A DNA stretch of 64,000 nucleotides from Macrostomum lignano (Eukaryota), in contig NIVC01001315.1 of the NCBI GenBank assembly GCA_002269645.1, forward strand, positions 1 to 64,000, written 5' to 3'. The translations under genes and the position numbers were made by a program. Positions 1-64,000 of this stretch are shown here, in pieces; position 1 is the first letter of the stretch; every line of letters begins with the position of its first letter. A model generated the notes under the pieces. The model saw nothing but the letters and a program-made list of their open reading frames with translations. It was not told the DNA's origin and made no database searches.

Positions 1-619
1 TTTGCCAATGTAACGGAGCTTTCGTCTATGGTAGCAAGCCTGGCGGTCAGCAGGATTTAATTTGGTCCATAGCGGCTCCATAGTTTCAGCCTAAGATTTT
101 CATTTAGACGTGACTGCCACAGGCAGTAGGGACAAAAGCAATGCTTCATAATTGCAACTGCTGCGGAAGAGGAAGATCGGTCTCAAAATCGTGCATGGAC
201 CTGATGCTGGACTTTCGAACGAACGCCAAGGGCTGTGATTGAAGCGGTGTTTTGACCATGCTAAAATGCTCTTAGCTTTTGCTATAGTTGAGCAGATTGA
301 ATTTTTATGTCACCTTGTATTGGTAACATTGAAATTTGCTCAACTAAATCGCATTGCACAGCTGTAACACCTGATTGGGTTTCACGGCCGCCATGGACCA
401 AATTAGATGCTGCTGTAAGACGAAAGCTACATTACTTTGGCAAACATATCTTGGATTAAATTCAATTCGTTAAGCCCACAAGTGGGCTGAAAAAGCTATA
501 TTGCAGATGAGGTACCTCAGTGTCTGTTTGTCATTACCAGGCCAAAACATACGCGACAGCGGGAAATCAGTAAGTTAAGTCAATACGCATTGGTGAGCCA
601 TAAAAGCAACAATAATCCA

Positions 620-3600
620 TTACCGAAACGCACTTTTTACACAAAAGAACTTCCTCCGCGTGGTGTCCGAACACGCTGTGCGGTTGGCGTGGACTTTGAC
701 ACCGTAGTGCGTGTCAAGGCCAAGGTAGAAACAGTTTCGAGCTAGCAGCTCCTCAGCGGTCATGGTACTGGAGAACTTTTCATAGTTGCTTCCAGCAGGC
801 ATGACGCTCCCGTCAAGCAGCTGAGGAAGCAGCTCAATCCAGCTGTGAACGCCAATGTTGAGCTCTTTTCGGCTTACAAAATAGTGAGTCCAGTCTGCAA
901 TTTTTAATGGTGTTGACTGAGCGACTATGCCAAGCGCCTAAACTAGCATTCAGTTTCATAAACCTGAGATGTCTGACTCTGAGACGGTGTGTGGTCAAAT
1001 AGCAGTTTATTTGAAAAATCGCTATTGATCTTTTGAGCTTGTAAGTGTACGCTAGCTTCTCTGCTAAGCTTTGCCATAGACGGAGGCCATAGAAAATCTT
1101 TTGCGTAAGAAAAATGACAGAGCATGCATAGACTCTGAGACTGATCTAACGTTAAAATTTCTTATGGACCATAGCAGCTGCATAGTTAAGAAACCGTCAA
1201 TGACCTGCAAGTTTGAAGAAGAAATTCGTCTTCGGATCATCCAGTGCTATTACCGAAATTTTTCAAATAAACTGGTATTTGACCACACATGTCTCAGAGT
1301 CTATGCTCCTTAAGATTTTTTAAAGCAAAATATTGACTATGGCAGCTGTGTATGGCAAAGCTTGGCAGAAAAGACACTTCTGTGCTCAATAACTCGCCTC
1401 TGGAGCAATTTTTCGCAACCAAATGTTTGTGGGAAAAACTTACAAATGTTTACTGTGGACCTGTTAAATTACTGTGCTAGGCCTAACTGCTAACTCACAG
1501 TGAGCGCACAAAGTGTTACCCTTTTTTTTGGGACACCCGTTATAAGCATTCTTAAGCAGTATTAAGCCAAGGAGTTCTATAATTAGCAACCTGGAATGGA
1601 AACAAGTTTTTCAGTTTTACCTCGAGGCCAGACTAGCATAGACAGAGCCATAGACATTCAGTGCTGGCTCCTTGTTCTTTACAATTGGCGTGGCCTCATG
1701 AGGTAAAACTCGTTTCCGCTCTAGATTGCTAATCATAGAACTCCTGGACTTAAGCTTTACTTTCGAAATATACAAGTTGTAAAAACTTATATGCATAAGA
1801 GTTTTTTATTTATTGAAGTCGGCCATAGATAATTGCAGCGGGCGGGCTGCCGTCTTTAAAGAATAAAAATGATAAAATGATTCATCCATGGCTGCCCTGC
1901 ATTTCACCCCGTTTCAACAGCCTGGGCTAACTATAACTGTCTATGCCAATTTTAGGGTTAGTGAAGGCTAGGGTTCATGAAATCGGATTGCCAGCAGTTC
2001 AGTATATTGAAATTTCGAATATGTGAAAGGAAACCTTGTAGAAAAATAGGTGTGCTATCCAAATGTCTATCCAATACTGGCATAAGTTCTGCTTTAAAAG
2101 GTTGCAATAGACCTGATCTCTACATTAAAGGCGTAGTAGTTTGAAGATCAATAGAATGACAGTTTTTATTCAAATGGAAGCACTCACACTTGAAGAAGTG
2201 CTCCTTCATGATGTCCAACTCATTTTCGTCCATGGGAAACCAAAGCACGGAGTTCTGATGGGCGCAGAGCTCGGCGGAGCCGGTCCAGGCCAGCATGTCG
2301 GTGCTGCGCAGGTAGGGCGCGTAGCAGGAGCCGCGGTAGCCGAACCAGCCCGGGCTGCAGGGGGTGCCGTCTGGGAGGAAAGGGTTTGATAAAGCTTTAC
2401 TTATTATAGGGGTAGCTCAAATCCCCTGAGTTGTGTATACCATCTGGTCTAAGAATAAGTTTTAGCCTAGTGGTTAGAGCGTCTAATTCACGACTGAAAG
2501 GTCGGGGGTTCGATTCTCGACACACCCAGAGCAATTGTGCCCTTGAGCAAGACAGTTGCTTCAGTTCACCCAGCTGTAAAATGGGTACTAGCATTAGCTG
2601 GGGTAACTGAGGCTGTGTGTGGCGACCCCAGGTCCATGGACTGAACAGCTGTAAGCAGCCTTCAGATGCGCTGCGCAATAGCTGCGGCTGAGCTGCCGGT
2701 TGCACATCTGCCCATTAGGGCAGGTGTAATCAATTATTATTATGTTTTTTAGTCTAATAAGCGTTTGATCGAATTACCTGCTGCAGGGACCTGGGGTTTC
2801 AGCCATGAATTGCATCGTTATTATCCCGTGTCATTTGTAGGAGCTGCAGGGACCTGGGGTTTCAGCCATGAATTGCATCGTTATTATCCCGTGTCATTTG
2901 TAAGAGCTAAACCAATTCATTATTTATTAAGGAGTTCGATAAATTTGATGGCCCCGCTTGCGTTCCTGTCAAACTGAGCTGCTCAAAGTAGTTCGGAAGC
3001 TTACCGATCATGCTGCAGAAAACTCTTGTTCCACTATCAGGGGCCGTGGAGGTGTTAAAGGTGCCTGTCAACTGGTAGAAGTTGCTCTCGTAGACATCCG
3101 CATCTTCCTGCTGCTCCTTGCACGAGCGGAACTTTTTCACCTGCGTGGCCAGCGTGAAGATGTTGTAAATGCTGCCCGCTCCTCCGCAACTCTCGTTTGA
3201 TGCTCGGCACTCGAAGTTGCACTGAGCCTGCGGCACCTGACTGGCGTTTTGAATGACATCGCTCAGGCAGGTGCATGTGACGTTGCGGATCATAGCGTAC
3301 AGGCTGCTGGGGAAGGCCTTGCAGTAGGACTTGCAGGCGGCTGAGCTAAGCAGCTGCATGGCGGTCTCAGACACCACGAGGAGCGGCGGGATCGATGCGA
3401 CAGAGTAGCAGCCGTCTGCAAAGAGCAGCGAACGCTTCTTAAGCAAGTGCTACAGAATAACTTAGCAATAAGCATTGTTAACGGAGCGCATTCTGAAAGC
3501 CTATGGACTTCTGTGCATCCCAATAAATAAATAATTTAAAATATCAGCATATTAGCTCTTATTAGCTAGTATCAGTTTTATCTAAAAAAAGGTTAAGATT

Positions 3601-6600
3601 TTTTTCTGCGGGTCAAAAGTTAACTTTTTGGCTTTGAACCAATCACTTTCCAGACTAACTCTGCCCAACGCTGCATGCAACAAGCGGGCGCCCTCACCAA
3701 ACGAGTCGTACACAGAGAAGAAGCCCCAGGGCCCGCTGTCAGCCGTGGCATTTCCGCCACAGAACTCGGACGCGTTGCACAGCGACAGGCAGCGGAAGTT
3801 CCTGGCCTCCAGCAAGCCCCGGCTCAGCACGAACGGAATCGTCTCGTTGGACTCCTGGTCGGGAACGATGCCAGTGAGGTTCAGGCTGAAGCAGTAGCAG
3901 CTGCTGTAGTTGGCGGCGGCCATTTGGAATTTCTGGGTGTAGCAGGCCCGCCTGCAGTCGCTGACTGACATCGGGGCTGGGAGGCTGCTTTGCAGATGAG
4001 TGCTTGAGCCGCTCAGCCGTTCCAAGATTTCAGGCCACGTGAAGCAGCCGCGATAATAGGACTGGTCTGCGGTGGAGCGGATTGGGTAATGGGACTGGTC
4101 TGCGGTGGAGTGAATTGGGTAATGGGACTGTTCTGAGTTGGAGCGGATTGGGTAATGGGACTGGTCTGCGGTGGAGCGGATTGGGTAATGGGACTATTCT
4201 GAGTTGGAGTGGATTGGGTAATGGGACTGGTCTGCGGTGGAGCGGATTGGGTAATGGGACTGGTCTGAGTTGGAGCGGATTGGGTAATGGGACTGGTCTG
4301 AGTTGGAGCGGATTGGGTAATGGGACTGATCTGCGTTGGAGCGGATTGGGTAATGGGACTGGTCTGCGGTGAAGCGGTGGAGTGGAGTAGTCCTACAGCG
4401 ATACAGGAGCAGAAAAAAAGGACTCAAGACTGACCTTCCCTAATCGCTACAACTCAACCTTGCCGAATGACGAATACCGACCGAATAATCTATCCTCGCC
4501 TCGTAGCGAACTACTAATTCTGTGTAAACTGTTTATTTGTTTATTTAAACCCCTGTCGTTGCTAACCATGCGGGAAAATCACCCCTTCTTCGGCAGGGAC
4601 GAACAGTTATGACATCTGTAAAATAGACACATATAAATCCCAAATCCCAAATCCTGAATTCTTAATCCCGGATCCCCAATCCCAAATTCTTAATCCCGGA
4701 TCTTATATCGCGGATCCCAAACTGCACTGGAATATTTCAATGTACTTACATTGGCACGTGTTCAAGTCGATTGCAGTAGTAAAGTTTAAGTTTTGTGTCC
4801 AAATCATTGTACGAATCCTGAATAAAAATACGCGGGCTAAGGCTTATTCCGGTGTCCAGTCTAAAAGATGACGTTATGAGTAAATGTACATTTCCTTACT
4901 TTCTGTTCCAGTCAAACGAGTTCCTGCATTCGTTTTCGATTTCCTGGTCGAATCGCCGTCCCTTGTAGCCGCTCAGGCAGCGAAAGCGCACCGAGAAGCC
5001 GTCAACGACCTCCTGCCTGTCAGCTGTTGGCGCCGGGGAGATAAGCCAGGACTGTGGGCCCGGCTGCGCGTGCTGCGTCCAGCAAAGCGGAGCTGGCGGA
5101 GGAGGAATCTCGGTTGAATGAATTTTTTTCAACTTCAAGACTGGACAATAAAGCGGGTTAGCTAATTTGCAGTTTTCTATGCAAATGCATTGACAAGATA
5201 CGAAATTATCAGCTTTTCCAATTCACTGTACCCTTGTATTGTATTTGAGCAAGACACTGACTCTGCATTGCTTCAGTTCACCCAGCTGTACAATAAGTGC
5301 CCAGCATTAACTGGGGTAATTGAGGGCGTGTGTTGCGACCTCCCAGTCCTTAGAATGAACAGGCTGAGCTGTCCGTTGCACATTTGCCCATTTAGGACAG
5401 GAGTAGTCTATTATTATATTATTATTATTATTGTTGTTGTTATGACTATTATGATTATTATTACTTCTACTACAACTGCAGTCTCTACAGAAATTTCACA
5501 CACGTTCACACAGTCCCAGCAACCCTTTATAGTTGAGCATAAGTACCTTTACAGTGAGGGAGCGCGACAGTCTCTGTGTTGCTAGGGAATGTGGTTGACG
5601 TTAGAAACCGATTATCCAATGAATAGTAAGTCGCTATCCAGGTACCACCGGAGGTGCAGACCAGCTTGGCTCGCGCTGAACCGAAGACAGAGGGCCACGG
5701 CCTGTAGAAATCTAAGTTCGGGTTCGAGCAGTTCACCTCTATGGTCGCTCCGGTCGTGAAGTTGAAGGTGGAGTTCAGGCCCGGGTTCAGTATCGCGTAC
5801 GAGTGCGTGGGGTCGAACTGGGGCTCCTGGGGACACGTGATCACTGGAACAGGTGGGGCGGGTTCTGAGTCACTGCGGCACTAAATTTGCACACGTGAAA
5901 ATACGCAGTTTTCATGCTTTTCTCGCTCAAAGTTCCGCGTACTAATCAGCACATTAATCAGCACACTAATCAGCACACTAATCAGCACACTAATCAGCAC
6001 ATTAATCAGCACACTAATCAGCACACTAATCAACACACTAATCAGCACACTAATCAGCACACTAATCAGCACACCAATCAGCACACTAATTAGCACACCA
6101 ATCAGCACACCAATCAGCAAACTAATCAGCACACCAATCAGCACACCAATCAGCACACTAATCAGCACATTAATCAGCACACTAATCAGCACACCAATCA
6201 GCACACCAATCAGCACACTAATCAGCACACCAATCAGCACACTAATCAGCACACCAATCAGCACACTAATCAGAACACTAATCAGCACACCAATCAGCAC
6301 ACTAATCAGCACACCAATCAGCACACCAATCAGCACACTAATCAGCACACCAATCAGCACACCAATCAGCACACTAATCAGCACACCAATCAGCACACTA
6401 ATCAGAACACTAATCAGCACACCAATCAGCACACTAATCAGCACACCAATCAGCACACTAATCAGCACACCAATCAGCACACTAATCAGCACACTAATCA
6501 GCACACTAACCAGCACTGCAATCAGCACACTAACCAGCACACCAATCAGCACACCAATCAGCACACTAACCAGCACACCAATCAGCACACCAATCAGCAC

Positions 6601-9600
6601 ACTAATCAGCACACTAATCAGCACACTAACCAGCACTGCAATCAGCACACTAACCAGCACACCAATCAGCACACCAATCAGCACACTAACCAGCACACCA
6701 ATCAGCACACCAATCAGCACACTAATCAGCACACTAATCAGCACACCAATCAGCACACTAATCAGAACACTAATCAGCACACCAATCAGCACATCAATCA
6801 GCACACTAATCAGCACACCAATCAGCACATCAATCAGCACACTAATCAGCACACCAATCAGCACATCAATCAGCACACCAATCAGCACACCAATCAGCAC
6901 ACTAATCAGCACACTAATCAGCACACCAATCAGCACACTAATCAGAACACTAATCAGCACACCAATCAGCACATCAATCAGTACACTAATCAGCACACCA
7001 ATCAGCACACTAACCAGCACACCAAACAGCACACTAACCAGCACACTAACCAGCACACCAATCAGCACACCCTAATCAGCACACCAATCAGCACACACTA
7101 ATCCGCACACCAATCAGCACACCAATCAGCACACACTAATCAGCACACACTAATCAGCACACCCTAATCAGCACACACTAATCAGCACACCAATCAGCAC
7201 ACCCTAATCAGCACACCAATCAGCACACTAATCAGCACACTAATCAGCACACTAATCAGCACACTAATCAGCACACCAATCAGCACACCAATCAGCACAC
7301 CCTAATCAGCGCACTAATCAGCACACCAATCAGCACACCCTAATCAGCACACCAATCAGCACTCTAGTAAGCAATAGTACAGAAAACAATCATTGAGCCC
7401 AGAAAACAGGAACTGAAAGTAGAAAGCAGGCCGCTAAGTCAAGTTCCTTGCCTTCGCACTCGAGACTCGGCTCCGCGATGATCTGCGGCGACAGCGTGGT
7501 GTCGGGGCCGTTGCCGACGCTCCAAAACGTCACCAGCCAGCCATCAAAAGTGCACGTCAGGTTCGCATAGTTGACCAGGCCATTTGGCACGCCCGAAATC
7601 CGATAGCCGACGGTTGGGCTGTTGCAGCTGTAAGTTACGTTGGCGTTGTAAGAGTTCTTCTGGTCCAGGACGCCCAGGTCAGCGCTGGTCTCATTCATGG
7701 AGCTCGAATCGAACTCAGCACACCGGTGGGCTGAAATGTCCAGGTAAATTGATTTAAGCAGCGGATGAGCTGTCTCCATTCATCAATCCGAAGCAACACC
7801 CAGTTAAGACTCTGGTTAAATCTGTAGGCGCTGAAGTGATCAAGCTTAAACATCACAGTCAACCAATGAAAGTGCTCAAACAAGCAGAAGCTGAGAATGC
7901 GGCCCGGTCTCAGCTAACAGAAAGCAGTAAAGTACAATGGAAACATCTCCCAATGCGAAACGACTGAAAATGCCGGATAAAGATGATTTACGGGAGTCAA
8001 AGGCAGGATGCATCACTCACGAATGCACTGGGGCAGCACAGGCTGGACGTTGCCCAGCAGCTCCGGTGGCTGAACGGACTGCGGCCTGGTGTCGCCCTCC
8101 GTGAAGAAGGTCCTCGACCAGCCTTTGCCCTCCAGACAGTCGAGTCGCATCCAGTTGGACCTGTTCTCATTGTTAAAGTAGAACCCGCTCCCTTTTTTGC
8201 ATGTGACGTTCACGTGGCTGCCAACGGCTGACAGGGGCCCGGTGGGATCGCTCGATACGAAGCGATACTTTGTGTTGTCGATAAACAGGTTTGTGCACTT
8301 GGTGTCTGGAATCAAAGTTTGATAAGCTGTCTTGGCATTCGAAAAAACCGCAGTTAGTTTCTAAGCATTTTGATAACACTAGCTGTAAGAAATCACTTTA
8401 CAATGATGGATGTCGCTAACAGTTTTCGAGTTTTTAGTCAACTCGGGTTGAGGATAAACCCGTTCGCACCGTCTGTGTTAGATAGTGTAGCTTCTGCTAA
8501 GGTGTTTTCGCTGGGGTGTGCGCTTGGGTGTGCACTGGGGTGTGCACTGGGGTGTGCACTGGGGTGTGCACTGGGGTGTGCGCTGGGGTGTGCACTGGGG
8601 TGTGCACTGGGGTGTGCACTGGGTGTGCACTGGGGTGTGCACTGGGGTGTGCACTGGGGTGTGCACTGGGGTGTGCACTGGGGTGTGCGCTGGGGTGTGC
8701 ACTGGGGTGTGCACTGGGGTGTGTGCTGGGGTGTGCACTGGGGTGTGCACTGGGGTGTGCACTGGGGTGTGTGCTGGGGTGTGCACTGGGGTGTGCGCTG
8801 GGGTGTGCGCTGGGGTTAATGCCCTGCTAACGTTTTTGCTTTTTATCCGCTTGCTCTTATTTTACTCTAATCTCTTGGCTGGCTGGGTGCACCAACCCCC
8901 CTCCATATGCTGGCCGGGTGCACTAACCTCAACCCCCATATGCTGGCCGGGTGCACCAACCTGAAACCCCGTATGCTGGCCGGGTGCACCAACCTCAACC
9001 CCCATATGCTGGCCGGGTGCACCAACCCCAACCCCCATATGCTGGCCGGGTGCACCAACCTGAAACCCCGTATGCTGGCCGGGTGCACCAACCCCAACCC
9101 CCATATGCTGGCCGGGTGCACCAACCTGAAACCCCATATGCTGGCCGGGTGCACCAACCCCAACCCCCATATGCTGGCCGGGTGCACCAACCTCAACCCC
9201 CATATGCTGGCCGGGGCCGGGTAACCCTAAAGCGAGTAAAGAGCAGCTCAGTGCCTACCGAACGCATCATAGACGGACAAGAAGCCCAAGGCTCCGCTTT
9301 CGTCCGTGGCCTCGCCGCCGCAGAACTCCAACTCAGCGCACTCCGACAGGCAGCGAAAGTTGCGGTCTTCCAGTTCAGCCTTGCTGAGCACGAACGGAAC
9401 TGTCTCATTGGGGCCGAAGCTTCCCGCCGAGCTGCTGCGGTTGAAGCAGTAGCAGCTGGCGGGCTTCGCCGCAGCCAACTGAAAACTCTTGTAATAGCAG
9501 GTGCTCCTGCAAGCACTGACGGAAATCGGTTGCGTCAAGTTGTCCATGAGGTGGGCGCTGGAGCCGTTCAGTCTGTCCTGGATTTCTTGCCAGGAGAAGC

Positions 9601-12600
9601 AGCCGCGGTAAAAGGACTGGTCTGCAGTGTTTCAGGAGAGATAAAGTAGGTCAATAGAAGGCCCACGTCAGGGTGGGGGGCCGTAGCCCAGCGGTCTAGC
9701 GCAGGCTCTGGTGTGCCAGCGACCCAGGCTCGATTTCAAGTGCAGCCACATTAATTTGGGGCTGAATTGGAATCTCGGCTTGGCTCTGCTCGTGCAATTA
9801 ACGGCCTTGAGAGCCAACCCCCCAAGGCGCAGTGAAGTGTACATGCCTAACGATATTATAAAGTTAGGGCCGCTGTACACTCCTGTGTGAGTGTGTGCCT
9901 GCGTACGTATCCGCGCGCTTGTATGCCTGCTCAGGGGAGTCGGCGGAATGGGCAGTAATGCCTCTCGCCGGTTGTGTGCCTATGTCGCTTAAAGTGCGCC
10001 AGGGTGCACACAACCCCCCTGCCTCTAATAAATAGGCCCACGTCAAGATACTCGACTGCAAAATAGACACTCACGCAGGCATATGTTCGGGTCGGAACCG
10101 GCGGTGAAGTTGTCGTCCTGTGACCATGACATCACTTCGCAGCTGCAGGTTTAAAAATGTATGCTCTTTAAATGCGTTCTGGGGGCATAGCAGCTGGAAG
10201 GTCCATTTTCTTACTTATTGATGGCGTCCATCTGCGCCTGGCACACGCTGCTGATCTCCTTGTCAAAGCGCCTGCCCGTGTAGCCGCTGAGGCAGCGAAA
10301 CCGCGCGGTGAAGCCCGCCGTCACCTCCGTTCTGTTGGCCGACGGAGCTGTCGAGACAAGACGGGACTGCGGGCCGGGCTGCGCCGGGTCCAGCCAGCAG
10401 ATTCGGTCTGCGAAATGGTTAGTTGTCATCCTTAAGTATATAAATACCTTAGGATATGAGGCGTTTTCTGAGTAGAAGATACTCATATTTCTTTCGGGCA
10501 GCATCCGTAATCCGAGACAGTACGTCAGATGTGGCATGATTTTAAATTCCATGAGTAGCAATGGAAAGAAACAATTGAAATTATTATAACAAACACCAGC
10601 TCCTAGATTGACGGGTGCTTGGCCCGAGACAAATGAGGATGGGACGAACTTTGCCACCTATTGGACGAAATGACCGACTGTAGATAATAACTCAGACGAA
10701 GTAACCGGGCAAGAACTGTCTGCAACCCCTGCTATGCATACCTGTGCAACGCGGCACAGCAACAACATCATCTGTGCTGAAGTTCCTGCGCTCCTGAACG
10801 ACCGATGGCTGGCCTAGAGAATAGATGGTGAGGTTCCAGGTGCCGGCCGGGGTGCACAGCAGCTCTGCTCGCCTAGAGCCGACTTCGCTCTTGCGGTAGA
10901 ACTCCTGCTGGCTGTTGGCGCAGGTCACTTCGAGCGTAGCATCGACCGAGAAGTTGACGCTGGAGTTCAGGCCGGCGTTCGTGAGCCGGTACACGTGACT
11001 TGAATCGTACTGCGGCATGGGCTGGCACCAAATCGTTGGAATGTCTTCAAAGCAGGGGTTATTAGCTCTTAGCTTTTTGAAAGACATTGTGCACTCTAAA
11101 ATAGACAACATACTCTCACATCAGCACATTCCAAGAAATCCAAATGCTAGGTACGTGGATGATAAAAACGACTGTTTCAGGGGATGGTGCACTCAAAAAG
11201 TAGACAAGAAAAAAATGTGGTTAAATAAATTTATCTTTACCTCTACATACTCAGGTTACACAAGGGTCTTGTCATAAACCTTTGCACACAAATCTTTAGA
11301 TAGCAGGGATCGTGCAAGTATCAGCCTTTTGTAACAGTATCAAAATCTGCGTCAATAAGACACGCCATCCTGACAGCATTCCATGTTATTTGGAGTTAAT
11401 TGGGAAACGTCATTCCCAAACAACGTCAAAGAAGACACGGCAGCCTGACTGCATTCCATGTTATTTGGAGTTAATTGGGAAACGTCATTCCCAAACAACG
11501 TCAAAGAAGACACGGCAGCCTGACTGCATTTCATGTTATTTGGAGTTGATAGGGAAACGTCATTCCCAAACAACGTCAAGGAAGACACGCCATCCTGACT
11601 GCATTCCATGTTATTTGGAGTTAATTGGGAAACGTCATTCCCAAACAACGTCAAGAAAACACGACCAGGGTTTGCCGGTTTCCAGTTGCCTACAGCTGGG
11701 ACAGGACGGAGTGAGGACGGGGCTGCCATGCGGCTTGCATCTACTCACGAATGCACTGGGGCAGCACAGGCTGGATGCTGCCCAGCAGCTCCGTTGGTTG
11801 AACGGACTGCGGTTGCGAGTCACCCCCGGTGAAGAAAGTCCTCGACCAGCCTTTGCCCTCCTCGCAGTCGAGTCGCAACCAGTTGGCCTGGCTGCTGTTC
11901 TCAAAGTAGGCGCCAGCACCAATTCTGCACGTGACGTTCACGTGGCTACCGAATGCCGTCGACAGTCCGTTTGGGTCGCTTGAGTTGTACAGATACTGGC
12001 CGAGGTCGATTGTCACGTTGGCGCACCGGCTGGCTGCAAGTGAGGATAGATTTGGTGAGCTGATTGCCTACGAAACCAATGCCAAAAGGTGAAGACCTGA
12101 GCATCCAGCATTAATTGGTTAGTTTCACGCTTGTTTAGGCCAACCCTGTGTGCTGTGTGCACCCTGGCGCACTTTAAGCGACATTGTCACACAATCGGCG
12201 AGAGGAATTACTGCCCATTTTGCCGACTCCCCTGAGCAGGCACACAAGCGCGCGGATACGTACGTAGTCATACATACAGGCACACACTCACACAGGAGTG
12301 CACAGCGGCCTTAACTTTTTTATCGTTAGGCATGTACACTTCACGAAATATCACAAACCCGAAATATCACAAACCCGAAATATCACAAACCCGAAATGGA
12401 ATTGACCCGAAATATCACAAAGCCGAAATATCGTAACTCCAAAAACCAAAATAGCGTTGGACATTGCTAGCACTTTCGGAGTTATAATATTTCGGGTTTG
12501 TGATATTTCAGGTTTGTGATGTTTCAGGTTTGTGATGTTTCAGGTATTATATATTATATATTTGATATTTGCACGATTTGCAAGTGCTGCGTCCTTCTAG

Positions 12601-15069
12601 TCTAGTAGACCTTGGTAGAGACTATGCAGCTGTGTACGGAACCAGCCGCAGAAGTCCTGAACCAGTGAATGCGTGATCCAGTAAATTTATGAACCAGTAA
12701 GTGCATGAACCAGTACATGAACCAGTAAATGCATGAACCAGTAAATGCATGAACCAGTAAGTGCATGAACCAGTACATGAACCAGTAAATGCATGAACCA
12801 GTAAGTGCGTGGACCAGTAAGTGCGTGGACCAGTAAGTGCATGAACCAGTACATGAACCAGTAAATGCATGAACCAGTACATGAACCAGTAAATGCATGA
12901 ACCAGTACATGAACCAGTAAATTTATGAACCAGTAAGTGCATGAACCAGTACATGAACCAGTAAATGCATGAACCAGTAAATGCATGAACCAGTAAGTGC
13001 ATGAACCAGTACATGAACCAGTAAATGCATGAACCAGTAAATGCATGAACCAGTAAATGCATGAACCAGTAAATGCATGAACCAGTAAGTGCATGAACCA
13101 GTAAATTTATGAACCAGTAAATTTATGAACCAGTAAATGCATGAACCAGTAAATGCGTGAACCATTAAGTGCATGAACCAGTAAATACGTGAACCAGTAA
13201 ATGCCAAGGACCACTAGTAGATAGTCTTAAGTAGATAGACTTAAGTAGTCCGTGGTAAATGCATGAACCAGTAAATGCGTGAACCAGTTAATGCGTGAAC
13301 CATTAAGTGCATGAACCAGTAAATGCGTGAACCATTAAGTGCATGAACCAGTAAATGCATGAACCAGTAAATGCGTGAACCAGTTAATGCGTGAACCATT
13401 AAGTGCATGAACCAGTAAATACGTGAACCAGTAAATGCATGAACCAGTAAATGCGTGAACCAGTTAATGCGTGAACCATTAAGTGCATGAACCAGTAAAT
13501 GCGTGAACCATTAAGTTCATGAACCAGTAAATGCATGAACCAGTAAATGCGTGAACCAGTTAATGCGTGAACCATTAAGTGCATGAACCAGTACATGTCT
13601 GAACCAGTAAATGCATGAACCAGTAAATGCGTGAACCAGTTAATGCGTGAACCATTAAGTGCATGAACCAGTACATGTCTGAACCAGTAAATGCATGAAC
13701 CAGTAAATACGTGAACCAGTAAATGCATGAACCAGTAAATGCGTGAACCAGTTAATGCGTGAACCATTAAGTGCATGAACCAGTAAATGCGTGAACCATT
13801 AAGTTCATGAACCAGTAAATGCATGAACCAGTAAATGCGTGAACCAGTTAATGCGTGAACCATTAAGTGCATGAACCAGTACATGTCTGAACCAGTAAAT
13901 GCATGAACCAGTAAATGCGTGAACCAGTTAATGCGTGAACCATTAAGTGCATGAACCAGTACATGTCTGAACCAGTAAATGCATGAACCAGTAAATACAT
14001 AAGTCAGTCCCCTGACCTTTGCACATTGGCAGCTTCAGATCCTCGTCGAGCAGCTCGGTGGCCTGCGTGGTCCAAGGCCGGGACTGGTCGTCTGTGAAGA
14101 AGGTGAGCGACCAGCTCTGGTCCTCCAGGCAGTCCAGCCGCATCCAGTTGGACTGGTTGCTGTTCTCAAACACGAATCCCCAGCCAGCCTTGCAGGTGAT
14201 GTTCACGTGACTGCCCACCGTGTTAACAGGACTGTCGGGGTTGCTCGAGTTGTACAGGTACTGGTCGGTATCGATGGTCAGGTTGGCGCACTGGTTGTCT
14301 GCGGATTTGTTCAGGGTTTGTTCTTGTGCTAGCATTATACTCGGCGGACTGGGTACTGTTTCAGTGGTTGCCGCGGCACTGGGTACTGTTTCAGTGGTTG
14401 CCGCGGCACTGGGTACTGTTTCAGTGGTTGCCGTGGCACTGGGTACTGTTTCAGTGGTTGCCGCGGCACTGGGTACTGCTTCAGTGGTTGCCGTGGCACT
14501 GGGTACTGTTTCAGTGGTTGCCGCGGCACTGGGTACTGTTTCAGTGGTTGCCGCGGCACTGGGTACTGTTTCAGTGGTTGCCGTGGCACTGGGTACTGTT
14601 TCAGTGGTTGCCGCGGCACTGGGTACTGTTTCAGTGGTTGCCGCGGCACTGGGTACTGTTTCAGTGGTTGCCGCGGCACTGGGTACTGTTTCAGTGGTTG
14701 CCGCGGCACCGGGTACTGTTTCAGTGGTTGCCGCGGCACTGGGTAGTTACATGGTGAGACAAAACAAAAACTTAAACCTGAAAATAGTTGCTAATTTACG
14801 CACGGTAAGAGAACAACTGATGGACAGCGTAAGCTGGCAAGCTGAGGAATGAGAAGCCAAGTGCAAGTAGATGGAAGGTCGGGATTTTTAGCTGACAAAA
14901 AAATCAAGGCAAGACAATACTCTTGTCTGCAGGTAGCTGCTACTGCAACTAGCCCTACGCCTAGTCTCCAGCCCATACCATTTGTGGCGCCGGCGGCTCT
15001 GGCGAATGGCGCTGCCGGGATGAGCAGCAGCAGCAGCTGGACGGTCATCTGGGTGATCGCCGCAGCCAT
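620..15069 (-). CDS. Secreted mosaic lectin/complement-like protein (~1314 aa): signal peptide, 8 CCP/Sushi-like modules, 3 WSC domains, fibrinogen-like stub, C-type lectin-like domain
   Basis: Hand-built exons: 15069-14979, 14298-14017, 12033-11749, 11044-10742, 10407-10215, 10142-10075, 9621-9259, 8305-8021, 7730-7452, 5843-5547, 5092-4900, 4817-4750, 4066-3698, 3415-3005, 2370-2188, 894-620. They sum to 3945 nt with compatible phases. Signal peptide [25 protein letters not shown]; CCP-like C..C..C..W..C exons; WSC YRGCF...C...C...CYC...C...CGG; [17 protein letters not shown]...W..SAELC...FFC. An extra 3' exon after a possible donor at 623 cannot be excluded. Confidence 0.75.
960..1390. mobile_element. 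Degenerate foldback/MITE-like element
   Basis: Imperfect inverted arms: ctgctaagctttgccatagac...gcatagactctgagac (~1060-1142) versus gtctcagagtctatgc...gtatggcaaagcttggcag (~1291-1370). 975-1020 also pairs with 1260-1300. Confidence 0.4.
1562..1753. mobile_element. MITE flanked by TTAA
   Basis: Inverted arms of ~60 bp (ggagttctataattagcaac...ttttacctcgaggcca versus tggcctcatgaggtaaaac...attgctaatcatagaactcc), with TTAA at 1562-1565 and 1750-1753. Confidence 0.55.
2462..2745 (+). mobile_element. tRNA-derived SINE, family A (full length)
   Basis: A-box TAGCCTAGTGG (2463), B-box GGTTCGATTC (2507), body CCCTTGAGCAAGACA...GCTTCAGTTCACCCAGCTG, (TTA)n tail. A second copy lies at ~5228. Confidence 0.65.
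2778..2903. repeat. Direct tandem duplication, 60 bp x2
   Basis: gctgcagggacctggggtttcagccatgaattgcatcgttattatcccgtgtcatttgta occurs twice. Confidence 0.9.
4060..4375. repeat. 33-bp minisatellite overlapping a splice acceptor
   Basis: Unit gactggtctgcggtggagcggattgggtaatgg; starts at 4060, 4093, 4126, 4159, 4192 and onward. Confidence 0.9.
5228..5465 (+). mobile_element. SINE family A, 5'-truncated copy
   Basis: Shares TTGAGCAAGACA...TTGCTTCAGTTCACCCAGCTGTA...GCATTAACTGGGGTAA...CATTTGCCCATT and an ATT-rich tail with 2462-2745. Confidence 0.65.
5941..7362. repeat. 12-bp minisatellite (TAATCAGCACAC/CAATCAGCACAC)
   Basis: Direct reading; gives the artefactual poly-VLIS/G ORF 5881-7068. Confidence 0.95.
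8508..8816. repeat. 12-bp minisatellite (GGGGTGTGCACT)
   Basis: Direct reading. Confidence 0.95.
8886..9213. repeat. 30-bp minisatellite (gggtgcaccaacctcaacccccatatgctggcc-like)
   Basis: Direct reading. Confidence 0.9.
9671..10033 (+). mobile_element. tRNA-derived SINE, family B (full length, with TSD)
   Basis: Head GGGGGCCGTAGCCCAGCGGTCTAGCG...GGCTCGATTTC (A/B-box-like), AT-rich end, and a 12-bp direct repeat AGGCCCACGTCA at 9659-9670 and 10034-10045. Confidence 0.65.
11359..11662. repeat. 75-bp tandem repeat x4
   Basis: gacacg units start at 11359, 11434, 11509, 11584; each contains the palindromic TGGGAA-acgtca-TTCCCA. Confidence 0.9.
12154..12344 (-). mobile_element. SINE family B, partial copy in inverted orientation
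   Basis: Reverse complement matches ~9833-10012 (gtgaagtgtacatgcctaacgat...gtcgcttaaagtgcgccagggtgcacaca). Confidence 0.7.
12345..12545. mobile_element. Foldback-like element with internally repetitive arms
   Basis: (cccgaaatatcacaaa)n on the left and (tttgtgatatttcagg/cggg)n on the right, with a short spacer. Confidence 0.55.
12655..14000. repeat. 13-bp-based minisatellite (GCATGAACCAGTA[A])
   Basis: Direct reading; interrupted at ~13205-13255; higher-order units in the right half. Confidence 0.95.
14347..14745. repeat. 30-bp minisatellite x13
   Basis: Unit gggtactgtttcagtggttgccgcggcact, in intron 1 of the mosaic gene. Confidence 0.95.
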
Positions 15070-16376
15070 GACTGACGAAATGCCGGCTCAACAGCGAGAT
15101 CTCGCAGCAGCTTTGCCGGAAGGTACTCAGGGAAATTATTCAAAGTTGAGAGCTTAACAAGCGGGGGCTTAAGCCGGGTTAGCAGTGGCTGGGGAAGACT
15201 GAGGCCGATCCCATCTTTAAAAATCTCCATTGTATTATGCTGTGTTTTGGCGCTTGGCGTCGGCTTTGCCAGGGGCAACCCGGGGCGAATCGGGGCCGCG
15301 CAGGACCCTCTCCAGCAGCTGGGGAGCGGCAGCAATGGTGAGGGGCAGCCCAGCTCTGCCGTCGCCTTCCCTCCCCTCCCTTAAGTGTCGGTTGGGCCGA
15401 GCGCCCATTGTTTGTCAGTCTGGAGGCGGTTCAAGAGTTTGCAGGCTGCCAGTCATCGGGATGCCACCTGCAACCCGCATGTATTCGGAATAATCAAACT
15501 ACTTATTATTTAAAGCGGTAATGTACGAATATATTCTGCTGTACAGTGAGTCACCGCAGGTTGATGGTTCGTGGGCGTGAGCACCCGAAATATTTACTAG
15601 ACTTGTTCCTTAGTTTCAAGAGCTTTACAAAATACTGCACCACATTCGTGAAGGTAAAATGCTTATAAAGCGCATTTATTACTCTTTAAGTTTGAGTACC
15701 GGTGTAAGCTGGAGCTTATACGAGCCGAAACACCCCCAGTAGGGGTCGAAAACTGACGTCATCTTGTTGAGCAGGTTTAGTAAGTGGCCTTAGTTACAAG
15801 ACCCCAACTTGAAGAGTGGGGAAGTCCCTACACGCATGCCAGCTGCATCAGACGCAGCTGCAGTCGATGCAGATCGCAGGCCAGCACAGCCAAGCTTCCC
15901 AGCTCAAAGACAAAGAGGCGCCTCTCAATCGATGAAAGCATCAGAAGCCCAAGTTGAAAAAGTTTCTCAGAGCTGCGAGAACTGCAACAAAAGATGCTGG
16001 TGGCAGCAGCTGCAGCTGGGGGCCCGCAGCTGCTCTCCAAGGACAATGGGAAGATTCGGCAGGCAGAGGGGAGCTGGGAACGCAAGATCAATTGCCAGGC
16101 AGGGGCGCAGGTGGAGCTGCAGGGCATTGTTTTAAAATTTTTAAGCAAGGTTGACACTCTTCAAGTCTCAAGGATTGTCTTCTGCTAAAAGAAGTTAATC
16201 TACTGGCAGCAGCTCCTGCCCAAAGACAAGAGCTCCGCGTCAAGCCGCAGAAGCATCGATTCATCCTCAGCTCAGCGGGCGGGCAGTGAATTTTAATTCA
16301 CGCGCACTTCGCGTGGCTCAAGGCCAACACTTTATGTACTTTAGTAGTTTCCTGAATTTCCTTCTCTCTCTTTTTC

Positions 16377-16516
16377 TCGACTATACCAGATGAATGATCA
16401 AGCCGAAGACAAGCCTCTCAGTCTCGACCATACCAGATGAATGATCAAGCCGAAGACAAGCCTCTCAGTCTCGACCATACCAGATGAATGATCAAGCCGA
16501 AGACAAGCCTCTCAGC
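16377..16516. repeat. 47-bp tandem repeat x3
   Basis: tctcgaccataccagatgaatgatcaagccgaagacaagcctctcag. Confidence 0.9.
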
Positions 16517-16817
16517 GGGGCCGGCCAGTTTGCCTTCATTTAGCATCGCAATCGCAGCCTTGAGTCGACTCGGGTGCGCACACGGTTAAATGTATATTTC
16601 AGTGAGATAAAAACAAAGTCCCGAACTAGCAGCTAACTCTGGCTAGACTAACAGCGGATAAAGTTGTGACACAAGTAGGCAACAGAAGCAATGAAAGTTC
16701 GAGCATTGATTGAAAACAAGATCGGAGCTTCATTAGTGAGGGTAGGCGGGTCACGGGGCGTGGATGACACCTCTCTGAATAGGGCATAGGCAGTTTGGTC
16801 ATAGGGCACAGAAATTT

Positions 16818-17095
16818 TGGTCACAGGTCATAGACAGTTTGGTCACAGGTCAATAGTTGGGCTATAGGTCATAGACAAGTGGTCACAGGTCATAGACAGT
16901 TTGGTCACAGGTCAATAGTTGGGCTATAGGTCATAGACAAGTGGTCACAGGTCATAGACAGTTTGGTCACAGGTCAATAGTTGGGCTATAGGTCATAGAC
17001 AAGTGGTCACAGGTCATAGACAGTTTGGTCACAGGTCAATAGTTGGGCTATAGGTCATAGACAAGTGGTCATAGGTCATGGACAGTTGGATCATT
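16818..17095. repeat. 62-bp higher-order repeat built from ~20-bp GGTCA(T/C)AG subunits
   Basis: gtcaatagttgg recurs at 16849, 16911 and onward. Confidence 0.85.
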
Positions 17096-17869
17096 AGGTC
17101 ATAGGCACTTAGGAGCGCCAGAAAGTTGGTTCATAAGCCGTGGATGGGTGCAAAACTCAATTTAAAGCGGTGTTAGATCACACTTGGAATGGAAGCCTAA
17201 GCTGATTCAAAGCAGAGAAATGCCTAGCCAGAAAAACTGGAATATCCCAGAGCTCAGAAGTCCAAGAGCTGGCACACAAACTTTCCGCTTGCGAGGTCAC
17301 GGTTCAATTAAGTTCCTAAAGGAGTTGTTAGAAAGCCGCAAAATTGCACTAGGAGGCTCCGTAAGACCATAACACCTTTACTCGTACTGCCGATATGTAG
17401 CGTAAAAAACTTAACAAAGGCAAAAGTAGTTGAAGCTAATACTAAAAAGTTCTAAATGAGAAGAATGCTTCTTTCTAGTTTGTGAAATCCCAGACACCAC
17501 AGCCACCCAGACTAAACTGTATCGCTCCTAGTAAAAGTGCATGCGCAAACCAATGACATGAAGAGTACACAAGTCAAACACCCGGTACAATAGCTAATCA
17601 GTAAGCGCAATAAGAAATACAATGGCAGTGAAATCGCAGAAGGCACACAGATTTCAGCTAGATTTAGCATTGGCAAATCTTCACGCGGTGCCGGATTTGG
17701 CTGCAGTTGCACCGCGCGCTAACAGAGGAACCAGAAATACAAAAACGACTGTCAGTGACCGATGCATGATAAAAAAAACTAAAAAATCAAAATATCCAAA
17801 ACTAAAGTACATGTCAACCTAAGGAGTCGCAACCACCGGCACCTGATGACAGAGGCAGACAGGACTTGC

Positions 17870-18035
17870 TAAATCTTATCATCAAATTATTCTTGTCAGC
17901 TAGATCTCAGCATCAGATAATTCTTGTCAGCTAGACCTCATCATCAGATAATTCTTGTCAGCTAGATCTCATCATCAGATAATTCTTGTCAGCTAGACCT
18001 CATCATCAGATAATTCTTGTCAGCTAGATCTTATC
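17870..18035. repeat. 31-bp tandem repeat
   Basis: ttcttgtcagctagatctcatcatcagataa, about 5 copies. Confidence 0.85.
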
Positions 18036-18171
18036 AAAAAGTTAGGCTATTAGCCTTGAGAGAAATCTTGTCAGACACAATCCTGTCAGCGCTGTCATAT
18101 TAAAAACCTGGAAGAGCAACCTGAGTCAGTCAAATCCAGGCGGCTGAACACCGTCAGCGAAATCTGATCAG

Positions 18172-18583
18172 CTAGACCTTGTCAGCGGGCCTGGGCGGCG
18201 GCGCAGGCTGCGGCCGCTCCCAGCCGTACAGCATTGTGGCGGCGATGACCAGCGAGGCGCCGGCGAAGAACGTGGCGCTGGGCACGAAGTCGGCCAGCCA
18301 CAGCCAGGACACCAGGGTGCTCAGGATGATGGACACCGCGTTGGCGAAGCCCTTCAAGATGTTGTCGGCATACTTAATCACCGCGGCGATCACCAGGCCG
18401 CCGAAGGCGTGCAGGCCGATGACCAGCCACACCCAGCCCGTGTAGCCTTGGAAGAAGCCGTCGGCGGCCACCCGCTGCCAGTCCGAGGCCGCCACGCCGC
18501 CCAGGCCGAGGAGGGCGCCGAACAGACCGAGCTGAATGTTGCGCATCCACACTGAGGCCTGCGAGCCCTGCGGAGTAGTAGTG

Positions 18584-18655
<72 letters not shown>

Positions 18656-18657
18656 GC

Positions 18658-18724
<67 letters not shown>

Positions 18725-18756
18725 GTAGTAGTAGTAGTAGCAGTATTAGTAGTAGC

Positions 18757-18797
<41 letters not shown>

Positions 18798-18882
18798 CAG
18801 TAGTAGTAGTAGTAGTAGTAGTAGCAGTAGTAGTAGTAGTAGTAGTAGTAGTAGCAGTAGTAGTAGTAGTAGTAGTAGTAGC

Positions 18883-18940
<58 letters not shown>

Positions 18941-18942
18941 GC

Positions 18943-18983
<41 letters not shown>

Positions 18984-18984
18984 C

Positions 18985-19039
<55 letters not shown>

Positions 19040-19041
19040 GC

Positions 19042-19106
<65 letters not shown>

Positions 19107-19152
19107 CAGTAGTAGTAGTAGTAGCAGTAGTAGTAGTAGTAGTAGTAGTAGC

Positions 19153-19196
<44 letters not shown>

Positions 19197-19197
19197 C

Positions 19198-19228
<31 letters not shown>

Positions 19229-19265
19229 ATAGTATTAGTAGTAGCAGTAGTATTAGTAGTAGTAA

Positions 19266-19297
<32 letters not shown>

Positions 19298-19299
19298 GC

Positions 19300-19372
<73 letters not shown>

Positions 19373-19401
19373 ATAGTAGTAGTAGTAGTATTAGTAGTAG
19401 C

Positions 19402-19480
<79 letters not shown>

Positions 19481-19494
19481 ATAGTATTAGTAGC

Positions 19495-19543
<49 letters not shown>

Positions 19544-19596
19544 ATAGTAGTAGTAGTAGTATTAGTAGTAGCAGTAGTAGTAGTAGTAGTAGTAGC

Positions 19597-19662
<66 letters not shown>

Positions 19663-21368
19663 TGCTTACAGGCTGTCAGTAATTTATCAGGCAAAGAAAA
19701 TACGAGCATTTCCGAAACGCACCTTTAAAATCTTTTCAAAGTAGACGCCGGCAAAGCCGCTGCTGCAGCAGGCGGAGAGCACGGCCACCAGACCCACCAT
19801 CTGGCTGGAGAGACTCGCTGACTGCTCAGCCGTCGCCGCTGCCGATGACGAGTCGTCCTGGCTGGGCAGCTGGACCAGCGCCACCCCGGTGAAGAGGATG
19901 AGCAGCGCGAGCCACTTGGTGCCGGAGATGGCCTTGCGCAGCATCAGGACGGAGAAAACCGCTGTGGTGAGAATCTTCAGCTGGTAGGTCACCTGCGAAT
20001 GGCATCACGCAAATTAGCTGATGTGTGAGTCATAGAGAGCTGATGTGTGAGTCAAAGAGAGCTGATGTGTGACTCATAGAGAGCTGATGTGAGTCATAGA
20101 GAGCTGATGTGAGTCATAGAGAGCTGATGTGAGTCATAGAGAGATGATGCGAGTCATAGAGAGCTGATATGTGAGTCAGAAAGAAAGGATGAGTCAGAGA
20201 GTTGATATGTGAGTCAGAGAGCTGATATGTGAGTCAGAGAGTTGATATGTGAGTCAGAGAGCTGATATGTGAGTCAGAGAGTTGATATGTGAGTCAGAGA
20301 GCTGATATGTGAGTCAGAGAGTTGATATGTGAGTCAGAGAGTTGATATGTGAGTCAGAGAGAAAGGATGAGTCAGAGAGTTGATATGTGAGTCAAAGAGC
20401 TGATATGTGAGTCAGAGAGTTGATATGTGAGTCAGGGAGTTGATATGTGAGTCAGAGAGCTGATATGTGTGTCATAGAGGATGAGTCAGAGTTGATATGT
20501 GAGTCAGAGAGCTGATATGTGAGTCATAGAGGATGAGTCAGAGAGTTGATATGTGAGTCAGAGAGAAAGTATGAGTCAGAGAGCTGATATGTGAGTCATA
20601 GAGGATGAGTCAGAGAGCTGATATGTGAGTCAGAGAGTTGATATGTGAGTCAGAGAGAAAGCATGAGTCAGAGAGTTGATATGTGAGTCAGAGAGAAAGC
20701 ATGAGTCAGAGAGTTGATATGTGAGTCAGAGAGCTGATATGTGAGTCAGAGAGTTGATATGTGAGTCAGAGAGTTGATATGTGAGTCAGAGAGCTGATAT
20801 TTGAGTCATAGAGGATGAGTCAGAGAGTTGATATGTGAGTCAGAGAGAAAGGATGAGTCAGAGAGCTGATATGCGAGTCATAGAGGATGAGTCAGAGAGC
20901 TGATATGTGAGTCATAGAGGATGAGTCAGAGAGCTGATATGTGAGTCATAGAGGATGAGTCATAGAGCTGATATGAGTCATACATAGACTACAACGCCAC
21001 AAGCTAGAAGCGCTCACCTGGTACAGCGCGGCATTCAGATGCGACAGCGCAATGAACAGCAGGTTGTTCTGCAAGGTGTACAGGCCGGCCGGCACCGCCA
21101 GCTTCAGGGTGTCCTGCCAGTTCACCAGCAGCTCGGTGCGTAGATCGCGAATTGTCAGCCTGGCTGAGAAGCCGTGCTCCCTAGCAACCAGCAGCAGGCA
21201 GGTGAGCAGCTTCACGGCCTCCGCCATGACGACCGCCGTGGAGGTCAGGTAGAGCTTCTGGCCGGGCTCCGCCGCGCTGCGGGTGTAGCGCATGGCCAGC
21301 ACCACCGAGGAGGTCTGGAGCACCAGCAGGGTGAGGCTGATCCACTTCAGCTGCTGCTGGCTGGCCAT
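18172..21368 (-). CDS. UDP-sugar (UDP-GlcNAc/UDP-Gal) Golgi transporter, SLC35A2/A3 family, ~338 aa
   Basis: Exons 21368-21018, 19992-19723, 18567-18172 (all phase 0). Motifs [89 protein letters not shown]2 versus A3 orthology not resolved. Confidence 0.92.
18573..19662. repeat. (AGT)n microsatellite, ~1.1 kb
   Basis: Direct reading with AGC/ATT/AAT variants; source of the poly-L and poly-V ORFs. Confidence 0.98.
20028..20975. repeat. ~20-bp minisatellite (gagctgatatgtgagtcaga)
   Basis: Fills intron 1 of the transporter gene. Confidence 0.95.
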
Positions 21369-21509
21369 GGCGTGCGGCTAGTGGGGCTGGGCCGGCCTGG
21401 GCTGCGGGTGCGCGGCCGGGTGCCACTTTATAGCCATGAGCTGGGACTCAAACAGCTGAGCACCTGAGCGCTGCGGTGTACCGGTTTCTCTGCTCAACTG
21501 CGACCGAGT

Positions 21510-22610
21510 ATCTGGGACAAGCACTGAGGATCTGGGACTGGGGTGGCCCAGCTACTGAGGATCTGGGACTGGGGTGGCCCAGCTACTGAGGATCTGGGAC
21601 TGGGGTGGCCCAGCTACTGAGGATCTGGGACTGGGGTGGCCCAGCTACTGAGGATCTGGGACTGGGGTGGCCCAGCTACTGAGGATCTGGGACTGGGGTG
21701 GCACAGCTACTGAGGATCTGGGACTGGGGTGGCCCAGCTACTGAGGATCTGGGACTGGGGTGGCCCAGCTACTGAGGATCTGGGAGTGGAGTGGGCCCAG
21801 CAACTGAGGATCTGGGAGACTGGCCCAGCAACTGACGATCTGGGAGTGGCGTGGGCTAGCAACTGACGATCTGGGAGGCTGGCCCAGCAACTGACGATCT
21901 GGGAGTGGCGTGGGCTAGCAACTGACGATCTGGGAGGCTGGCCCAGCAACTGACGATCTGGGAGGCTGGCCCAGCAACTGACGATCTGGGAGGCTGATGG
22001 CCCAGCAACTGACGATCTGGGAGTGGAGTGGGCCCAGCAACTGAGGATCTGGGAGGCTGGCCCAGCTACTGACGATCTGGGAGGCTGGCCCAGCAACTGA
22101 CGATCTGGGAGTGGCGTGGGCTAGCAACTGACGATCTGGGAGGCTGGCCCAGCAACTGACGATCTGGGAGGCTGGCCCAGCAACTGACGATCTGGGAGGC
22201 TGGCCCAGCTACTGACGATCTGGGAGGCTGGCCCAGCAACTGACGATCTGGGAGGCTGGCCCAGCAACTGACGATCTGGGAGGCTGGCCCAGCAACTGAC
22301 GATCTGGGAGGCTGGCCCAGCAACTGAGGATCTGGGAGGGTGGCCCAGCAACTGACACTCTGAGAGACTGGCCCAGCAACTGACGATCTGGGAGGCTGAT
22401 GGCCCAGCAACTGACGATCTGGGAGGCTGGCCCAGCAACTGACGATCTGGGAGGCTGGCCCAGCAACTGACGATCTGGGAGGCTGGCCCAGCAACTGACG
22501 ATCTGGGAGGCTGGCCCAGCAACTGACGATCTGGGAGGCTGGCCCAGCAACTGACGATCTGGGAGTGGCGTGGGCTAGCAACTGAAGATCTGGGAGGGTG
22601 GCCTAGCAAC
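21510..22610. repeat. 28-31-bp minisatellite upstream of the transporter gene
   Basis: actgaggatctgggactggggtggcccagct grades into actgacgatctgggaggctggcccagca. Confidence 0.95.
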
Positions 22611-22818
22611 AAAGGCTGTTAACTACAATTAAAAAATTGCTATTCATATTAATAAATAAAAAGCTAGAAGCCAGTTTATTAAGACTCCGTACAAGGATGC
22701 GGATATAGGAGTCTACCCAGTGGATAACAAGACAGTAAGTAGAATTTATGAAACCAGACAGAGAATGTTCACAAAAAGGGCAACGCGAGCCAGTGAGAAG
22801 CCCAGCAACAATGCAGTG

Positions 22819-23951
22819 TACGAGGAGCGTACTGAAAGTTTTGAGATACGACTGACTCATAAGTCATAACTGCACGAATTTTCATATACATACTCTACCA
22901 CCCTTAGGATGATTGGGTAGTAATTTTCAGCCTTTGCGCTGTTGTTAATTTTTCACAATCACTCTTCAAAGTCAATACCCCCTACCAAACTGTACTTGCT
23001 CCAATGGAGTTGACAAACCACGACTTTTGTGTCATGATTGTTTACAACCAGCAAAAAGGTCTCGCGTAGGAGCAGTGCGTTGAAAGTTTACATGCTGTCT
23101 TTGGAGACCAAGCCCCTTTAAGTGCCACAGTTTTTCGGTTGTACAGGAAATTTAAGTGGGGCCAAAGCCTCCAAGCGGTGCGCCCGCTGGGTGCCCCACA
23201 ACCTGACGGAGGACCAGAAAGCGGAGAGGGTACTTTGGTGCGAGTTAATGCTCGAAAGATTCGATTCTGGGACCTCGAAGTGATGCTGGGAGATCATCAG
23301 TGGCGATGAGACCTTGGTCTACCAGTACGACCCGGAAACCAAGCAGCAGTCGGCAGTTTGGCTCCTTCCGGACGATGCCACTCCAACGAAGGTCAAGCGG
23401 GCCCGCAGCGTCGGGAAGCAGATGGTGGCGGCTTTCTTCAGCCAGGCCGGCTACCTGGCCACTGTAGCGCTCCAAGACAGGCGGACAGTCAATGCCGACT
23501 GGTATACTAACCAGTGCCTGCCGCTCGTGTTCGATGCTTGGCGCAGACGCCGGCCGCGCACCGGACTTCGTGGCCTGCTGCTGCACCACGACAACGCCAG
23601 TGCGCACACGGCTGCTGCAACTTTGGCATTTCTGGCCGAGAATGGAGTCCAGTTGGTGACGCATCTCTCATATTCCCCTGACCTGGCACCCTGCGACTTC
23701 TTTCTCTTCCCTTTCAAGAACCAACTGTGCGGGACTCGGTTTGAGAGCCCTGAAGCAGCAAGAATCGAGCTCGAGCGGGTGGTGTCAGCAGTGCCAGAAG
23801 AACAGTGGGCTGGAGCCGGGGTTCAGTGCTTTCACCGGATGAGAAAATGCGAGCAAGCTGGTGGCAACTACTTTGAAAAATTGTGACAGAAATTTTGCTT
23901 CAGACATTTGTGGTTTAGGCGTATCTCAAAACTTTCAGTGCGCCCCTCGTA
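22819..23951 (+). mobile_element. Mariner (D,D34D) DNA transposon, internally deleted and inactive
   Basis: TIRs TA-CGAGGAGCGTACTGAAAGTTTTGAGATACG and CGTATCTCAAAACTTTCAGTGCGCCCCTCG-TA with TA duplication. Transposase motifs WVPHNL, GDET, HHDNASAH, YSPDLAPCDF, with 34 residues between the last two Asp. Confidence 0.93.
23034..23886 (+). pseudogene. Mariner transposase remnant
   Basis: N-terminal HTH-like MIVYNQQKGLA*EQCVESLHAVFGDQAP with a stop, a deletion before RCARWVPH, and a stop TGA at ~23281. The catalytic half is open (23314-23886). Confidence 0.85.
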
Positions 23952-24212
23952 ATGCAAGACTGCAAGAATCTTTCGAGTTAATGAGAGGGGCCAGCAGTTC
24001 GAATCGAATTATAACAAAGGCAAACAGCTATTAATAAAAAACGAAGGAAGGCACAACAAAAACTTGCAATGGAAAGCGAGACGGCGCCAGCTTTCGGGGA
24101 CAGCACAAGAGGAGCTTCGTGTGGAAAAATAAATTAGCATTTAGCAACTCGACAACCTGGACCGGCCCGGCGGAAGCGCTCATTGAACTCGCTCTGGTGC
24201 CCGCTGCAGCAT

Positions 24213-24335
24213 GGGGACAAGGGGCGCCAGATGGGGGACAAGGGGCGCCAGATGGGGGACAATAGGCGCCAGATGGGGGACAAGGCGCGCCAGATGGGGG
24301 ACAATAGGCGCCAGATGGGGGACAAGGGGCGCTAG
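24213..24335. repeat. 21-bp minisatellite (atgggggacaaggggcgccag)
   Basis: Direct reading. Confidence 0.85.
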
Positions 24336-25116
24336 ATGAGAGAAATGGGGCGCCAGGTGGAGGACAAGGGGAACCAGATGTGGTCATGGGCACCAGTGCG
24401 CCCCAAGCAGCTGCAGAGGAACCAGAGGACCTGTTCGCATCGGTCGAACGCGGAAGCATAAAAAACCGGCAACGAAAAATACTGCATAAAATCAAATGGA
24501 AAACAGAGTGGAAACTGTTAGCTGCACTAACGATCAGAATGAGAACTGGCAGGCAAAATTTAAGTGGTCAATATGAAGTGCGCAGAATTGAATTCCGCAG
24601 TCGCTAGCCATGTTGTGCCCATTTTGTTGGTGTCAGCGGGTGCACGACTGCAGCAGCCAAGGCAGCGCAAGGTTAACACAAGCCGAGTTACCGGACAATG
24701 ATCGCACGCAGCTAAGGGTTAGTCGAATTCAGGGACTACTAAAACCTGGCCCGCCTGGATTGGAAACCAAAAAGCCATCAAAAAATCATTTTAAGGCGTC
24801 TTATTGTCTGCGATTCTGACTTTAGGGCGACGCAAGCGACTCTGCGGCATCTGAGTTGTATTTGAGGCGTGCTTGAGTTGCTGTAAAGTTCGCAATGACT
24901 CTTTAGCGATTCTTGTCCCGGTAACGTTTTCAACGGGAAATGACCTTCAAAAGTTTCACGTAGAAAAGTAAATTACTTTTACAGTTATACCGCCAAAAAC
25001 TCAGATTGTGAAAGCGATTTGACCGGCAGGCGCGATGGAGATTAACGTAAGCGGATAAAATGGCGATACTTGAATGAATTCACAACCTGTCAATAAGATT
25101 TGCTCAGTCTCAGAGC

Positions 25117-27180
25117 TCAGAGATCGTGCACCTGGCAGTTGCGCTCGTAGCTGTACACCTGCTTGAGAAACTGCATGACCACATTGGAGCCCGAGGTGAC
25201 GATCTCTGCTGGAATGTGGCTGAGTCGGCAGTGCTCAATGTTGAGCAGCTCCAGCTTTGAGCAGACAGACAGAGTGGACGGCAGGTTGTCTAGGTTGGCG
25301 TTCTCGTTCAGGTAGAGCTCCTTGAGGGAGGACATCTGGCCGATCTCACGGGGCACATCGCGCAGGCAGTTCTCGCTGAGGCGCAGCACAGTCAGATGCA
25401 GCAGGGTGACGCCCAGCGGGATGCTGGTGAGCCGGTTGGCGGTGAGGTTGAGCTCGCGCAGTTCGTGTAGGTGACCGATCTCGGCTGGCAGGGTCTCCAG
25501 GCAGTTGTACTCCAGTTCAAGCTTGCGCAGCGAGGTGCAGCCGCTGATGCCCTCAGTCAGCTGCTGGAGGTTGTTGTGGCTGAGCACCAGGGTCTCGAGG
25601 CGCTGCAAGTGGCGGATGTCGCTGGGAATCTCCGTCAGGCTGTTGTTGCCGAGGTCCAGAGAGACCAGGTGGCGCAGGTAGGGCATGTCCTCGGCCAGCA
25701 GAGACTGGATGGAGTTGGTGTTTAGGTTCAGCATGGTGAGGTGCTTGGCGGAGCTGAAGATGCCGGCTGGGATGCCGGAGATCTGGTTGTTGTCCAGCGC
25801 CAGAGACAGCGAGCTGGCGAACTGGGCGGGGCCGCCGGGCGGGAAGTGGGCGAAGTGGTTGCGGGACAGCACAATGCTGCCGAGCCGCCGCATGCTGGCG
25901 AGCATGCCCTCCGGCAGGGTGGAGATGTCGTTGTTCTCTATGTTGAACTCCTCCAGCTTGTGGCAGTTGGTGAGGGTCTTGGGGATGCTGGTGAGGCGGT
26001 TGTACTTCAGGCTGAGCCGGGTGAGGCTGCGCAGCTCGCCGATGTTCTCGGGCAGGGCGCGCAGGCAGTTGTGCTGCAGGTTGACGTCGTGCAGCAGGAT
26101 GCAGCGGCCGATCTCCTCGGGGATCTGCTCGATGCGGTTGTGGGACAGGTCCAACTTGATGAGCTGGCGCAGGGTGCCGATGGAGCTGGGGATGGTGCCC
26201 TGGATCTGGTTGCGGTTCACCACCAGCACCATGAGGCTGATGAGGTTGCCGATCTCCGGGTCGATGGCGGTGATCTTGTTGTAGGTGAGCAGCAGCTGGG
26301 TGAGGCCGTACAGCTTGTAGATCACGGGCGGGAACTTGCCGTCCAGGCGGTTGTGGCGCAGGTCCAGCACCTTCAGCTTGGTGAGGTACTGCATGGCCAT
26401 GGGCAGGGTTGTGAGGCAGTTCTGCTGCAGCATGAGCTTATCCAGGCTGACCATGGCGCCGATCTGCTCAGGCAGGTGCGCCAGCTTGTTGTCGTACAGG
26501 TACAGCTCGGTGACGAAGTTCAGGTCGCGCACGGAGGGCGGCAGCGCCATCAGCCGCTTGCTGGACAGATCCAGGATGGCCTCGGCGTTGGCCTTGCACT
26601 TGGCCACCTCCTTGGACACGTCCGGGTTCTTCTCCTTCTTGTTGGCGGCCGACTTGCGCGGCGCCTCCAGCTTCTTGCTCGATGGTGTCTGCACCATAAC
26701 GGTCTTCGGCTTGCTGCTCACGTGCGGCTGGTGCCGGCTGTCCACCGCCACGGAGCTGAAGCTGCCGGCCAAGTTGTCCACCCCGCCACCGCCGCTGCTG
26801 GTGCTGGTGGCGGGGAGTGGCGGGGCAGCGGATGGCGCCGAGACGGCAGGAGCGGCGGCGGCTGCGGCGGCGTTGGTGGCGGCTAGGCGGGCGGCCGGCA
26901 GGTTCTGGTAGTCGTCGCCGCTGCCAGGCTGGATGGCAAAGTAGGCGTCCGGCTCCATCACGCTGGTGAAGAACTGCGGCTCCGAGTCCAGCAACTCCTG
27001 CGGGATGCCGCCGGTGCCGCCGCTGCTGCTGGAGCCGAACAGGTGGTACTCGCGGTTGTAGTTGCTGAGCCGCTCGGAGATTCGGTAATCGGACAGCTGG
27101 GGAGGCGACTGGGAGGGCGGCTGGCCCGAGGAGGCCAGGGAGCTGGTCTGGCTCACGGAGCGGTCCACGGGGCGGGCCAT
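25117..27180 (-). CDS. SHOC2: Leucine-rich repeat scaffold SHOC2/SUR-8 homolog, 687 aa, single exon
   Basis: Uninterrupted ORF with about 20 LRRs. SHOC2-specific segments I recognise: KCKANAEAILDLSSKRL, ELYLYDNKL, FPPGGPAQF, IPAGIFSSAKHL, C-cap CSKLELLNIEHCRLSHIPAEIVTSGSNVVMQFLK. Confidence 0.9.
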   Translation of the reverse strand: MARPVDRSVSQTSSLASSGQPPSQSPPQLSDYRISERLSNYNREYHLFGSSSSGGTGGIPQELLDSEPQFFTSVMEPDAYFAIQPGSGDDYQNLPAARLAATNAAAAAAAPAVSAPSAAPPLPATSTSSGGGGVDNLAGSFSSVAVDSRHQPHVSSKPKTVMVQTPSSKKLEAPRKSAANKKEKNPDVSKEVAKCKANAEAILDLSSKRLMALPPSVRDLNFVTELYLYDNKLAHLPEQIGAMVSLDKLMLQQNCLTTLPMAMQYLTKLKVLDLRHNRLDGKFPPVIYKLYGLTQLLLTYNKITAIDPEIGNLISLMVLVVNRNQIQGTIPSSIGTLRQLIKLDLSHNRIEQIPEEIGRCILLHDVNLQHNCLRALPENIGELRSLTRLSLKYNRLTSIPKTLTNCHKLEEFNIENNDISTLPEGMLASMRRLGSIVLSRNHFAHFPPGGPAQFASSLSLALDNNQISGIPAGIFSSAKHLTMLNLNTNSIQSLLAEDMPYLRHLVSLDLGNNSLTEIPSDIRHLQRLETLVLSHNNLQQLTEGISGCTSLRKLELEYNCLETLPAEIGHLHELRELNLTANRLTSIPLGVTLLHLTVLRLSENCLRDVPREIGQMSSLKELYLNENANLDNLPSTLSVCSKLELLNIEHCRLSHIPAEIVTSGSNVVMQFLKQVYSYERNCQVHDL

Positions 27181-27448
27181 GGACTGCTGCTGCTCTGGTT
27201 TGGTGCAACTCTGCGGGTCTGGCTGCTGCTGCTGACAGGCCTGTGGCTGGAAAGCGGCAGGGTTATAAATAAATACAGCGAGGCGTAGAGTGCAACCCGA
27301 TGCTCAAATTGCAACAGCGGGGCGGCAGTTTGTTGCACTGAAAAAAGGCAACAAGCCGCTGATGCGAAGCTAATAAGATAGAAACAGCGTACAGGGCCGA
27401 ATCGCTGGGATGCAGAAATGCGAGGGCGGCACACAAGCTTAAGTGGAT

Positions 27449-28845
27449 CTGCTCACTGTGATCTTCTCACTGCCTACTGTGATCTGCTCACTGTGATCTT
27501 CTCACTGCCTACTGTGATCTGCTCACTGTGATCTTCTCACTGCTTACTGTGATCTGCTCACTGCCTACTGTGATCTGCTCACTGTGATCTGCTCACTGTG
27601 ATCTGCTCACTGTGATCTGCTCACTGCCTACTGTGATCTGCTCACTGTGATCTGCTCACTGCCTACTGTGATCTGCTCACTGTGATCTGCTCACTGCCTA
27701 CTGTGATCTGCTCACTGTGATCTGCTCACTGTGATCTGCTCACTGCTTACTGTGATTTGCTCACTGCCTACTGTGATCTGCTCACTGTGATCTGCTCACT
27801 GCTTAATGTGATCTGCTCACTGCCTACTGTGATCTGCTCACTGCCTACTGTGATCTGCTCACTGCCTACTGTGATCTGCTCACTGTGATCTGCTCACTGT
27901 GATCTGCTCACTGTGATCTGCTCACAGTGATCTGCTCACTGCCTACTGTGATCTTCTCACTGTGATCTGCTCACTGCTTACTGTGATCTGCTCACTGTGA
28001 TCTGCTCCCTGCTTACTGTGATCTGCTCACTGTGATCTGCTCACTGCTTACTGTGATCTGCTCACTGCTTACTGTGATTTGCTCACTGTGATCTGCTCAC
28101 TGTGATCTGCTCACTGCTCACTGTGATCTGCTCACTGCTTACTGTGATCTGCTCACTGCCTACTGTGATCTGCTCACTGCCTACTGTGATCTGCTCACTG
28201 CTTACTGTGATCTGCTCACTGCTTACTGTGATCTGCTCACTGCCCACTGTGATCTGCTCACTGTGATCTGCTCACTGCTTACTGTGATCTGCTCACTGCC
28301 TACTGTGATCTGCTCACTGCTCACTGTGATCTGCTCACTGCTTACTGTGATCTGCTCACTGCTTACTGTGATCTGCTCACTGCTTACTGTGATTTGCTCA
28401 CTGTGATCTGCTCACTGTGATCTGCTCACTGTGATCTGCTCACTGCTCACTGTGATCTGCTCACTGTGATCTGCTCACTGCTTACTGTGATCTGCTCACT
28501 GCCTACTGTGATCTGCTCACTGCCTACTGTGATCTGCTCACTGCTTACTGTGATCTGCTCACTGCTTACTGTGATCTGCTCACTGCCCACTGTGATCTGC
28601 TCACTGTGATCTGCTCACTGCTTACTGTGATCTGCTCACTGCCTACTGTGATCTGCTCACTGCTTACTGTGATCTGCTCACTGCTTACTGTGATCTGCTC
28701 ACTGCCCACTGTGATCTGCTCACTGCTTACTGTGATCTGCTCACTGCTTACTGTGATCTGCTCACTGCCCACTGTGATCTGCTCACTGTGATCTGCTCAC
28801 TGTGATCTGCTCACTGTGATCTACTCACCACTCACTGCGATCTGC
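27449..28845. repeat. 14/21-bp minisatellite (CTGTGATCTGCTCA[CTGCTTA])
   Basis: Direct reading; lies immediately upstream of the SHOC2 ORF. Confidence 0.95.
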
Positions 28846-29419
28846 TGTAACATTCACCCAGTCGCTAACACAAACCGCCAAGGAATGACTCACTGACTTG
28901 GCAATGAGACTTGTTTACCAAAAAAGCCTTCGTACAAAAATAGAATTGCAAAATCAAAATCAATTTAATGCAAGAGCCGCAGTTCGAACAGGTTAGATTT
29001 ATTTTTAATTAAAATACAGAAAAAACTTTTCAGGTCGACAAACAAATCACCATGGCAACTGGCTAACAGTGCGATTACAGAAATCAATGCATCATGCGAG
29101 TATTATTCTATTCTAGTAAGGCTATAGCTTTGCTGTTAACAAATAATCAATAGTACATATGATGAAGCCGCAGCCAGCAAACGGCTAGTGGCCTGTCTAG
29201 CTAGTCTCTAAGCTACCTGGGGCCGTTTGGGCACACGAAACACGCAATCAGCTACAGGTTTAATTAGGCAATAAAAAAATTAGACCTTAAATTAGCCAAT
29301 ACTGCCCCGGACAGCGGGGCTATGAATAGCACGCGATAGATGGGACTGCGCCAATCAGCAAGACTGTACTATACTAACTACTGATAGTAGCTCTGAATTG
29401 CAGCTGATCTCTCCCTTAT

Positions 29420-29850
29420 TTAAATGTCTCATCTTTCATCTTTCTCATTAATTAATCTCCGATCTCTCTCATCGATCTCTAATCTCTCTTTACCAATGTC
29501 TAATTTCTCTGATCGATCTCCAATCTCTCGTCGATCTCTACTTTCTCTCCCATCGATCTTTGAGCCCTTCAATCAATCTTTAATCTCTCTCATCGATCTC
29601 CAATTTCTCTCATTGATCTCTAATCTCTCACCCATCGATCATTGAACTCTTCAATCGATCTCTAATCTCTCTGATCAATCTCTAATCTCTCTGAGCAATC
29701 TCTGATCCCTCTGATCAATTTCTAAATCTCTCGTAGATCTCTTATCTCTCTGATCAATCTCTAATCTATCTGATCGATCTCTAATCTATCTGATCGATCT
29801 CTAATCTATCTGATCAATCTCTAATCTCTCGTCGATCTCTAATCGCTCCA
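29420..29850. repeat. Degenerate (atcgatctctaatctctct)-like repeat
   Basis: Direct reading. Confidence 0.75.
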
Positions 29851-30265
29851 TTTAATTTCAGCCATCTCTAGAATCACTCTATCTTATACTTATTCGAATT
29901 AACACGGAGCCAAAATCGCCAACAGGAACAATACAAAAATGAGTGACCCGTATTTGCACACAAGGAACTGAAAATAGGCTTAGCCAGCGGTAAATTCTTA
30001 TTGAAGACAAAACGGCGCCAGCCAGTCAACAGGAATATCGATGCACGGCCACAGAGGCGATGAGAGACGGGCCCAGCTGGGAGAGGCGGAGACGCAGAGA
30101 AGGATGCAATTCTGTCTTTATTGGCTTTCCAAAAAAACAAAATTCGATTTCCCAGGAGCCGAAATAGTTTACAAATATGTGATTAATTTAGTTATACTTC
30201 TTCTGTGCTAAACGCTACACGAGGATGCTGGGAAGGCAGCGGCATCAGATATGAAGGCGGGGTCG

Positions 30266-33200
30266 CTACTGGCTCTTCTGCAGGTCCCGCATCCGGTTCA
30301 GCGCGCTGCCCGCCTTGAACCACTCGATCTGGTTCTCGTTCAACGAGTGCTTCAGGTAGATCTCCTCCGTGCCGCCGTCGGCGTGGCGAACCACGCATCG
30401 GACCTTCTTGCCGGGGGCCAGCTGGCCGAGGTCCTTCAGGGACACCCGGCTGTCCGGCCGGATCTTGTCGTAGTCGGCCGGCGACTCGAAGGTCAGCGGG
30501 AGCAGACCCTGAGGGGGGGGTGAGTGGTGTCAGGTGGCAGGCAGAGTTGGCTGGGTGTCAGCCGTCGGTGTGAGAGGCGAATGAGTGTCAGCGGGGCATG
30601 GGTGTCAGAGTTTGGGTGCTAGAAGAGGGTTGTCAAAAGTGCGTGGATGTCAGAGGTGCTGTCAGATGATGTAAGAGTTAGGTTTCAGATGTGGGTGTCA
30701 GTAGGTGTCAGAGTTGGATGTCAGGGGTGGTGTCAGAGATTGGTGTCAGGGGTGGTGTCAAAGTTTGGTGTCAGGGGTGGTGTCAGAGTTTGGTGTCAGG
30801 GGTGGTGTCAGAGTTGGCTGTCAGGGGTGGATGCCAACGGTGGGTGTCAGGAGTGGTGTCAGAGGTCATGTCAGAGTTTAGTGTCAGGGGTGGTGTCAGA
30901 GTTGGGTGTCAGGGGTGGTGTCAGAGTTGGATGTCAGGGGTGGTGTCAGAGTTGGGTGTCAGGGGTAGGTGCCAACGGTGGGTGTCAGGGGTGGTGTCAG
31001 AGGTCGTGTCAATTGGGTGTCAGGGGTGGTGTCAGAGGTCGTGTCAATTGGGTGTCAGAGGTCGTGTCAATTGGGTGTCAGGGGTGGTGTCAGATGTGGC
31101 TGTCAGAAGTGGGTGTCAAAAGTCGTGTCAGTTGGGTGTCAGAGTCCGTGTCAGGTGATGTCAGAGGCGAGTATCAGAGAGGCAGCAGTCCGCACCTGCT
31201 TCTTGAGGTTGGTCTCGTGGATGCGGGCAAAGCTCTTGACAATAATGGCCCGAGCGCCGAGGTGGCGGGGCTCCAGAGCCGCGTGCTCCCGCGAGGAGCC
31301 CTCGCCATAGTTCTCGTCGCCGATAGCCACCCAAGCGAGGCCCTTGGCCTTGTAGGCACGGGCCACCGCCGGCACAGTGTCGTACTGACCGGTCAGCTGG
31401 TTCTTCAGCTTGTTGGCCTCGCCGTTCTCCGAGTTAATGGCCCCGATGAACATGTTGTTGGAGATGTTGTCCAGGTGGCCGCGGTACTTCAGCCAGGGCC
31501 CGGCCATGCTGATGTGGTCGGTGGTGCACTTGCCCTTGATCTTGATCAGCACCAGCATGTCGTCCAGGTCCTTGCCGTCCCAGCGGTTGAATGGCTCCAG
31601 CAGCTGTAGACGGTCACTCTTTGGGTCGACGTCGACCTACAGGGGAGAATTGGGTTGGCGTATTATTGAAGGCTCCGGCCCCGCAGCATCAGCTCCCACC
31701 CCACGGCGGTGCCCCATCCGCCCTCCAGCGGTGCCCCATCCGCCCCACAGCGGTGCCCCATCCGCCCTCCAGCGGTGCCCCATCCGCCCTGCAGCGGTGC
31801 CCCATCCGCCCTGCAGCGGTGCCCCATCCGCCCTGCAGCGGTGCCCCATCCGCCCTGCAGCGGTGCCCCATCCGCCCCGCAGCGGTGCCCCATCCGCCCC
31901 GCAGCGGTGCCCCATCCGCCCCGCAGCGGTGCCCCATCCGCCCCGCAGCGGTGCCAGCTCAGCCAACCTGAAGCTGGTTGCCGTCGGCAGGCGGGGCCTG
32001 GTAGGTGTCCTGGCCCGGATCGAATCCCTTGTTAGGCAGGGCGTCACCCTGCGGCGGCTCGAGCTTGAACTTGGCCCCGCTGGCGTCGGTGAGGGAGTCG
32101 GTGAGCGGGTTGAAGTCCAGGCGGCCGGCCAAGGACAGGGCGGTGACCATCTCCGGTGAGGTGACGAAGGAGTGCGTGGCCGGGTTGGCGTCGTTGCGGC
32201 CGGTGAAGTTGCGATTGTAGGAGTTCACGATGGTGTTCTTGCTGCCCTTGGGCACGTCCTGGCGGTCCCACTGGCCGATGCAGGGCCCGCAGGCGTTGGC
32301 CAGGACGATTCCGCCGATGTCGGCGAGCGCCTTCGCCTGGCCGTCGCGCTCGATGGTGGCGCGGATCTGCTCGGAGCCCGGCGTGATGACGAACTTGGAC
32401 TTGGCCTTCACGCCACGGCTGCTGGCCTGGCGGGCCAAGGAGGCGGCGCGGGACATGTCCTCGTAGCTGGAGTTGGTGCACGAGCCGATCAGGCCGACGC
32501 TGATGTCCATGGGCCAGGAGTTGTCCTTGGCGGCCTGGCCCAGCTTGCTGATGGGGTGCGCCAGGTCGGGTGTGAAGGGGCCGTTCACGTGCGGCTCCAG
32601 TTTGGACAGGTCGATCTCGATCAGCTGATCGTAGCGGGCGTCCTTGTCCGCGGTCAGCAGCACGCCTTTGTACATGCTGGCCAGGTCGCCGATGTCCTTG
32701 CGGCCCGTGGCCGATAGGTAGTCCTGAGGGGAGGGGAATCAAGCAAAAACATCTGGATTGGAGGCCATGCGTAGACAGGCGGAAGCAGAGAACACGGGAC
32801 TGACAAAGATCGGCAAACACCGTCACTAACACAGACAGACAGACGCAGTCACAGTCGCACAGACAGTCAGTCTCTCGCCCACCTGCATGCGGTCATTGAA
32901 GGGGAACACGGAGGTGGTAGCGCCGATCTCAGCGCCCATGTTGCAGATGGTGGCCATGCCGGTGCAGTTGATTGAGTCCACGCCGGGGCCGAAATACTCC
33001 ACAATGGCGCCGGTGCCGCCCTTGACGGTGAGGATGTCGGCCACCTTGAGGATGACGTCCTTGGCGCTGGTCCAGCCGCTCATCTTGCCGGTGAGCTTGA
33101 CGCCGATGACCTTCGGGCACTTCAGCTCCCATGGGATGCCAGCCATGACGTCGACAGCGTCGGCGCCGCCAACGCCGATGCAGAGGCCGCCGAGGCCGCC

Positions 33201-34133
33201 GCCGTTGGGCGTGTGCGAGTCGGTGCCGATGATCAGCAGGCCGGGGTAGGCGTAGTTCTCCAGTACGATCTGGTGGATGATGCCGGAGCCCGGCTTCCAG
33301 AAGCCCACGCCGTATTTGGCGGCCGAGCTGGACAGGAAGGCGTACACCTCCTTGTTGATGTCCTTAGCGCGGGCCAGGTCCTTCTCGCTGCCCACCTGCG
33401 TGTTGTGGCAGCGAAACAAGTTTTTGTTTAATGTGCTACAAAACAATCGATTTATACTACTGATTAAGTAGCTAAGATTAAGTTCAATTGAGACCATGAC
33501 CTTTATTGACACTAGACTTTATTGGCTCTTAGATTGAAGGGATGGCGTCCAGGAAGTACAACTCCTTCAAGGTGCAGTGTGTACAACTGCCTGACCAATG
33601 AGAAAGCCACAAAAGTCGCGGGTATTGCACACACTACAAGGGCCTCAGGATGAATAGCTTAATTTGGCTACCCAGAGCCTTTAGATTGTGACTGGGTTTG
33701 CTGGCCGCCCAAGCCGCACCTGAGCCTCGATGAGATGGTCGCAGTGGATGGTGGATGGCACGGCCACGCGGGGCAGGCCGCTGCTGATGAACTGCAGCAT
33801 CGCCATCTGGGCGGTGGCGTCCTGCATGGCAACCCGGTCTGGGTGCAGCCGCAGGTAGCTCTCGCCCCGCTTGATGTCCTGGTTGCTGGGGTCGGCCAGA
33901 TGGCTGTAGAGAACCTTCTCGCTGAGAGTCATGGGGCGGGCCAGGCGCTTGCGCACCAGCACCAGGTTGTGCTCGAGCACGTCGAAATTGACGTAGTGCT
34001 CAGGGTCGAAGCGGCTCATGGCCACCTGCTTGACCTTGGTCTTGCTGGCCAGGCCGCGGCCGGCCGGCAGGGAGCTGAGCAGCGGCGAGCGCAGCTGCGC
34101 CAGGCGGTTGAGCAGCATCGGCATGGCTGACAT
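30266..34133 (-). CDS. ACO2: Mitochondrial aconitate hydratase, ~788 aa
   Basis: Exons 34133-33720, 33395-32883, 32723-31968, 31636-31196, 30508-30266 (all phase 0, 2367 nt). Arg/Leu/Ser-rich transit peptide. Motifs [68 protein letters not shown]. Confidence 0.97.
30560..31165. repeat. GGTGTCA-rich minisatellite in aconitase intron 4
   Basis: Direct reading. Confidence 0.9.
31700..31955. repeat. 22-bp minisatellite (gcggtgccccatccgccctgca) in aconitase intron 3
   Basis: Direct reading. Confidence 0.92.
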
Positions 34134-34195
34134 GAAAGTGGGGGGCGCGGAATCGGGGCTTAGCAACTGAGATCCAGGCAGCGGGCTGCCTTTTT

Positions 34196-34225
34196 ACTTC
34201 CGCTTATCGGGGAGTTGCGGCCATA
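34196..34225 (-). promoter_or_regulatory. Possible ETS/GABP (CGGAAGT) and YY1-like (GCGGCCAT) motifs upstream of aconitase
   Basis: ACTTCCG at 34196-34202 and GCGGCCAT nearby. Short motifs that could occur by chance. Confidence 0.2.
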
Positions 34226-34371
34226 GACAGCTGGACTGACAGCGGCCCAAAAAGCCTCGCGCCTTAGCGAAAAGCGCGGCTTTAAATTAAAAAGAAGGCA
34301 AAATCAAGGCATCGGGGAGATGCAGAAGAAGCTGGGTGAAAAGAGTTAAAGATTGAAGAGATGAGGGTCAA

Positions 34372-34650
34372 AGAAGTGAGGGTGGGTCAAGGAATTGAGG
34401 GTGGGTCAAGGAATTGAGGGTGGGTCAAGGAAGAGAGGGTGGGTCAAGGAAGAGAGGGTGGGTCAAGGAAGAGAGGGTGGGTCAAGGAAGTGAGGATGGA
34501 TCAAAGAAGAGAGGGTGGGTCAAAGAAGTGAGGGTGGGTCAAGGAATTGAGGGTGGGTCAAGGAATTGAGGGTGGGTCAAGGAAGAGAGGGTGGGTCAAG
34601 GAAGTGAGGGTGGATCAAAGAAGTGAGGGTGGGTCAAAGAAGTGAGGGTT
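34372..34650. repeat. 20-bp minisatellite (gagggtgggtcaaggaa..)
   Basis: Direct reading. Confidence 0.9.
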
Positions 34651-35779
34651 AGCAAGTGAGAGTCAAGCTAAGGAGGATGGGTCAGGGAAGTGAGGGGTCA
34701 ATAGCAAGAGAAGTTAGAGAAACTGATAGGCAAGGTTCAGCAAACAAGTTCTGTGGCCGGCGTGTAGACCGCCTATGTTTAAGATCTCTTCAACAGAATA
34801 ATAACTATGCTCATGTTTTATAAATTCACTGACCTACTCAATTATCTACTTAATAGGTTCCTCACTTGAGCAGAGAAATTTCTAGATAAGTGAACTCCGA
34901 AATAAAAACTGAGCATTCAGCTATGCTCGTGCAAGGGCAATAAAACCAGGTTTAATTTGATTTATTTGAATCATGTGATTTGTAATAATTAAATAATCAG
35001 TCAGATAGGCAATGGTACTGTATTATGTAGTAAATTAATGTATTAGTAACAACACAAGGCTTAGTAGAAATAGCATTATTGCCACGGACTCGGGAGTGAG
35101 TTAATCCGATGCTACAACATCAATTAGCGGGCTGGTTGCCAATAGCAACGAGTAGGAAAAACACTATAGATACCAGCTAGGCATGAGTGATGGCAGAGCA
35201 AGTGAACAGTATCAGCGCAGGTCAAGATTAAACGCGCATATGAAAAATGCAAAATCATGCCGCAGTTATGCGCTAACAATGCGGGCACATAATAATAGTT
35301 ACATATTGTCATAGGTTTAACAAAAATAATGCATTTAGTAAGCATTGAATGAATGGAATTTGGTGGAATTTGCAGCGATAATCAGTGTGTAGCAGCCGAG
35401 ATTGATATCCATAGTACACAATATTATTATGCTTAGCTAAATCAAGTGTAGGACAGAAGCAAGCCAGAATGACTAGCATGTGTTGCAAAACACTTGGGCA
35501 AAGCGCAGAGCATGCAGTCTGGTTAGGTTTTTACCGATTGAAGGCTGGGAGCAGTGCTTGCTTGCGACACAACACGGGCAGCACCGATGCGTCAATTGCA
35601 GTGAAAATCTAAACAGTAGCAGACCTTAGCTTTGTAATAACTATATTTTTATCTTTGATACTGGTAGCTGAAATATCAGTGCGTTGCAATGCTATCTATC
35701 AGTTCAGCTAGAAAGCAGTTAAAATAAAATTTTGCAACGCGTGTCGGCATGTGCAACCCAGCACAGGACAAAGAGTTAA

Positions 35780-36772
35780 TTACTGATAACCGGCATAATG
35801 GTTCTGCTGGAAGTTGCGCTGCTGAATTGTGGCCGAGCCCTGCGCCAGGTGCTGCTGCTGCTGAGGCCGCTGCAGGCTGTGATGCCCGTTGCCCAGGTGC
35901 TGCTGCTGGAACACCGGCTGTGCAGCGGGCACCATCTCCACGGCTGTGCCGGCAGCCGAGTTCATCAGCAGCCGCTGCTGCTGCAGCTGGTAGTCGGCGG
36001 GCAGCGGCCCGGGCGGCTTCTCGTGCGGCAAAATCAGCGGCCGGCCGGGGGCCGACGGCCGCTCCTCCAGCTCCTCGGCGAAGATGATGGGCACCCGCTT
36101 GTTGGACAGCAGGCTGAGATCGGCCCGGCCTGCCTGCCGGCCCTGCGGGTTTGAGAGAGGAAGTGCACTACTGTAAGTAGTACCTCTCTGTCCCTGTCCC
36201 CCCTCTCTCTGTCCCTGTCCCCCTCTCTCTGTCCCTATCCCCCTCTCTCTGTCCCTATCCCCTCTCTCTTCCCCTATTCCCCTCTCTCTTCCCCTATCCC
36301 CTCTCTCTGCCCCTATCCCCCTCTCTCTGCCTCTATCCCCCTCTCTCTGCCCCTATCCCCTCTCTCTGTCCCTATTCCCCTCTCTCTTCCCCTATTCCCC
36401 TCTCTCTGCCCCTATCCCCCTCTCTCTGCCTCTATCCCCCTCTCTCTGCCCCTATCCCCCTCTCTCTGCCCCTATCCCCTCTCTCTCTGCCCCTATCCCC
36501 CTCTCTCTGCCCCTATCCCCCTCTCTCTGCCCCTATCCCCCTCTCTCTGTCCCTATCCCCCTCTGTCTGCCCCTATCCCCCCTCTCTCTGCCCTTATCCC
36601 CTTCTCTCTGCCCCTATCCCCCTTCTCTTTGTCTCTATCCCCCATATCTCTGCCTTTTCACTGCTACGGTGAGTCGCCAAATTTCATTTAGTTTTAAAGA
36701 CTTCATTGAGTCCGACTAAGGAAAGCAAACGAGAGCTAACTGAGCCAAAACAGCTGAGCACTGATCACCTGC

Positions 36773-36804
<32 letters not shown>

Positions 36805-37665
36805 GGAGCGCCCGGAGGCGGAGGCTGGCTTGCGCCGGTAAAGGCAGCAGGCGACCCCGAGGGCGACCAGCAGGGCGAGGATGACCAAGCCGCAGGCGGG
36901 CAGCACAGTGATGAGGATCACATTTGAGTCCTCCGAGCCGCCAAGGGCGACGTCCGAGGTGCCGACGAGGCCCCCGCCGCCGCCGCGACTGCCGCGGTTG
37001 TCGGGCAGGCGACCGGGCTCCACAACGCGGCCTCTGGGGCCGAGCCGCATGGCCAGCTTGTGCCGCCGCTTGATGCCGGCCCAGTCCAGCCGGCGGCACT
37101 CGCCGAACAGCAGCTCGTAGGTGCCCTGCAGCAGGATGTGGTGCGACTTCAGCACCGTCTCCAGGTGGCGTTGGATGTGGGAGCGCAGCAGCATGAGCTC
37201 GTCTACTGGGCAGCTGGTGTTGAGCCGCAGCTGCCGCTCCCGGCTCAGCTCCTTGTTGGCCTCCAGATAGGCCCAGGTCACCGTCAGATTAAACCTGCGG
37301 GAAGCGTGCGGTATTAGGTAGGCAAGTAGATAGTTGGGTGGGTAGTTTGTAGATTGGCTTGGCTAGCAGCTTGAAACTCACATGGCGGGCTGCGACATCC
37401 GCAGGTGCATGAAGTCCCTGGCCCGCAGCTGCAGGTAGATGCTCTCCCCTGACATAACGGCGCTGAGCATCTCGTAGAGCCGCCTGAAATATTCGTGCAG
37501 CCCGCTGCCGTCCCGTCTGGTGAGCGACGAGTCGGCGCTGATGGTGGTGACGACCTGGTGGTGCCGGAACTGGTGGTCCAGGCTGGCTACCGTCACGAGC
37601 AGCTCCACCTGCACCTGGAGGGAAAGGGAGACCAGGGCATAGGCGTGACATACAGACAGACAGAC

Positions 37666-37736
<71 letters not shown>

Positions 37737-37737
37737 T

Positions 37738-37786
<49 letters not shown>

Positions 37787-37836
37787 GAGGCAGACAGACA
37801 TACAGACAGAAAGACAGACAGACAGACAGACAGATC

Positions 37837-37930
<94 letters not shown>

Positions 37931-40900
37931 TCGACAGACAGACATACAGACAGGCAGACAGACAGTAAATACACTCACAGACTGGCTGCTGTTAACGTCA
38001 GTCACGAGCACCACAAAGCGATTCTCTCCAACATCGTCCTCGAACGGGATGCCCTCGAATCGCAGAGCCGCCGAGTTCCAAGCGATGAAGCCGCTGCGCA
38101 GCAGGCAGGCGCCGGCAAGCACCTGACGTGTATTATAGAGATACATAAATTCCGGTACGAATGTCTCGATTTTACTACTTTGAAAGCCTTATGCAGTAGT
38201 GTGAGCTGATGAGTACTGAAACAATAGGCACATCACATTGAAAAAGCGCTGGCGCACCTGGGTGCACAGCTGCATGTGCAGCACAGTCAGGTTCTTCCGG
38301 CCGCTGGCATCCGTGACGCAGTTGGGCCGCCGCAGCGGCCGGTAGAAGGCCTGACCGGCGTACACAGTGAACGGCATCAGGCAGTAACGGCCGCCGCCCA
38401 GGCTAGGCGGCAGGGTTGCGTAGTTCACGCGGAGCGCCGGCGCCGGGTGCGGCGTTGGCTGCAGCGCCGTCTGGACGTCCGTCGGCGGCTTCGGTGGCAA
38501 AGTCGGTGCGGCGTTGCACTGGCTGGAATAGTAGAGCTTCCTGTGGGATGGAATGAGTGAGTGAGAACATTAGTGTGTGAGAGTGAGTCATTGAGTGAGT
38601 GAGTGAGTGAGTGATTGAGTGAGTGAGTGAGTGATTGAGTGAGTGAGTGAGTGAGTGAGTGAGTAAGTGAGTGAGTGAGTGAGTGAGTGAGTGAGTGAGT
38701 GAGTGAGTGAGTGAGTGAGTTCGAGTGAGTGACTGAGTTAGCGAGTGGGAGTGATTGAGTGAGTAAGTGAGTGAGTGAGTGAGTGATTGAGTGAGTGAGT
38801 GAGTGAGTGAGTTAGTGGGTGAGTGAGTGAGTGAGTGAGTGAGTGAGTGAGTGAGTAAGTGAGTGAGTGAGTGAGTGAGTGAGTGAGTGAGTGTGTGAGT
38901 GAGTGAGTGAGTGAGTGAGTGAGTGAGTGAGTGAGTGAGTGAGTGAGTGAGTAAGTGAGTGAGTGAGTGAGTGAGTGAGTGAGTGAGTGAGTGAGTGAGT
39001 GAGTGAGTGAGTGAGTGAGTGACTGAGTGACTGAGTTAGCGAGTGGAAGTGAGTGAGTGATGGAGTAAGTGAGTGTGAGTGAGTGAGTGTGTGAGTGAGT
39101 GAGTGAGTGAGTGAGTGAGTGAGTGAGTGAGTGACTGAGTGACTGAGTTAGCGAGTGGGAGTGAGTGAGTGATGGAGTAAGTGAGTGAGTGAGTGGATGG
39201 CATTAGCTAAATTTACATATCAGCCATACGAAACAAAAATTGCTAGTGCATGACTGATTTAGAAAGCGCCCACCTCATGAAGCTGTAGTCCGGCCTGCTC
39301 GTGCAGGTGTCCAGAGGGGTGACAGTCAGGTCGGTGGGCTGCAGCGGCAGCAGGATGGCCGAGAATTCTGGCCGGGGCCTCTTCGGCCGGTCGGGACAGT
39401 GCAGGTACATGGCCTTGGCCAGCTCGATGATGGACATGCGCGGGCAGTAGAGTCGGCCGTAGTTCCTGGTGTAGCCGAAGTCGAATTGCAGGCTGCGCGA
39501 GGTGCCAGCAGGGCGGAGCAGCCGGCGCAGGTGGATCTGGCTGTCGATGCGGTAGGTGGAGTTGAACACGGAGGCCAAGAAGAAGTCGTTCAGCCGGCTC
39601 ACAGTGCTGTACAGCAGCGCCGTGCTGCTGGTCAGCCTGTCGATGTACTCAGAGGGCCCGTCAACGAACAGAGTGTAGACGTGGTTCACCCACTCCGGCT
39701 TCACGTAGTTCTGATTGATCTCCACCGCAGCGCGGATGCTGCTGGCCTTGCCGTACCTGGGCCGGGCGGGGCGGATATCCATTTTTAGGAGGCACTGAAG
39801 ATCACGTGACTGATCCGGACACTCCTGACTACCCAGACATTCCTGACTAACCCAGCACTCCTGACTACCCGGACACTCCTGGCTACCCGGACACTCCTGA
39901 CTACCCAGACACTCCTGACTACCCAGACACTCCTGACTACCCAGACACTCCTGACTACCCAGACACTTCTGACTACCCAGACACTCCTGAGTACCCAGAC
40001 ACTCCTGAGCACCCAGTCTGGGCTACCTGGACACTCCTGACCACCCAGTCTTGACTACCTGGACACTCCTGACTACCCGGACACTCCTGACTACCCAGAC
40101 ACTCCTGACTACCCGGACACTCCTGACTACCCAGACACTCCCGAGTACCCAGACACTCCTGAGCACCCAGTCTGGGCTACCCGGACACTCCTGACCACCC
40201 AGTCTTGACTACCCGGACACTCCTGACTACCCAGACACTCCTGACTACCCAGACACTCCTGACTACCCGGACACTCCTGACTACCCAGACACTCCTGACT
40301 ACCCGGACACTCCTGACTACCCAGACACTACTGACCACCCAGTCTTGGCTGCCCAGACACTCCTGACTACCCAGACACTCCTGACTACCCGGACACTCCT
40401 GACTACCCAGACACTTCTGACTACCCAGACACTCCTGAGTACCCAGACACTCCTGAGCACCCAGTCTGGGCTACCTGGACACTCCTGACCACCCAGTCTT
40501 GACTACCTGGACACTCCTGACTACCCGGACACTCCTGACTACCCAGTCCTGGCTACCCAGACACTCCTGACTACCCAGACACTATTGACCACCCAGTCTT
40601 GGCTACCCGGACACTCCTGGCTACCCAGACACTCCTGATTGACTACCCAGACACTCCTGATTGACTACTCAGATCCTCCTGACTACCCAGACACTACTGA
40701 CCACCCAGTCTTGGCTACACAGACATTTCAAAATCGCTTTCAGTCTTGCGACAACAAAGGCATATTAGTTTGAATCTCACTTGCTAATCCCAACAACAAA
40801 GACCTCCATGCTGATGATTGGCCCGACACTGTCATCTCTCTGCCAGACCAGGCCGTACAAAGACCCAGAAGTCCGGTTGAACTGCACGCTGGAATTGACT

Positions 40901-43900
40901 GCAAAGTCTTTGCTGCAGTCGTCGGGAACCAGAGAGACACACACGGTCAGGTTCTGCTCTGAGGCGTCTGCGAAGAAGCGGTCCGGGCGGATGACCTGGC
41001 GGTGAGAAATGGAAAATACGCGGTTCTAGGAAATAACATCACAGACCGAAAACGAGTGATTCTAAGAAACTGCAAATAAGTGATTCTAGGAAACTGCAAA
41101 TGAGTGATTCTAGGAACCTGCAAATGAGTGATTCTAGGAAACTGCAAATGAGTGATTCTAGAAAACTGCAAATGAGTGATTCTAGGAACCTGCAAATGAG
41201 TGATTCTAGGAAACTGCAAATGAGTGATTCTAGGAACCTGCAAATGAGTGATTCTAGGAAACTGCAAATGAGTGATTCTAGGAACCTGCAAATGAGTGAT
41301 TCTAGGAACCTGCAAATGAGTGATTCTAGGAAACTGCAAATGAATGACTCTAGGAACCTGCAAATGAGTGATTCTAGGAAACTGCAAATGAATGACTCTA
41401 GGAAACTGCAAATGAGTGATTCTAGGAACCTGCAAATGAGTGATTCTAGGAACCTGCAAATGAGTGATTCTAGGAAACTGCAAATGAATGACTCTAGGAA
41501 CCTGCAAATGAGTGATTCTAGGAACCTGCAAATGAGTGATTCTAGGAACCTGCAAATGAGTGATTCTAGGAACCTGCAAATGAGTGTTTCTAGGAAACTG
41601 CAAATGAATGACTCTAGGAACCTGCAAATGAGTGTTTCTAGGAAACTGCAAATGAATGACTCTAGGAACCTGCAAATGAGTGATTCTAGGAAACTGCAAA
41701 TGAATGACTCTAGGAACCTGCAAATGAGTGATTCTAGGAACCTGCAAATGAGTGTTTCTAGGAAACTGCAAATGAATGACTCTAGGAACCTGCAAATGAG
41801 TGTTTCTAGGAAACTGCAAATGAATGACTCTAGGAACCTGCAAATGAGTGATTCTAGGAAACTGCAAATGAATGACTCTAGGAACCTGCAAATGAGTGAT
41901 TCTAGGAAACTGCAAATGAATGACTCTAGGAACCTGCAAATGAGTGATTCTAGGAAACTGCAAATGAATGACTCTAGGAAACTGCAAATGAGTGATTCTA
42001 GAAAAGTGCAAATGGGTGATTCTAGAAAATGGCAAATGAGTAATTCTAGGAAACTGCAAACGAGTGATTCTAGGAAAGTGTAAGTGAGGGATTCTAGGAA
42101 ACTGCAAGCGAGTAATTCTATTTACGAAATTTTAAATACGATGATTTTAATAAAGTGCAAAGTAGATTCAAGCGTACTTTCTACTCGGAAATTCTTTAAA
42201 GGAACAAAAACTCGACTCCACTCTAGTCACCTCGCTGAACGGCAGGCCCAGGCTGAAGCTGAAAGTCTGCTGCTGCGGCAGCGGCACCGGTGGCAGCGGC
42301 TCGGGCACGCGCACGTTGAAGCCGATGAAGATCCTGGCGCCCGCCCTGTCCTCCACCACCAGGCGGCAGCTCAGCGCCACGCCGATGTGCCGGCGCGTCG
42401 GCCGGCCAACCAACTGCAGCTTGGCGGGGTCGTAGCGGCCAAAGTCTGACAGGCTGTTCAACGTGCCGCAGTTCTGCACGGAGCTCGCCAGCGCCTCCAG
42501 GCCGCGACCGGTAGCCCGCTCCAGCACGGTGTCCCTCGGCACCGGCACCCGGGTGACCTGGTCCACCGGGAACAGGTACTGCCGGCTGCCGAACTCCTGA
42601 TTGGCGCGGCGCAACGGCAGGCCGGGCGTTGTGGTTGTCGGCGGAGCAGTCGAACTTGTTAGACTAGTGAAAGTAGTTCGAGTGGGACTTTTAGGCTTAG
42701 GAGTTCCTAAGTCTGATCCCAAGCTCAAATCTGATCCCAAGCTCGAATCTGATCCCATGCTCGAATCCGATCCCATTCTCGAATCTGATCCCAAGCTCAA
42801 ATCTGATCCCATGCTCGAATCTCATCCCATGCTCGAATCCGATCCCATTCTCGAATCTGATCCCAAGCTCAAATCTGATCCCATGCTCGAATCTCATCCC
42901 ATGCTCGAATCTGATCCCATGCTCGAATCTGATCCCATGCTCGAATCTGATCCCAAGCTCGAATCTGATCCCAAGCTCGAATCTGATCCCATGCTCGAAT
43001 CTGATCCCAAGCTCGAATCTGATCCCAAGCTCGAATCTGATCCCATTCTCGAATCTGATCCCATGCTCGAATCTGATCCCATTCTCGAATCTGATCCCAT
43101 TCTCGAATCTGATCCCATTCTCGAATCTGATCCCAAGCTCGAATCTGATCCCATTCTCGAATCTGATCCCATGCTCGAATCTGATCCCATGCTCGAATCT
43201 GATCCCATTCTCGAATACCGGAAGGCACTCACCTGGCGGGATCAGTCGTGGGTGCCGATGGCAGTTCGATTGTTCGCACGGGGATGGTCGAACTGAAAAT
43301 TAATTATTAATACAGAATCGCAGTATAAAATAAAGGCATGGAAAGCATGTATAATCTCCCACCTGAATATTATGCACCCCAAATTACCCGGCCCAAGAAG
43401 GAGTTGATGCTGTTGTCCCGGCAGCGCCGCCGCCACCTGATAGGCCGACGCCGCCCGCGTACTGCGGCGGCAGGAAGGCCCCGGAGCCCTCAGCGTCCGC
43501 GGCGCCGACCCGGCCGGCCAGCAGCAGGTTGCCGGCGATGTCCCGGCGCAGGCGAATGCCAGCGGCTGGGGAGTCGCCGGGGCGCCAGTAGGCGGGCGAG
43601 TCCAGCCGGTCAGCCACGTACCACAGCAGCACTGGCCAGCCCGTCAGCTCGCCTGTCATCGCCAGCCGTTCCAGTCGCTCCAGCGCCAGCAGGTGGCGGG
43701 CATCGATGGAGCCGCAGCCCACCTGCCAGGTGACCAGGGCGCCAGCTGTTCGGCGCACGTTGGCGCTGCCAGGCCCGCTGGCTAGCATGTACAGCGGGGG
43801 CCGAGCCGCCTGGCCGCCGCTGACAGCGGTTCGATCGGGCGACACCTGGGCAGCGGAGTCCAGCGGCGAGCTTTGAGAGCGAACTTGCGTTGGGAGTTTG

Positions 43901-44996
43901 ATGCCCAACAAATTTGAATCCCTACCACCTGAATTCCACCACCTGAATCCTCACCACCTGAATCCCTACCACCTGAATCCCCACCACCTGAATCCCCACC
44001 ACCTGAATCTCTACCACCTGAATCCCCACCACCTGAATCCCCACCACCTTAATCCTCACCACCTGAATTCCCAACACCTGAAACCTCACCACCTGAATCC
44101 CTACTACCTGAATCCTCACCACCTGAATCCCCACCACCTGAATCACCACCACCTGAATCCTCACCACCTGAATCCCCACCACCTGAATCCCCACCATCTG
44201 AATCCCCACCACCTGAATCACCACCACCTGAATCCTCACCACCTGAATCCCCACCACCTGAATCCCCACCATCTGAATCCCCACCACCTGAATCCCCACC
44301 ACCTGAATCCCCACCACTTAAATCCTCACCATTTGAACCCTCATCATGTGAATCCTCAGCAGCTGAATTCCCACCTCTTGAATCCCCACAACATGAATCC
44401 CCTTCTCTGAATCCTCACCATGAATCTTCAACATGAATCCTCACCCCTACACTCCCAGCCCCCTAAAATCCCAATATCTGGGATCCAAATCGAATGGACT
44501 GCAAGCCCATCTCAGCCGGCCCCCAGCTCACCTCAAGCGACGCGATACGGACCCTCAGCCGCAGCGACAGGTCCCGCAGTAGGCGACAGAGCCCGGCCGG
44601 TCCCAGCTGGCGTGGGTCGGCGTCGACAAGCACAGCGGCCATGGTGGGGTGCCGCCAGGAGCAGCCGCCGGTGGCGTTGCCGGCAGCCGGGCCGTCCAGC
44701 ACCTCGACAGTGGCGCCCAGAGCCGGCACAAGGTGCACCCCGACATCCCCGGCAAGGGGGACGCCTTCAACAACGCCTAGACTGGAATTAAAGTACAGCC
44801 AGGCCGGCAGCGGAGACGGAACCTCGGTACGCGGCGGCGGCGGCGACGGTGGCCGACGGATGAAGACGCGGCCGACGCGAGCGCGAAGCCGCAATCCGCT
44901 CCCGCCAGAGCCGTCGGCTGTCGATGCGGCCACGAAGACGGACAGCAGCAGCGGCAGCGACAGGAGCAGCCGGAGCAGCCACGTCGCTGGCGGCAT
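35780..44996 (-). CDS. DAG1: Dystroglycan homolog, ~1225 aa
   Basis: Exons 44996-44532, 43845-43388, 43292-43233, 42663-42231, 40995-40804, 39794-39274, 38540-38258, 38122-37979, 37614-37382, 37294-36769, 36142-35780 (3678 nt, phases compatible). Signal peptide; [21 protein letters not shown]; S6-like [26 protein letters not shown]; furin-like RLRR; TM; tail [19 protein letters not shown]. The exon-4 acceptor is the least certain boundary. Confidence 0.85.
36185..36655. repeat. Pyrimidine-rich ~19-bp repeat (ccctatccccctctctctg)
   Basis: Direct reading. Confidence 0.9.
37648..37965. repeat. (GACA)n microsatellite
   Basis: Direct reading. Confidence 0.97.
38585..39195. repeat. (GAGT)n microsatellite
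   Basis: Direct reading. Confidence 0.97.
39815..40725. repeat. 18-bp minisatellite (gacactcctgactaccca)
   Basis: Direct reading. Confidence 0.93.
41054..42118. repeat. 24-bp minisatellite (aatgagtgattctaggaaactgca)
   Basis: Direct reading; roughly 44 units judged by length. Confidence 0.95.
42713..43215. repeat. 18-bp minisatellite (gctcgaatctgatcccat)
   Basis: Direct reading. Confidence 0.95.
43922..44420. repeat. 15-bp minisatellite (ccacctgaatcccca)
   Basis: Direct reading. Confidence 0.93.
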
Positions 44997-45076
44997 TGCC
45001 AGACGCGGGGCGGACTTTGGAGAGGCTGCGCCTGGATGGAGATGGTATGGTAGGGTTTGACAGGTGTGGGTACCAA

Positions 45077-45255
45077 TGAGACAAGTACCTATGAGACAAG
45101 TACCCATGAGACAAGTACCCATGAGACAAGTACCCATGAGACAAGTACCCATGAGACAAGAACCCATGAGACAAGTACCCATGAGACAAGTACCTATGAG
45201 ACAAGTACCCATGAGACAGGTACCCATGAGACAAGTACCCGTGAGACAAGTACCA
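45077..45255. repeat. 15-bp minisatellite (gagacaagtacccat)
   Basis: Direct reading. Confidence 0.93.
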
Positions 45256-45939
45256 ATGTGGCAGATATCCACTCAGACAAATAGGAGACAAATAACCACG
45301 CGAAAAGGACAGCAACTAAACAGCAAAAACGGCTGAAGTTAATAAGGCCGACAGTAATGCCGAGCTGAATGAGCAGGGAACGTGCTGAGCATGAAATTTT
45401 AATCGAAAAAAACTTGTTTTTCGCGGTCTTCTAAATAAAAAGTAAAAACAATCAGCAATTTTAAATCAATAGGCTCAGAGAAATCTAAAATATGAAATAA
45501 ATAAGTCGCCTCTTAGCTTGAGAACACGCCGGCGCGTCTCCAAAGCTCCTTAAAGCAATAAATCTCTGCGCGGAATAAAAACTGCTAGCGAAGTCGCGGA
45601 TGCTGAAAATTTCATTCAAAAAAGATTTTTGCGCCGGAGAGCCAAGAGTTCAGCTCAGCTGCGTGGGCGAGTAGAGCCGGCAGGGGACCGGGAGAACGAT
45701 AGAGATGAGGGGGTGGCGACGGGACTGCAGACTTGAGCCAAGCCGGCTCCCGTGGGGAATTCAATAGACAGATCGGCCCCATGGCGGGATGAAGGGGGAA
45801 TGGGGAGAGCAACGAGGCTCAGATGCGAGCAACAAGACAGAAGGATTCGAACAAGGAAGATTCACTGTGACTGAAGCCAGCGAACAACGACAGCGGTCTA
45901 CTGGTCAGCGATCAGTCCCAGTCAGAGGCTTGAAGCTGT

Positions 45940-46710
45940 CAGACCAGAGCCCTGTGGCTTGGAGTGGGAGGCAGACCAGAGCCCTGTGGCTTGGAGTGGG
46001 AGGCAGACCAGAGCCCTGTGGCTTGGAGTGGGAGGCAGACCAGAGCCCTGTGGCTTGGAGTGGGAGGCAGACCAGAGCCCTGTGGCTTGGAGTGGGAGGC
46101 AGACCAGAGCCCTGTGGCTTGGAGTGGGAGGCAGACCAGAGCCCTGTGGCTTGGAGTGGGAGGCAGACCAGAGCCCTGTGGCTTGGAGTGGGAGGCAGAC
46201 CAGAGCCCTGTGGCTTGGAGTGGGAGGCAGACCAGAGACCGGTGGCTTGGAGTGGGAGGCAGACCAGAGCCCTGTGGCTTGGAGTGGGAGGCAGATCAGA
46301 GCCCTGTGGCTTGGAGTGGCAGCTGCAGAGTTCACGCTGGCAGGGGGGGGGGGCAGACGAGAGCTCGCAGGCTTGGAGTGGCAGCTGCAGAGTTCACGCT
46401 GGCAGGGGGGGGGCAGACGAGAGCTCGCAGGCTTGGAGTGGCAGCTGCAGAGTTCACGCTGGCAGGGGGTGGGGGCAGACGAGAGCTCGCAGGCTTGGAG
46501 TGGCAGCTGCAGAGTTCACGCTGGCAGGGGGTGGGGGGCAGACGAGAGCTCGCAGGCTTGGAGTGGCAGCTGCAGAGTTCACGCTGGCAGGGGGGGGCAG
46601 ACGAGAGCTCGCAGGCTTGGAGTGGCAGCTGCAGAGTTCACGCTGGCAGGGGGTGGGGGGCAGACGAGAGCTCGCAGGCTTGGAGTGGCAGCTGCAGAGT
46701 TCACGCTGGC
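45940..46710. repeat. Compound array: 32-bp units followed by ~60-bp units
   Basis: gaccagagccctgtggcttggagtgggaggca, then gcttggagtggcagctgcagagttcacgctggcagg(n)cagacgagagctcgcag. Confidence 0.93.
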
Positions 46711-47344
46711 ACGCTGGCAGGGGACAGGCAGGGGCGGGAAGCTCAGACTTACACCAGCAAATCGCTGCAGCTGCGGACTCGCAGATTGAGCAGAGAGAGC
46801 GGAGAGCTGGGGGCTGTGAAGGAAATTCAATTAGACTGAGCCGTCGAGAATTCGGCCGGACACTCTGAATGGGGACTCCAGGGGGGGGGGCTGAGCTGGG
46901 AATTTATGGCAGCGCTGCGACCCGGGCCGGGCAGGGATTTGAGTGAATGAGGCTGGAGAGGAGCGGAGATGAGGATGGACAGATAGAGATGGTCGCAGTG
47001 GATCGTGTGAGCAGGAGAATAAGAAGTATAGAGCCATGAAGGCAACAAGAGATTAGAGGAAAAGGGATTTATGGGCGAATTCAACTTAAAATTGGTAAGA
47101 GCAAGCAAAAGAGCGGGAGAGACCGCTGCCCTCCCCAGGAGTTTTAAGGCGAATAAAAGAGCTTGAATACAGTTATTATAAATCTGCAATAGTCGAATGA
47201 AGGGAAGATTGCCGCAGCCTTAGCAGCTAGTGGGGTTCTCGACTCTGGTCTCATGGTAACCGGACGGCTGGGGAATTAATGGAATCAGAAATGGGATTTC
47301 ATAGCCTAGGATTTAGGGAGTTGGCACATCGGATGCTTGGATTC

Positions 47345-47910
47345 AAGGGTTGGGATTTCAGGAGTTGGGAGTTCAGTGGTTGGGAGTTCAGGAATTGGGA
47401 GTTCAGGAATTGGGATTTCAGGAGTTGGGATTTCAGGGGCTGGGAGTTCAGGAGTTGGGAGTTCAGTGGTTGGGAGTTCAGTGGTTGGGAGTTCGCGAGT
47501 TGGGAGTTCAGGAGTTGGGAGTTCTGTGGTTGGGAGTTCATTGGTTGGGAGTTCAGGAGTTGGGAGTTCAGGAGTTGGGAGTTCAGTGGTTGGGAGTTCA
47601 GTGGTTGGGAGTTCAGTGGTTGGGAGTTCAGTGGTTGGGAGTTCAGGGGCTGGGAGTTCAGGAGTTGGGAGTTCAGGAGTTGGGAGTTCAGTGGTTGGGA
47701 GTTCAGTGGTTGGGAGTTCAGTGGTTGGGAGTTCAGTGGTTGGGAGTTCAGGGGCTGGGAGTTCAGGAGTTGGGAGTTCAGGAGTTGGGAGTTCAGTGGT
47801 TGGGAGTTCAGGAGTATGGAGTTCAGGAGTTGGGAGTTCAGGGGCTGGGAGTTCAGTGGTTGGGAGTTCAGTGGTTGCGAGTTCAGTGGTTGGGAGTTCA
47901 GGGGCTGGGA
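47345..47910. repeat. 15-bp minisatellite (tgggagttcagtggt)
   Basis: Direct reading. Confidence 0.95.
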
Positions 47911-50212
47911 ACTCTGGGAGTTCATAAGTTAGGAATTCGGGGTTGGGTTGCAAAGGTTGGATTTGCGGGATTAAGAATGAGTGGGAGTGCATTTTGAGCT
48001 CATTCAAATACTGCAGGCTTTATAAAATGTCAGCAGCCCACGGACTGGTCTCACTCGGCCGGGAGTTGAGCAAAGCCAGACAGGTAGGAAACCCGCTGGG
48101 CCGTTTTTGTTGCACGCAAGCCCTGAATATTGAACGTGCGCGAGGCAGCGGGACACGAGGCGAAGCAATAATTGAAAAGCGAGCTGAATTAAGCAAATTC
48201 CCGCTCGGCTCGGCAATCCGCGGGGAGTGGGGCGGCCAGGACAGCAGCCAAACAAAGATAATGGCATCGCAAAGTTGACATTGGCCATGAAAGCTTTAAT
48301 CCATCAATGTTCCTCCTCCCAACCCCAAGCTTCAGTGCCCCGCGGCAGACGCCGCATGAGCCAGCAAGCCCGAAAGCAGAAACAGGGCGAAGGCGGGGAG
48401 GCGGACGGCAAAAAACTGCCCGCGCGACAGCTCACGGGGCGGGCAAGGCGGGAACTGCGGGAGAGAATTCCATGAAGGAAAAAAGCATCAGAAAGTAGAA
48501 AAAGAGAAAGAAACGGAGACACCAAGTCTGCGCTGAGGCACGGCTGGATTCCACGCCCGGCCCAGTTCTCAGTTCAGCCCGGATCCCGCAAGTTCAAAAG
48601 GCGCAGGCACACGGGCCGGGCGGTGTGCATTCAGTGCCATTGATTACTCAGTCGGCGCCGCGCGCCACCGTTCGCCATCGCCACCGCAGTTTCAAAATCT
48701 GCTGCAAAATCGCCACTCCGGAGGGGGGGTTGGGGCGGCCTTGAAACACTAGCACAGTCACGTGACCGACGCCATGATGATGAGGAGGAGGAAGAAAAGG
48801 ATTCAGGGGATGGAAAGGGAGAAGGCAGTGGGTAGGAGGCTGCAGCGTATCAATGCGCCCGTGAGGCCCAGTTCACACACCGATTATTCCCTTTCATTAT
48901 CAATCCCACTCAAGTGTAGCAGCTGTACTTGGCAGAATCCTCACCATCCCCTTCCGCATCTTGAAAGAAGTTTTCCCCAACAGCCACGGCTCAAAAAACT
49001 CCCCATGTATGCTCGTATGAATGGGAGACGTGTCCACCGAGACACACCGGAAGTACTAAATTCGATTGGTGTAGTTTTTGCGGACATGGGAGCTACAGGT
49101 TAAGCAGAGCTGGCCGCGGTTAGTACGCAGTTACAACTTAAGTGACCCTGAGCTCAGCCTCAGAGATAACCAGTCTTGGCACTGTACAAGCTGCGCCGTG
49201 TCATTGCAGCGGCTGTGCGATCTGCCATGTCTAAATTATATTCTTTGCTTGCTTAAATCGCGAACCATTCTGAGAATTTTGATGGCTTTTTTTCAAGATG
49301 AATTTTCTATTTATCTCGAGTAGCTGAGCTCCCGAGTTCCAACAACTTGGCTTCCTGAAACAGCAGGGCGCGGCACTCTCCCACGCACCAGCAAGGCGGG
49401 CCGAGTCCCGCACACAAGGAGGATGCAGAATAATAAACCCGGCCAGTGAAACAAATATCCCCGAGATGACAAAATCCGGGCTGAGTAGGAAAGCGAGTTG
49501 GTCAGTCAGTCAGCTTTGTAAGCATGGGGTGAGGAGATGAGGGTAACGACGGGATGGAGCGCAGCGTTCCCTACTCTCTCCTGTCCTTTACCCCTGCGAA
49601 AACAAACCGAAGGGACTTCGCCCCCCCCCATTAGCGGCGGAGACTGGGTGCCAATCAGCACGGCGGCTACAATAAGCTGCGCACCGCAATATGCAAAAAT
49701 TCATTACCGGAGGCCGGCTGCAGATCTATGCGGCCAGAAATCCCGGCTGGTCGGCCAGCCAGCCAGGAGAAAGTTGCGAGCAGAAGTGAGCAAACACGCA
49801 CTGGGGTGGGCCCGACCCGACCCCGGCCCACCAGCTCACCTGAGAGGCAGGGAGAGGGGAAATACAGCGCCCGGGGCAAAATCCCCATCTATCTAAAATC
49901 AATCCATCAGCCTGTCTTTTACTATCCGCAGGTATTTTCTCGCCATTTTTCCTTTCTCCACCCGCAGCAACTCCCTCAGGTGGGCCCCGGCGAGGCCAAG
50001 AAGCTGCACAAGAGCTGCGGCTCGCGGTCGGTAACGCAACCGGGAGCCGCGGCACTGACTCGGGAAAAAAGTGAAAAGCCGGCGCAAGGGGGAAATCGAT
50101 GCGGCATCGGTGGCGGAGACGAGAGGAGCTCAGCTAGGATGATCCCGACCTGGGCCAAGCTCTCCATCCAAACTGAGCAAGCTCTGCGATTCGATCTTAA
50201 TTTCTATCAGGT

Positions 50213-50697
50213 GCTCTGCTCAGTGGGAACTGGCTGGGACTGACTCTCAGATGGCTAGTGCTCTGCTCAGTGGGAACTGGGACTGACTCTGAGATGGCTA
50301 GTGCTCTGCTCAGTGGGAAATGGGACTGACTCTGAGATGGCTAGTGCTCTGCTCAGTGGGAAATGGGACTGATTCTGAGATGGCTAGTGCTCTGCTCAGT
50401 GGGAACTGGGACTGACTCCGAGATAGCTAGTGCTCTGCTCAGTGAGAACTGGCTGGGACTGACTCTCAGATGGCTAGTGCTCTGCTCAGTGAGAACTGGG
50501 ACTGACTCTGAGATAGCCAGTGCTCTGCTCAGTGAGAACTGGGACTGACTCTGAGATAGCCAGTGCTCTGCTCAGTGGGAACTGGCTGGGACTGACTCTG
50601 AGATGGCTAGTGCTCTGCTCAGTGAGAACTGGGACTGACTCTGAGATGGCTGGTGCTCTGCTCAGTGGGAACTGGGACTGACTCTGAGATGGCTAGC
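50213..50697. repeat. ~41-45-bp minisatellite (gtgctctgctcagtgggaactgggactgactctgagatggcta)
   Basis: Direct reading. Confidence 0.92.
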
Positions 50698-52084
50698 CCG
50701 CTCACGAGCTCATGGTTCTCTATTCTCTGGTTCTCTGAACCAACTGGATAGATGACGGCTAGCAGCGGAAATGGCTTGCTTTTAAATCTCCAGAGCCTAA
50801 ATGAAAAAATGAATGCCCAGCCAGTTTATGAAGTTGCACTAGAGCTGCACCGCATGGAATGCACTGCTGAGTAATACCGCCAACCGACCTAGGATCTGCT
50901 GCATAATCCGTCCCGCTGCGGACTCTGCAATCTCAGCCTCACTTTCCCGACAAACAAATCCTCAAATCTGCTTGCTAGCTCCCCTCCAATACCTTGGGGG
51001 AGCGGCTCAATCTTAATGGTTGCGACATCAATTTCTGAGCGCGCTCCGCGACACCACCAGCCACTCCGGCCTCGACCTCGGCACCCGGGATCAGCCAGGG
51101 CCCTCCGGCAGTCCTGAGCCGAGCCCCCTCATCCGCCAAGCCAGAACGCCGCCTCCCAAGAATCTATCCTTGCCCCTAGAAGAGGGCGGTCTGCTGCCAG
51201 GCAGACAGTTGAGAACTGATTAATGACGACAATTTCTGCCGTTCCTTTCTCTCTCTTGCTCTCACTCTGAAAAATTGACCGGTTTCTGGCGGAGCGAGCG
51301 CGCCGCAGTAAAGATTGCTCCTCGCTCCTCCCGCCTCTGTCTAAGCAGAAAATCGATCAATAGAAAAGGGTGAAAAAAGAACTGAAGGCGGCCGGCTTGC
51401 TTTTTTCTTATTTCTGCCTCTCGCCCAGCCAGCCAGCATCCAGCGCCACATTTCTCCTCATCCACGCCAATTCCTGCTTCAGCAGGCACAGCCAGTGCAG
51501 GAGAAGTGAAAAGGCGATTCGGTGTTAATTTTAGCGAGAAGCCGCCGCCCGTGCCAAACAAAAAAGAGGTAGGTTCCGATAAATAAACACGACTCAAAAT
51601 TTGAGTAGTCACTCGAAATCCTCTTATCGATGCTAAAATCTTGTCGCCGATTGGAAATAAAATTTCGAGAATTAAATCAGATTCAAAGGAAAAAAGCACT
51701 TAAATTTCCGCTGTTCATGGCGAAAGCAATTATCTGATAGCGGAGATCTCCGCATTGTCATCTGCACTGACTGGACACCCTGAGAGCTAAACGGCCTGAT
51801 CGATAAGAGCATCTCCGCATTCAGTGCTGGCCGGGCGGAGGCGGGGCAAAAAGTGCATCCAAGCCGCTAGGAATTAAATTGTAGCGGATGCGACCGACAC
51901 CCCAAGCCGAGCGCGCCCTGTCCAACTCCATTAGGGCGGAGAATTCGTGTGGCCTTCCAGCAACCAAGCTAAGCCATTAAAGCAAGCAGATTTGCCGTGT
52001 GGAGTCTCGCTACTCTGCGATAAAGCACCAAAATACACAGCACTAAACTGCCATTAGATTCTTAGATTAGTCGCTGAATTTCGA

Positions 52085-52476
52085 CAATCCGGCAGAGGAC
52101 TGACCGAGTCTCATCATACTGGCTGAGATTCCGCACGACAATCCGGCAGAGGACTGACAGTGACCGAGGCTCATCATACTGACTGAGATTCCGCACGACA
52201 ATCCGGCAGAGGACTGACAGTGACCGAGGCTGATCATACTGACTGAGATTCCGCACGACAATCCGGCAGAGGACTGACCGAGTCTCATCATACTGACAGA
52301 GATTCCGCACGACAATCTGGCAGAGGACTGACAGTGACCGAGGCTGATCATACTGACTGAGATTCCGCACGACAATCCGGCAGAGGACTGACCGAGTCTT
52401 ATCATACTGACTGAGATTCCGCACGACAATCCGGCAGAGATTGACCGAGTCTTATCATGCTGACTGAGATTCCGCA
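52085..52476. repeat. Alternating ~54/60-bp tandem repeat
   Basis: gacaatccggcagaggactgac...atactgactgagattccgcac units. Confidence 0.9.
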
Positions 52477-55400
52477 GTCTACAGATGGCGGCCCGTGCTC
52501 AGGGTTGAGTCAAGACAAGGCGGCAAGAGAAAGTAGAAAGCCATGCAGGGACTCAAGTGAGGGGGAACACGCGCACGGCCAGGTTAACAAGGATTAGAGT
52601 CACAACAAAAAAGCTTGGGGGAGAGCATTCTGCACCAGCGCCCCTCGCAGTCTGTTCTCTACCTGAGCTCCTTCAGAATCGGGGCTCAGAGAAAGCTGGC
52701 GCTGTGGGTCTTTAATAGCGGAAGCCGGGCGACCGCAGCTGATGGAGCCGCACCGGAGGTGACTGGCGGAGGCCCTCCGCGCCAGGAAGCCGAGCCCGGC
52801 GGGCCGGAGGGAGCATAAGGGGAAAGAGGGTCCTGCACCAACTTTTGCCTTTGGAGGGAAGCGCCAGACAGGGGGAAGGGGAGGGCCAAGAGGGGAGCAG
52901 GCAAGACATAGAGGGCAAGAAAGGGAGGAAGAGATGAAGAGGAAGGGGAGAAATAGAAGTTGGGGCCAGCAATTTTAATCACATCCGTTGGGGGGGGGGC
53001 AGCCGGGATGGGGGAACACGAAAGAACCCGGCAGTAAAGAGAATGATTTCGATGAGGCACTAATCCAGCAAACTCTGCTGGGGCGGGGATCGGGGCGGGC
53101 TGGATTAAATTGAGAACAGACCAGCGATGAAGGGAAACATGGGAAAGAGGCCAAGAGGCAGACAGGCCAGGCAAAATAAACAAACTAAACAAGCAAAGTG
53201 CAAACAGGCGGTCCCGCAACTCAGAGTGACGCAATCTGCCAACAACTGCTCCGCGTCTCGACTTCCAGCTCAAGAAACTGGCGATCGGCCGCGAAAGATG
53301 GAGGGCTGAGCGAAGGAAAAAATTTGGTCGGGTTGGGATCGATTGGCTCTCCCCAAAGCAGCAGTCTTGACTTCCCCCAGACTCTGGCAGTAAGAAATGG
53401 GATCCTCTTGACCTGGAGCAGAAATTTTGCCTTTTCACTTGCCAAAAACGCTCAAGGAGGGCGGCCGCTGCAAGATAGAAAAAGATAACCGAGACAGAGG
53501 TCAGGCTTGAGGGGAATAGGCGGAGACAGGCGGAGCAGGGCCAGGCGAGTACAGGATGTGTGCAGTGCACAGAGGATCGGCTGACAAACCAGATAGCGCC
53601 ATGTGCAGTACTGTACGTGGCAAGGCTGTACACATAACTCCATGCTCAATAGCGAGTGGTTCATCGGGACCAGGGGGTCAAGGCCCTCTTCCATTGAGAC
53701 TAAACGATGAGGAAGTGAAATTCGGCTCGAGTCTCAGCCTGAAAACTGACAGGTCAGGCTTGGAGCTTTGGCGATGGGGAACTCAGAAACAACAGAACGC
53801 AAGAGAACTTCTCCTGACTCTTTCCAACTTATTTATCGGGAAACTCTATCCGTCCCTTGTGTCTTACATAAGGTGTAATAATATTAATAATAATATTAAT
53901 TGAGAGGAGCAGCCGAAGTCAGCTGCGTGCACAGCTAGGCAAGAAAACATTCCATCCTCTGTTCCCCACAACAGAAGATAAGGAGAGCTATCATCCTACG
54001 TGGCGCGCAGTTCGTGAGGCAGTTGGGCTTTCAGTCGCCAAGACTCAGCGCTGGCGAGTGCAGAGGCCGCTAACCTACATAACAGCTGTGCTATCTGCGC
54101 TGGTGACGATTCTAACAAGCTGAATGATTGGGCGACTTGGCGGCTAATTTTCATTTTTGTTTCGAGTCACCACGGTCTGCGAGAGACCAAAATTTCACAG
54201 CGACTTGTTAAACTGAAAGAAACCCAGTCACCAGCACAAGTAGCGATTGCCTGTCTGTCTGTCAAGCAAGCAGTCCAGTGCATTCGCGGAGACGAACGGG
54301 CGGTCGAGACCCGCCCACGGAGGAAGAAGGGAAAAACTGAGACTAAAAAGTTCACACGATTGGATAAGGATCTGGCAGCAGGATATACAGTGCTCGTCCC
54401 CGCCAATGTCTCCAGTCACATTGCCAGTCTATCTATCTGCTAATTTAAAGCACCGTGAGTAAGCAGCTCAGCAAGTTCCAGTACGTTTCAGTCGATTTTC
54501 TTTAAATCTTTCACTGCACAGACCCAGATAGTTCATGCTGCCGATTCAATATCGCTCTGGCTGTTCAATGTGGCAACCCGCATGCAGATGCTGAGAAATC
54601 GGGGGGTTTTGGACCGCGAGCCGCCTGGCGCTGGTGCGGGAAGGCGCAGCAAAAGCGGCACAGCGGTCAGAGATTAGCCAGCAAGGCTACAGAGCAGCAT
54701 TCAAGCATCAAGGCTATTCTCAAGCTTCGTGCTTTGCGCAGCGCATGCCTCATAGCCAGCTAAGCTAGCCGGAGTATTGCACATCAAAAGGCTAGCCTGT
54801 GCATAGAAAGCCCCTGACAATACAAAGAATAAGAAGACCTATGCGTAGATGAAGAAGAATGAAGAAAAGGATAGAAAGACAAAGGCGGGGCTGAGTCAGT
54901 TTATACCTTGGCGAGCACAAGCAGAAGGGCTGGACAATTTTTGCCTCACTTAATTATTGATTTCTCCGCCAGCCAAGCCCTTCTACCCGTCTCCTAGAGG
55001 CTGCAGTCAAGCAAGAACCGGGGGGGGGGGCAAATAAAATATAATAATGGCAATAAAGCATCCGCAGCGACCTCTTGCGCGCCAGCGAGCTGCATTCTGA
55101 GGCCTCAGTGTGAGCTCCTCCCCGAGTCCCGTGACTTCGGGGGTGGAGAACCGAGAGGGGGGTAAGATTGAAGCAGCAGAGCCGGAGCTTCGGTATGAAT
55201 ACATCACCCCAGTTATGCATCGGCGCGCTCATCGACCGGGCGCAAGAGACAATCTTCTTTATTTCTGATTTTCTTCATCATTCACTCCCAGCTGAGGGAA
55301 TCGCATAAAATACAAGCCGCAGCTCAGCTCCTCGGAGGAACTCCATTGCAAAATATATAGCATCTTTGATTGCCTACGGAAGAGAAACTGCTGGAATATC

Positions 55401-58094
55401 GGCATTACACGGGGAGTAGATGTCTGGAGTCGGCAATCCTCAGGCTGAGATTGTCTCCATATTGATAAACAGTGTTGCCGTTTATGGCCTCTGTCTGAGG
55501 GCGAGCCCGCTCATCCGATCATGGCTGGCTAGCGATAAATTTACCCAGCAGGATAAGGCGGTGACCAGGAAGACGTGACGGACGGAATGACCCCGCGGCT
55601 CTTGCGCGCAAGCAAGGAGAAAGAATTTGACGGCTTTCAAATAACACATAAGATTAACTGCGGGCCCGGCTAAGCAGCTGGACTGTCGATTCTCTCAGCC
55701 GGAACCGACAAGACGAAACAACCGAGCGGCGAACAAAGCCATTCGAGCACGAAGCAGGCGTACTCTTTTTCCTAGCAAGAAGTTGTCCTTCGGGAGCGGC
55801 TGGGTATTTCCCTCAATGCATCTCATATCACGCGCAAGCGAGAATATAAAAGGAGGCGCTTTGTAATTGCAGCTTTGGGAACTTTGAATTAATAGGGAAT
55901 GCGAGGGGCTCGGGAACGGGTGAGGAAGATAAAGGGGACTGAAGAGACTGGCTTGGTCTGGATGCCTAATGGGCAGATACTCCAAAGCTACTCCACACTG
56001 CCTCTCCCCGAGGCCGTAGTATGCAGAATTAACTGCCCGAGCTGCCGTATAATTATAAACTGATACAGGGGAGGACAGGCATGGGGAAGGGATAGATAGA
56101 TGGGCGCTCATCTCAGCTCAGGTGGAGAGCGCCGGTGACTGACTCAGTGACTTAGTCAGGCATCGACACGGGGCAGGTATGCCGAGTAATCTAGCCAGAT
56201 ACATGAGCACGAACTAACGCCTGCCCACGGTCGGTCAATCAGATGGACATGCAGTCCATAGCCAAATTGCATAACAGACTGGGCAACTGGCATTAGAAAA
56301 CAACAAGGCAGGCAAGCAGCATTTATCAATTAGCTTCACGGAGAGATTTTTCGGTTACTGTTGGTCCTTATCTCGAATCCAGATCTGGCAGTTTTCAGTT
56401 GCTCGACTCAATTATTTCGCTTCTTGATTGTTCCTCTGCTGCTGCCAAGCGGAACTGCTCAGTAAGCAGAGACTGCGCCACAGGAACGAAGGCCAGCAGC
56501 CGATTGAAAATGAGACTGCTCAAGAATGGGAGAAACGGTTGCGACAGGTGCTACCGGGACGCGGGGAGGACGCAGGATGGCCCTGGGTCAACACTGCATG
56601 CGTGGCGAAGCAAGTCCCCCCCCCGGCCTTCTCGGCGCACGCAATCTGAGCCTCTGCACAGCGGAAGACGGGCAGAGCGCGAGAGGAAGCCGCAGCCTCC
56701 GCCCCGCTTCATCCCCGACTGATCAGGCGGGCGGCGGAGTGCAAAACTCCCAGTGTGGGAGAATAAAACTACATTTTAATTATTGGCCAGTGACAGCTGA
56801 ATCAGCGGGAGAGATGGATGGCAGATCTGATGAGGGATTGCGATGCTGCCTAGGAATTGTCTGCCCGCTATCTCATTTCGCAGTGCAGGCAGAGCATCGG
56901 GCGGCTCTCCATAGCAGGCGCTGAGGCGAGAATTGGGACAAACAAGGCGAATGGCGCGTCAGTTTGCCGGGCTGTGGGGACTGCGATTTGATCCGCCACC
57001 AGCTTGCCGACCCCCAGGCGCCTGTATTTGTCTTTAATTTTGTCGATCGGTCTAAAAGCAGAGGAAGAGACCCCTCGCCCGCTGTTTGTTTGCCCGCGGC
57101 TCTGCTGGCACGGGGGCAGGAGATGGGATGGGAAGAGCCGAGTGGAGGACAGCGGCAAGTGAAGTGTTGAGGCGGAGCAGTCAGCCGAATGCAGCAGAGT
57201 AGGGGGGGGGGCATGGCATGAGCAACAAGCTTAAAGTTCTTAGAAAGGGATTTGGGAGCGAAGGAGGGGGACAAAGCGGCCAAGATAAAGGAATCCGCTG
57301 AGCTGCATCCGGGCAGTCAGTCCCGCCAAAGCCATACATCGCATAATATTGACTATCCTGCGGCTTCAAATTTGAACTTCTTTCTACTTCGCCCCCGCCA
57401 GCGCCGACCCCGACCTCGAAAAGCCATCAAGCGGCTCCGCCCTTTCAAAAACTGCTCCCGCAATTTATGCAAATGCTCCTAGCCGGGCTACTCCAGGCTC
57501 ACCTATCCTTCTCTTCTTAGCGCCCTTGAGGGCGCGAGCAAAGTGATAAAGCTGAGAAAATCGGAAACAGAGCGGCTTGGGGATGGAGTTTCTGGCCCCT
57601 ACTCAAACTCCCGGACTGCCGGCTTGGAGAGGAAATGAGATTGAGGCAGCGAAGACAGGAGAAGCCCTGAGGCTCACAGAGTGCAAGGCAGTCAGGATCT
57701 TTTGTAACCCCCTGCCACTGACTGGTCTGTCAGAGCTCAGTGCCTGGCCATCGTTTTAATAAACGGGCAAAATGGCTGCCCGAGCAGCCGCGGGCCACTC
57801 CGGAATAAAAGTGTGCGCCACGCTTTATTGGCATTCTCTCCCGGGGGCAGCAAACAGCACTTCAGGGCGAGGAAATCACCGCGACCTGAAAATATCCACA
57901 ATTAACGGCGCTGGTGACCGACCCGCTGAGCACTGCGACACCCTTGCAGAGCCAGGCAATCAGCTTAGAGCGGAGTATTAAACTGTGTAGCTTTTAGCGT
58001 GATGCATTAATGTCACTGTACCATAAAAATATGGGCTGGCTCTGAAAGCTGGGACTGCCTAGCTGGTACATGCATGACTCTGTGACTAGTTGGG

Positions 58095-58275
58095 ACTGCT
58101 GACCCCCACGAAAAGTTAGGGCTGCTGACCCTAAAAACAGGTGGGACTGCTGACCCCCACGAAAAGTTAGGGCTGCTGACCCCAAAAACAGTTGGGACTG
58201 CTGACCCCATGAACAGTTGGGATGGCTGACCAGTAACCGCATGCTGATCCCGTGAACAGTTGGAACTGCTGACCA
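58095..58275. repeat. Short degenerate repeat (gggactgctgacccc...)
   Basis: Direct reading. Confidence 0.7.
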
Positions 58276-60739
58276 GTGACTACAGTTATAAACAGATATT
58301 AAAAACTCACAGCCAGATAACAAAAAGCTTGCAGCTCGGAAGCCTCGGGAGAACAGAAAGCCGACGGTCCTCACTCAGTTTCCATTGCAGAGGCAAACAA
58401 TCAGTCCCGTGTTAGTCAAATAAATTTGCATTTGCTCGCAGAAATTTTTATACCACTTCTTTAGCGCTGAGAGACCAGCAGTGACACAGAAGTATATATA
58501 AAAATGAATATATGGGAATTGTACAAAATGAGGGGAGGGAGATTTTGCAGCTCACAGCAGCGAATGGGGAATTGGTTGGGGGAGCGGGGCAAATGGGACT
58601 TGATGGAATTGATGCTGCAGCTCAGTCTCTCTCTTTTCCTCTCAGCTCGCTGCAACTCACAGCGTCAGCAACCAAGATAAGGTGATACGGAGCGCCGCCT
58701 CTGTAACTCTTTACTACCCTATCGCAGAGGCCCTGCCGCCCTTCCCCCATCTCTCTCACTCGATTACATTAAAGCCCTCCTCCTTCCTTTCTCCCCACTG
58801 GTCTCACAGTGCTCAGCCAACCCTTCTCCGCCTTCCAGGCTGCACCCGACAGGGGCTATTACTAACAACTGGCTGGGTTGAGCGAAGACAGGGGGGGGGG
58901 GGGCGGAGAGTGCAGCCAGGGACAAATGGCGGAGGTGGACACCCGCTGGCAGCCAATGGCGAGGCCGCGTAGCCCAAAAAAGCTGCACCGTCTCCGCTGC
59001 CTGCCTCGCACCCCACAAACCGGGCCCGCCAAAAGCTCTTTCAATGCCTTTTGCATTCTTCGAAGAAAAACGGAGACAGAATCTACAGAAAAATAAGCGA
59101 GCCAGTCGGACAGATGACTGACGGACACCGAGCCGATGGACACGGGGAGCCTCCCGTCTGTCCAGGCACGCCGAGCACCCCTTGCAAATTGGAGCCTGGG
59201 CCAGAGGGAGAAGGGAAAAGAAGCCACCAGGAAAGGCGACCGGAGTGAGGAAGGCCTGAGGAGGGCAGGAGCAGCCGAGGCCTTCACGCATCCGATAGAG
59301 AGGCAGATGAAAGGCAGGAGGAGGCGGGACGTGTCGAGTCGGCCGCAACTTCGCAGAGACCCGGGGGACAGAGAAATAGTGAGGGGAGACATCAAGTGTG
59401 ATGCTCGTCACACACAGGGAGATGAAGGAGCTCATCCCGGAGTCTTGGGAGAGAAACTGGGAGACAGCAAGGAGGCGCAGAGTAGTATTTGCGGATCGCA
59501 ACCCCGGCCCGGGCGATCTCGAGGTCGGGCCGTTGGGAAGCGAAGACTCGAATGAGGCAAGTGGGAAGCCGACAGCTGAGAGGCGCGGCCACAACTTAGT
59601 GACGCCACTGGCACCAGATCGCCAGAGGCTGTGCAGAGCCGGGCAGAAACAAGAGAAGCAAGAGTGCGATGGAGCATCACGAGAGGCTGGAAGGCGACTC
59701 GCACACACAAGATTGCAATCTAGGCTTGGCTGCGGGCCAGCCAGTCAGACTCATTAAAGCACGCACTGGCGCACTGAGAGAAGGCGGGTGCCAGCCCAGC
59801 AACAGGCTTCACTTGTTGAGGCAACTCTTCAAGCTGCAATATCCTCTGTGTCTCCGGGCGGGAGTTTCTGCGCCAGTTCACACGACAGCCTCATGCTACG
59901 GGTGGAACCGTAGAGCACACTGCTGCAGCTTCCTGCAGCCCAGAGTCAGTTTTTTTCACCGAGCATTCAACTGGCATGCGCCGGAGAACAGAGGCGCAGC
60001 CCAGCCCGACCTGGGTTCAATTCCAGGTCGATTTTTCCAGACTGCGAGCTCATGGGTCAGCGGAATAGTTATCACTGTTGCCTCCTTTTGCTAGCTGCGA
60101 GTCTGCTGTGCCCCACCAGAGTCCACCCTGCTCAGGTATGCGCCCTGCCTCCCGAAGCTATTAACCAACTAGCAGCAAACAATTGGTTCACTAATTAAGA
60201 GGCGAAGAAGAACAATGCGACAGCTCAATGTTGGCCAAAAAAGCCGTTAAAACACGGAGGCGCAAGTGAAAGCCGCTTTCTACCAGAAGCAGAGTCTGCA
60301 GAAAAAATACGCTGCACTTGTAAAACCCAACACGCCGGAGTGCCAGAAGTTGCACTGAGGCCGGCGCCGCCTTATGCTAGGCAAAATAATGGAAAGTTGC
60401 GGACTTGCCGGCCGACTCTGGCTAGCGGTGAAGGCAGAAAATAAATAAACTGCTTTCCATCAACCAGAGCAGCCGGCCCGCATTGATGTGCCGGCAAAAA
60501 AGCAGAAACAGCAAATCAAGAAAGCCATGGCAAGAGTGCTGATGGGGAAATTGCTGCTATTTATTGGATAATGAAATTCGTTCAGCCGGCATCGCGTGCA
60601 GCGGCCGCATGCCGGTCTCAATGTCAAAGCCGCCATGGAAACCCGACTCGAACTCGGGGAGAAAAGTTGAAACACGAAAATTCACCGCGGCCCAAGAAGA
60701 GGCGAAAAGTTCTTTGAGAAAGAAGCACCGCCCCGGCCT

Positions 60740-61617
60740 CACAAAGTGAAAATTGATTCGTGTTTTCGTCTCTTCGAGCCGCCCCGCCAGAATGATTAAC
60801 AGGGCGCACAAAGTGAAAATTGATTCGTGTTTTCGTCTCTTCGAGCCGCCCCGCCAGAATGATTAACAGGGCGCACAAAGTGAAAATTGATTCGTGTTTT
60901 CGTCTCTTCGAGCCGCCCCGCCAGAATGATTAACAGGGCGCACAAAGTGAAAATTGATTCGTGTTTTCGTCTCTTCGAGCCGCCCCGCCAGAATGATTAA
61001 CAGGGCGCACAAAGTGAAAATTGATTCGTGTTTTCGTCTCTTCGAGCCGCCCCGCCAGAATGATTAACAGGGCGCACAAAGTGAAAATTGATTCGTGTTT
61101 TCGTCTCTTCGAGCCGCCCCGCCAGAATGATTAACAGGGCGCACAAAGTGAAAATTGATTCGTGTTTTCGTCTCTTCGAGCCGCCCCGCCAGAATGATTA
61201 ACAGGGCGCACAAAGTGAAAATTGATTCGTGTTTTCGTCTCTTCGAGCCGCCCCGCCAGAATGATTAACAGGGCGCACAAAGTGAAAATTGATTCGTGTT
61301 TTCGTCTCTTCGAGCCGCCCCGCCAGAATGATTAACAGGGCGCACAAAGTGAAAATTGATTCGTGTTTTCGTCTCTTCGAGCCGCCCCGCCAGAATGATT
61401 AACAGGGCGCACAAAGTGAAAATTGATTCGTGTTTTCGTCTCTTCGAGCCGCCCCGCCAGAATGATTAACAGGGCGCACAAAGTGAAAATTGATTCGTGT
61501 TTTCGTCTCTTCGAGCCGCCCCGCCAGAATGATTAACAGGGCGCACAAAGTGAAAATTGATTCGTGTTTTCGTCTCTTCGAGCCGCCCCGCCAGAATGAT
61601 TAACAGGGCGCACAAAG
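60740..61617. repeat. 67-bp tandem repeat, 13 apparently identical copies
   Basis: Units start at 60740, 60807, 60874 and onward to 61611. Confidence 0.95.
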
Positions 61618-64000
61618 ATGAGGCGCCCCCCCCCTCCGAGTCAACAGGGCCGTCCCAGCATCCCGGGGCCAACGAGTCCGGATTACTTTTCACTTCCTCT
61701 CATTTTCCACTTCCCACTGCCAGACTCCTACATCATCGGCAAAAAAAGTGAGGAAAGGGAAAACGGAGGCCGCGGGGCTAAGCTGGGGTGAGGAGGGGAT
61801 TATCGAGGAAGAAGCCAGGGAAGGGGGGGACTAATGAGTCGAGAGGCCTGAGCGCAGTGAGTCAGTGACCCCCTCTGGGAGGGGGGTCAGCGCTAAAGAC
61901 CGGAGCAGAAGTGTAAGGTAAAGAAGGGGAAATCTTGCCAGACGGACTGCCGCACCGGCCAAAGAGGAGAAATCCCTAAAGAGGCTTTGGGAAGCGGGGA
62001 AGAGCGGGACACGGCGTCTCTCTCCCTCCTACACGAGGAGAGGCCCCAGACTTGAAGAATCCCAGATCCCGCCGTTGCGACCCGTGGCGCGTAAAAGTAG
62101 AGAATATTTCAAGGCAAGGAGGATGGGGAAGGGAGCTGAGAGCCATGCGGAACACGGGCTGGGCTGGGGCAGCCGGGGCTGCGAGGGAGAGAAGAGAGTC
62201 GAGTTGAATCGCTGAGATGCGGCCGCTTGAATCAGATAATTGGCGGGCAGTCTATGCAGCCAGGCACTATCAAGAGTGCATCTCTGGGCCGGGGTTGCCA
62301 CAGGGTCAAGGAGCAGCTCCGGTTCACCCGGCTGAAGCATTGTCAGCAAGTCCCGGAAGCTGCTAACTAATAGGCGGAACCAAGGCCAGGAACTGCTGCT
62401 GCCTATGGCTTCTATGCTCACACTCTCCTACTGTGAGTAGAGATGCTTGCACTGCAAACTGCACGCAGTATAGAAAAATAGCAGAAAAAATGAAAGGAAA
62501 GAATTGATACTGGCCAGTATGATTTTAGATTTTAAATCCAATTTAGTTTTCACAGCTCACCATGGATGCTGACGAGCTCCAAATCAGCAGCTGGCTGCTC
62601 TTTGGCATTGGATTTCAGTTGCTGTGCACACGAGTGTATTAAGCATAAGTTTAAAGTTTAAAGATACAGTATTTAATTGATGATGACACTGTAATTCTCA
62701 AAAAATTTACCATGCAAATGGCAATGATAATGTGAATGAAAGTATTCCAGTTCCCTGTAATTATATGAAGTTACAATGCCCAATGCTAATTGATAAAATA
62801 TCAATTAGTAAGTACATTATAAATTTGAAATAAAAATTTATTAAATAAAAAAAGTAATTTTCAAAACCTATTTTTTTTGAAAGTGCAAAATAAATAAAAG
62901 ATATGTAAAAAGGTAATTACTTGTGAGTATCAAATGCTTCAATAATTGTATAGCATAGCCCAACATGTGACTCTTCTATAATATTGGTTGTGAGTCACTA
63001 ATATGCCTGTATACAATAGTCTGGCCTATTTGAGTAACCTTTTATGTCATTAGCAACTCTTGCTAGCAACTTACTAGAGGTTGGGTGCACAAAATAGGCC
63101 AAGCTACCTACACAAAGCAGGATAGAATTTTTAAGATTTAAGGAAATCCCTTAGGTAATAATTTGCAAAAATTTTAATAAGAACCTTTGCATGGCTCTCA
63201 CAGTGAACTTTCTATTTACTACTAAAATATGCTCATATATTTGACTACTTGGATAATACTAACTGCTATAAAATAAATTTCAGTAGCTTCCTAAAGCCAA
63301 TAGCATTGAGCCAAGCACCATGGTTAATAAAAATAAAAGCCAACTTGTACTCTTTACTTAGAGCTTATAACTTTTACATTATAACAAAAACATTATTTTT
63401 GTTATGCTATATGACAAACATTTTCAGTGTATCCCTGACATAATAATCTTTCCTTTATTGGCAGTTTCATTTATATAATTTTGTATCTTAGATGTGCACA
63501 AGAGCTAAGTATGTAAGCAACTTTAGTCAGATGCTTGGCTTATATCTTTCTAGTGTATTACTAGGCATTTGGCATGAAATGCTAAATAAACTATTGGCCT
63601 ATTCTAGATTCCAACAGTCTTGAGTAGCTTTTTAGTTACCTTATATATATATTCATTCTAAATTCCTTAGCTAGCTACTGTTAAAAAGCTTAAAATAAAA
63701 CATTTTATATAGCTTGATTTTTTTACATATTGAACTTGACAAGTTTAAATAGTTTAAAGGATTTAGCATTGCAAGGTTACCAAATTTTCAGTTAATTTCT
63801 TTAAATTAACAGTTATTGATATTAGCTATTGCCAAAGTATGTAAATCCTATTACAAAAATCAATTAATATATAATATCTAGAATTTTTTTTAATGAGCTA
63901 CTTATTAGACTTTTTAATATATCGTAAGTGTTCATATAATATAATAATATTTATATTATGTAATAATAATATTTTTAGGGTAAACTCTATATTTTACTTT

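Follow-up and report, generated by a model that had tools for sequence, protein, structure and literature searches.

A single minus-strand gene was rebuilt from the raw sequence between positions 15069 and 620 of the window, by which we mean the whole 64,000-nucleotide stretch that was analysed. Its 16 exons join into a 3945-nt coding sequence for 1314 amino acids, and the order along the protein is a signal peptide, four CCP-like modules and a WSC domain, a second set of the same composition, a third WSC domain, a linker with two cysteines and one C-type lectin-like domain (abbreviated CTLD). On balance, we take the locus to be one gene whose product enters the secretory pathway, is disulfide-rich, is predicted to be heavily N-glycosylated and would bind glycans or other ligands multivalently. 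The gene falls in an uncharacterised family, and its only detectable relative, as judged from sequence comparison, is in Macrostomum lignano. Since that relative is an uncharacterised flatworm protein, the gene is best regarded as a lineage-restricted product of domain shuffling and not as a new kind of system.

The exons of the model, with the features that identify each of them, are as follows.

Exon 1, 14979..15069, minus strand: start codon ATG, then the signal peptide ([25 protein letters not shown]/AG...); donor ATG/GTATGG in phase 1; the sole strongly hydrophobic segment.
Exon 2, 14017..14298, minus strand: CCP-like module 1, type a; Sushi E 0.015; dN/dS 0.35 against CCP2.
Exon 3, 11749..12033, minus strand: CCP-like module 2, type a; 65% amino acid identity to CCP5, dN/dS 0.40.
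Exon 4, 10742..11044, minus strand: CCP-like module 3, type c; Sushi E 0.067; 46% identity to CCP7, dN/dS 0.27.
Exon 5, 10215..10407, minus strand: CCP-like module 4, first part, with a phase-2 donor; 57% identity to CCP8a, dN/dS 0.32.
Exon 6, 10075..10142, minus strand: CCP-like module 4, second part (W...C4); 63+22-codon split as in CCP8.
Exon 7, 9259..9621, minus strand: WSC1, 8 Cys; PF01822 E 8e-5, 23.2 bits, model positions 1-82; 59% identity to WSC2, dN/dS 0.25.
Exon 8, 8021..8305, minus strand: CCP-like module 5, type a; aligns to A0A1I8JHH6.
Exon 9, 7452..7730, minus strand: CCP-like module 6, type b; GC-AG donor; Sushi E 0.038; C-x4-C across the junction kept in A0A1I8JHH6.
Exon 10, 5547..5843, minus strand: CCP-like module 7, type c; paralogue comparison and A0A1I8JHH6 alignment.
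Exon 11, 4900..5092, minus strand: CCP-like module 8, first part, with a phase-2 donor; paralogue comparison and A0A1I8JHH6 alignment.
Exon 12, 4750..4817, minus strand: CCP-like module 8, second part; A0A1I8JHH6 alignment.
Exon 13, 3698..4066, minus strand: WSC2, 8 Cys; PF01822 E 2.4e-5, 24.9 bits; junction C-x-Y-Q-x-YYRGCF kept in A0A1I8JHH6.
Exon 14, 3005..3415, minus strand: WSC3 (about 3415-3180; PF01822 35.1 bits) and the conserved 2-Cys linker (about 3130-3005).
Exon 15, 2188..2370, minus strand: N-terminal half of the CTLD, with the long-form hairpin C..GW..C, alpha1 and alpha2; CD94 4e-5, NKG2D 1.7e-8.
Exon 16, 620..894, minus strand: C-terminal half of the CTLD and TAA; two possible donors, both weak, 634 in phase 1 and 624 in phase 2.

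Every acceptor is AG, and the donors comprise 14 GT and a single GC, the latter at exon 9 (AAG/GCAAGG, a GC-AG intron). Thirteen introns are in phase 1 and two in phase 2; both phase-2 introns interrupt a CCP-like module, CCP4 and CCP8 respectively, at the identical position, and this shared split supports coding constraint. The coding sequence is free of internal stops, beginning with the ATG at 15069, which has an in-frame stop seven codons upstream, and ending with the TAA at 622-620. The initial annotation had proposed 16 phase-compatible exons in one gene and the module order given above; the splice consensus, the consistent phases and the open coding sequence agree with the former, and the rebuilt protein gives the same order of modules. 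A tool-free reading of raw DNA had thus got the 16-exon gene right, including the GC-AG intron and the two split modules.

Repeats accompany the gene at several points. At the junction of exons 1 and 2, an in-frame 30-bp [10 protein letters not shown] repeat array provides alternative acceptors, the modelled acceptor at 14298 being the proximal one, and the acceptor modelled for exon 13 is the final unit of a 33-bp minisatellite, in which an acceptor recurs about 10 times. Introns are up to 2 kb long, and the long low-complexity ORFs within them (for example 5881-7068, 395 amino acids of GVLISVLI) were dismissed as minisatellite artefacts. No further paralogue copy was detected by tblastn in the window outside 620-15069, and an Rfam scan of the window gave no match. 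Other ORFs in the window include a SHOC2-like ORF and an aconitase exon ORF.

The locus is evidently a real animal coding gene and more than a chance arrangement of open frames, because dN/dS lies at 0.25-0.40 over six pairs of duplicated modules, the protein holds 37 N-glycosylation sequons where shuffled sequence gives 14±3, and the M. lignano protein A0A1I8JHH6 is colinear with it over the junctions of exons 8-16. The protein also contains 65 cysteines, which, with the sequons, the signal peptide and the lack of any other hydrophobic segment, speak for an extracellular product. The two five-module blocks, each of four extended CCP-like modules and a WSC domain, evidently stem from an old tandem duplication within the gene and are under purifying selection; the gene as a whole was assembled through exon shuffling of phase-1 modules with block duplication afterwards. 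For a flatworm-type genome, this is one more clean case in which shuffling of phase-1 exons is combined with duplication of a block within the gene.

A search of 1.84 billion protein representatives with exon 14 (WSC3 and the linker) as the query returned the M. lignano protein A0A1I8H2P9 (E 2e-21), with a match spanning all of the exon. Its cluster was the sole one among these representatives to cover the linker, and the second-best match was an M. lignano protein with eight WSC domains. A0A1I8JHH6, likewise from M. lignano, can be aligned colinearly over some 750 residues that run from CCP5 to the CTLD, with 39% identity, and the alignment crosses every modelled junction of exons 8-16, that of the split CCP module included. 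This protein has the same arrangement as the present gene (CCP5-CCP6-CCP7-split CCP8-WSC-WSC-linker-CTLD), with the junction residues and all module cysteines kept, but differs in being N-terminally truncated in the database and in continuing for about 330 amino acids beyond the CTLD, comprising a further WSC domain (26.7 bits) and about 250 residues that match no assigned domain. Given the 39% identity, it would be a distant orthologue or an old paralogue. Both A0A1I8JHH6 and A0A1I8H2P9 are annotated just as 'WSC domain-containing protein', and domain databases under-annotate the family, the CCP-like modules and the CTLD of the M. lignano homologue being invisible to Pfam. The initial annotation had also recognised no described family in the architecture. 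Our literature searches indeed turned up no described combination of CCP, WSC and CTLD, but the architecture, though uncharacterised, is not unique, as A0A1I8JHH6 and A0A1I8H2P9 are colinear with the gene.

The sole external homologue starts at CCP5, so the step from exon 7 to exon 8 is unbridged, and exons 1-7 and 8-16 might accordingly be two adjacent genes, or the locus a duplicate in decay, without expression as a single protein. We consider this very improbable, as exon 8 itself carries neither an ATG nor a signal peptide, exon 7 has no stop and closes in phase 1 with a good donor, and the start of A0A1I8JHH6 is an N-terminal truncation and not a genuine start at CCP5. Decay is further opposed by the state of the locus itself, with 16 of 16 exons open, all splice sites intact and dN/dS well below 1.

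The single gene that we prefer may nevertheless have an incomplete C-terminus as modelled, possibly with a membrane anchor beyond the window. The signal peptide is the only hydrophobic 19-mer in the modelled protein, in keeping with the initial view of a secreted product lacking a transmembrane segment, but A0A1I8JHH6 runs past the CTLD and just 620 nt separate the end of the gene from the window edge, so this part of the description is provisional. The CTLD exon could be spliced to exons past coordinate 1 that encode a fourth WSC domain and perhaps an anchor, in which case the picture of a freely secreted protein that ends in the CTLD would be a truncation artefact. The roughly 330 residues that follow CVK in A0A1I8JHH6, with their WSC domain at 26.7 bits, point in this direction, as do the closeness of the stop to the window edge relative to introns of up to 2 kb, a phase-1 GT (AAA/GTGCGT, 634) two codons past the final CTLD cysteine, which is where other inter-module introns lie, and a GTAATG that overlaps the stop codon. 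We nonetheless judge a longer gene unlikely, though by no means negligibly so: the in-frame TAA comes naturally after the end of the domain, neither candidate donor is as strong as the 15 in use, positions 1-620 of the window hold no WSC-like open segment, and A0A1I8JHH6 is an automatic prediction that could be a fusion.

The three WSC domains named in the initial annotation are a solid call by profile score and cysteine content. In the whole protein, Pfam PF01822 was found over three stretches (E 3.5e-14, 53.2 bits), each domain having 8 Cys (Cys positions 415-508, 910-1005 and 1028-1102). Against a gathering threshold of 27.8 bits, WSC3 alone exceeds the mark at 35.1 bits, while WSC1 and WSC2, at 23.2 and 24.9 bits, fall slightly under it yet are significant and cover model positions 1-82.

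The eight extended modules are supported as CCP-like by several sequence comparisons. Summed over the whole protein, Sushi (PF00084) reaches 32.9 bits and passes its gathering score of 20.7 bits; taken one by one, the modules reach 14-16 bits at best (E 0.015-0.067) and all stay below that threshold, and five modules gave no Sushi match singly in Pfam, as was also the case for the modules of the M. lignano homologue. A profile of 12 modules searched against the PDB retrieved almost exclusively CCP proteins, namely CR1 (8.4e-13), Crry, DAF (2.6e-4), MASP-1, C4BP and MCP, and placed C1, C2, C3 and the tryptophan in register with DAF CCP2. Four cysteine columns are invariant in the alignments of 8 and of 12 modules, and a tryptophan between Cys3 and Cys4 is invariant in the six single-exon modules. 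The modules are 88-102 amino acids long against about 60 for the canonical form, with an insert of 20-30 amino acids between the tryptophan and Cys4. An AlphaFold2 model of CCP5, built with five paralogous modules in the input, was all-beta at low confidence (pLDDT 57.6, pTM 0.52), and a Foldseek search of this low-confidence model against the PDB gave nothing at E<1. The eight CCP-like modules first proposed are thus upheld by the 12-module profile and the summed Sushi score, but not by the single-module threshold or by a length of about 60 residues.

At the C-terminus, the CTLD is shown by profile matches and motif content to be of a long-form, NK-receptor-like type apparently without calcium or sugar ligands. 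As a single sequence it matched CD94 in the PDB (4.3e-5), and a two-sequence profile matched NKG2D (1.7e-8), CD94 (7e-8), CLEC12A, CD69 and over 40 further CTLD chains; Pfam Lectin_C (PF00059), at 14.1 bits, remains below its threshold of 22.6. The good match to solved structures is limited to the N-terminal half, the C-terminal half being very divergent. All six cysteines are kept in A0A1I8JHH6, and the two CTLDs share 44% identity. The motifs EPN, QPD and WND are absent from residues 1163-1314, and the CTLD lacking them that had been read from the raw sequence is supported by the NKG2D and CD94 profile matches, these nearest relatives being calcium-independent CTLDs of the NK type.

A different outcome was obtained for the linker between WSC3 and the CTLD, which had been described as a fibrinogen stub. 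It consists of about 40 residues with two cysteines, and 19 of 56 positions, both cysteines among them, are identical in the M. lignano homologue, in which the motif V-x-C-x-MIDGT is also kept. Pfam gave no Fibrinogen_C (PF00147) match at E≤10 for either protein's linker, and in the PDB neither the single sequence nor the two-sequence profile retrieved a fibrinogen-related chain at E≤10; a fibrinogen-related identity is consequently without sequence support in these searches and the earlier description is not retained. The AlphaFold2 model of exon 14 (WSC3 and the linker) had a pLDDT of 31.7, too low for use. The resemblance that does exist goes no further than a pattern, C-x(~10)-aromatic-x-Y-x-[LV]-x(~15)-V-[FY]-C-x-M, which we take to be that of the N-termini of fibrinogen-related domains and which is kept, in a still more typical form, in the M. 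lignano copy (GKYLVYG...AVYCYM). On this pattern the linker could be a true remnant of the A subdomain, the rest of the domain having been replaced by the CTLD. Set against the empty searches and the missing remainder of the domain, we find such an origin improbable; the linker joins the CTLD directly after some 40 residues, leaving neither a B nor a P subdomain. We refer to it simply as a conserved 2-Cys linker.

Judged by its domain content alone, the protein would most likely be a multivalent extracellular binder of glycans or ligands, and a role in pattern recognition, mucus or adhesion would be reasonable. The CCP-like modules may form a semi-rigid glycosylated stalk that spaces the three WSC glycan-binding domains and the terminal CTLD, ligand binding by the latter presumably being calcium-independent. 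Spaced in this manner, these domains would enable the protein to cross-link or coat glycan-bearing material, such as mucus, matrix, glandular or reproductive secretions and microbial surfaces, by means of multivalent low-affinity contacts. M. lignano has many WSC-domain proteins, some of them with expression in the prostate glands, and they recur among its prostate-gland and seminal-fluid candidates (PMC6953679, PMC4490696), for example Mlig-pro46 and RNA815_80.4, which share an extracellular WSC domain with the present protein; the Macrostomum seminal-fluid candidates described are, however, small and have no CCP/CTLD mosaic. For a clade whose WSC proteins are tied to reproductive gland secretions, the gene offers a candidate for a secreted glycan binder. 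It opens no new mechanism and resolves no long-standing question. We give little weight to the more ambitious proposal that the gene founds, as its first described member, a macrostomid-specific family of secreted, multivalent lectin-like scaffolds, in which elongated glycosylated modules of a new CCP subtype (with the 20-30 amino acid insert) display the WSC domains and a fibrinogen-domain relic stands ahead of a cryptic NK-type CTLD. Such a family would work in a lineage-specific secretion, for instance seminal fluid, mucus, or a cement or adhesive, where WSC proteins are already implicated in Macrostomum.

The domain types have counterparts in known proteins. The CCP-string proteins CR1, DAF/CD55, C4BP, MCP and MASP-1 share tandem modules on phase-1 exons, the four cysteines, the tryptophan after Cys3 and the G-Y/F motif after Cys2, but here the modules are 88-102 amino acids long, carry the insert before Cys4 and occur with no complement-related partner domains. 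The CR1/CR2 genes also have one module type split over two exons. Polycystin-1 likewise joins WSC with a CTLD and shares an extracellular 8-Cys WSC domain, whereas its LRR, PKD, REJ and transmembrane regions are missing from the present protein; KREMEN1/2 (kringle-WSC-CUB) and WSCD1/2 similarly share the WSC domain, but their kringle and CUB domains and sulfotransferase domain, respectively, are missing here. Scanned as a whole against Pfam at E≤10, the present protein matched only WSC and Sushi, with no LRR-PKD-REJ, EGF, Ig-link or kringle-CUB. The selectins (CTLD-EGF-CCPn) and the lectican G3 region (EGF-CTLD-CCP) likewise unite a CTLD with CCP modules in extracellular proteins of adhesion or recognition, in contrast to the present gene, where the order is reversed and EGF is lacking; their CTLDs are calcium-dependent and are not accompanied by WSC. 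The closest resemblance of the CTLD is to the NK-receptor-type (group V-like) domains of CD94, NKG2D, CLEC12A and CD69, which matched its sequence best (1.7e-8 to 1e-4), share the long-form hairpin C-x2-GW-x6-C-Y and the six-cysteine pattern, and lack the calcium/sugar motifs as well. Those proteins are vertebrate type II membrane receptors with a single CTLD, whereas here the CTLD terminates a long mosaic that is modelled as secreted.

On the minus strand, positions 15087 to 620 hold stop-free stretches with recognisable cysteine-rich modules, and an exon model was built by listing the AG and GT sites around every stop-free segment. [quoted passage not shown] All introns have AG acceptors and 14 have GT donors, many as GTGAGT or GTAAGT; the exon 9 donor is GC in the typical context AAG/GCAAGG. 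Thirteen introns are in phase 1 at module boundaries, 2 residues past each module's last cysteine, and two phase-2 introns cut CCP4 and CCP8 at an identical position (63 + 22 codons). The start ATG at 15069 has G at -3 and +4 and an in-frame stop 7 codons upstream, and the coding sequence closes with TAA at 622-620. The window is eukaryotic in character, with spliced genes and introns rich in minisatellites.

Exon 14, which carries WSC3 and the linker, was queried by exhaustive HMMER against 1.84 billion cluster representatives. Its best two matches were both M. lignano proteins, and one protein, A0A1I8H2P9 (P0001), covered the entire exon (E 2.3e-21, 38% identity); the collection, which includes both M. 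lignano proteomes (UniProt A0A1I8..., GenBank PAA...), gave no match more than 38% identical. A cluster mate from the same species, A0A1I8JHH6 (P0040), is colinear with model residues about 558-1310 at 39% identity, and the alignment crosses every exon 8-16 junction with conserved junction residues (C-x-Y/Q-x-YYRGCF, DSF/D/GCY, MI/D/GT) and with the C-x4-C spacing over the GC-AG intron kept. The gene may be an unannotated deep paralogue; the family is present in the databases solely as unannotated 'WSC domain-containing protein' entries.

A five-module block is tandemly duplicated within the gene (CCP a-a-c-d + WSC versus CCP a-b-c-d + WSC). Paired duplicate modules give dN/dS of 0.25-0.40 at dS of about 0.6-1.7 (Nei-Gojobori); the duplication is therefore old, and purifying selection has acted on both block copies ever since. 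Sequons of the form N-X-S/T number 37 in the mature protein, whereas 1000 shuffles gave 14±3 (maximum 25), and there are 65 cysteines. The cysteine total is odd because of a fifth cysteine in CCP4 at model residue 386 (exon 6, window ~10139, NNCEV), absent from the duplicate CCP8; this residue could provide a free thiol through which separate molecules become disulfide-linked. A real coding gene at 620-15069 is thus confirmed, with no second copy elsewhere within the 64-kb window.

The three proposed WSC domains were borne out: Pfam PF01822 matched the whole protein in three stretches (E 3.5e-14), each with eight cysteines. Scanned alone, WSC3 reached 35.1 bits against the 27.8-bit gathering score, and WSC1 (23.2 bits) and WSC2 (24.9 bits), which have an insert of roughly 20 aa, were significant below that score with the whole model covered. 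Taken one by one, the CCP modules were all sub-threshold for Pfam Sushi (3 at E 0.015-0.067, 5 without match); summed over the protein, the score was 32.9 bits against a 20.7-bit threshold. A profile of the eight modules matched CR1, MASP-1 and C4BP intermixed with immunoglobulin noise. When four M. lignano modules were joined to it, nearly all matches were CCP proteins (CR1 8.4e-13, Crry 2.3e-4, DAF 2.6e-4, MASP-1, C4BP, MCP) and immunoglobulins fell to E>0.5. Since Cys1, Cys2, Cys3 and Trp are also in register with DAF CCP2, the modules appear to be CCP-derived, as annotated, but atypical, being 88-102 aa long with a 20-30 aa insert between Trp and Cys4. The predicted structure of a CCP module had low confidence (pLDDT 57.6) and no Foldseek match.

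The CTLD was sub-threshold for Pfam Lectin_C. As a single sequence it matched CD94, KLRD1, CLEC12A and CD69 at 4e-5 to 5e-3, and a two-species profile matched NKG2D (1.7e-8), CD94 (7e-8) and dozens of other CTLDs. Its conserved features are a long-form hairpin and six cysteines, and it has no EPN, QPD or WND motif, in agreement with the initial annotation. The "stub" likened there to the start of fibrinogen-related domains fared differently: this roughly 40-residue linker is kept in M. lignano (19/56 positions, including V-x-C-x-MIDGT) but matched neither Pfam Fibrinogen_C nor any fibrinogen-related PDB entry at E<=10, and the likeness is a lead at pattern level only. An AlphaFold model of exon 14 was too low in confidence to use (pLDDT 31.7).

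An end at this TAA has to be weighed against a gene that extends past the CTLD and beyond the window. P0040 runs about 330 aa further, a stretch that includes another WSC (26.7 bits) and sequence with no domain assignment; the stop lies only 620 nt from the window edge, and candidate donors are a phase-1 GT at 634, exactly two codons past the last CTLD cysteine, and a GTAATG overlapping the stop codon. No WSC-like segment is visible in window 1-620, however, and we consider the extension unlikely. With the TAA retained as the end, the product would be secreted without a transmembrane segment, its only hydrophobic 19-mers being those of the N-terminal signal peptide; this part of the initial annotation applies only to the visible gene.

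Long minisatellites occur in almost every intron of the gene, including the following.

5941-7366, minisatellite, period 12 bp
8511-8816, minisatellite, period 12 bp
8878-9215, minisatellite, period 33 bp
11350-11668, minisatellite, period 75 bp
12658-14000, minisatellite, period 16 bp

A 395-aa ORF at 5881-7068 (GVLISVLI...), which an ORF finder would report, was rejected as a spurious product of the 1.4-kb 12-bp array. At intron 12/start of exon 13 (4054-4377, minus strand), the 3' splice site has been amplified in tandem together with the leading ~13 nt of exon 13. The resulting 33-bp minisatellite unit (...CCGCAG/ACCAGTCCCATTA...) is present in about 10 copies (90% matches) and supplies about ten in-phase candidate acceptors, with 11 aa added per extra unit used; of these acceptors, the flatworm homologue favours the proximal one, at 4066. 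Intron 1 has a 30-bp array immediately upstream of exon 2 (14344-14745, minus strand; 13.4 copies, 97% matches). In the frame of exon 2 the array contains no stop and would specify a mucin-like repeat rich in Thr, Ser, Ala and Pro. Every unit has an AG in phase compatible with the exon-1 donor, and exon 2 may alternatively be longer and run through the array.

The next gene upstream, which shares the strand of the mosaic gene, encodes a nucleotide-sugar transporter; beyond it lie a mariner remnant, a SHOC2-like LRR gene and a mitochondrial aconitase.

18172-21368 (exons 18172-18552 and 20946-21368), minus strand, nucleotide-sugar transporter (Pfam Nuc_sug_transp)
23314-23886, plus strand, Mariner/Tc1-type transposase remnant, partial DDE domain (Pfam Transposase_1)
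25117-27180, minus strand, SHOC2/Sur-8-like leucine-rich-repeat protein, uninterrupted 687-codon ORF
31151-34166, minus strand, mitochondrial-type aconitase, split over several long exons (Pfam Aconitase, lowest E 3.5e-71)

The transporter's last exon, which ends at 18172, is adjoined or overlapped by a near-pure trinucleotide repeat of about 1.3 kb (18390-19744) that reads as poly-Leu or poly-Val ORFs. Unlike vertebrate SHOC2, the SHOC2-like gene appears intronless; its N-terminus is low-complexity and Ala/Ser-rich. Dense minisatellites at 40900-48000 give rise, on both strands, to numerous long low-complexity ORFs that overlap one another (e.g. 40947-42107, 45789-46868, 47279-48007), and the ORF at 44463-45272 had no Pfam match.

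The mosaic protein combines a secretory signal, heavy glycosylation potential, a disulfide-rich modular build with three WSC domains and one CTLD free of calcium motifs, and evolutionary constraint. In fungi, WSC domains are glycan-binding, and in animals they are found in extracellular receptors; CCP strings serve as spacers and protein-binding scaffolds, and NK-type CTLDs have protein or non-sugar ligands. From this family knowledge and the domain content, we infer that the protein would be a multivalent extracellular binder, cross-linking or coating glycan-bearing material. WSC proteins turn up repeatedly among the prostate-gland and seminal-fluid candidates of M. lignano (PMC6953679, PMC4490696), which would make a role in glandular secretion no less plausible than the immune, mucus or adhesive ones initially suggested. 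Selectin, lectican, polycystin-1, KREMEN and WSCD identities were ruled out by Pfam scan, the obligatory domains of each being absent. The literature search found no published description of a CCP+WSC+CTLD architecture, and to this extent it is as unfamiliar as first supposed, but a colinear M. lignano homologue is in the databases. Set beside these known families, the gene unites known modules in a new, lineage-restricted combination, and its origin is ordinary exon shuffling and intragenic duplication.
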